Shown one piece after another: positions 1 through 22,104 of a stretch of DNA of 22,104 nucleotides. The notes below the pieces were generated by a model. That model did not search any database and was not told the origin of the DNA. It saw nothing but the letters and a program-made list of their open reading frames with translations. The translations under genes were made by a program, and so were the position numbers. The DNA is from an uncultured Thermodesulfobacteriota bacterium (GTDB lineage: Bacteria > Desulfobacterota > Zymogenia > Zymogenales > Zymogenaceae). The stretch spans positions 1 to 22,104 of the forward strand of contig CAZDOD010000028.1 of assembly GCA_964506935.1 (NCBI GenBank). Direction: 5' to 3'. Within the stretch, counting starts at the first letter, position 1, and each line of letters begins with the position of its first letter.

Positions 1-2
1 TT

Positions 3-3000
3 TTTGGTGCCCCGACAAAATTTTCGATTAAGTATCAGCTGAATTTTTTGGAGGACGGCGACAGAATACGCATCTTGACCCTAACGACAAAAGATCAGCA
101 GCCCAGTGTGGCAGATGTCGGGATAAAGAGACTTTCCGTCGAGATTCGCCGTTCAGGTTCAAACTATTTCGAAATCTGGGGTTATGTCGACTCGGATGGG
201 ACATCATACTACTATGAATACTCTACTACCTCATGGACGTCCAACGGGACGGACTTCGTCAGGACAATTACTCCGGATTCGTGGTATGTCCAAATCGTTA
301 CGATCCACCCCGGAACCCAGAAAATAGAGCTTTCGACCGAGGATGTATCGAGCGGGAATGTCCGCACGGCACAGACAAACAACAAGATCTACAGGGACGG
401 AGATGACTGGTGGTGGTATCTGGGCGATGTATTTACCAACATTCATTTCGGCAGACTAAAGCTCGACTACATCTATGTCGAGGATATAAAAAAGAGGTGT
501 CACTGGTCTGCTCTCAACTCCTTTACTTCTGACGGGAGGATAAAGAGCGGATTTGACGGTTCTTATGTCACAGCCGTAAATGATCTTACGATAAGGTACC
601 GGGGGTCTTACACCGTAAAAAACGACATCCTATCTTTTGTGCCTCTGAGGGATTCTTTTTCTGTCCTAAACGATATCGGGAGGCGGGATACTACCTCTGT
701 CTCTTACTCGCATCAGATATTTCTCGATGGAGAAGATTTATCATCTGCCGTCGAAAAATGGGAGGTCAGCTACGATGAGGACTGGTTTACAAAGCGTGTG
801 AGCATAACATTGAGGGAAAATTCCATCCTTCGAGAAAAATCCCCCTATTTTTTTGGAGACGAGAATTTTTACGATCCCAGGATAGAAGTTTTTGTCGACG
901 AGGAATCGATCGGGCAGTTTTACTGGGAGAATTCCGGAGAAGAGATAAAAAGCGGGGATTATCAAAGCGATATCAACGGAAGGAGCAAGACAGCCCTTTT
1001 GGATAGACCTTTCTCCGAGTTGATAACAAAGTCCTTCTCTGAGGATATCTCCAAGAGAGAACTTGTTGAAGACCTCGCCTTGACAGTTCCGGTTCTGTGG
1101 AAAATCACAGATACGATTATTCCCGCAAGTACCTACAGCGTAAGAGAATCATCTCCGATCGAGATAATCAGGGAGGTGGTGGAATCGGGGGGTGGGAGGC
1201 TTTATTCAGATAATGAGGACAACCTCATAATCGACTATAAGGATTATGAGACAGAAGGAAAAGGCCCTGCACTTTCTCTGCGTACATCTGATGTCATCCA
1301 GACAGGTTATGAGCTCAGTATCCCCACAGGAGAGAATTCGGTCGATGTGGAGGGCTATGATGATGAGGAGGCATACGGGAGGTGGCCGGTGGTTCGGCTC
1401 TTCGCATCCAAGTCGAGCCTCAAATCAGACGGTCACGATTCTCTTGTCCTTACGGCGTGGTGCTATAACCCTAATGGGGATCTCAACGATGTAGAGGAGA
1501 TAATAGATGAGCAGAGGACTCCGTCAGATCCACACACGATCAGCACCGAAAAGACGATAAAGCGGGTAATAGGGATCTGGGAAGACGATATGGGATCCCA
1601 CGGTGATCTAATTGAAGGCCCATATGAAGTGGAGGGATCAAGGATCACGACGAAAGGCGATATGGCGAACATCTTACATCTCATCTCCTATGTGGGGGGT
1701 GATACGTGTTCGTTCTCCGTAGACCATCTTGCTGATGTGGAGGAGCCCGATGTCCTGATTGAAGGTGGTGTGGCCCGGACGACTTTAAGGGCGTCATCCG
1801 GCGGCGGTGGATTCATAACCGTCACGGCTACATTCCGTGGTCAGACCGATTCATTGGTAATAACCTTGGCGGATCCAAAGATAGGTTCAATCGATGGATG
1901 GGCCGATCCGACAAAAATAGCGAGAGGCCAGACCTCTACCATCACATGTCGGGTCGCAAATCCCGACGGCGATCCTGTAGAGGACGGCACGCCGGTCCAT
2001 TTTAAGTTGATTGAAGGTAGGGGAGTGATCGCCGCTGATGAAGAGACCGGAAAAATATATATAGAGTATGGTCTGACCAGCGAGGAAGCAACTTCAACAA
2101 CCGGCACAGAAGAGATAGCTGGCGAGGAAATTATATCTTCAACCGAGATAAACCTCTCAGTTAAGTTTCCGGTATCTAGCCTGATTTCCATCTATCGTAT
2201 CGTGGATGGTGAGCCTTATACGGACGTAAACTATGCAGACGGTGCAACTTTTACGGGGAATAAGGTCACACTTGATAAGACGCTCCCGGCGAGCAAGACC
2301 AAGGTTTCGGTAACCTATAAGTCGGGCGGTATAGCAAAGGTGTATTATTGCGCCCCCAAAGTGGATATCACTGAACCCGTAGAGCTCAGGAATCCTTTTA
2401 CCAATTATATACGATGTCGGGCAGGAGGGGAGGATGATCTTGTGGAGGTTGATGTGGGGGCGGTTCTGATAAGTCAAAGCGGGGCGGAGAGAACCAAAGA
2501 TAAACTCAACTGGAATTGGGTATATTTTCCGGGTCCCGAAAAGGATATTTGGGGCAACTTTGTTGCATCCGATTCCGAGTTGTTTCATGAAGAAAAAGAG
2601 GAGATACCTTACAAATCAGGATACGAGATCGAGTTTGATAACGAATCGACGGCAACGAGGCACGAAAACTGCAGGACATACTTAAAGGACATAAATGAGA
2701 AAAACAATTATATAGTCTGTGAAGTTGAGGGTAGAAGGATTCTTGTTTCAATCGATGAGATGGCCGGGGATAAAGTCAAAGGCATCAGGTATGTGAAGGA
2801 GGAGAATACCGAAAAACCAATTGAGGGGGCGACGGTGAAGATCGATTGGGACGGCGATGGGTACGATGCCGAGGACCCCGAAGATGAGACGCTAATTACA
2901 AAGGAAGACGGCTCGTTTGAGTTCGTTAAGGGTGTGCCGGGGGAGAACAACATAAGGATAGAACATGACAATTACGAGCTCTGTGATGGAATAATAGCAA

Positions 3001-3098
3001 TACCCGTTGAAGTTGGGAAGAACGGCAGCGCACCATACTATGAATATAGGCCTGTAGAGTATTACGCGGAAGTGAGATGGAGGTATGTAAAAAAATGA
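3..3098 (+). CDS. large phage tail-fibre / host-specificity-like structural protein (possibly a surface adhesin). It has Ig-like (Big-type) and carboxypeptidase-regulatory-like beta-sandwich segments. It is probably 5'-truncated by the window edge.
   Basis: The 1016-aa ORF 48..3098 is open in frame back to nt 3 with no upstream stop. The first in-window start candidate is TTG at 48 with no Shine-Dalgarno, so the gene probably begins upstream of the window. The Big-like segment is ...TSTITCRVANPDGDPVEDGTPVHFKLIEG... near residue 640. The CarboxypepD_reg-like segment is ...GATVKIDWDGDGYDAEDPEDETLITKEDGSFEFVKGVPGENNIRIEH... near the C-terminus. The protein is Ser/Thr/Asp/Gly-rich. It is followed by ATGA-coupled small ORFs and a lysis cassette, as in phage late operons. 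Confidence 0.6.
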   Translation, partial: FGAPTKFSIKYQLNFLEDGDRIRILTLTTKDQQPSVADVGIKRLSVEIRRSGSNYFEIWGYVDSDGTSYYYEYSTTSWTSNGTDFVRTITPDSWYVQIVTIHPGTQKIELSTEDVSSGNVRTAQTNNKIYRDGDDWWWYLGDVFTNIHFGRLKLDYIYVEDIKKRCHWSALNSFTSDGRIKSGFDGSYVTAVNDLTIRYRGSYTVKNDILSFVPLRDSFSVLNDIGRRDTTSVSYSHQIFLDGEDLSSAVEKWEVSYDEDWFTKRVSITLRENSILREKSPYFFGDENFYDPRIEVFVDEESIGQFYWENSGEEIKSGDYQSDINGRSKTALLDRPFSELITKSFSEDISKRELVEDLALTVPVLWKITDTIIPASTYSVRESSPIEIIREVVESGGGRLYSDNEDNLIIDYKDYETEGKGPALSLRTSDVIQTGYELSIPTGENSVDVEGYDDEEAYGRWPVVRLFASKSSLKSDGHDSLVLTAWCYNPNGDLNDVEEIIDEQRTPSDPHTISTEKTIKRVIGIWEDDMGSHGDLIEGPYEVEGSRITTKGDMANILHLISYVGGDTCSFSVDHLADVEEPDVLIEGGVARTTLRASSGGGGFITVTATFRGQTDSLVITLADPKIGSIDGWADPTKIARGQTSTITCRVANPDGDPVEDGTPVHFKLIEGRGVIAADEETGKIYIEYGLTSEEATSTTGTEEIAGEEIISSTEINLSVKFPVSSLISIYRIVDGEPYTDVNYADGATFTGNKVTLDKTLPASKTKVSVTYKSGGIAKVYYCAPKVDITEPVELRNPFTNYIRCRAGGEDDLVEVDVGAVLISQSGAERTKDKLNWNWVYFPGPEKDIWGNFVASDSELFHEEKEEIPYKSGYEIEFDNESTATRHENCRTYLKDINEKNNYIVCEVEGRRILVSIDEMAGDKVKGIRYVKEENTEKPIEGATVKIDWDGDGYDAEDPEDETLITKEDGSFEFVKGVPGENNIRIEHDNYELCDGIIAIPVEVGKNGSAPYYEYRPVEYYAEVRWRYVKK

Positions 3099-3451
3099 GC
3101 ATACATGTTATCTGTAAATACGATACCGGCGATAGACCCATGGAGGCGATCTCAGATAGCCTCATTATTACTGAAGGGGAGGCAAGAGAAAGAGGATACG
3201 CCGAGCTCAACCTCCGATGGAAGGTGAAATCGGTATATGATTTCAACATACCCTTCCCCGAGGGCGGACATATCTTAAGGCCGGGGCTCTTTGTTCGGAT
3301 CACATGTCCGGAGTTGGGTCTGTTGGCAGAAGACTTCTATATCGCAAAGATTACACTTTCGGGTGATGTAAGTGGTGTCATGATGAGGCTCGTTTGTGAA
3401 AATTATCAAGACTGGGAAGAAGAAGGCCAGGTACCGGACGAGGAGGAATAG
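3095..3451 (+). CDS. hypothetical small protein (118 aa) with an acidic C-terminus, translationally coupled to the upstream structural gene
   Basis: The listed ORF 3077..3451 has an in-frame ATG at 3095 that forms an ATGA overlap with the stop of the upstream gene (TGA 3096-3098), which is typical translational coupling. No recognisable motif was found. The C-terminus is ...EEEGQVPDEEE. Confidence 0.45.
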   Translation: MSIHVICKYDTGDRPMEAISDSLIITEGEARERGYAELNLRWKVKSVYDFNIPFPEGGHILRPGLFVRITCPELGLLAEDFYIAKITLSGDVSGVMMRLVCENYQDWEEEGQVPDEEE

Positions 3452-3525
3452 AGATGAACTTCTTTCTGCCATCGGAAATTGGATAATGGTGTGTTTTGTA
3501 TTGAAAAATGGGTAGATAAAGAGAG

Positions 3526-3798
3526 ATGAAATTCACAAATTTAGTGAGGGACATTGCGAGGAGGGAGGCCGTTGACAATTTCGTCACAGGGAGAATCACC
3601 TCGAAAGACTACAGGGGTAAGTTCACTGTGGAGATATGGGGGGGACTCGAGATAAAGGCATATAACGCCGGGGGGCAGGATATTGCGGTCGGCGATGCCG
3701 TTGCTGTAAGACTGATAGACGGTAATATCAACAAGGCCGAGATTGCGGGAAAGACCGCGAGAAAGACGGGCGACAGAAAGGTCGTCTTCTGGAGGTGA
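3526..3798 (+). CDS. hypothetical small protein (90 aa)
   Basis: ORF 3526..3798 is preceded by the purine-rich stretch aaagagag. Its stop TGA at 3796-3798 overlaps the starts of the next gene. It shares orientation and tight spacing with the flanking phage-like genes. Confidence 0.45.
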   Translation: MKFTNLVRDIARREAVDNFVTGRITSKDYRGKFTVEIWGGLEIKAYNAGGQDIAVGDAVAVRLIDGNINKAEIAGKTARKTGDRKVVFWR

Positions 3799-4022
3799 TG
3801 ATGGAAGGGAACGAAGACGGAAGCCGTATAAAGGCGGCGGAATTTCGCGGAATGATGCTTGAGCGGACGGAGATCATCTTAAAGGAGTTGGCTTCGCTAA
3901 AAATCACGGTCGAGGATCACACCAAGAGCATTGAGCGTTTGAAGATAAAGGCGTCTCTCTGGGGTTTTCTGGCCGGTTCTATCCCCGGGCTCCTGACGGC
4001 CTTGATTTTACTTTTGAGGTGA
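3798..4022 (+). CDS. XhlA-like small membrane protein with an N-terminal coiled-coil and a single C-terminal TM helix; phage lysis-associated
   Basis: There are three consecutive start candidates: GTG 3795, ATG 3798 and ATG 3801. GGAGG at 3791-3795 gives the best spacing to the ATGs. The amphipathic N-terminal region is ...ILKELASLKITVEDHTKSIERLKIKAS... and the C-terminal hydrophobic helix is LWGFLAGSIPGLLTALILLL. It sits immediately upstream of the endolysin, whose SD (GAGGTGA) lies in its 3' end. Confidence 0.5.
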   Translation: MMEGNEDGSRIKAAEFRGMMLERTEIILKELASLKITVEDHTKSIERLKIKASLWGFLAGSIPGLLTALILLLR

Positions 4023-4026
4023 AGCG

Positions 4027-4476
4027 ATGCCGAAGATGACATCTGGTGACTGGAGGCTGATTCGAAATTTCTCACCGGGGGAGAATTGGGGTGATCCCTA
4101 TCAGATGGATCGGGACCTCATCTACCTCCTCGAAGTCCTCCGCGGGCTATTCTGGTTTCCATTTTCTATCCACTGCGGATATCAGAAGAGGCCCGAGAAA
4201 CCGAGTAGCCAACACAATTTCGGGAAGGCGTGTGACTTTCACGTCGACGGGATGCCCTTTTCCGGTGCCGTGGATTTGATGCTCATCTTCATAGGGCCAA
4301 GGCCTGGGGGAATCGGGGTCTCCGAAATCATCGGCCTCGGCATTTACCCCCACTGGAAAAATCCCGGCTTTCACATCGATACGAGGGGTGAAAAGGCGCG
4401 CTGGGGGGCGGTGATGAGCAAAGGGAAGCAGGTCTACGTCTCCTTTTCCGAGGCGTATCGGAAAATTGTGAGTTGA
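4027..4476 (+). CDS. peptidase M15 family (VanY / L-alanyl-D-glutamate peptidase-like) cell-wall hydrolase; a phage endolysin with no signal peptide
   Basis: The zinc-peptidase signature S-x-H-x-x-G-x-A-x-D is present as SQHNFGKACDF, followed by FHVD and a second GFHID motif. There is no N-terminal signal or TM segment, so export would depend on a holin. A strong SD, GAGGTGA, lies 5 nt upstream of the ATG. Confidence 0.8.
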   Translation: MPKMTSGDWRLIRNFSPGENWGDPYQMDRDLIYLLEVLRGLFWFPFSIHCGYQKRPEKPSSQHNFGKACDFHVDGMPFSGAVDLMLIFIGPRPGGIGVSEIIGLGIYPHWKNPGFHIDTRGEKARWGAVMSKGKQVYVSFSEAYRKIVS

Positions 4477-4477
4477 G

Positions 4478-4567
4478 ATGGTCGTTTCAGTAATATTCGC
4501 ATTTTTAATCGCCGTCATCTTCATAATAATCTTTCGCCATCTGGAAGATTCCGATGACCAAGGATAA
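4478..4567 (+). CDS. possible 29-aa single-TM micro-protein (MVVSVIFAFLIAVIFIIIFRHLEDSDDQG)
   Basis: An ATG lies 1 nt after the endolysin stop and opens an ORF that is almost entirely one hydrophobic helix. It is too short for the ORF track and has no clear SD. Its 3' end overlaps the start of the holin-like gene. Confidence 0.2.
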   Translation: MVVSVIFAFLIAVIFIIIFRHLEDSDDQG

Positions 4568-4802
4568 GGGGCGTCGGAGGGAAGGAAAATGGAGGATAGT
4601 CTTCGTCAAGGAGGACGGGACGATAAAGGGAGCATGGATTGCCACGGGTGTCACATTTCTTACCTTCGGGCTCTTTGGTGTGGGGGTATTTTGGGAAAGG
4701 GCCGCAGACAACCTCGAGAAATTCGGGATCTATCTCGCCAGCTCCTATTCAGTGACGATCGGGGCGTATTTGTTGAAAAAGTATAAGGAGGATGCAAGGT
4801 GA
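4554..4802 (+). CDS. holin-like small membrane protein with two TM helices (class II topology)
   Basis: The 82-aa product has a basic N-terminus (KDKGRRREGKWR) and two hydrophobic helices, AWIATGVTFLTFGLFGVGVFW and IYLASSYSVTIGAYLL, with a charged C-terminus. GGAAGA lies upstream of the ATG. The gene sits in a lysis cassette next to the endolysin. Confidence 0.55.
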   Translation: MTKDKGRRREGKWRIVFVKEDGTIKGAWIATGVTFLTFGLFGVGVFWERAADNLEKFGIYLASSYSVTIGAYLLKKYKEDAR

Positions 4803-5029
4803 AGGAGAAGATCAAGAAGTATCTCATCTGGGTATTGGTCTGTATCATTGTGATCTTATTGATTTACGGTTTTTTTCAAAAGAGGCGGGCCGATAAGATA
4901 ATCCACGAGTCTGAGATCGGAATAGACCTCGACGCCCAGGAGAGGATCGAAAGGGAGGTAATTCCAAAGGTGCTCGATGAAAAGACGACCGACGAATTGA
5001 GCCGAATGGGAGGTGTATTGTGGCAGTGA
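4799..5029 (+). CDS. small type-II (N-in, single N-terminal TM) membrane protein with a charged periplasmic tail; i-spanin-like or holin-accessory
   Basis: The GTG start at 4799 forms a GTGA overlap with the stop of the previous gene. The SD AAGGAGGA at 4785-4792 lies 6 nt upstream. The N-terminal helix is YLIWVLVCIIVILLIYGFF, followed by a highly charged region (ESEIGIDLDAQERIEREVIPK...). Confidence 0.5.
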   Translation: MKEKIKKYLIWVLVCIIVILLIYGFFQKRRADKIIHESEIGIDLDAQERIEREVIPKVLDEKTTDELSRMGGVLWQ

Positions 5030-5430
5030 GAAATTTGGGGTATCGAATAGTCGGGCCGATCTTTTTGAGCATTTCGCTTTTATTAATTTGTGGCTGTGCC
5101 ACGGTATCGCATGTCGTAAACCCCCCGCCGAGGGCGACCGATCTCCTCTACACTGAAGACGATGTGATGGATGTCATCGATGAGCTTTCAAAGGGTGAAA
5201 TAGGAGATGAGGACGCCGTGTATTTCGACGGAGAACGCTACTCCTTAAAATCCGGTGTCTATAAAAAGGCCGTAAAGGACGGTGTAGTAAAAAGGATCCA
5301 GGAGAAAAAGATCAGGGAGTTCATAACTGAATACGACCGCGAGACAATAGCTGACGCCGTAAAAAAAGACCTCGGAACGGCGGGGCTGATCGTATTGATC
5401 ATGGTGGTACTGGGGGTTTTGTTGTTGTAG
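5020..5430 (+). CDS. lipoprotein with a lipobox signal and an additional C-terminal TM helix; unimolecular-spanin-like topology
   Basis: The GTG start at 5020 follows the SD GGGAGGTG at 5008-5015 and overlaps the stop of the previous gene. The N-terminus ...LSISLLLICGC ATV fits the lipobox pattern, with cleavage before the second Cys. The extreme C-terminus AGLIVLIMVVLGVLLL forms a TM helix at the end of the protein. Confidence 0.55.
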   Translation: MAVRNLGYRIVGPIFLSISLLLICGCATVSHVVNPPPRATDLLYTEDDVMDVIDELSKGEIGDEDAVYFDGERYSLKSGVYKKAVKDGVVKRIQEKKIREFITEYDRETIADAVKKDLGTAGLIVLIMVVLGVLLL

Positions 5431-5606
5431 ATTGGTTTATATTTCCGCTTGGGTATGATAGTTAGTTGATTGAAATGAATTTATATGGCTGATATTATCA
5501 TTGGTAAGATTTTAAGAAGTTTAAATCTATACATAAAAGTATGAGTGAACCAACCGTAAAGTGCGAATGCCAAAGGTAAATTAAAAAATCTCAGCCGAAA
5601 AAGATA

Positions 5607-5642
5607 AGGGCCACTCAGACAGAAATCGGCGGCCCTTTTTTG
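5607..5642. terminator. rho-independent terminator, probably bidirectional
   Basis: The GC stem agggcc(5607-5612)...ggccct(5631-5636) is followed by TTTTTT(5636-5641) on the plus strand and preceded by aaaaag on the plus strand, which is a U-run on the minus strand. It lies between the convergent lysis cassette (+) and the RND permease (-, stop at 5710). Confidence 0.5.
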
Positions 5643-5709
5643 ATTTATCTCCATCTCTATTTAGAGAATCATCTTGTCCTTTCTGGACGCTATTTTTTCA
5701 AATAAATTA

Positions 5710-8700
5710 TCATTTCTTAAAAATCTTCTTCCTTATATCCTCTGCGATGATGTAAAGACACGGAATCACGATAAGGGTGAGTATCACCGCGAATGCCATC
5801 CCCCAAACGATAGATACTGCCATGGGGGTGAGCATTGGTTCTCTGCCGCCGATTCCTATCGCCATCGGGAGGAGACCGCCGATGGTAGTCAGGGTCGTCA
5901 GGAGAATCGGCCTCAGCCTTACCTTTCCCGTCTCAATGACGGCGTTGTATATATCCATACCCTTATCCCTCGCCCGGTTGATGAAATCCACCATTACGAT
6001 TGAATCGTTGACAACGATGCCGATGAGCGCAATAATTCCGATTCCCGCCATGAGCGAAAGCTCGACATTCATGATAAAGAGGCCAAAAACAACGCCTATG
6101 AAGGAGAAAGGTATCGTCACCATTATAATGAGGGGTTGGATGTATGATCTAAAAAGGGCCGCCAATATTATATAGATAAACAGAACAGCGGCAAAAAAGG
6201 CGCGAAGGAGTGAGAAGATCGACTCCATCGTGTCTTCATATTCACCGCCGTATTTAAAGGTGTAACCGGGATACTTATCACTCCTATATCCGAATGTCTC
6301 AATGAGGGCTTCGTTGACGATCTTTGATGTGGTCACACCCTCGATTATATTGGCCGATACCGAAATCGTGCGCTCACGGTCGGAATGATTAATCCTCAAC
6401 ATCCCGTCGCTGTATACGATATCCGCGAAGGCCTTTATGGGGATTCTGTCTCCGTTCCCGTTTTTAACGGAGAAGTTCAAAAGGTGATCGAGGTTTTTTA
6501 GGTCCTCGTCATATTTCACAATGATGTCTATTTTATCGGTGCCCCGTCTTATCGTTCCCGCATTGCTTCCCGAAAAGGCTGAACGAAGCTCTCCGGCGAC
6601 ATCAGAGACGCTCAGGCCCAGGGTTCCCATCTTGTATTCGTCGAACTCAAAACGTATTTCCTCTTTTCCCCTCTTATAATCATCTTCTATGTCCACTACA
6701 CCTTCAATGGATGCGAGCTTCTCTTTGAAATCATCCGCCAGCGCTAGAAGCGTCGAAAATTCATCCCCTTGGATGCTTACTTCAACCGCCGAGCCGCTGG
6801 AAGGCCCCCCGCGTTGCTCCCTGAATCCGATGGATGTTGGGCCGGCGATAAGATCGGTCTTTTTCCTGATATCGGCTGTGATCTTATCGGTACCGATCTT
6901 CTTATAGCCGTACTCGGTCAGTTCCGCACGGATTTCACCTGTATAAGAACTGACCGATGTGATGACCGCCTCTATCTCTTCCTTTGGAAGTCCGAGGATG
7001 ATCTCTTCCACCTCTTTGACCACTCTATCGGTTTCTTCGAGGTTCGAGTCCGTGGGAAGATTTATGCTCACCCTAAATTGCTCGGCGATTCCCCTCCCCA
7101 TAAAAACGAATTTCATGGTAAGGAGCCCAAAGACAATGGTTATAATCGCCAAACCGAAAAGACTGAAAAATACGAGATAGCGACGCTTCAATAAGACACC
7201 AAGTATATTCCCGTAGTAATTCCGAACAGGGATAAACCACGCTCGGGCCTCTTTGTAAATCTCGGCCCCCTTATCTTTAACAAATTCGTTAAGGTGTGAA
7301 GGGAGGACCAAAAACGCCTCCATCAGCGAAGCCAAAAATGTAACAATCACGACAACGGGTATCGCCTTCAGAAATTTACCGATAATTCCAGTCATAAAAA
7401 ACAGGGGGATGAATACTACGATATTGGTTGCTATCGAGGCGACCACGGGGAGAGCGACCTCGTCTGTGCCCAAGACGGCCGATTCAGCGAGTGAATATCC
7501 CATCTCACGATATCGGAAGAAGTTTTCTGACACTACTATGGCGTCATCAACAACAATTCCCAAGACAAGAATTAGGGCGAACATCGAAAGGAGGTTGAGG
7601 GTGATTCCCATGTAGCTCATGACAATGATCGTGAGGAGAAAAGAAAAAGGGATCCCCATTGCCGCCCAGAAGGCCACTCGCGAGTCAAGGAAGGCATAGA
7701 GGATTAATAGCACTAACATCATGCCGAAGGCCGCGTTTAAAAGAAGTGTCTTCTGTCTTTTCTCCACATATTTCGATGCATCATGAACCAGCGATATATT
7801 TATGCCTTCGTCAAGGGTTGCCGACTCTTTTTCTACAATTTTTCTTACCTCTTCGGCGATATCAATAACGTCTCCCGATGTGCTTTTAGTGACCCCAAGT
7901 GAAATGGCTCGATGTCCATTGAGCCTGCTTAAAGACTCTTCCTCCTCGAAGGTCTCGGTGACATCCGCCACATCGCCGACCCTTACGACCCCTTCGGGAT
8001 AAGAACGAACGATGATGTTTTTGATTTCATTCGCTTCATTGGTCTCTCCCATGGCCCTGATGAGGAGCTCTTTCGACCCCGAATCCACAGTTCCGCTGGG
8101 GATGTTTTTATTGCGCTGCTTGATGGCATTTATGATATCCGAAAGCTTGAGATTTGTCGCTTCGAGTCTCCTGGGGTCTGTCTCGACCCAGACCTCCCGA
8201 TCGAGGTATCCCCCCAGGTCTACTGAGCTGACACCCTTGATAAGTTTAATTTCATCTTTCAGGCGGTCAGCCGTATCCCGAAGCTCCTCCTGGGGCGCAT
8301 CACCCCAGATGCCGATCCTGATAACACTGAACCTCGGCTCCCGTTTTACTATATTCGGATCATTGGCGTCTTCGGGGAGGTCGGATACCTTATCGACCTC
8401 ACTCTTTATATCGTTGAGCAATTGATCGAGCTTCGTACCAACGATATCGGCTTCGGCCTTTATGTTGATGACCGAGACTCCTTCGGAGCTCTGTGAGCTG
8501 ATTTCTTCAATGCCGTCGATGTCGGAAATTTCTTCCTCGATGGGAATCGTGATTAGGTTTTCGACCTCTTCCGGCGAGGCGCCCGAGTATGTGGTGGTGA
8601 TGATGATATATCCGAAGTCAACCGCGGGGAAGACCTCCCTGTTGAGCTTGGTTGCAAAGTAGATCCCCAGTACGATGACGCCGACGGTGATCATATTGAC

Positions 8701-8739
8701 GAGGACGGAATTTTTTATCGAGAATCGTGAAAGGGACAT
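5710..8739 (-). CDS. RND efflux transporter permease subunit (HAE1 / AcrB-like, multidrug type)
   Basis: The 1009-aa product has a 12-TM plus two large periplasmic loop architecture. The N-terminus MSLSRFSIKNSVLVNMITVGVIVLGIY... is typical of AcrB. The TM4 motif ...LVLGIVVDDAIVVSEN... matches the HAE1 type G-x-x-VDDAIVV-EN rather than the heavy-metal type. It is the last gene of a three-gene minus-strand operon. Confidence 0.95.
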   Translation of the reverse strand: MSLSRFSIKNSVLVNMITVGVIVLGIYFATKLNREVFPAVDFGYIIITTTYSGASPEEVENLITIPIEEEISDIDGIEEISSQSSEGVSVINIKAEADIVGTKLDQLLNDIKSEVDKVSDLPEDANDPNIVKREPRFSVIRIGIWGDAPQEELRDTADRLKDEIKLIKGVSSVDLGGYLDREVWVETDPRRLEATNLKLSDIINAIKQRNKNIPSGTVDSGSKELLIRAMGETNEANEIKNIIVRSYPEGVVRVGDVADVTETFEEEESLSRLNGHRAISLGVTKSTSGDVIDIAEEVRKIVEKESATLDEGINISLVHDASKYVEKRQKTLLLNAAFGMMLVLLILYAFLDSRVAFWAAMGIPFSFLLTIIVMSYMGITLNLLSMFALILVLGIVVDDAIVVSENFFRYREMGYSLAESAVLGTDEVALPVVASIATNIVVFIPLFFMTGIIGKFLKAIPVVVIVTFLASLMEAFLVLPSHLNEFVKDKGAEIYKEARAWFIPVRNYYGNILGVLLKRRYLVFFSLFGLAIITIVFGLLTMKFVFMGRGIAEQFRVSINLPTDSNLEETDRVVKEVEEIILGLPKEEIEAVITSVSSYTGEIRAELTEYGYKKIGTDKITADIRKKTDLIAGPTSIGFREQRGGPSSGSAVEVSIQGDEFSTLLALADDFKEKLASIEGVVDIEDDYKRGKEEIRFEFDEYKMGTLGLSVSDVAGELRSAFSGSNAGTIRRGTDKIDIIVKYDEDLKNLDHLLNFSVKNGNGDRIPIKAFADIVYSDGMLRINHSDRERTISVSANIIEGVTTSKIVNEALIETFGYRSDKYPGYTFKYGGEYEDTMESIFSLLRAFFAAVLFIYIILAALFRSYIQPLIIMVTIPFSFIGVVFGLFIMNVELSLMAGIGIIALIGIVVNDSIVMVDFINRARDKGMDIYNAVIETGKVRLRPILLTTLTTIGGLLPMAIGIGGREPMLTPMAVSIVWGMAFAVILTLIVIPCLYIIAEDIRKKIFKK

Positions 8740-8754
8740 GTCATTTAATTCTTT

Positions 8755-9738
8755 CTATTGGGTATCTGTTACGATCACAACAGAGCCATCCGACAGATTT
8801 TCCTTGCCGCCGATTACAACAATCTCCCCGGGCTTTGTGCCAGAGATAACCTCCACCTCATCTTCGTTTACGATTCCGAGGTCAAGGGGACGTTTTTTAG
8901 CCTTGTCTTCTTCTATGACGAAACAATAGGGGCCGTTTCTCCCGCTCTCAAATAGGATGGCTTTAGAGGGTATCGTAGTTACTTCGGTTTTCTCTTCGGT
9001 GACAAGAAGGATATCTCCGTACATGCCCGATACGAGTGCCGCATCGTCATTTTCAAATAGGACCTCGGCTCGCGAAGTACGGGTATTTGCGTCAAGGACC
9101 GGGCTGACCTCGCTTATTTCACCGTCAAACGTGTGGTCGGGTAGTGAGGGGACATTAAGCCTCGCCTTCATGCCGACCTTCACAGATCCCATTTCAACTT
9201 CCGGGATGTTTATTACGGCCTTTATCCTTTTATTTCCCAAAATTAATGAAAGGGGTGTTTGCTCCGCGGCGAGTTCTCCGGCATCGAGGTAATTTCGGGC
9301 AACGATCCCCGATATCGGTGACCTGACGTTGAGCGGCATATACTCATCCCATATCTCCTGCCGCTCGAGCCTTACGAGTATCTCCCCCTTTCGTATAGGG
9401 TCGCCCTCATTAAAATTATATTTGATGACCTTTCCAGGTGCGACACTGTAGACCTCGACCTCATCCTCGGCGTGGAGTTCCCCGGTATAGAAGAGGGTGC
9501 TTCGGATATCGCCGGTCGTGACCTCCATCACAGATACCGGAGTCACGCCCGATTCTTTCGATCCCCCTCCAAGGGGGGGTTTTTTCATTTCACCCGCGGG
9601 TAAATTCGATGGCGCCCCACCATGCAAAATAGTCAGTTTTAAAACTACAAATAAGGCCAGAAGCAAGACGATTGTGATAATTCCGATCCCGATCCAAAGT
9701 TTTTTTCCTGTTATTTTAAATCTCACATTACACCCCAT
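8755..9738 (-). CDS. efflux RND periplasmic adaptor (membrane fusion protein, HlyD family)
   Basis: The 327-aa product has an N-terminal membrane anchor (IGIGIITIVLLLALFVVL) and then biotinyl/lipoyl-like and beta-barrel segments (...VYSVAPGKVIKYNFNEGDPIRKGEILVRLE...). It lies 15 nt upstream of the RND permease on the same strand. Confidence 0.85.
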   Translation of the reverse strand: MGCNVRFKITGKKLWIGIGIITIVLLLALFVVLKLTILHGGAPSNLPAGEMKKPPLGGGSKESGVTPVSVMEVTTGDIRSTLFYTGELHAEDEVEVYSVAPGKVIKYNFNEGDPIRKGEILVRLERQEIWDEYMPLNVRSPISGIVARNYLDAGELAAEQTPLSLILGNKRIKAVINIPEVEMGSVKVGMKARLNVPSLPDHTFDGEISEVSPVLDANTRTSRAEVLFENDDAALVSGMYGDILLVTEEKTEVTTIPSKAILFESGRNGPYCFVIEEDKAKKRPLDLGIVNEDEVEVISGTKPGEIVVIGGKENLSDGSVVIVTDTQ

Positions 9739-9828
9739 TACTTCTATGGCTATTTTGGACGTTATATAAAAGGCTATTTAAAAAGTTACATTTTCCCTCA
9801 GATAATATCCTGCCTGATATGCAAAATT

Positions 9829-11163
9829 TTACAGGTCTGACCCCGAAGTATCATCCTCTCCTGTGAGGGGAGCCTTCCCTATTATCTTATCGAGCCTCGC
9901 AAGGGCCTCAGTGTAATTGAATATCGAATCGAGATAATTGATATTCGCCTCGGTAACCGCAAGCTGGGCATCGAGGAGTTCCAAGAGCGTCCCCACGCCG
10001 TTGTCGTAGCGGATCTGGGCCGTCTTGAGGTTTTCCTTTGCCATCTCGACGTTGTACTCCAGTGCCTCGATGATCCCCCTCGCCTCGACCAGATCATAAT
10101 AGGCGTCTTTGATATCAAGCTTTACGGTCTGGGTGGTATCCGAGGCAGAGATCTTTGCCTGTTCATATTGTGCCTTTGCCTGTTTCTTTTTCGCCGCGGC
10201 GACGAGGATATCTGAGATCGGAATATCAATCATTATGCCGGCGGTGAACTCCCAATCCCGGTTATCAAAGCTGATGCCGAGCTCATCGGTTGTGTAATCG
10301 TAATTTGCAAAGGCGTTTATCGTGGGGAAGAAGTTCCCGGTTGCGAGATTCACATTCTTTTTTGCGACGCTCTCATTCAATCTCGATATCTTGAGTTCGG
10401 GGCTTGAGCCTTCCGCCGCCAGGAGATACTCGTCCACGCTCACATCGGTCTGTGTATAGGCTAGCTCCCCCTCTATCTCGATAGATTCATTAAGATCGAT
10501 CCCCAGTAGCTTTTTCAGGGTCTCGTAGGCGGTTGCGAGGTCGTTTTCGGCCCTGATGTAAGAGGGTTTGGCGTTGGCAAGCTCGACCTCAATGCGCATC
10601 AGGTCATATTTAGGGACGAGGCCGTCGTAATATTTATTTTTTGTCATCTCGACATTTTTGGCAAGTAACGCCAATTCTTCCGACCTCATTTCAATTTCCT
10701 TTTTTGCCAGAAGTATATTATAGAAGGCGACCTTCGTATTATACAGGGCATCGCTTACCGCGAGGCGGTACTGTTCATACGAGATCTCGCGCTGGAGATA
10801 GGCGATATTCAGCCCCGATATGACTTTTCCCCCCGAAAACAGGGGGATCGATGCGGTGAGATCGTAATCGTATTGCTCGAAAGACGCCGATCCACCTGAG
10901 AAGGACATCGGTTCTCGATACGTATATCCCGCCCCGGCGCCTACAGAGAGTATGCTCGACCACTCTTCAAAGACCACCCCCTTGAGGCGGTTAATCTCTT
11001 CTGCGGCGATTAATATCTCGGGGGACTGTCTCATTGCGATGTGGATACATTCATCGAGGGTATATGTGAATGTCGGCCTTTCTTCCTCGGCGAAAAGCGT
11101 GGTATTTAAGAAAACAAAAAGGGGTAGAAATATGACGAGTTTTTTTAAGATATCTAATTTCAT
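9829..11163 (-). CDS. TolC-family outer membrane efflux protein (OMF)
   Basis: The 444-aa product has an N-terminal signal peptide (MKLDILKKLVIFLPLFVFLNTTLFA) and two tandem OEP repeats with long coiled-coil segments. It is the first gene of the tripartite efflux operon. Confidence 0.85.
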   Translation of the reverse strand: MKLDILKKLVIFLPLFVFLNTTLFAEEERPTFTYTLDECIHIAMRQSPEILIAAEEINRLKGVVFEEWSSILSVGAGAGYTYREPMSFSGGSASFEQYDYDLTASIPLFSGGKVISGLNIAYLQREISYEQYRLAVSDALYNTKVAFYNILLAKKEIEMRSEELALLAKNVEMTKNKYYDGLVPKYDLMRIEVELANAKPSYIRAENDLATAYETLKKLLGIDLNESIEIEGELAYTQTDVSVDEYLLAAEGSSPELKISRLNESVAKKNVNLATGNFFPTINAFANYDYTTDELGISFDNRDWEFTAGIMIDIPISDILVAAAKKKQAKAQYEQAKISASDTTQTVKLDIKDAYYDLVEARGIIEALEYNVEMAKENLKTAQIRYDNGVGTLLELLDAQLAVTEANINYLDSIFNYTEALARLDKIIGKAPLTGEDDTSGSDL

Positions 11164-11395
11164 CGAAAAATTCCCAAAGATAGATTAGAAAATCGAAAAA
11201 AGGGTAATTAAAATTCTGTTCTAGGTCTATATTAACAATAAAATCGAATAAATCCTTCTAGAAAAATCGACCATCAAGTGGTCTTTTTTAATTTTTCCGC
11301 CTGTATTATAGGGAGTATTAAGTTAAAGGGCAACCACCCCACCTCTCGGTATCGTCTTCAATCTAACAGGTGAAAAGCTAATTTACCTAAAGTCT

Positions 11396-11424
11396 TTGAC
11401 TTTTGCAATCTGTATCTGTAGTAT
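11396..11424 (+). promoter_or_regulatory. sigma-70-type promoter for the amidohydrolase gene
   Basis: TTGACT (11396-11401), a 17-nt spacer, then TAGTAT (11419-11424). It sits about 50 nt upstream of the ATG at 11475 in the divergent intergenic region shared with the efflux operon. Confidence 0.5.
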
Positions 11425-11474
11425 GAAATCGATATAAAGGGATATTATCCAATAATTACGAAAGGGGACTTATT

Positions 11475-13004
11475 ATGGATAAGCCGAAAAACGGATTGGA
11501 GACAGGCGATCTCTTAAAACTCGAGGATGTAAAGATCTTGAGGAGGGAGTTTCTCCTGTCAAGCTGCGGGGCGGCGGCCGCCTTTCTTTTGGCGGGGGTA
11601 TTGCCTTCGGGCTGTGTCGATACGGGAAGGATAGCTTCTTTGGAGCCCGCAAAAAAGGCGCTTTATAATTTACTTTTGTTCGACGGGATCGAAAACCGCC
11701 TCAAGAAAGACATCGTGCTCCTGATAGATGGCGATGTGATCTCGGCCGTCGAGACCGGTTGGAATCAGGAGCGTTATCCTGATTATGCACCCATTGACCT
11801 TGGTGGCATGACGCTGATCCCCGGGCTCATAGACAACCACGTCCACGTCACCGTCCCGTTTGTCCGCGAGCCGACGTTTGCGGCGATAACGGGTACAAAC
11901 GACCAGATCGAGAGGAACCTGGCGAGCTGTATCCTGTCGGGCGTGACGACCGTCAGGGACGTGGGGGCGTTTCCGAGAAAGGTCCAGAATTTTCGGGACA
12001 AGATCAATCAGGGGAGGCTAATCGGCCCCAGGATACTCACTACAAACTCCTTCATCTCGACCCCCACCGGCCCGCCGGAGGGCGTTGTGCACCTGAGTCT
12101 GCCCGCCGAGTTATTGATGGGGGGCCAGTTCGTCGAGAGGATCACAACGCCGGAAGAGGTCAGGGCCGTTGCAAATGAGATGTGCGACCTAGGCGCCGAC
12201 TGGTTAAAGACCGGGCATCAATCTATCTCATATATCTTCTGGTCGGAGCCGACCGTCCCGAGCGACGAGTATCTCAGGGCGCTTCTGGAGGTCGGTGAAA
12301 AGCGGGGGAAAAAGATCTGTATGCACCAGCCGTTCCTGTCAGGTTTCGCCAAGGGGGTGGAGATGGGGATCCACACACTCGAGCACTGCCCCAATGACGG
12401 GCTGATCCCATACGACCAGATAGAGACCTTTATGAAGAAGGGGATGGCGATACTCCCCACGATGATGGCTTTCGGCGACGAGTTCGAGATGGACGATATT
12501 CGGGTATGGATCAAGGAAAACGGCCACAAGTATCTCGAAGAGGAGCCGCTCCGCCAGGTAATCGAATCAATCGAGGTGAGGTGTCAGGAGCCGTATCCGC
12601 CCGCCGATTATCTTGAGAAGGGCTATTATGACTATGAGTTGATGATGCCGATGTTTCCGAACTTGGTAAAGAACGTCTCGAGATTGAGGCAGATGGGCGC
12701 AAGGGTCGGCGTCGGGACCGATCTCGGCGGGACGATGGTGGGATTTTTCGGGCTGTATCACAGGGAGTTGAAACACCTCAAAAATGCCGGATTTTCGAAC
12801 TTCGAGATACTCAGAAACGCCACCGCGACAAACGCCGAAATCATAGACATGGGAGACAAGATCGGGACGATAGAGGCGGGAAAATTAGCCGACATAGTGG
12901 CGGTCAAAGGAAATCCCCTGTCGGATATCAACGCAATGAAAGACGTCAAGATGGTAATGAAGGGGGGAGTCTTTATGCTTGACCATCGAGTTGAGAGTAT
13001 GTGA
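11475..13004 (+). CDS. amidohydrolase-family metal-dependent hydrolase with an N-terminal twin-arginine (Tat) signal
   Basis: The 509-aa product carries the Tat motif RREFLL followed by the h-region AAAAFLLAGVL. The amidohydrolase metal-binding motif ...LIDNHVHV... (H-x-H) is present, with later His/Asp ligands (...GIHTLEHC..., ...GVGTDLGG...). Confidence 0.85.
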   Translation: MDKPKNGLETGDLLKLEDVKILRREFLLSSCGAAAAFLLAGVLPSGCVDTGRIASLEPAKKALYNLLLFDGIENRLKKDIVLLIDGDVISAVETGWNQERYPDYAPIDLGGMTLIPGLIDNHVHVTVPFVREPTFAAITGTNDQIERNLASCILSGVTTVRDVGAFPRKVQNFRDKINQGRLIGPRILTTNSFISTPTGPPEGVVHLSLPAELLMGGQFVERITTPEEVRAVANEMCDLGADWLKTGHQSISYIFWSEPTVPSDEYLRALLEVGEKRGKKICMHQPFLSGFAKGVEMGIHTLEHCPNDGLIPYDQIETFMKKGMAILPTMMAFGDEFEMDDIRVWIKENGHKYLEEEPLRQVIESIEVRCQEPYPPADYLEKGYYDYELMMPMFPNLVKNVSRLRQMGARVGVGTDLGGTMVGFFGLYHRELKHLKNAGFSNFEILRNATATNAEIIDMGDKIGTIEAGKLADIVAVKGNPLSDINAMKDVKMVMKGGVFMLDHRVESM

Positions 13005-13041
13005 GTTGATAAAAGATTACAAAAAAATATTGATAAAAGAT

Positions 13042-13064
13042 GGCCCGCCTTTTTAAGGCGGGCC
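13042..13064. terminator. bidirectional rho-independent terminator between convergent genes
   Basis: A perfect 8-bp GC stem, ggcccgcc / ggcgggcc, encloses the loop tttttaa. It is flanked by A/T-rich runs on both sides. It lies between the amidohydrolase stop (13004, +) and the glnA stop (13192, -). Confidence 0.55.
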
Positions 13065-13191
13065 GAAGTTTTCTACGACCTTCGGTTTTTGGTTACAAGT
13101 GTCTTTTGATCGATATTCAACCTGAATCAACTTGGCCCGAAGAAAAACAGGATTTTCAATTACAACAAAGCCCACGGTGAACGCTATAAGT

Positions 13192-14520
13192 CTACATGAT
13201 CGGGAGATAGTTTTCGATCTCGTACCGGCTTACGTGAGTCCTGAATCGATCCCATTCGATCTTTTTGTTTTCGATGAATTTATTGAAGATGTGTTCCCCC
13301 AGGGCTTCTTTTACAAGTTCACTCTTCTCAAGCTCCGATACCGCCTCGTAGAGGTTCCCCGGCAGTTCAATGATGCCCCGATCCCTCCTCTTTTCCGGAG
13401 AAAACTCATAGACGTCCTCTTCGATCGGGGATGGAATTTCGTACCCTTCCTCGATCCCCTTTAGGCCAGCGGCCAGCATCACCGAAAATGCGAGATATGG
13501 ATTGCAGGCGGGGTCGGGAGACCGGAACTCAATCCTCGTTGCCTTCTCCTTTCCGGGCTTATACTGGGGGACCCTGACCATCGTCGACCTGTTTCGCCTC
13601 GCCCAGCTTACGTAGACCGGGGCCTCGTAACCCGGAACGAGCCTCTTGTAAGAGTTCACCCACTGGTTGCATATTGCGGTCATCTCCCTCGCATGCTTTA
13701 GTATCCCTGCGATGTACCCCTTGGCGTCCTGTGAGAGGTTGAGCGGATCGGAGGGGTCATGGAATGCGTTTCTTTCGCCTTTGAAGAGCGACTGATGTGT
13801 GTGCATTCCGCTCCCGTTGATACCGAAGATCGGCTTGGGCATGAAGGTGGCGTAAAATCCGTGCTGGCGCGCTATCTCCTTTACCGTCACCCTGAGCGTT
13901 GTGAATTTATCGGCCATCCTCAATGCCTCGTCGTAGCGCAAGTCGATCTCGTGCTGGCTCGGTGCGACCTCGTGGTGACTGTACTCGATATCGATCCCGA
14001 ATTTCTGCAGGGCGAAGATCGTCTCCCTCCTTAATATTCCAGCGAGATCCAAGGGGGGTGCGTCGAAATATCCGCCTTCGTCTAAGACCTTCGGCTCCTT
14101 GTTGTCGGCGAAGTAGAAGAATTCGGGTTCGGGACCGACATAAAACGTATACCCCTTATCCTTTGCCTTTTGGATCGCCCTTTTTAGGGCATACCTCGGA
14201 TCGCCCTTGTAGGGGCTTCCATCGGGCTCAAGAATATCACAGAACATCCGCGCAACCGGTTTTTCTTCGTCACGCCACGGGAGGAGCTCAAGGCTCGCCG
14301 GATCGGGTTTTGCGATCATGTCGCTCTCTTCTATCCTGGCGAATCCCTCGATCGACGAACCGTCAAATCCCATTCCTTCGGAGAGCGCCTCCTCCATTTC
14401 TCCGGGTGTGACCGCAAAGCTTTTCAGAATACCGAGGATATCGGTGAACCAGAACTGAACGAAGCTTACATTCCTCTCTTTGATGAGCGATAAAACATCT
14501 CTTTTTGTGTTTGCTAACAT
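13192..14520 (-). CDS. glnA: glutamine synthetase type I
   Basis: The product has the GS beta-grasp N-terminal domain (...VLSLIKERNVSFVQFWFTDILG...) and the catalytic domain (...GSGMHTHQSLF..., ...RVPQYKPG...). The listed ORF begins at 14562 (MFFSFKKRKETGKEM...), but the ATG at 14520 (MLANTKRD...) follows the purine-rich stretch GAAAGGAAACAGGAAAGGAA. It also gives the N-terminal length expected from GlnA alignments, so 14520 is preferred; 14562 remains possible. Confidence 0.9.
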   Translation of the reverse strand: MLANTKRDVLSLIKERNVSFVQFWFTDILGILKSFAVTPGEMEEALSEGMGFDGSSIEGFARIEESDMIAKPDPASLELLPWRDEEKPVARMFCDILEPDGSPYKGDPRYALKRAIQKAKDKGYTFYVGPEPEFFYFADNKEPKVLDEGGYFDAPPLDLAGILRRETIFALQKFGIDIEYSHHEVAPSQHEIDLRYDEALRMADKFTTLRVTVKEIARQHGFYATFMPKPIFGINGSGMHTHQSLFKGERNAFHDPSDPLNLSQDAKGYIAGILKHAREMTAICNQWVNSYKRLVPGYEAPVYVSWARRNRSTMVRVPQYKPGKEKATRIEFRSPDPACNPYLAFSVMLAAGLKGIEEGYEIPSPIEEDVYEFSPEKRRDRGIIELPGNLYEAVSELEKSELVKEALGEHIFNKFIENKKIEWDRFRTHVSRYEIENYLPIM

Positions 14521-14636
14521 TTCCTTTCCTGTTTCCTTTCTTTTTTTAAAACTAAAAAACATGTTTTTTGTTTTGGCTTCTCAAAAACCTCCTCAAATAG
14601 ATGTGTTGCCCAAAAAATTATGGGAGGTTTTTACTT

Positions 14637-15923
14637 TTAGTTGACCTTCTTCTTTGAGAGTATCTCCGTGATATCCAATCCTGTAGCACTTTTGATACCC
14701 TCAAAAAACGCCGATGTTGCACCTGTTATCCCCTTTACATAAGCGGGGATTCCGTTTCCGTCACCGCCGTCGAGGATGGTGACTTTATCGATCTGGAGGT
14801 TGTCTTTGATGACGCTCGTGACCTTGTCGATGATGTATGGGAGCTGCTGAATTAGATAAAGCTCTCGAGTCTCCTCCTTTTCCCACTCCTCGCGTAACGC
14901 CTTGATTGCCTCGGCCATTGCCTTTCCGTCCTCAACGATTTGTGCGGCTTCTCCCTTCGCAAGCAAAAGCGACGCCTCTTTCTGCGCCCGGGCGGGGATG
15001 ATGGTCTCCGCCTCGTATTTCTTCTGGTTCTTCTTTATGCGGGCGTCTTCGAGCTTTGCCTCTTCGGTTACCTTTGAGATCTCGGTTGCAACGAGTGCCT
15101 TCGATTCGGCGGTGTTGACGTTGGTGGCAAGCTCTGCCATTTTGATTTTCATTTTGTTCTCGGCCTCGATAACGGCGATGTCGGATTCGTACTCCGCCAC
15201 ACTCCCCTTCTTTTTTGCCTCCGCCGCAACTACGCGGGCTTCGGCTTCCGACTCCGATTCGGAAATGAGGGCATCACGCTTGACTTCGGCGCTTCTCTTC
15301 CTCCCGATGTTTTCGAGATAACCGGTGTTGTCGGAAATCTTCTTTATCTTGAAGGTATCCAATACCAGGCCCAGCTTTTTTAGATCTTTTTGCGCCTCGT
15401 CAGAGACCTTTGCCGCAAAATCGATCCTCTTTTCGTTCGCATCTTCCGGAGTCAGTGTTGAGAGGACACCACGAAGACTACCCTCAATTGTGTGCTTGGC
15501 AACCTGAGAGATATCCGTTACGTTCCTTCCCAAGAACCTCTCTATGGCGTTTGTGATCCCTTCGGTCTCTGTACCCGCTATTTTCACGTTTGCCGATGCC
15601 TCGACATCCAATGGGATGAGCCCTTTTGTGAGGGTACCCAAAAGCTCCATGTCGAGCGGTATTATGTTCAGAGACATTCGAGAGACCGATTCGACTATAG
15701 GTATCTTGAGTCCCCTTCCACCCTTGATGACCCGGTAGCCCACGATTGTCCCGTCTTTTAGCCTTCGCTTTTTGCCGGAAAAGATCAAGAGCTCATTCGG
15801 GGGGGCGATAACAAGGTTGACCTTGATGAATGTCAAGATTAAAGCCACAAGAATAACTCCCACCGCAATAAGGACACCTATTTTATCTGGAGAGAGTTCC
15901 ATAGTTATACCTCCTAATTCCAT
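14637..15923 (-). CDS. flotillin / SPFH (band-7) domain membrane protein, YqiK/FloT-like
   Basis: The 428-aa product has an N-terminal TM helix (IGVLIAVGVILVALILTF), an SPFH domain, and then a long Ala/Glu/Lys-rich coiled-coil (...EAEARVVAAEAKKKGSVAEYE...EEAKLEDARIKKNQKKYEAE...). Two in-frame ATGs at 15923 and 15902 are each preceded by AGGAGG. Confidence 0.85.
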   Translation of the reverse strand: MELGGITMELSPDKIGVLIAVGVILVALILTFIKVNLVIAPPNELLIFSGKKRRLKDGTIVGYRVIKGGRGLKIPIVESVSRMSLNIIPLDMELLGTLTKGLIPLDVEASANVKIAGTETEGITNAIERFLGRNVTDISQVAKHTIEGSLRGVLSTLTPEDANEKRIDFAAKVSDEAQKDLKKLGLVLDTFKIKKISDNTGYLENIGRKRSAEVKRDALISESESEAEARVVAAEAKKKGSVAEYESDIAVIEAENKMKIKMAELATNVNTAESKALVATEISKVTEEAKLEDARIKKNQKKYEAETIIPARAQKEASLLLAKGEAAQIVEDGKAMAEAIKALREEWEKEETRELYLIQQLPYIIDKVTSVIKDNLQIDKVTILDGGDGNGIPAYVKGITGATSAFFEGIKSATGLDITEILSKKKVN

Positions 15924-15957
15924 GTTTAAACCTCCTTTATGTTCACTGTCCGATTTA

Positions 15958-16299
15958 CTATCCGATGGCCTGTCTCCCCCTCTCTCCCGTCCTTATTCGG
16001 ACGACCTGGGGGAGATCGAGGACAAAGATTTTTCCATCACCTATGTTTCCCGTTCGGGCGCCTTTTATGATGGCATCGATGGTCGGCTCGACATACTCTT
16101 CGTTTACGGCTATTTCGAGCCTTATCTTCTTCAATAGATTGATCTCTTTTGGAATACCTCGATAAGTCTCTGTATAGCCCATCTGCCTCCCGGCACCGAG
16201 AGCGGTGCTTACCGTCATCAGATATATCTCGTTTTCATAAAGCGCCTTTTTGACGTCGGGGAGTCTTTGGGGCTGTATAATGGCAACAACAAGTTTCAT
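15958..16299 (-). CDS. glnK: P-II nitrogen regulatory protein (GlnB/GlnK family)
   Basis: The 113-aa product aligns along its full length with P-II ([10 protein letters not shown]...MTVS...G.GRQ.G.TE.YRG...KIFV.D...IRTGE). It lies 18 nt downstream of amt on the same strand. The T-loop reads [16 protein letters not shown], with neither Tyr51 nor Ser49. Confidence 0.9.
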
Positions 16300-16317
16300 A
16301 CACTTTCCTCCTATCTA

Positions 16318-17808
16318 TTACTCGGTGGTGAAGATCTGAAAACTGGGATACGCTTCCATGCCGTGTTCTCCTATATCGAGTCCGCGAAGTTCTTCCTCGG
16401 AAGTGACCCTCAAGCCAATGAGACTGTTGATTATATAGAAGAGGGCAAAACCGCAAGTGATCACAAAAGAGAAGACGCTGATTACGCCGATCGTCTGAAT
16501 TCCGAGGAGCTTCCATCCGCCCCCGTATAACAGACCTCCATCGGTTGCAAAGAGTCCCAGGGCGATTGTACCCCACGCACCGTTTACGCCGTGGACGGCG
16601 ATTGCGCCGACCGGATCGTCGATTTTCAGTGTCTTATCGATAAAGATCACGGCGAGTACCACAAGCGTTCCTGCTATCATGCCGATCCATACCGCACCCC
16701 CGGGGCTGACAAAGGCGCACGGTGCCGTAATGGCAACAAGCCCTGCCAATGCCCCGTTGATGGCCATGCTCGCATCCGGTTTTTTGAACAGCCACCATGA
16801 GATAAACATGGCAGAGATGGCACCGGCACCGGCCGAAAGGTTAGTCGTCGTAACGATGTGTGCGATATCCTTTGCCGAGGCCTCCATGGTGCTTCCGGCG
16901 TTGAATCCGAACCAGGCGAACCACAGGATGAAACCGCCGAGTGCGGCGAGCGGGATGTTATGTCCGTGAATAGCCTTTGGTATGCCGTCGGCATCGTATT
17001 TGCCGAGTCTCGGCCCCAGTATCACGACGGCAGAAAGAGACAGCCAACCCCCAACGGAGTGGACCACCGTTGATCCTGCAAAGTCGAGAAAGCCGAGTTC
17101 CCCAAGCCAGCCGCCGCCCCATATCCAGTGGCCGACAACCGGATAGATGAACGCCGAGATGACAATCGTGTAAAAGATGTAGGCGGTAAACTTGGCCCTC
17201 TCGGCAACCGCTCCCGCAACGATAGTTGCAGCGGCGCCGCAGAATACGAGCTGGAAGAAATACTTCGCCTCAAGTGGCACGGTCGTCCAAGATAGGGAGT
17301 TGAATGTACCCCCGGCATCATGGAGAAAAAAGCCGCTTGTGCCGAATAGGGCGTTTCCCGCACCGAACATGATGGCGAACCCGACCGCCCAGTATGTAAT
17401 GGTCGCAAAGCAGAAATCCATCACGTTTTTCATGATCAGGTTGACGGAGTTTTTGGCGCGGATGAATCCCGCCTCGAGCATGGCAAATCCGGCTTGCATG
17501 AACATGACGAGGACCCCGGCGATGATGACCCAGACAGTGTCGAGGTCAGTCTTGTAGATCTGGATTAATTCCTCCTCCTCGGCTTTGGTGACTTCAGCTT
17601 CTTCATAAACTTCCGGGCCTTGAGTAATCTCTCCCTCGGATCCCATCTCCACATCGGGGATTTCGAGGGCACCCTCTTCGCCTATCGAAGTATCGACTGC
17701 TGTTGCATCGAGGGGCGCCTCGCCCTCCTCCTGGGCGAAGACGATCATAGTGGTGGTTGCGAAAAGAATGGATACCGCAAGGAGTACCCATATTTTTTTA
17801 TCTATCAT
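16318..17808 (-). CDS. amt: ammonium transporter (Amt/MEP family) with a signal peptide and an acidic periplasmic N-terminal extension
   Basis: The Amt signature ...DFCFATITYWAVGFAIMFG... and 11 TM segments are present. The listed ORF starts at 17820 (MEGSMIDKK...), but the ATG at 17808 (MIDKK...) is preceded at good spacing by GGAGGG, so 17808 is preferred. Confidence 0.9.
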   Translation of the reverse strand: MIDKKIWVLLAVSILFATTTMIVFAQEEGEAPLDATAVDTSIGEEGALEIPDVEMGSEGEITQGPEVYEEAEVTKAEEEELIQIYKTDLDTVWVIIAGVLVMFMQAGFAMLEAGFIRAKNSVNLIMKNVMDFCFATITYWAVGFAIMFGAGNALFGTSGFFLHDAGGTFNSLSWTTVPLEAKYFFQLVFCGAAATIVAGAVAERAKFTAYIFYTIVISAFIYPVVGHWIWGGGWLGELGFLDFAGSTVVHSVGGWLSLSAVVILGPRLGKYDADGIPKAIHGHNIPLAALGGFILWFAWFGFNAGSTMEASAKDIAHIVTTTNLSAGAGAISAMFISWWLFKKPDASMAINGALAGLVAITAPCAFVSPGGAVWIGMIAGTLVVLAVIFIDKTLKIDDPVGAIAVHGVNGAWGTIALGLFATDGGLLYGGGWKLLGIQTIGVISVFSFVITCGFALFYIINSLIGLRVTSEEELRGLDIGEHGMEAYPSFQIFTTE

Positions 17809-17861
17809 AGATCCCTCCATTTCGAAATTGGCAAAAGAGTTTCAGTTTGCTCCTATATAGA

Positions 17862-17877
17862 GCAAATTTGTTGCCAA
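17862..17877 (-). promoter_or_regulatory. sigma-54 (-24/-12) promoter directing transcription toward amt
   Basis: The minus strand reads cTTGGCAACAAATTTGCTc. This is TGGCAA-N5-TTGCT against the consensus TGGCAC-N5-TTGCW, with the GG and GC doublets 10 nt apart. It lies about 55 nt upstream of the amt start and about 100-140 nt downstream of palindromic candidate enhancer sites. A GAFTGA-containing sigma-54 activator is encoded immediately upstream. Confidence 0.65.
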
Positions 17878-17974
17878 GATTTACAAGCCTTGCGAGTAAG
17901 GCTGTAAGCTATTGAAATTAAAGGGATTTTTATGTTGGGGCTATGGAGTATGAAGGGACAATAGGTTCATAAAG

Positions 17975-18018
17975 CCTACATATTGGTAGGAAATAACTAT
18001 AAAAGCTACCTTTTGGTA
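17975..18018. promoter_or_regulatory. composite palindromic element: CCTAC-N6-GTAGG (17975-17990), a 16-nt spacer, then TACC-TTTT-GGTA (18007-18018). Candidate enhancer/UAS for the amt sigma-54 promoter.
   Basis: Two dyad-symmetric motifs are read directly. The same two motifs recur at 19587-19630 with an identical 16-nt spacing and mirrored order. The element lies 100-155 bp upstream of the -24/-12 promoter, the canonical position for enhancer-binding-protein sites. The second motif overlaps the activator gene's stop codon. Confidence 0.45.
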
Positions 18019-19568
18019 CTAAATTTTTTCGGGTCGATGCCGTATCTCTTGACCCGAAGGCCCATCAGTCTCTCGGAAATGCCTAGGGTTAGGGCGGCCT
18101 TTGCCTTGTTCCCCCTCGAGGATTTCAGGGCGTCGGAGATCATCTCCGTTTCGAGCGCCTGCAGGGACTCCTCGAGGGTTCCGCGTAAGTGAGTACCGGA
18201 CGCCTCGGCCGTCTGAAGGGTGGGGGGTAGGTGGTGGCCGTGGATGACGCCGTCGTTGCTCAACAGTACAGCCCGCTCGATGCAGTTTTCAAGCTCACGG
18301 ACATTTCCCGGCCAGTGATAGCTGATCAGCATGTCGATTGCAGGGGTTGAGACACGCCTTATGCTTTTGTGGTTGAGACCGCTGTATTTTTCGACGAAGT
18401 AGTCGGCGAGGAGCAAAATGTCGGCGCGCCGTTCCCTGAGCGGCGGGATATGGATCGGAAAGACGTTGAGGCGAAAATAGAGGTCCTCACGGAAATTTTT
18501 TTCCTCAATGAGTTTTTCGAGGTTTCTGTTTGTGGCGGCGATGATTCTGACATCGGTCTTGATCGTCTTGGTGCCTCCGACCCTTTCAAATTCGCGCTCC
18601 TGAATGACCCGAAGGAGCTTGATCTGTGTCTGGGGGGATAGGTCGCCGATCTCGTCGAGGAAGATCGTCCCGCCGTGGGCGAGTTCAAACCGCCCCTTTT
18701 TCGTTGCGTGTGCGCCGGTAAAGGCGCCCTTTTCGTGCCCGAATAGCTCGCTCTCGATGACACTGTCGGGAAGAGCGGCGCAGTTGACCTTGATAAAGGG
18801 GTTGTTTGCTCGTGGGCTGTCAAAGTGAATGGCGCCGGCGACGAGCTCCTTTCCGGTTCCGCTCTCTCCGTAGATCAGGACGGTCGTATTGCTCTTCGAC
18901 ACCTGGCCGATCAGGTCAAAGACCTCAAACATTCGTTTCGAGTTGCCGATGATGTTCTGGGGGCGGAAGCGGTCTTTGAGCTTTTCTCTAAGACGGATGT
19001 TTTCGTCGAGGAGCTTCTGTCTCTCTTCCTGTGCCGATCTCCTTAGATGTACGGCCTGGGCGATCAGCGAGGCGATGATGGAGAGGAGTCGGAGGTCGTC
19101 AGAGAGCGAGATATCTTCGTTATAGATACGGTCGAAGCTGAGGGTGCCGATGACCTCGTTTTCAAGCTTGATCGGCACACAGATAAATGAGATATCGTCG
19201 GCGGCGGAGTCTTTGCTGATACCGGTTCGGTTGAGAAACTCGGGTTCTTCGGAAATTCTCGGAACTACTATCGGCTCTTTTGTCTCTACCACCTTTCCCG
19301 TCACGCCCTCGCCGATCTTGTATCTCCCCCGTTCCTTTTGGGAATCGGAGAGCCCGTAGGCCGAGTCGATAAATATATCGCCGGTATGTCTGTCAAGGAG
19401 GGTGATGGTGCCGTGTAGCATGTTCATATATGCAGCCATTTTTTCGAGGACGGGCCCCACGACTTCCCGAAGATCCATGCTCAAGTCGAGGGTGCGGCTT
19501 ATCTCAAAGATAAGGTTTAGTTCACTGGATTCCCGCTTGTTTTTGTAATCTCGGCCGATTGGTTCCAT
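18006..19568 (-). CDS. sigma-54-dependent transcriptional activator with an N-terminal GAF sensor, an AAA+ sigma-54 interaction domain and a C-terminal Fis-type HTH; NifA/NtrC-like but without a receiver domain
   Basis: The 520-aa product has a GAF-like N-terminus. Walker A is ...YGESGTGKELVAG..., the GAFTGA motif is ...GHEKGAFTGA..., and the HTH is ...RGNKAKAALTLGISERLMGLRVKRYGI.... It sits directly upstream of the sigma-54 promoter of the amt cluster on the same strand. Confidence 0.9.
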   Translation of the reverse strand: MEPIGRDYKNKRESSELNLIFEISRTLDLSMDLREVVGPVLEKMAAYMNMLHGTITLLDRHTGDIFIDSAYGLSDSQKERGRYKIGEGVTGKVVETKEPIVVPRISEEPEFLNRTGISKDSAADDISFICVPIKLENEVIGTLSFDRIYNEDISLSDDLRLLSIIASLIAQAVHLRRSAQEERQKLLDENIRLREKLKDRFRPQNIIGNSKRMFEVFDLIGQVSKSNTTVLIYGESGTGKELVAGAIHFDSPRANNPFIKVNCAALPDSVIESELFGHEKGAFTGAHATKKGRFELAHGGTIFLDEIGDLSPQTQIKLLRVIQEREFERVGGTKTIKTDVRIIAATNRNLEKLIEEKNFREDLYFRLNVFPIHIPPLRERRADILLLADYFVEKYSGLNHKSIRRVSTPAIDMLISYHWPGNVRELENCIERAVLLSNDGVIHGHHLPPTLQTAEASGTHLRGTLEESLQALETEMISDALKSSRGNKAKAALTLGISERLMGLRVKRYGIDPKKFSTKR

Positions 19569-19586
19569 TGGTATCTTTCTTGAAAG

Positions 19587-19630
19587 TACCTTTTGGTATG
19601 ATTATTGTCCAAAACCTACGATATTGTAGG
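19587..19630. promoter_or_regulatory. second copy of the composite palindromic element: TACC-TTTT-GGTA (19587-19598), a 16-nt spacer, then CCTAC-N6-GTAGG (19615-19630). It lies immediately upstream of the activator gene start and is a candidate autoregulatory operator.
   Basis: The 12-mer TACCTTTTGGTA is identical to 18007-18018. The CCTAC-N6-GTAGG arms are identical to 17975-17990. The spacing is 16 nt in both copies. It sits 19-62 nt upstream of the activator ATG (19568, minus strand). Confidence 0.45.
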
Positions 19631-20080
19631 ATATCAAAAGGCTTTTGTCAATAGCTTTGTTGAGAGGTTGTCGTTATAGAAAAATCAGAGTTTGATAGAT
19701 AGAAGATGGTCTTCTCTAAAGATGGCTTTTTATAAAGTAAAGGCCAAAATGAAAACCGTAATCTAAAATAGGGAAAGCATACAATTCATCGGAAATATAA
19801 TATATCAGGGGATGACTTCGATTACAATTTAATATTGGAAAATGACACATTAAGTGATATATTCGAATATTGGTCTGGCTTCCTTAAGATGGTAACCATT
19901 AAAAAAGTCCCTAGAGGTTATCAGCTTTTTGCCTGTGATCTTTTGATATTGAAGCCGGAATATTTACATGGGGCTATAGATAAACCTATCGGATATGATG
20001 AAAAAATACAGGATATATCGGTGCCGTGATGTGTACCATGAAGATATCTGATTTTCCTATTTGCTTTACGGGGTGTTGAA

Positions 20081-21715
20081 ATGAATATCTCAAAATCGTG
20101 GAGTGCAAAAGACAGGTCCGATTACGTAAAGGAGCTTTCCGAGACTACCTACGACGTCCTGATCGTCGGCGGCGGTATTACTGGCGCCGGTGTCCTCAGG
20201 GCGTTGGGGCTTCGCAACATCAAGGCCGCCCTGATCGATAAGGAGGATTTCGCCTTCGGGACGTCATCGAAGAGCACGAGGCTCGCCCACGGCGGGATGA
20301 GGTACATCTTCAATAAGGAATACAGGCTGGTTTCCGAGGCGTGTCACGAGAGGGACTGGCTGAGGGGCGCCTTCCCGAACCTAGTTAGGCCTACCCCGGT
20401 CATGTTCATCAACTTCAGTTTAGAGGTCGCAAAGATCATGGGAAGAGCCTTCCGTCTGTATGACCTCCTTTCGGGGTTCGGGAATTACAAGAACTATCGC
20501 CACATACCGCTCGAAGGCCTGAATAAACACGAGCCGAAAATAAAGATTCCAAATGTCCACTCGGGGTGCCTCATATATGAGTGCGTCATAAACGACGCCC
20601 GCCTGACCACGGATGTCATAAAAGAGGGTGTTTCTCTCGGCGGCGTTGCCCTAAACTACGTTGAGGCAAAAGGGGTCGTAAAAAAAGACGGTAAGGTCAC
20701 CGGTATCAGCGCTTTGGATAAAGAGTCCGGAGATTCGTTTGTTATCTCGGCAAGAAACGTCGTAAATGCCTGTGGGCCGTGGACGGACGACCTGATGACA
20801 GGGGGAAAAAAGAGGATTATCAGGCCCACGAAGGGTGTGCATCTCGTGGTCAGGCGCGAGAATGTCGGAAACCTCGGCGGATTGTATTTGATGAGTCCCG
20901 TCGACGGCCGCGGTGTTTTTTTGCTCGCCCACGGAGATTATACCTACCTCGGCACGACCGACACCGATTACAATGGCGACCTCGACCAATGCTATACCGA
21001 CAGGGACGAATATCAGTATCTCAAAAAGGTTATCGATCACTGTTTTCCCGACGCGAAGTTTGAAGAGGAGGACCTACTAGGTAGCTACGCCGGTATCAGG
21101 CCACTGGTGCTGGAGGAGGGCGTCTCCGAGACGAAGACGTCCCGAAAGGAGCTGATAGACGAGATCATGCCGGGTTTTTTCGTCATCACGGGTGGAAAGC
21201 TAACGATCTTTCGCAGCATGGCCGAAAAGCTCATCGCCTTTATGGGAAAGAGGGGCGCCCTCGACGTCAGGAGGTTCGGCAAGAGGCGCTCAAAATCCCG
21301 TTTGCTTATGGGGATGAAGGCGGGTAAGTGGAAAAAGTCCGCCCCGAAAGTGGGGCTCGAAGATGGGATTATGGAACATATCTACCAGAACTACGGGAGA
21401 GGGGGGATATCGATCCTCGATTTGGTTAAAAAAGACTCCTCTCTCGGCGGTATCATCACGGACGGCCAGAATAATATTTGGGCCGAGCTAGAATACAGCC
21501 TCGAATATGAGCATGTGACTCACGTCAAGGATTTTCTCCTTCGCCGAACAAACCTCTCGCTCTACCAGCGTGACGGTCACGAAGATCTGGGTAGGGAGGT
21601 CGCGAAACGCATGGCGAAGTATCTCGGATGGGATGAGGGGAGGACAAAAAGGGAGATTTCCGATTACGTCGACATCGCCCACAAGAACAGCTTTTTTCTG
21701 AAAAAGAAATCTTAG
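20081..21715 (+). CDS. glpD: FAD-dependent glycerol-3-phosphate dehydrogenase (GlpD/GlpA family)
   Basis: The FAD-binding motif is DVLIVGGGITGAG. The motif ...GTSSKSTRLAHGGMRY...YRLVSEA...ER.WL parallels the E. coli GlpD block ATSSASSKLIHGGLRY...FRLVSEAL.ER. At 544 aa the length fits the GlpD family. GGGGTG lies upstream of the ATG. Confidence 0.85.
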   Translation: MNISKSWSAKDRSDYVKELSETTYDVLIVGGGITGAGVLRALGLRNIKAALIDKEDFAFGTSSKSTRLAHGGMRYIFNKEYRLVSEACHERDWLRGAFPNLVRPTPVMFINFSLEVAKIMGRAFRLYDLLSGFGNYKNYRHIPLEGLNKHEPKIKIPNVHSGCLIYECVINDARLTTDVIKEGVSLGGVALNYVEAKGVVKKDGKVTGISALDKESGDSFVISARNVVNACGPWTDDLMTGGKKRIIRPTKGVHLVVRRENVGNLGGLYLMSPVDGRGVFLLAHGDYTYLGTTDTDYNGDLDQCYTDRDEYQYLKKVIDHCFPDAKFEEEDLLGSYAGIRPLVLEEGVSETKTSRKELIDEIMPGFFVITGGKLTIFRSMAEKLIAFMGKRGALDVRRFGKRRSKSRLLMGMKAGKWKKSAPKVGLEDGIMEHIYQNYGRGGISILDLVKKDSSLGGIITDGQNNIWAELEYSLEYEHVTHVKDFLLRRTNLSLYQRDGHEDLGREVAKRMAKYLGWDEGRTKREISDYVDIAHKNSFFLKKKS

Positions 21716-21931
21716 ACTGGGAGATAATATCGATATAGAAGTGTTTCTCGATGAGGAACAGAGTCTATTTTTAATTGGACGTAGATATCTCAATATAGAC
21801 CTATTATTTATGTTTCAGGAGATCATCAGATAAAAAAGAGATTCATTTCGATGGCGCCCACTGATTAAGGTCGCCACTATCATGAAACTTGGATGTTTAT
21901 CTGTAGCTATCTCGGAACGGGGTCTCCGTCC

Positions 21932-22104
21932 TCAAAACCTATTTATGTGAAGTATCTTCTCGAGCTTGCGTTTCGGGACGTTTTGTGTGCCGTCGGAATC
22001 CTTCCAGTATTTTACATTGTCCCCCTCTAGCTCCACCCACCTCGACTCCTCGGCCGGATAACCAAGCGCCACCACGCTGTCGACCAGATGTGTCTCGGGC
22101 ACGC
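21932..22104 (-). CDS. nitroreductase-family protein, C-terminal 56 codons only (5' part lies beyond the window)
   Basis: The minus-strand frame reads ...HLVDSVVALGYPAEESRWVELEGDNVKYWKDSDGTQNVPKRKLEKILHINRF*, with stop TGA at 21932-21934. The ...LGYPAEE... and ...RK.LE.ILH.NRF ending resembles nitroreductase C-termini. It is too short for the ORF track because it is cut by the window end. Confidence 0.55.
   Translation of the reverse strand, partial: VPETHLVDSVVALGYPAEESRWVELEGDNVKYWKDSDGTQNVPKRKLEKILHINRF

Follow-up and report, generated by a model that had tools for sequence, protein, structure and literature searches.

Within the window, the 22,104-nucleotide stretch of DNA analysed here, six small open reading frames lie tightly packed downstream of a fibre-like gene, spanning positions 3795-5430 (Table 1). 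The initial annotation had described six such frames linked by ATGA/GTGA-type junctions, and both the frames, with the same coordinates, and the junctions were recovered. The possible GTG/ATG starts of the first gene, at 3795, 3798 and 3801, overlap a TGA stop (3796-3798); AAGGTGAAGG at 4799 forms the junction between the stop of the 82-aa gene and the start of the 76-aa gene (GTGA); and the 136-aa gene has GTG starts at 5020 and 5026 in overlap with the TGA that ends the 76-aa gene (5027-5029), its public annotation beginning at GTG 5026 (P0016, 134 aa). For the 75-aa gene, ATG 3798 or 3801 is probably the start used, rather than 3795, because GGAGG stands at 3791-3795 and the corresponding proteins of relatives are 71-74 aa long.

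Table 1. Genes and predicted products of the cassette, with the basis of each assignment.
Feature	Position	Strand	Basis
75-aa tail-anchored protein; N-terminal coiled-coil-like region, C-terminal TM helix 57-75	3795-4022	+	ORF, hydropathy
149-aa predicted soluble endolysin, M15/LAS-type zinc peptidase (DUF882/M15A-like)	4027-4476	+	PHROG, motif, family Pfam, AF2
29-aa single-TM micro-protein, acidic tail	4478-4567	+	intact ORF in L011 and L009; pN/pS
82-aa holin-like protein; two hydrophobic segments (~27-47, ~57-74), basic C-terminal tail KKYKEDAR	4554-4802	+	ORF, hydropathy
76-aa protein; basic N-terminus, one N-terminal TM helix (about 8-27, or 4-29 at its widest)	4799-5029	+	ORF, hydropathy, alignment
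136-aa predicted lipoprotein with C-terminal TM helix; last gene of the element	5020-5430	+	ORF, hydropathy, family alignment, AF2

This cassette was met again in no fewer than 12 independent loci from metagenomes or MAGs (Thermodesulfobacteriota, Ca. Zymogenus), and in these its position is constant, after tail genes and before host genes. The shared gene order was found in L001/2, L003/4, L005/6, L008/L022, L009, L011, L012, L013, L020, L021, L023 and L025, as well as in two JGI/Logan contigs. Purifying selection acts on all cassette ORFs tested, the 29-aa one among them: when the window is compared with its closest relatives, pN/pS is 0.12-0.37. Since the gene order recurs across loci and pN/pS is this low, the six ORFs are more than a product of chance; the same values rule out a decaying pseudogene block. 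A Lys-rich gene of 51-55 aa lies upstream in relatives and is missing from the window. An AcrB/MFP/OEP (RND efflux) operon is the neighbour of the prophage, indicating a diderm host, and the relatives of the cassette derive from Deltaproteobacteria/Thermodesulfobacteriota MAGs, in keeping with the original view of a lysis cassette that closes the tail module of a prophage in such a host.

The second gene had been proposed to encode a signal-less M15 hydrolase. Its product carries the SxHxxGxAxD motif as S61-Q-H63-N-F-G-K-A-C-D70, has no N-terminal hydrophobic segment, and hence neither a signal nor a SAR segment, and matches PHROG 894 ('endolysin') at 5e-8. Six residues, H63, D70, H72, H109, H116 and D118, show no variation among 16 relatives, and of these H63, D70 and H116 are putative metal ligands in an H-x6-D...H pattern. 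The suggested comparison with the Pfam Peptidase_M15 models gave a divided picture: 14 of the 16 relatives match Peptidase_M15_2 at E<=1 (best 4.7e-5) and 8 of the 16 match Peptidase_M15_3, whereas the window protein reaches 11.8 bits against PF05951, below the Pfam cut-off of 27. With the AF2 model (pLDDT 90.6) as query, the top PDB matches in Foldseek were the Zn DD-peptidase 1lbu, hedgehog N-domains, LysB4, ChiX, VanY and LdcB, all of them weak (best E=0.016, TM-scores about 0.3-0.4), and sequence and profile searches of the PDB returned no match. The best fold matches, weak as they are, all belong to LAS-fold peptidases, endolysins or hedgehog domains. With the M15/LAS peptidases (DUF882 YcbK/MepK-type PF05951, Peptidase_M15_3 PF08291, 1lbu, LysB4, ChiX) the protein shares the ligand pattern inside SxHxxGxAxD and GFHxDxR motifs, while differing from these families in scoring below the Pfam gathering thresholds; as a single compact domain, it has neither a cell-wall-binding domain nor a signal peptide. 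Motif and model together support the prediction of an M15/LAS-type zinc peptidase endolysin that lacks a secretion signal.

Next to the endolysin region lies the gene for the 82-aa holin-like protein. Of its two hydrophobic segments the first is clearly hydrophobic and the second only moderately so (KD sum about 1.3), so that the earlier description as a two-TM holin-like protein would hold with a weaker second segment. The protein matched no holin family in Pfam or PHROG. Homologues are present in L003, L009 and L011, and unrelated small 2-TM proteins occupy the slot in L001, L008, L012 and L013; by type, the window and L003 carry type A, and L001, L008 and L012 carry type B, in some cases together with a GxxxG-rich protein. 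Mosaicism of this kind, in which 2-TM proteins with charged tails are exchanged between constant flanking genes, is typical of holins and fits a candidate holin. The 29-aa TM micro-ORF, also listed in the initial annotation, proved to be a real gene: it is intact in L011 and L009, its changes are mostly synonymous or conservative (including Arg CGC/AGG/AGA), and its pN/pS is 0.18-0.26, values by which a chance ORF is rejected for the closest clade. In L001, L003, L008 and L012 the ORF is absent and there is no room for it; it is a clade-specific gene rather than a general part of the cassette. Its product is possibly a holin modulator.

The 75-aa protein is the product of the most conserved cassette gene (61-93% identity in relatives), which lies directly upstream of the endolysin gene in all close loci; in L013 the gene copy is frame-shifted. 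It had been called XhlA-like, and in shape it does recall XhlA of Bacillus PBSX-like prophages (PF10779): both measure ~70-80 aa, have an N-terminal coiled-coil-like region and a Trp ahead of the C-terminal TM helix, and are encoded by the gene that opens the lysis cassette, immediately past the tail-fibre block. The gene orders differ further on, being XhlA, holin, endolysin in Firmicute phages, and 75-aa gene, endolysin and holin-like gene in the window. Taken as a statement of homology, however, the name has to be dropped. The window protein has no PF10779 match at E<=10, E=2.6, the best value obtained, is reached by just 2 of the 31 members of the family, and none of 65 database relatives carries a Pfam domain; profile-profile comparison of the family with genuine XhlA (hhalign) gave 22% probability over 11 TM columns, whereas genuine XhlA proteins, used as positive controls, match PF10779 at 1e-18 to 4e-11. 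A search of 50,697 phage records gave no similarity, and IMG/VR held no relatives. The resemblance to XhlA, as judged from these comparisons, is therefore one of shape and position only, and diderm cassettes appear to have an accessory protein that is XhlA-shaped yet not homologous to XhlA.

For the last gene, the initial annotation had proposed a lipobox together with a terminal TM helix, and both features are present throughout the family. The lipoprotein signal, judged by regex and alignment, is ICGC with Cys26 and Ala at +2, and the C-terminal hydrophobic stretch at 116-136 has a mean KD of 3.31. All full-length relatives keep the lipobox (FSGC, LAGC, LGGC, GGC and similar, with A, S or G at +2) and the TM helix at the extreme C-terminus, down to ~30% identity. 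The AF2 model, of moderate confidence (pLDDT 71.7), places a helix at 110-135 and predicts ~90 mainly helical periplasmic residues. Cysteines occur only at 24 and 26, leaving the periplasmic region Cys-free; the same holds for most relatives, with one Cys each in P0087 and P0100. One relative (L025) tolerates a SGAN-repeat insertion in the periplasmic loop, which fits a spacer-like region. The family is rare, with 15 clusters among 1.84 billion (1.84e9) representatives. No relative was found by tblastn in 50,697 phage records, nor in IMG/VR contigs or GTDB species representatives; Foldseek against BFVD returned noise only, and comparison with known spanins revealed no similarity, PHROG matches being non-significant. 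An embedded or alternative-frame o-spanin in 4799-5430 was also considered and rejected, as the other-frame ORFs at 4792-4896 and 5013-5156 lack a lipoprotein signal.

The protein had been likened to phage T1 gp11, which to our knowledge is the sole unimolecular spanin (u-spanin) studied. The topology of this likeness stood up. Unimolecular spanins are a functional class as defined in PMC6139136, and the 136-aa protein has the marks of such a protein, namely a lipobox without Asp at +2, a single C-terminal TMD, a position as the last gene of the lysis cassette and a periplasmic part without Cys, which none of 58 surveyed u-spanins has either (PMC6139136). With T1 gp11 (AAP49988.1; PMC6139136) it shares the N-terminal lipoprotein signal, the non-Asp residue at +2, one C-terminal TM helix, its length (136 versus 133 aa), ~90 periplasmic residues, the lack of periplasmic Cys and its place at the close of the cassette. 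The likeness does not extend to the sequence: hhalign gave 40% probability over 14 columns, those of the lipobox, and homology to gp11 was rejected. Moreover, the periplasmic part of the 136-aa protein is predicted to be mostly alpha-helical, whereas that of the gp11 family is mostly beta (PMC6139136); gp11 has a basic tail, RKHEKKEA, whereas the 136-aa protein stops within its TM helix and has no basic cytoplasmic tail; the window encodes a soluble endolysin where T1 has a SAR endolysin/pinholin; and a gene for a small, probably type II membrane protein accompanies the 136-aa gene in every locus with upstream DNA, while T1 has none. Measured against the gp11 family, defined by at least 40% identity over at least 40% of the length and a beta-rich periplasmic part, the protein falls outside. 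Sequence and model thus support a unimolecular-spanin topology, and by analogy the protein may disrupt the outer membrane.

The initial annotation had also asked what the preceding 76-aa protein does, a question that the comparison of loci shows to be a real one. A protein of 76-79 aa with an N-terminal TMD precedes the lipoprotein-TMD gene in every locus for which upstream DNA is available, and pN/pS of the 76-aa ORF is 0.19-0.37. The ~48 residues that follow its TM helix contain no Cys and are probably periplasmic (type II, i-spanin-like); this orientation is read from charge bias only, which is not decisive in one clade. Against PHROGs the family gave weak, non-significant matches only. With the two-component spanins (2CS), such as lambda Rz/Rz1, P2 LysB/LysC and T4 PseT.3/PseT.2, the locus shares a gene for an N-terminal-TMD protein followed by a slightly overlapping gene for an outer-membrane-type lipoprotein, the placement of the pair at the end of the lysis cassette and a combined periplasmic length in the known range. 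It differs in that the lipoprotein is the larger partner and has its own C-terminal TMD, in that the i-spanin-like protein offers so few periplasmic residues, and in the absence of significant similarity to Rz-like PHROGs. Nor does the 136-aa protein fall among o-spanins, if these are taken as small lipoproteins with periplasmic Cys and no TMD.

These features raise the possibility, to which we would give tentative credence at most, that the 76-aa and 136-aa proteins form an obligate hybrid two-component spanin, in which a short i-spanin would act with a lipoprotein that sits in the o-spanin position and has an inner-membrane anchor of its own, neither working alone. An i-spanin-like gene followed by a lipoprotein gene, with 4-10 nt shared, corresponds to the overlapped/separated 2CS layout of PMC6139136, and the joint periplasmic length of ~140 residues lies inside the 62-300 range of 2CS. 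The two genes stay together and diverge in parallel, and the holin slot is swapped independently of them. Both families give weak 'Rz-like spanin' PHROG matches, but these fall short of significance and are probably due to the composition of TM segments or signal peptides. A route from o-spanin to u-spanin through gain of a C-terminal TMD has already been proposed as speculative, with no example (PMC6139136), and a protein of this kind would supply the missing one. On the other hand, neither periplasmic region contains a Cys, whereas 2CS almost always carry periplasmic cysteines (PMC6139136), and in L020 and L021 the pair is split by ~450 nt of inserted ORFs, indicating that tight translational coupling is not required.

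A still less probable view assigns the 76-aa protein to the holin system, as an antiholin, second holin or regulator of lysis timing, and leaves the 136-aa protein to act alone as a u-spanin. Small single-TMD proteins beside holins are often timing factors, the lambda S107/S105, P2 LysA and T4 RI systems being examples; the 76-aa gene overlaps the stop of the holin gene (GTGA at 4799), and T1 gp11 functions without a partner. An antiholin should, however, co-vary with its holin, and the 76-aa gene remains constant beside the 136-aa gene while the holin type changes completely, which makes this assignment unlikely.

We also considered that the last two genes might not serve lysis at all and instead encode prophage-end 'moron' membrane proteins, a superinfection-exclusion or envelope-modifying pair. 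Morons typically sit where an element ends and host DNA begins, lambda bor, a neighbour of Rz, being one example, and in one relative the prophage occupies the same chromosomal site with host-like divergence, suggesting long residence. Yet the genes lie on the same strand as the rest of the cassette, with overlapping junctions and Shine-Dalgarno-like sites, no promoter or terminator separates them from the holin gene, and without them the cassette of a diderm host would have no other spanin candidate. As the weak PHROG matches to Cor and Sie, with E=0.0025 for 2 of the 18 members and E=0.3, are non-significant as well, we find this explanation quite improbable.

The observed gene structure, conservation, selection, catalytic motif, topology signals and co-occurrence, together with the predicted fold class, are best explained if 3795-5430 forms the lysis module at the end of a late (tail) operon that belongs to a prophage, or to a prophage-derived tail element, integrated beside the RND efflux operon of an uncultured, sulfate-reducer-type member of the Thermodesulfobacteriota ('Deltaproteobacteria'). 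We consider this reading probable with the following steps included, each of whose functions we infer. The 82-aa two-TMD protein, as holin, would permeabilise the inner membrane, and the signal-less M15/LAS peptidase would leave through the holin lesions and cut murein peptide stems or cross-links. The 136-aa protein would be exported, lipidated at Cys26 and, because Asp is absent at +2, sorted to the outer membrane, while its C-terminal helix would hold it in the inner membrane; bridging the envelope like a u-spanin, it could then disrupt the outer membrane after removal of the murein mesh. As its dedicated partner, the 76-aa type II protein would most likely bind the membrane-proximal helical part, acting as an i-spanin-like subunit or a regulator. 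The 75-aa protein, analogous and not homologous to XhlA, and the 29-aa TM peptide may be accessory membrane factors of holin or endolysin action. Since no basic tail follows the C-terminal helix, stop-transfer anchoring is assumed in this route rather than evident, and the combination of N-terminal lipid anchor and C-terminal TMD is also known from proteins residing wholly in the inner membrane, such as those of the EscJ/PrgK type. A stretch of ~90 residues, if compactly folded, may not reach across the periplasm.

Apart from the conserved terminal pair of membrane proteins, the cassette is mostly ordinary, and its sequence marks it as a genuine lysis cassette that carries what we predict to be a new variant of spanin. 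What is new, as far as sequence comparison and modelling can tell, is a lipoprotein-TMD family in which no similarity to T1 gp11 or to any cultured phage could be detected, which is predicted to be mostly helical, and whose gene is paired with that of a co-conserved 76-79-aa protein in a layout that recalls the order i-spanin gene, o-spanin gene. The pair seems to combine features of the two known phage routes to break the outer membrane, u-spanins and two-component spanins, which stood without a link in the 2018 census. It is conceivable, though in our estimate doubtful, that the 76-79-aa type II protein and the 127-150-aa lipoprotein-TMD protein represent a living intermediate between 2CS and u-spanins, and the first helical (class-I-like) u-spanin. 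If true, the reading of the pair as a hybrid would directly support an origin of u-spanins from o-spanins by C-terminal extension, as proposed in PMC6139136.

For annotators the locus is a caution, as it contains cassette genes that are invisible to Pfam and PHROGs. With it, the range of recognisable lysis systems comes to include prophages of uncultured Thermodesulfobacteriota, to which no cultured phage is related. A helical, tail-less and i-spanin-paired family would give a second, structurally different model of envelope-bridging fusion proteins, and the o-spanin-to-u-spanin hypothesis could be put to a concrete test on it.

The initial annotation had described six tightly packed small genes, and all six are present on the + strand with overlapping or abutting junctions (see the table). 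When the window was compared with its closest relatives, the metagenomic loci L011 and L009 (~82% DNA identity), every ORF tested, the 29-aa one included, gave a pN/pS of 0.12-0.37; by this measure and by their shared order in relatives, the six cassette ORFs are real genes. The same gene order is found in the contigs of the endolysin relatives (15 endolysin clusters), running from a large tail-fibre-like protein through a 107-136-aa, in some cases a 51-55-aa, and a 90-aa protein to a 71-78-aa coiled-coil/TM protein, a 147-167-aa peptidase, one or two small 2-TM proteins, a 76-90-aa N-terminal-TMD protein and a 127-150-aa lipoprotein-TMD protein, after which unrelated host genes follow. The 51-55-aa gene, which is Lys-rich, is absent from the window. 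The relatives that bear a name come from three MAGs, assigned to a 'Deltaproteobacteria bacterium' (GCA_016929395.1), to Ca. Zymogenus and to an uncultured Thermodesulfobacteriota.

Features of the lysis cassette and its surroundings in the window
Feature	Position	Strand	Characteristics
1016-aa tail protein	48-3098		PHROG 6079 (1e-11); C-terminal CarboxypepD_reg-like domain
124-aa protein	3077-3451		weak match to baseplate-hub PHROG
90-aa conserved protein	3526-3798		always just ahead of lysis genes
75-aa protein	3795-4022	+	C-terminal hydrophobic helix 57-75 (hydropathy)
149-aa peptidase	4027-4476	+	SxHxxGxAxD motif S61...D70
29-aa micro-ORF	4478-4567	+	residues 1-24 almost purely hydrophobic
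82-aa protein	4554-4802	+	hydrophobic segments 27-47 (strong), ~57-74 (moderate)
76-aa protein	4799-5029	+	strong N-terminal helix 4-29 (hydropathy)
136-aa protein	5020-5430	+	lipobox ICGC (Cys26); terminal hydrophobic stretch 116-136
Nitrogen-assimilation cluster	9829-21715		amidohydrolase, glutamine synthetase, SPFH/Band 7 protein, Amt ammonium transporter, sigma-54 activator with GAF domain
Glycerol-3-phosphate-oxidase-like FAD enzyme	within 9829-21715		after the nitrogen cluster

Window 4171-6340 is colinear, at 82.5% identity, with L009 1-2132 and with L010 on a metagenomic contig, and this stretch runs from the right end of the prophage across an intergenic spacer into the 3' part of a host AcrB-like gene. 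Identity reaches 82-87% in the prophage genes and 89% in AcrB, and is 59% in the spacer. The element thus has an identical chromosomal position in a relative that has clearly diverged, which suggests that it either has long been inherited vertically (perhaps as a domesticated prophage or a tailocin-like element) or integrates in a strictly site-specific way. The spacer that separates the last phage gene from the convergent AcrB gene (5431-5709) is AT-rich and includes a hairpin at ~5606-5641 (GGGCCAC...GGCGGCCC, then TTTTTT; -13.8 kcal/mol, z-score only -1.6). This hairpin is partly conserved in L009 and probably serves as a terminator, either shared or bidirectional. The host's nitrogen-assimilation cluster past the efflux operon is unrelated to the cassette.

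The second cassette gene had been described as a peptidase-M15 hydrolase devoid of a secretion signal. Pattern analysis confirmed its SxHxxGxAxD motif, and simple hydropathy found no N-terminal hydrophobic segment. Against Pfam, the window protein by itself gave a weak match (Peptidase_M15_2, E=0.2), but it matches PHROG 894 'endolysin' at 5e-8. Peptidase_M15_2/DUF882 is matched by 14 of 16 family members (best 4.7e-5) and Peptidase_M15_3 by 8 of 16. H63, D70, H72, H109, H116 and D118 are invariant across the 16 members. Sequence and profile searches of the PDB found nothing. The AlphaFold2 model is confident (pLDDT 90.6), and its best PDB matches, weak as they are (best E=0.016), are the Zn DD-peptidase of Streptomyces (1lbu), hedgehog N-terminal domains, the endolysin LysB4, ChiX, VanY and LdcB, each of them a LAS-fold zinc peptidase. 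We took the protein to be an endolysin, a divergent peptidase of the M15/LAS type that has neither signal nor SAR domain and whose activity we infer.

For the 82-aa protein, proposed to be a 2-TM holin-like protein, the first segment is clear, while the second derives from a separate KD sum and falls under the threshold of the hydropathy scan. Homologues occur in L003, L009 and L011; L001, L008, L012 and L013 carry unrelated small 2-TM proteins in its place, with the genes on either side unchanged, and such a swapped slot between constant neighbours is the mosaic pattern expected for holins. Hydropathy likewise bore out the pure-TM character of the 29-aa micro-ORF. Both of the closest relatives keep it intact, with changes that are mainly synonymous or conservative (e.g. 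Arg as CGC, AGG and AGA), and at more distant loci there is no space for such an ORF; by this pattern of conservation it is a real coding sequence limited to one clade.

The 75-aa gene heading the cassette had been called XhlA-like, a description that is supported for its shape and position but not as homology. Family members resemble XhlA in length (~70-80 aa), in a coiled-coil-like N-terminus, in a Trp ahead of the C-terminal TM helix and in position, as the first gene past the tail-fibre block. However, the XhlA profile PF10779 did not match the window protein at E<=10 and attained E=2.6 in just 2 of 31 family members, while annotated XhlA/'hemolysin'/XpaF1 genes of Geobacillus virus E2, Bacillus phage Carmel_SA and Parageobacillus phage NIIg3.2, used as positive controls, matched at 1e-18 to 4e-11; profile-profile comparison with genuine XhlA gave 22% probability over 11 TM columns. 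These results do not support homology. A profile search returned 65 relatives, and a Pfam domain occurs in none of them. The gene is the best conserved of the cassette (61-93% identity, against 53-89% for the endolysin), and more distant family members occur in phage genomes, though not beside an endolysin gene. By analogy with PBSX XhlA, it may encode a holin accessory or regulator. In L013 (5001-5222, on a 1.76-Mb contig), the family gene lacks the C-terminal TM helix (...PSLATVSSNDIQG, then a stop), apparently through a frameshift, beside an otherwise intact cassette; either decay of this copy or a sequencing error could account for it.

Hydropathy and pattern analysis confirmed both the lipobox and the terminal hydrophobic stretch of the 136-aa protein. 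A word search returned close relatives only, and an exhaustive HMMER scan (E<=1e-3) yielded just 15 clusters among 1.84 billion representatives; none were found in IMG/VR, in GTDB representatives or among 50,697 phage records. Down to ~30% identity, every full-length member keeps the lipobox, whose +2 residue is A, S or G but never Asp, and ends in a hydrophobic helix. The AlphaFold2 model (pLDDT 71.7) has helices at 46-57 and 78-104, with a small hairpin (67-76) between them, followed by a TM helix at 110-135, and found no fold match in BFVD. In the homologue from L025 (383-817), a tandem repeat of the SGAN type (SGANSGANSGANGGANSGA) is inserted where the periplasmic loop links the first helix to the hairpin, indicating that this region tolerates length changes. 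In L001 (GCA_016929395.1, JAFGIX010000029.1), the type II and lipoprotein-TMD genes are intact in the DNA (5148-5429 and 5424-5807), but the public annotation calls the former from an internal TTG, as a 48-aa product that has lost its TM helix, and leaves the latter uncalled, which is a typical spanin annotation failure.

Unimolecular (u-)spanins combine an outer-membrane lipoprotein signal with a C-terminal TMD, are usually encoded by the last lysis gene, and have periplasmic cysteines in 0 of 58 known cases (PMC6139136). The 136-aa protein fits in all these respects. The topology typified by T1 gp11 was thus upheld, but kinship with gp11 was not: hhalign aligned the lipobox alone, and the 136-aa protein is predicted to be helical rather than beta and terminates within the TM helix, whereas gp11 ends ...FLIRKHEKKEA.

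As previously described, the 76-aa protein has a single TM segment. Its aligned homologues share a basic N-terminus, one TMD and ~48 Cys-free residues, with Q47, E53, P56, G71 and L74 conserved. Its gene lies immediately ahead of the lipoprotein-TMD gene in every locus with upstream DNA, whatever the holin type, and this co-conservation argues for the lipoprotein-TMD protein, not the holin, as its partner. A role as holin regulator is unlikely. Both genes are also kept in L020 and L021, where ~450 nt with two small ORFs lie between them. This insert (L020 551-983, L021 356-788) encodes a Gly/Lys-rich 49-aa and a zinc-ribbon-like 58-aa product with CxxC...C motifs. The main rival reading is that the pair forms an obligate hybrid two-component spanin, since a TMD-protein gene is followed, with slight overlap, by a lipoprotein gene; yet, unlike in two-component spanins, the larger subunit here is the lipoprotein, which carries a TMD of its own, and neither protein has periplasmic cysteines. 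We regard this reading as rather unlikely. None of the PHROG matches ('Rz-like spanin', Cor or Sie families) was significant. That the pair is a non-lysis moron seems very unlikely.

We consider it probable that the cassette encodes the canonical pathway of holin, soluble endolysin and then spanin, in which the outer membrane would be disrupted by an envelope-bridging lipoprotein of the u-spanin type acting together with a small inner-membrane protein dedicated to it; the readings considered here overlap one another. The AcrB/membrane-fusion/outer-membrane-factor efflux system encoded in the window's own flank indicates a diderm host. The general ingredients (a lysis cassette, an M15 endolysin, a u-spanin) are already known. 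What is new is a u-spanin-type family that is sequence-orphan, helical and tail-less, the i-spanin-like protein that constantly accompanies it, and a diderm cassette headed by an XhlA-shaped, non-homologous protein.

Follow-up and report, generated by a model that had tools for sequence, protein, structure and literature searches.

Why should a flotillin gene lie between the genes for P-II and glutamine synthetase (GS)? This question is raised by a nitrogen-assimilation locus in a 22,104-nt stretch of DNA, hereafter the window, in which the ammonium transporter gene (amt), a P-II gene, a flotillin gene, and glnA follow one another. The first-pass annotation held that no flotillin has been described as a component of the Ntr system, and this statement holds within full-text literature searches, which returned no paper tying P-II, Amt, or GS to a flotillin or other SPFH protein of bacteria; in a 2023 review devoted to Amt proteins of prokaryotes, the word flotillin does not occur. 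The reading preferred here, with a probability of roughly one in two, is that selection has kept the flotillin as an integral part of an ammonium-assimilation operon controlled by sigma-54 and a GAF-type activator, and that it organises the products of this operon at the membrane.

The ORF list places the four genes, co-oriented and tightly spaced, where they had been described on first reading. The genes of the locus are as follows:

13192-14562, minus strand: glnA, type I glutamine synthetase (Gln-synt_N, Gln-synt_C, TIGR00653)
14637-15923, minus strand: SPFH/flotillin gene, a 428-aa ORF (PF01145)
15958-16299, minus strand: GlnK-type P-II gene, 113 aa (PF00543)
16318-17820, minus strand: amt, ammonium transporter, 500 aa (PF00909, TIGR00836)
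18006-19568, minus strand: NifA-like activator gene, with Pfam matches in the order GAF, AAA+, HTH_8

The ORFs are separated by 18 nt (amt/P-II), 34 nt (P-II/flotillin), and 74 nt (flotillin/glnA); these gaps agree with those first reported (18, 34, and 74-116 nt), the value of 116 nt applying with a glnA start at 14520. Homologue alignments suggest that the real start of the flotillin is 15902, which would yield a 421-aa protein and a P-II/flotillin gap of 55 nt, and that glnA starts at 14520, which would yield a 442-aa protein and the 116-nt gap. All ORFs in 13192-19568 are accounted for, and no NfeD partner gene is among them.

The Amt protein matches PF00909 over residues 96-491 (E=1.7e-122) and scores 436 bits on TIGR00836 against a cutoff of 343; its N-terminal extension of approximately 95 aa comprises a signal-like segment and an acidic linker. 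The P-II protein (PF00543, E=5e-26) was aligned to E. coli GlnB and GlnK and to the P-II proteins of flotillin-linked loci. It carries Gln39, Tyr46, Arg47, Lys58, and the TGxxGDGKIF ATP motif, and across the aligned subfamily residues Y46, R47, K58, G87, D88, G89, and K90 do not vary. At position 51, the window protein has Lys, and Tyr does not occur there in any member of the flotillin-linked subfamily; canonical GlnB paralogues located next door in three loci (L013, L020, and L040) keep Tyr51. As judged from these alignments, the window P-II is of the GlnK type and lacks the Tyr51 uridylylation/adenylylation site. The GS contains both Gln-synt_N and Gln-synt_C and scores 541 bits on TIGR00653 (cutoff 429) but reaches only 299 bits with PRK09469, the model of the E. 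coli type, and by these profiles it is a type I enzyme of a short, GSI-alpha-like form. Flotillin-linked GS proteins have either this short form or a long, E. coli-like form, the latter being found in other lineages with approximately 595 bits on PRK09469.

The flotillin matches Band_7 (PF01145) over residues 39-227 (E=1.3e-22), and PF15975 is precomputed for some of its homologues. The family profile matches human flotillin-1 and flotillin-2 over residues 30-300 (E=2e-49 and 3e-38), and the matches in a profile search of the PDB were flotillin-1 and flotillin-2 only (E=2e-49 to 1e-19). In Foldseek, the top matches are the flotillin complexes 9bq2 and 9l3g, the Band 7 domain of mouse flotillin-2 (1win) reaches a TM score of 0.76 normalised to the target, and the neighbours also include HflK/C-FtsH (7wi3, 9cz2), QmcA-YbbJ (8z5g), and stomatin (9zd2). 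By profile and fold, the window protein is a true flotillin homologue. Identity with the FloT equivalog was ruled out, the score on NF058507 being 187.6 bits against a cutoff of 700, with coverage confined to model positions 4-279 of 477.

Briefly, the protein consists of an N-terminal membrane anchor, the SPFH domain, a helix of approximately 145 residues, and a conserved C-terminal region; the helix is predicted at residues 195-340 in a low-confidence, single-chain AlphaFold model (pLDDT 60.5). Among 26 family members, the single N-terminal hydrophobic segment has a mean Kyte-Doolittle value of 2.95 and is preceded by approximately 0.3 K/R and followed by approximately 6.2 K/R within 25 residues, a skew that predicts, by the positive-inside rule alone, that the bulk of the protein is cytoplasmic. 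Only seven invariant residues are specific to the clade, and no obvious partner-binding motif was found. The best sequence and fold match, eukaryotic flotillin-1/flotillin-2 (9bq2, 9l3g), is of similar length (approximately 420-430 aa), has the same order of parts, and likewise has its bulk in the cytoplasm. It differs in forming a Flot1/Flot2 heteromer, whereas the single gene here presumably encodes a homo-oligomer; furthermore, the anchor of the window protein is an N-terminal hydrophobic segment, and its gene lies inside a metabolic operon together with candidate clients. FloT and FloA of B. subtilis and YqiK of E. coli are likewise SPFH/flotillin-family membrane proteins, and their genes are usually paired with an NfeD gene. 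By contrast, the window flotillin, of approximately 420 aa, lacks an NfeD partner and falls far below the FloT equivalog cutoff; we know of no nitrogen-assimilation context reported for FloT, FloA, or YqiK.

The neighbourhood survey proposed in the first-pass annotation was conducted with a flotillin profile on 80 species-representative genomes or loci with relatives of the window flotillin, a locus being considered linked when P-II and/or glnA lay within 2 kb on the same strand. Co-localisation with amt, P-II, and glnA proved recurrent, the flotillin lying beside nitrogen genes in 44 of the 80 loci. All 36 linked flotillins of full length fall into a single clade (bootstrap 60/60), and the taxon labels of the linked loci comprise Desulfobacterota, Spirochaetota, Acidobacteriota, and Planctomycetota; all clade members examined are derived from MAGs or metagenomes. 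Distant members that were looked up further show the arrangement amt-P-II-glnA-flotillin in six of six cases. In the sister clades, namely Rhodothermales singles and Myxococcota-type tandem pairs, no adjacent nitrogen genes were found, apart from one borderline locus (L045). A strain-specific insertion is ruled out, every clade member examined being linked to nitrogen genes.

In the linked clusters, P-II is present in 39 of the 41 loci with enough upstream sequence and amt in 23 of the 24 with long flanks; the exception, L040, carries a decayed copy. ORF clustering of 41 linked loci returned the activator, amt, P-II, flotillin, and glnA as the only recurrent neighbour families, and neither a protease nor an NfeD gene recurred among the neighbour ORFs. 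The clusters occur in three gene orders. Flotillin and glnA are adjacent wherever the flank is long enough, and the flotillin never adjoins amt, the position and subtype of which vary (33-71% identity to the window Amt across linked loci). In every clade member examined, the flotillin shares its orientation with the P-II and amt genes of the cluster. The cluster P-II always belongs to one subfamily (52-84% identity, mostly >58%), and related P-II proteins of 56-67% identity are common in plain amt-P-II pairs without flotillin.

The elements bearing on the expression of the cluster are as follows:

13041-13065, both strands: bidirectional intrinsic terminator, 10-11 pairs, 8 of them G-C, with T-runs on both strands
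14521-14636, minus strand: AT-rich flotillin-glnA spacer of 116 nt, containing the ribosome-binding site of glnA and a hairpin with a long loop
17861-17876, minus strand: sigma-54 -24/-12 promoter TGGCAACAAATTTGCT, 41 nt upstream of the amt ATG
17977-18018, minus strand: candidate upstream activator pair, approximately 100-140 nt upstream of the -24 element
18007-18018, minus strand: candidate activator site TACCAAAAGGTA, overlapping the stop codon of the activator
17977-17988, minus strand: candidate activator site TACCAATATGTA, second of the pair
19587-19598, minus strand: third palindrome copy TACCAAAAGGTA, 19 nt upstream of the activator gene start

A single sigma-54 promoter had been annotated upstream of the cluster; its uniqueness stands, TGGCAACAAATTTGCT being the sole exact TGGCA-N6-TTGCW match in the window, and its coordinates needed a shift of one base. 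Between 12900 and 18200, 4.7 sigma-70-like promoters were expected and none was found. In approximately two dozen related loci, a near-consensus sigma-54 element is present upstream of the first cluster gene, and none was found between P-II, flotillin, and glnA in the related loci searched. The terminator located 3' of glnA is the only strong one within 12900-18200 and closes both the operon and a convergent amidohydrolase gene. In the flotillin-glnA spacer, neither a sigma-70 or sigma-54 site nor a convincing terminator was detected, the fold is no more stable than that of shuffled sequence (z=-0.13), and an Rfam search returned no match. Co-transcription of the window glnA with the flotillin is plausible because no internal promoter or strong terminator is apparent, but it is less sure here because a spacer of 116 nt has room for an undetected promoter or a partial terminator. 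In many relatives, the flotillin-glnA spacer is only 11-33 nt, and gaps of 9-40 nt occur within the cluster.

The protein encoded directly upstream has Pfam matches to GAF, Sigma54_activat, AAA_lid_14, and HTH_8 and scores 543.3 on TIGR01817 (nifA), marginally over the cutoff of 528.85. No nif genes are present in the window, and the NifA-type TGT-N10-ACA motif is absent from the promoter region. The most apt name for the protein is therefore NifA-like activator of nitrogen assimilation, and this sigma-54 enhancer-binding protein is the presumed activator of the operon. Neither the activator gene nor its candidate palindromes had been mentioned in the earlier annotation. An activator homologue (55-73% identity) is present in 17 of the 44 linked loci, mostly directly upstream of the cluster and in a few downstream on the opposite strand; in L168, a GAF-type activator lies directly upstream. 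The TACCAA-N3-GTA site motif has three matches in the window against 0.06 expected, and the palindrome pair is kept at the same place in L001, L002, L007, L016, L028, and L041, with TACA-N4-TGTA pairs taking its place in Desulfobacterales relatives.

The cluster resembles the amtB-glnK and glnB/glnK-glnA sigma-54 operons in its amt, its GlnK-type P-II with Arg47 in the T-loop, its glnA linkage, its -24/-12 promoter, its AAA+ activator (adjacent here), and its upstream palindromes. It differs from them in the flotillin as a fixed extra member and in a P-II without the Tyr51 modification site. Furthermore, control is assigned to a one-component GAF (NifA-like) protein instead of NtrBC, and the activator-site motif differs from the TGT-N10-ACA of NifA systems.

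When nitrogen is limiting, the flotillin probably acts as a scaffold that faces the cytoplasm and arranges Amt, GlnK, and GS at the membrane. In such conditions, the adjacent activator would bind the TACC-N4-GGTA palindromes and fire the sigma-54 promoter, and the transporter, the P-II plug, the flotillin, and GS would then be produced together. The flotillin, anchored through its one hydrophobic segment at the N terminus and otherwise largely cytoplasmic, would, as other SPFH proteins do, form a ring- or dome-shaped oligomer against the inner surface of the membrane. This assembly may shape a microdomain that keeps Amt trimers with GlnK and/or GS, where GS would trap imported ammonium at the channel mouth, with less back-leak of NH3 and less futile cycling, and where P-II control would be local. 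Since glnA is always adjacent, the P-II subfamily invariant, and amt variable, the probability of being the proximate partner is at least as high for GS and P-II as for Amt, and gene order favours them over Amt as the putative direct contact of the flotillin. That widely differing subtypes of Amt and GS are tolerated speaks against either of them having a tight docking surface co-evolved with the flotillin, and the flotillin-free amt-P-II pairs imply that the scaffold is dispensable for basic Amt/GlnK function. A closed cytoplasmic flotillin dome enclosing Amt trimers, GlnK, and GS dodecamers as a membrane-attached ammonium-capture compartment is distinctly improbable; if it were true, ammonium would be converted into glutamine before NH3 escapes, P-II would gate the channel from inside, and this would be the first defined client set for a bacterial flotillin and the first metabolic enzyme housed in an SPFH cage.

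It is conceivable, if doubtful, that the flotillin dome is instead a channel-encapsulating regulator around Amt trimers, tuning their activity, their lipids, or P-II access, with GS uninvolved and the adjacency of glnA reflecting shared regulation only. The presence of amt in nearly all long-flank clusters is consistent with this, and a human parallel exists that involves RhAG, which we take to be an Amt/Rh-family protein. Human stomatin domes enclose the channels AQP1 and UT-B (PMC13041759; PDB 9zd2), RhAG mutations lead to stomatocytosis with secondary loss of stomatin from red cells (PMC5911802), and work on how AmtB depends on lipids, as cited in PMC10433425, points in the same direction. 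The stomatin-AQP1/UT-B system is likewise an SPFH-family oligomer with a functional tie to channels that conduct small neutral or nitrogenous solutes (PMC13041759), but it belongs to the stomatin subfamily, operates in a eukaryotic red cell without GS or P-II, and offers analogy and not homology; it suggests a more general link of SPFH cages with channels for small nitrogenous solutes. A regulator of Amt is, however, difficult to reconcile with the variable position and subfamily of amt, which never adjoins the flotillin, when adjacency to glnA is universal.

A general membrane-homeostasis factor within a nitrogen-starvation regulon, acting on order, fluidity, or leak during starvation or overproduction of a membrane channel and without a specific protein client, appears unlikely. 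The tolerance of differing Amt and GS subtypes and the few clade-specific residues would fit such a factor, as would the bacterial flotillins FloA and FloT, which have been connected with membrane fluidity and with a wide range of clients; a dedicated clade always beside glnA through three independent gene orders and several phyla would be unexpected. Still less credible is a quality-control adaptor recruiting a protease for turnover of Amt, GS, or P-II when nitrogen returns. The models for such an adaptor are HflK/C with FtsH and stomatin with NfeD proteases. SPFH-protease partners do occur among the structural neighbours (7wi3, 9cz2, 8z5g), but the clusters have no recurrent protease or NfeD gene. 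Neutral hitch-hiking, i.e., one insertion in an ancestral operon persisting without functional connection, can be given hardly any credence, since, notwithstanding the flotillin-free amt-P-II pairs with related P-II, the linkage persists in lineages whose labels cover at least four phyla and outlasts gene-order reshuffling and replacement of amt and glnA subtypes, conservation of the flotillin is strong, with a mean of 77% column identity over 26 members, and the sole decayed copy, in L040, is also without amt.

The stomatin domes around AQP1 and UT-B and the loss of stomatin with RhAG mutations are precedents for the scaffold reading as well. A related concept is found in AmtB-GlnZ-DraG of Azospirillum and AmtB-GlnK-TnrA of Bacillus, membrane sequestration complexes built on AmtB-GlnK, with which the scaffold reading shares the idea that Amt and P-II are a centre at the membrane around which nitrogen regulators and enzymes gather. 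In those complexes, Amt itself is the platform, whereas an SPFH scaffold is neither involved nor encoded in the operon.

The flotillin clade is likely a new part of the nitrogen machinery, and the nitrogen genes of the cluster likely encode clients for a bacterial flotillin. The function and specific clients of bacterial flotillins are debated; this clade names Amt, GlnK-type P-II, and GS as candidates, and the operon context also names a condition, nitrogen limitation. Futile NH4+/NH3 cycling and the physical or metabolic coupling of Amt to GS have long been discussed, and a co-expressed scaffold would be a concrete mechanism. Furthermore, the GAF activator, the paired palindromes, the sigma-54 promoter, and the P-II without a modification site make up a compact regulatory unit, one open to reconstitution in a heterologous host. 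The third palindrome copy, at 19587-19598, may serve autoregulation of the activator gene.

The flotillin of the amt operon is shown to be conserved and under selection as part of a nitrogen-assimilation cluster of the sigma-54/GAF-activator type. All four open reading frames (ORFs) claimed by the first-pass annotation were found on the minus strand, with ORF gaps of 18, 34, and 74 nt, and the single sigma-54 promoter that it placed at their head is present at 17861-17876 (minus strand); the activator gene directly upstream had not been reported there. The features concerned are as follows.

13041-13065, past glnA: bidirectional intrinsic terminator, 10-11 pairs, 8 of them G-C
13192-14562, minus strand: glnA, type I GS (TIGR00653, 541 bits, above cutoff)
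14637-15923, minus strand: SPFH/flotillin, 428-aa ORF (Band_7, E=1.3e-22)
15958-16299, minus strand: P-II, 113 aa (Pfam P-II, E=5e-26)
16318-17820, minus strand: amt, 500 aa (Pfam Ammonium_transp, E=1.7e-122)
17977-17988 and 18007-18018, minus strand: palindrome pair, about 100-140 nt upstream of the -24 element, one copy overlapping the activator stop codon
18006-19568, minus strand: activator, 520 aa, GAF / sigma-54-AAA+ / HTH_8, directly upstream of the operon
19587-19598, minus strand: third palindrome copy, 19 nt upstream of the activator start

Homologue alignments begin at Met8 (15902) in the flotillin ORF and at Met15 (14520) in the glnA ORF, so that the true gaps are probably 55 nt upstream of flotillin and 116 nt between flotillin and glnA. 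The promoter, TGGCAACAAATTTGCT, lies 41 nt ahead of the amt start codon and is the only exact match to TGGCA-N6-TTGCW in 22 kb. Within 12900-18200, sigma-70-like promoters number 0 against 4.7 expected, and the terminator past glnA is the only strong one. The Rfam scan of the whole window returned no family at gathering score, which leaves the flotillin-glnA spacer without a known riboswitch or leader, and a hairpin in this spacer (AAAACCUCC...GGAGGUUUU) was rejected as a terminator or attenuator because its stability equals that of shuffled sequence (z=-0.13). Judging from these sequence features, transcription is likely to run on through glnA in the window. The activator scores 543.3 on the NifA model, marginally above the cutoff of 528.85; the promoter region contains no NifA-type TGT-N10-ACA and the window no nif genes. 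A TACCAA-N3-GTA palindrome is present in three copies in the window against 0.06 expected, and its positions flanking the activator gene suggest that the activator controls its own gene as well as driving the amt operon, the palindromes being candidate sites only. The unit therefore comprises the activator, these activator sites, the sigma-54 promoter, amt, P-II, flotillin, glnA, and the terminator.

Recurrence of this arrangement was addressed by the neighborhood survey that the first-pass annotation had put forward. A single-protein query of genome contigs returned no relative and an alignment profile was needed for matches; the profile, comprising 26 family members, retrieved 80 loci from a one-genome-per-species collection, onto which the window's five proteins were mapped by tblastn and at the ORF level. 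Co-localization proved recurrent, with P-II and/or glnA on the same strand within 2 kb of the flotillin in 44 of the 80 loci. P-II was found in 39 of the 41 linked loci having at least 500 nt of upstream sequence, and amt in 23 of the 24 long-flank loci, L040 being the exception. In the latter, a Desulfobacterales chromosome, the P-II 3′ end and the flotillin 5′ end are fused or deleted (9763-10894) and amt is absent within 10 kb; the locus is apparently a decayed module copy or an assembly error. All flotillins of at least about 45% identity are linked, and those below are either tandem pairs of the Myxococcota type or Rhodothermales singles, neither with nitrogen genes next to them; one borderline locus (L045) carries amt-P-II 688 nt upstream of the flotillin. 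A neighbor-joining tree built from 106 flotillins groups the 36 linked sequences of full length in one clade (bootstrap 60/60). The recurrent linkage and the single clade rule out a one-off insertion. Furthermore, the order amt-P-II-glnA-flotillin turned up in all six additional distant members of the family that were looked up, in some cases close to GOGAT genes.

The carriers are labeled Desulfobacterales, Syntrophobacteria, Zymogenaceae, Spirochaetota/Leptospiria, Acidobacteriota, and Planctomycetota (Sedimentisphaerales, Pirellulales), together with single Chlamydiota and Pseudomonadota bins, labels of metagenome-assembled genomes (MAGs) that are to be read with caution. MAGs or metagenomes are the source of every family member, and none was traced to an isolate. 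The locus labeled Leptospira biflexa (L037) is a MAG, and the database proteins nearest to it come without exception from Spirochaetota MAGs. In L. biflexa, a review reports LEPBI_I1011 as a nitrogen-responsive gene under sigma-54 control (PMC12655853). In the sister clades (L043 and L046-L080), mostly Myxococcota-type MAGs, two diverged flotillin genes occur as tandem pairs resembling the eukaryotic Flot1/Flot2 heteromer, and no nitrogen genes are adjacent to them.

Three gene orders occur among the linked loci: (i) amt-P-II-flotillin-glnA, as in the window; (ii) P-II-flotillin-glnA-amt, which takes in all nine Spirochaetota loci, with gaps of about 9-45 nt; and (iii) amt-P-II-glnA-flotillin. 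Direct adjacency of flotillin and glnA is constant wherever the contig permits checking. Identity to the window's Amt falls in bands of roughly 33-39%, 46-53%, and 64-71%, and the flotillin-linked GS is either a short 442-aa form or a long Escherichia coli-like form of 471-491 aa (about 595 bits on PRK09469). Clustering of the neighborhood genes yielded no further recurrent family. A glutamine-dependent NAD synthetase (CN_hydrolase + NAD_synthase) follows glnA in five loci, including L001 (5432-7177). In three loci of order (iii), noted downstream of the flotillin in L164, L165, and L167, the module lies among genes for a second short GS, a GATase, and a multi-subunit glutamate synthase, which with it form a larger nitrogen-assimilation island.

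The scan of the relatives for sigma-54 elements required GG and GC and a match at no fewer than 10 of 11 specified positions. Such elements lie only in intergenic DNA, ahead of either the first gene of the cluster or a separate glnA copy, in about two dozen loci; none was found within genes or between P-II, flotillin, and glnA, and a site of at least 10/11 is absent from every flotillin-glnA spacer. These spacers measure 11-33 nt in about half of the loci of orders (i) and (ii) and about 110-250 nt in the others, some of the longer ones with possible extra promoters as judged by eye. Paired 12-bp palindromes lie upstream of the relatives' sigma-54 promoters, and their motif co-varies with activator type: TACC-N4-GGTA pairs (L001, L002, L007, L016, L028, and L041) accompany an activator about 70% identical to the window's, and TACA-N4-TGTA pairs, in a Desulfobacterales/Syntrophobacteria group, one about 57% identical.

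The flotillin-linked P-II always belongs to one 113-aa subfamily, characterized by the motifs IIQPhKL, MTVs/tNaLG, and YTETYRG and the C-terminal end AIG; Y46 and R47 are kept and Tyr51 is absent, positions being numbered after E. coli GlnB and GlnK. In three Desulfobacterales genomes, a canonical GlnB (Tyr51) and a long-form glnA lie directly downstream of the module (L013, 8754-10446; L020, 14365-16000; L040, 12514-14187), which makes the flotillin-linked P-II a distinct paralogue and places two parallel P-II/GS modules side by side. Many Desulfobacterales/Syntrophobacteria P-II proteins (loci L005-L023) have the effector-binding residues Arg38 and Gln39 replaced, with GCGNTMG in place of GxGRQxG, a substitution that hints at altered sensing of 2-oxoglutarate or ATP. 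In a P-II-centered metagenome sample, relatives at 56-67% identity among the matches listed were mostly plain amt-P-II pairs with no flotillin, and on these flotillin-free relatives a requirement of the P-II subfamily for the flotillin was rejected. The dependence is one-way: the amt-glnK(-glnA) module is the wider unit, and the flotillin an optional addition to it.

Against PDB sequences, the family profile matched only flotillins (human flotillin-1, E=2e-49; flotillin-2, E=3e-38). The AlphaFold2 model from 26 sequences is of low confidence (pLDDT 60.5) and was used for secondary structure and ranking of fold matches only. The predicted layout consists of an N-terminal helix (5-29), SPFH strands and helices (44-191), a long helix (195-340), and C-terminal strands and helices; in Foldseek, the flotillin complexes 9bq2 and 9l3g rank at the top for this low-confidence model, ahead of stomatin, HflK/C, and prohibitin cages. 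The 26 members have one hydrophobic segment, at the extreme N-terminus, with about 0.3 K/R before it and about 6.2 K/R in the next 25 residues; given the positive-inside rule, this asymmetry predicts that the bulk of the flotillin lies in the cytoplasm, as do P-II and GS. A search for a partner-binding signature gave only 7 clade-specific invariant positions, and the C-terminal 40 residues are the most divergent from the outgroups. A FloT equivalog was rejected (partial match, 187.6 bits against a cutoff of 700), and PADLOC gave no match to a defense system for the flotillin or P-II. Unlike NfeD-paired flotillins, the window's flotillin has no NfeD partner.

Under nitrogen limitation, the flotillin would be co-induced with the cluster and may act as a cytoplasm-facing oligomeric scaffold organizing Amt, the GlnK-type P-II, and GS at the membrane, which would improve ammonium trapping and local control by P-II. 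Gene order points to GS and P-II as putative proximate partners at least as much as Amt. Background in favor of such a scaffold is that stomatin domes encapsulate AQP1 and UT-B (PMC13041759) and that RHAG mutations cause stomatocytosis in which stomatin is secondarily lost (PMC5911802). A cage regulating Amt only is an unlikely reading. A generic membrane-homeostasis factor is somewhat less likely still, set beside a dedicated clade that stays next to glnA through three gene orders; a protease adaptor is improbable, no protease or NfeD gene recurring in the clusters; and neutral hitch-hiking, with so recurrent a linkage, is hardly credible. As the first-pass annotation had stated, the flotillin appears undescribed as an Ntr component: a full-text literature search, with most subscription journals outside its scope, found no link of a bacterial flotillin/SPFH protein to P-II, Amt, or GS, SPFH proteins go unmentioned in two P-II interactome papers, and flotillin goes unmentioned in a 2023 review of prokaryotic Amt proteins. 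The operon type is known; new is the dedicated flotillin clade as a fixed extra member, a linkage that provides a bacterial flotillin with a defined set of candidate clients and Amt-GS coupling with a possible physical basis open to testing.

Residues 1-95 of the window's Amt (17536-17820, minus strand) form an N-terminal extension of about 95 aa preceding the Pfam domain. A hydrophobic stretch resembling a signal peptide leads into a linker that is rich in Glu and very acidic, and the extension might serve as a periplasmic tail that attracts cations; the L001 Amt is comparably long (509 aa). Convergent with glnA and sharing its bidirectional terminator is a 509-aa amidohydrolase gene (11475-13004, plus strand) with an N-terminal hydrophobic, signal-like segment. 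An RND efflux operon (5710-11163, minus strand) encoding an OEP outer-membrane factor, a HlyD-type membrane-fusion protein, and an AcrB-family pump appears unrelated to the nitrogen cluster. A 1016-aa protein (48-3098, plus strand) has a weak CarboxypepD_reg match only and is followed (3077-5430, plus strand) by about 2 kb with only short ORFs lacking a Pfam match and with strong positive GC skew. At the window's other end lies a GlpD-like FAD oxidoreductase (DAO + DAO_C; 20081-21715, plus strand).

Follow-up and report, generated by a model that had tools for sequence, protein, structure and literature searches.

One conserved palindrome flanks the gene of a NifA-like sigma-54 activator at probable enhancer and operator positions next to an ammonium-uptake operon

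In Escherichia coli, NtrC (NRI) controls the glnALG operon through dyads whose half-sites are one helical turn apart, and two strong sites separated by about three turns precede the sigma-54 promoter of glnA, near -110 and -140. NtrC also represses the sigma-70 promoters glnAp1 and glnLp by binding over them, which results in negative autoregulation. Another precedent is DVU1949 of the Desulfovibrionales, a one-component activator for which sites of the type TTTACA-N4-TGTAAA were proposed computationally (Kazakov et al. 2015, BMC Genomics 16:919, PMC4641369). The predicted sites occur partly in pairs 30-32 bp apart (PMC4641369, supplement 4); they precede the sigma-54 promoters of DVU1231-1233, DVU3392, DVU1258 and DVU1823-1821, a regulon set labelled "Nitrogen metabolism and transport", and also before the activator's own operon, DVU1952-DVU1949, for which autoregulation was proposed (PMC4641369).

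The window analyzed here is a stretch of 22,104 nucleotides from an uncultured Thermodesulfobacteriota bacterium. Its reverse strand carries, at 18006..19568, the gene of a NifA-like sigma-54 enhancer-binding protein of 520 amino acids with GAF, AAA+ and Fis-type HTH domains (Pfam matches GAF, Sigma54_activat, AAA_lid_14 and HTH_8). The reading frame ends in KKFSTKR followed by a stop codon at 18006-18008, and the earlier note on this DNA was correct in stating that the left 12-mer described below overlaps this stop codon. The NifA model TIGR01817 scores 543 for the protein (cut-off 529), but the match covers residues 15-448 only and stops before the HTH. The nearest solved chain is 9qq6_C, a NifA, which aligns over the full length with E = 3e-118, whereas the GAF domain is nearer to that of Aquifex Nlh1 (4g3k, 6e-27) than to the NifA GAF (8jrc, 6e-18). 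The GAF domains of Aquifex Nlh1 and Nlh2 are related to that of the window activator; information on the target DNA of these two proteins was not found. More than 8000 homologs were retrieved at E <= 1e-40, the best 120 of which are 69-75 % identical, and the NCBI name for the orthologs is "nif-specific NifA". On the same strand, downstream of the activator gene, Pfam assignments define the putative target operon (13192..17820), which comprises an ammonium transporter gene (amt, 17820..16318), a PII protein gene (glnK, 16299..15958), a gene for an SPFH/Band-7 protein (15923..14637) and a glutamine synthetase gene (glnA, 14562..13192). The closest ortholog locus has the same operon gene order.

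Two elements flank the activator gene. Read along the window, the left one consists of CCTACATATTGGTAGG at 17975-17990, a 16-nt spacer and TACCTTTTGGTA at 18007-18018; the right one, 19-62 nt 5' of the activator ATG (19568), consists of TACCTTTTGGTA at 19587-19598, a 16-nt spacer and CCTACGATATTGTAGG at 19615-19630. The earlier note had regarded each element as a composite palindrome made of two independent dyads. All four dyads were confirmed, but they proved to be copies of one 16-bp palindrome, atCCTAC[A/C]-N4-[T/G]GTAGGat, in strong and weak versions, and TACATATTGGTA within the 16-mer is the TACC-N4-GGTA form with one mismatch. The copies make up two tandem pairs around the gene, each with a centre-to-centre distance of 30 bp. 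On the gene strand, which is the reverse strand for all four, the distal upstream site U1 (CCTACAATATCGTAGG, 19615..19630) is the strongest at 22.4 bits with the family matrix, and the proximal upstream site U2 (19585..19600, around the 12-mer core) is weaker at 16.4 bits. Past the gene come D1 (18005..18020, again around the 12-mer core, 15.9 bits) and the strong site D2 (CCTACCAATATGTAGG, 17975..17990, 20.1 bits). The next best matrix site in the window scores 10.7 bits. The A/T of the consensus is present in just one half of each strong site. At positions 4 and 9 the weak, gene-proximal sites have C/G, although A/T is most frequent there.

The pairing of these sites is non-random, as had been claimed. 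The strict form CCTAC-N6-GTAGG occurs only twice in the window at a shuffled expectation of 0.37, and at least two matches were obtained in 5/100 shuffles. When pairs were considered (sites of at least 9 bits, 29-31 bp apart), not a single one appeared in 300 Markov-simulated windows, whereas the real window contains two. The matrix was built from orthologous loci, about 85 of which were compared, with activators 58-75 % identical. A genome-contig search with the full-length protein yielded mostly unrelated activators and about 15 usable loci among the matches listed, and a metagenome search with an alignment of the GAF domain added 80 orthologs.

An unbiased count of dyads in the orthologous flanks returned CTAC-N6-GTAG as the top dyad both upstream (33/83 loci vs 0.35 in shuffles) and downstream (23/67 loci vs 0.35), with TACC-N4-GGTA and TACA-N4-TGTA enriched as variants, and the consensus of the family matrix is CCTAC[A 0.47 / C 0.30]-N4-[T/G]GTAGG. 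Matrix matches, which had a density of 0.019 per kb in the coding control, are most frequent at -60..-50 and -30, counted from the start codon, and at the positions stop-10 and stop+20, the last of these being the main downstream peak across 67 orthologs. Adjacent downstream sites are exactly 30 bp apart in 22/31 pairs and 29-31 bp apart in 29/31, and the latter range also covers 19/22 of the upstream pairs. Sites of at least 12 bits flank 70/85 orthologs, 6/17 relatives of 45-58 % identity and 0/61 other sigma-54 activators; 15/85 orthologs have no strong flanking site. In orthologs with diverged flanks only the motif positions are retained, and the motif follows the activator family through Spirochaetes, Thermodesulfobacteriota and metagenome-assembled genomes (MAGs) labelled Planctomycetes. 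These data support the dyads as non-random cis-regulatory sites that share one conserved motif.

The downstream pair faces the predicted sigma-54 -24/-12 promoter of the amt operon, TGGCAACAAATTTGC (17876..17862, reverse strand), located 42 nt before the amt ATG (17820). D2 lies 30 bp from D1, and the centres of the two sites are about 120 and 150 bp, respectively, from the -12 GC. An equivalent -24/-12 promoter was found in 41/68 orthologous downstream regions; in many orthologs it lies at approximately stop+120-156, most at +131 to +135 (+132 in the window), and the distance from site centre to -12 element clusters at 118-122 bp. The enhancer distance that the earlier note had ascribed to the left element is thus a geometry conserved in orthologs, as is the 30-bp spacing. 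The gene following the activator encodes Amt in 23 orthologous loci and glutamine synthetase in 9. In five loci, site pairs together with a sigma-54 promoter also occur before glnA with no activator gene between them. A predicted -24/-12 promoter, dyads within the roughly 80-200 bp typical of enhancers and an adjacent gene for an HTH_8 activator are all present here, and the downstream pair is most likely the element that activates ammonium uptake through the amt operon. Between enhancer and promoter there is also a tentative IHF-like site, TTTCAATAGCTTA (17905..17917, reverse strand), with one mismatch to WATCAANNNNTTR. Such matches were detected in 10/31 orthologous spacers vs 3.3 in shuffles and cluster 34-47 nt 5' of the promoter; this enrichment is modest and makes weak evidence that an IHF-like site may belong to the system.

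D1 is written into the end of the activator gene, where it spans the terminal codons together with the stop (AGT ACC AAA AGG TAG), and orthologs carry a site in the same register (stop-10). Among 26 in-register orthologs used for a codon-constraint test, the third base of the last sense codon is G in 26/26 (G3 in the gene body, 0.35; P = 1.5e-12) and that of codon -4 is T in 16/26 (T3 in the gene body, 0.13; P = 1e-8), and TGA is never used as the stop codon. The synonymous positions in the stop-codon site are under selection at the DNA level, which makes it a clean bacterial case of a regulatory site constraining coding sequence.

The upstream pair occupies a different kind of control region. 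A sigma-70-type promoter of the activator gene is predicted at 19623..19651 on the reverse strand, with a -35 box TTGACA (19651..19646), a 17-nt spacer and a -10 box TACAAT (19628..19623) that falls inside U1; it matches the consensus at 11/12 positions. U2 lies 30 bp from U1 in the predicted 5' leader. In 33/64 orthologs a -35 box with at least 5/6 matches stands 16-18 nt, mostly 17, before a -10 box within the site, compared with 1/49 of the downstream sites taken as a control. No -24/-12 promoter was found between the upstream pair and the ATG, which are 18 nt apart. The earlier note had read autoregulation from the right element, and the position of U1 on the -10 box of a near-consensus promoter is consistent with that reading. 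Because the strong site contains this box, negative autoregulation is implied, as for NtrC at glnAp1 and glnLp; the sign comes solely from the overlap with the predicted promoter. The upstream pair most likely throttles the activator's own promoter.

The resulting order, strong-weak-gene-weak-strong, recurs in the two closest orthologs. Two local constraints account for it, in that U1 must coincide with the -10 box and D1 is written into the last codons, so that no mirror-symmetric device is needed.

Among described systems, DVU1949 resembles the present one in several respects. Its motif is likewise a 16-bp palindrome, with the core xTACA-N4-TGTAx (e.g., GTTACATTTTTGTAAT and TCTACATTTTTGTAAG), and both are single-component activators with site pairs, 30-32 bp apart in the case of DVU1949, at sigma-54 promoters of nitrogen operons. 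The TACA-N4-TGTA core is enriched in the window family, and family sites precede sigma-54 promoters of amt-PII and glnA. The outer bases are TT/AA or TTGACA at the DVU1949 sites but CC/GG here, where position 4 is often C. The proposed autoregulation also differs, with an operator on a sigma-70 -10 box here and control as part of the DVU1952-DVU1949 operon there. The comparison of proteins was confined to the 42-aa DNA-binding domain, in which 14-19/42 residues are identical between DVU1949 and the window family; a search with this domain for the full-length protein returned two fragments only. NtrC shares with the window the dyad geometry, the three-turn spacing, the overlap with its own promoter and the nitrogen-assimilation targets, and differs in its sensor (a phosphorylated receiver vs a GAF domain, with no partner kinase in the window locus), in its site (TGCACC-N5-GGTGCA vs CCTAC-N6-GTAGG) and in gene order, because the NtrC gene is at the end of the operon whereas the regulator gene here is upstream of the target operon.

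The window protein has the domain order of NifA (GAF, AAA+, HTH), but its recognition helix reads SERLMGLRVK as against TPRQIAYRIQ in NifA. A NifA UAS was rejected, as TGT-N10-ACA is absent from 17860-18060 and 19560-19720. A nif-specific role found no support in the neighbourhoods examined, where the adjacent or motif-bearing genes are amt, PII (glnK), glnA, gltB-like and gdh and no nif gene was seen. NtcA and CRP sites resemble the window sites in that both contain GTA and TAC and are linked to nitrogen control. Their half-sites nevertheless have the opposite order and spacing, TAC-N6-GTA here and GTA-N8-TAC there, and NtcA works near -41.5 at sigma-70 promoters whereas the window sites stand at approximately -130 to -160 of a sigma-54 promoter. 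The CRP/NtcA-type reading in the earlier note was abandoned, since the sites are TAC-N6-GTA and neither control region contains GTA-N8-TAC or a CRP match (TGTGA-N6-TCACA); searches of both regions with the NtrC consensus gave no match either. The Leptospira activator EbpA, which activates amtB, was set aside because it has two GAF domains and is FhlA-like, making it an analogue at most; no motif was given for it in a review.

We consider it probable, judging from sequence, that the four dyads bind dimers of the adjacent activator, the downstream pair serving as the UAS of amt and the upstream pair as a self-limiting operator. An improbable alternative is that the sites are real but are bound by a different protein, for instance a global nitrogen regulator from the CRP/NtcA or some other family, which would co-regulate the activator gene and the amt operon. 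The sequence does not directly identify the binding protein, and a repressor at the -10 box could be another protein than the activator. Against this, the motif tracks the activator family across distant lineages and is absent beside 61 other sigma-54 activators, a distribution that also makes the second, non-sigma-54 regulator suggested in the earlier note less likely. Furthermore, the sites are at enhancer distance from -24/-12 promoters, which need an activator bound there, their TAC-N6-GTA order is not that of NtcA and no CRP-type site is present, and a related palindrome has been assigned to the related activator DVU1949 (PMC4641369). Slightly less improbable, yet still unlikely, is that the upstream pair does not autorepress. 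It would instead serve the sigma-54 promoter of amt as a remote enhancer from a distance of 1.7 kb, or act in positive autoregulation, and would overlap a sigma-70-like hexamer only incidentally. Five orthologous loci have the sigma-54 promoter 8-58 nt past the stop codon, and their only family sites are the upstream pair, about 1.6 kb off; NtrC enhancers are known to act over kilobases (cited in PMC4641369). The recurrence of the 17-nt spacing and the in-site TACAAT in 33/64 orthologs, as opposed to 1/49 control sites, would be difficult to account for if the coincidence of promoter and site were not by design; in addition, the 18 nt before the ATG contain no -24/-12 promoter. Operator and remote-enhancer roles of the upstream pair are not mutually exclusive.

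We also considered explanations that involve no binding protein of this kind. The palindromes might act as RNA hairpins, with a terminator or attenuator behind the activator gene and a hairpin in its leader; every site could fold into a 5-bp stem closed by a 6-nt loop, and CCUAC pairs with GUAGG in the fold predicted for the 3' region. Such a role is very improbable, because the fold is no better than that of shuffled sequence (z = 0.40), a scan detected no terminator-like site at the 3' region, and the conserved bases are specific letters (TAC/GTA) rather than merely pairing partners. Over 148 sites, moreover, complementarity of the halves is as expected from independent conservation (e.g., 0.48 observed vs 0.47 expected) and compensatory changes are absent. 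Least plausible of all, and close to negligible, is that the element arose as a repeat by chance or represents the terminal inverted repeats of a mobile cassette with the activator gene inside. The inverted composite on both sides of a single gene resembles such repeats, and CCTAC-N6-GTAGG occurring twice has, taken alone, a chance of about 5 %. This is contradicted by the 300 simulated windows, which lack such pairs altogether, by the direct, not inverted, orientation of the 12-mers, by the preservation of motif positions alone in orthologs with diverged flanks and by the presence of the same pairs before glnA where no activator gene lies in between; the conservation data refute it.

Returning to binding by the adjacent activator, the following mechanism may be envisaged. 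The half-site centres, 11 bp apart, resemble those of NtrC-type sites for Fis-HTH dimers. The downstream pair would be the UAS for transcription of amt-glnK-SPFH-glnA from the sigma-54 promoter. The sites of this pair lie three helical turns apart and hence on the same face of DNA, and binding of two dimers there would seed the active AAA+ ring, which could reach the sigma-54 holoenzyme by looping, possibly aided by IHF. The upstream pair would be the operator, with the strong site over the -10 box and start region and the weak site in the leader, so that the activator would restrain its own production in the manner of NtrC at glnAp1 and glnLp; the same pair may double as a remote enhancer. 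The GAF domain presumably gates the activity in response to a nitrogen signal, e.g., 2-oxoglutarate or PII. The data themselves show the motif, its conservation and geometry, its restriction to this protein family and the selection acting on it in the DNA; the binder, the sign of autoregulation and the signal are inferred.

The layout is a well-built, essentially classical bacterial nitrogen switch, and the known principles of sigma-54 control are left unchanged by it. A wider reading, which we offer tentatively and regard as possible rather than probable, is that the widespread family annotated as "NifA" may serve many anaerobic lineages as their general switch for nitrogen assimilation, a one-protein substitute for NtrBC with an unusually rigid, self-referential layout. 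In this layout, the last codons and the stop codon would be an enhancer site, so that the protein's tail (T-x-x-stop, G at the end of the last sense codon, stop TAG or TAA) would be shaped by its own DNA specificity; the -10 box of the activator's promoter would be half of another site; and the upstream pair would be both operator and kilobase-distant enhancer, and the sole enhancer where a sigma-54 promoter directly follows the stop codon. The annotation says "nif-specific NifA", yet the neighbours seen here are genes of ammonium uptake and glutamine synthesis. For a very common and unstudied regulator, the motif, enhancer geometry, operator and target operons described above provide a testable wiring diagram, and the motif matrix is usable for mapping nitrogen regulons in anaerobes of sediment and gut, including Thermodesulfobacteriota, Spirochaetes and the MAGs labelled Planctomycetes.

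Both copies of the repeated element flank a gene for a sigma-54 activator with GAF, AAA+ and HTH_8 domains (520 aa; 19568..18006, minus strand). It is followed on the same strand by genes for an ammonium transporter (17820..16318), a PII protein (16299..15958), an SPFH/Band-7 protein (15923..14637) and glutamine synthetase (14562..13192), and the only good -24/-12 (sigma-54) promoter match near these genes, TGGCAACAAATTTGC, lies at 17876..17862 (minus). The stomatin-like SPFH/Band-7 membrane protein gene, inside the amt operon between the PII gene and glnA, occupies the same place in the closest ortholog locus, L083 (4218-5504). Elsewhere in the window, seven small same-strand ORFs (75-149 aa, no Pfam match) run through 3077-5430 (+), preceded by a 1016-aa protein (48-3098, +) with only a weak carboxypeptidase-regulatory-like match.

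Downstream of the activator, the sequence reads CCTACATATTGGTAGG at 17975-17990 (distal site, D2) and TACCTTTTGGTA at 18007-18018 (core of the gene-proximal site, D1); upstream, it reads TACCTTTTGGTA again at 19587-19598 (core of the gene-proximal site, U2) and CCTACGATATTGTAGG at 19615-19630 (distal site, U1). The 16-nt gap between 16-mer and 12-mer is the same in both copies. This anatomy is as the earlier note described it: the left 12-mer does cover the stop codon and last three codons (protein end ...KKFSTKR*), and the right copy does lie 19-62 nt from the activator ATG. Its division into two dyads in a mirrored composite gave way to a single motif, because all four elements contain TAC-N6-GTA and are spaced exactly 30 bp centre to centre within each pair. 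The interior of the left 16-mer also matches TACC-N4-GGTA with one mismatch.

Activator homologs number in the thousands, the best 120 listed being 69-75% identical. About 85 orthologous loci (58-75% identity, among the matches listed) were drawn from a genome scan, three exact-protein look-ups and a metagenome scan with GAF-domain alignment, with 61 loci of unrelated sigma-54 activators from the genome scan as controls. When every 4-mer dyad with spacings of 0 to 12 was counted in the ortholog flanks, CTAC-N6-GTAG ranked top on both sides (33/83 loci upstream, 23/67 downstream, against ~0.35 in shuffles), followed by the variants TACC-N4-GGTA and TACA-N4-TGTA. The symmetrised family matrix reads a-t-C-C-T-A-C-[A/C]-w-w-w-w-[T/G]-G-T-A-G-G-a-t. 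Within the activator coding region its sites have a density of 0.019 per kb; sharp maxima stand ahead of the start codon, at -60..-50 and -30, and around the end of the gene, at stop-10 and stop+20. The comparison of orthologous intergenic regions proposed in the earlier note thus finds the motif conserved: strong sites lie beside 70/85 orthologs, 6/17 more distant relatives and 0/61 other sigma-54 activators. With this matrix the four window sites score 20.1, 15.9, 16.4 and 22.4 bits, and the rest of the 22 kb at most 10.7. None of 300 Markov-simulated windows contained a pair of at least 9 bits at 29-31 bp spacing, in agreement with the earlier view that a chance origin is very unlikely.

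The downstream pair is a putative enhancer of fixed geometry for the sigma-54 promoter. Adjacent downstream sites in orthologs are 30 bp apart in 22/31 cases and 29-31 bp apart in 29/31; a TGGCAC-N5-TTGC promoter follows in many orthologs at about stop+120-156, mostly +131 to +135, so that the -12 GC is ~120 and ~150 bp away from the site centres. The window matches this layout exactly, with sites at stop-10 and +20 and the promoter at +132, and the enhancer distance to the amt promoter proposed earlier is shared by many orthologs. Apart from a patch rich in A/T, the DNA between sites and promoter is unconserved in orthologs. In 10/31 ortholog loci (expected, 3.3) this stretch contains an IHF-like match, at comparable positions; in the window it is TTTCAATAGCTTA (17905-17917, minus), with one mismatch to the consensus WATCAANNNNTTR. 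Next to the activator stands an ammonium transporter gene at 23 loci and a glutamine synthetase gene at 9, and several loci carry an extra site pair and sigma-54 promoter ahead of glnA. In L082, a nitrogen cluster in a MAG labelled Planctomycetes, a stand-alone 138-aa protein (16038-16454), whose only Pfam match on record is a Fis-type HTH_8, is encoded between glutamine synthetase and NAD synthase genes and may be a competitor for the motif sites.

Codon usage shows that the site overlapping the stop codon is under selection at the DNA level. In 26 orthologs with the tail F-x-T-x-x-stop, the in-register site is spelled nnT ACn nnn nnG TAR. G ends the last sense codon in all 26 (gene-body third-position G, 0.35; P = 1.5e-12), T ends codon -4 in 16/26 (gene body, 0.13; P = 1e-8), and arginines at codon -4 are CGT in 12/22, versus 10% elsewhere. 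Stops in these 26 are TAG (20) or TAA (6) and never TGA, which terminates 17/44 out-of-register orthologs. RF[RS]T-x-x-end is the dominant tail among the best 120 homologous proteins listed. The gene-proximal weak sites (18007-18018 and 19587-19598), of which a single one is under coding constraint, are near-identical and co-oriented (in the window both read TACCAAAAGGTA on the gene strand), as they are in L083 (TACCAAACGGTAGC / TACTAAACGGTAGC at 360-375 and 1941-1956) and also L084. At positions 4 and 9 both weak sites carry a C/G that departs from the consensus, and their A-tracts have the same orientation.

Upstream, the promoter scan predicts a sigma-70-type TTGACA-17-TACAAT (19651..19623, minus; 11/12 match), whose TACAAT is the left half of U1 (CCTACAATATCGTAGG on the gene strand); U2 lies 30 bp downstream, within the predicted leader. 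TTGAC-N17-(CC)TACAAT recurs repeatedly when orthologs are aligned on the upstream site, and a -35 matching at least 5/6 stands 16-18 nt from the in-site -10 at 33/64 loci, compared with 1/49 for downstream sites. Between the upstream pair and the ATG there is no -24/-12 match, and no room for one. Because the pair sits on a predicted sigma-70 promoter with no -24/-12 promoter before the ATG, it most simply suggests that the activator represses its own gene by occluding the promoter, which would give the autoregulation suggested earlier a sign. NtrC represses glnAp1 and glnLp in this way. The 450-bp A/T-rich intergenic DNA beyond (19631-20080), leading to a divergent FAD-dependent glycerol-3-phosphate-dehydrogenase-like gene (20081-21715), has several sigma-70-like matches and neither motif sites nor a -24/-12 promoter.

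In a minority of loci (L153/L154, L159, L134 and L120; stops at 5013, 1872, 3255 and 1781, respectively), a strong sigma-54 promoter lies 8-58 nt past the activator stop, with no motif site downstream or in the coding region. Their sole pair is upstream of the activator, ~1.6 kb from that promoter, suggesting a possible further role of the upstream pair as a remote enhancer acting over the length of the gene.

Could the palindromes act as RNA hairpins instead? We reject this, since the region downstream of the gene folds no better than shuffled sequence (z = 0.40), a scan predicted no terminator at the downstream sites, and complementarity between the halves of 148 sites is no more frequent than expected if each half is conserved independently. 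The NtcA/CRP-type shape seen in the earlier note also fails, as the half-site order, TAC-N6-GTA, is the reverse of GTA-N8-TAC, which neither control region contains. Binding by a regulator other than the adjacent activator is disfavoured by the specific co-occurrence of the motif with this activator family and by the enhancer position of the sites. The conservation pattern, together with the simulations, excludes mobile-element ends and chance.

The NCBI pipeline often names homologs "nif-specific transcriptional activator NifA" (e.g., P0014, P0026, P0044, P0071). A solved NifA (9qq6_C) aligns with the window protein end to end (E = 3e-118), but the label looks over-specific, because the recognition helix differs (TPRQIAYRIQ in NifA, SERLMGLRVK here), the NCBIfam NifA model TIGR01817 is passed marginally (543 vs cut-off 529) with the HTH outside the match, the NifA site TGT-N10-ACA is absent from both control regions here, and the neighbours of activator orthologs are amt, glnK, glnA, gltB and gdh (nitrogen assimilation), not nif. 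NtrC/glnALG is the functionally closest paradigm, the present module having a GAF sensor rather than a phospho-receiver.

Modules of this kind are classical, and the prediction of a sister motif dates from 2015. By comparative genomics only, Kazakov et al. (PMC4641369) assigned to DVU1949, a single-component activator in Desulfovibrio vulgaris, its own operon and a set of targets labelled "Nitrogen metabolism and transport" (DVU1231-1233, DVU1258, DVU3392, DVU1823-1821 and others), with 16-bp palindromes (e.g., GTTACATTTTTGTAAT, TTGACATATATGTCAA, TCTACATTTTTGTAAG) and several site pairs 30-32 bp apart. No further mention of DVU1949 was found in the literature searched. Their motif and ours have the core TACA-N4-TGTA in common but not the outer bases. 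The DNA-binding domains, the only part of DVU1949 compared, share a KAA..LG...R.MG.R. pattern but only 14-19/42 residues. More distant relatives of the window activator (51-56% identity), with a different recognition helix, have sites of the ATTACATTTTTGTAAT / TTTACAAAAATGTAAA type close to the gene (L005 1101, L006 5564, L027 3707 and 5657), and these DVU1949-like outer bases hint at covariation between the HTH and the outer positions of the motif.

Taken as a whole, the sequence evidence identifies the four sites as a real and biologically meaningful element: a NifA-like nitrogen activator's putative conserved enhancer and autoregulatory operator. That the activator binds these sites, in which direction it acts on its own gene and what signal it senses are our inferences. 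Beyond the literature compared, the analysis adds a stop-codon-embedded site with wobble constraint, an operator embedded in a -10 box, a rigid geometry of 30 bp and ~120 bp, and the breadth of the activator family.
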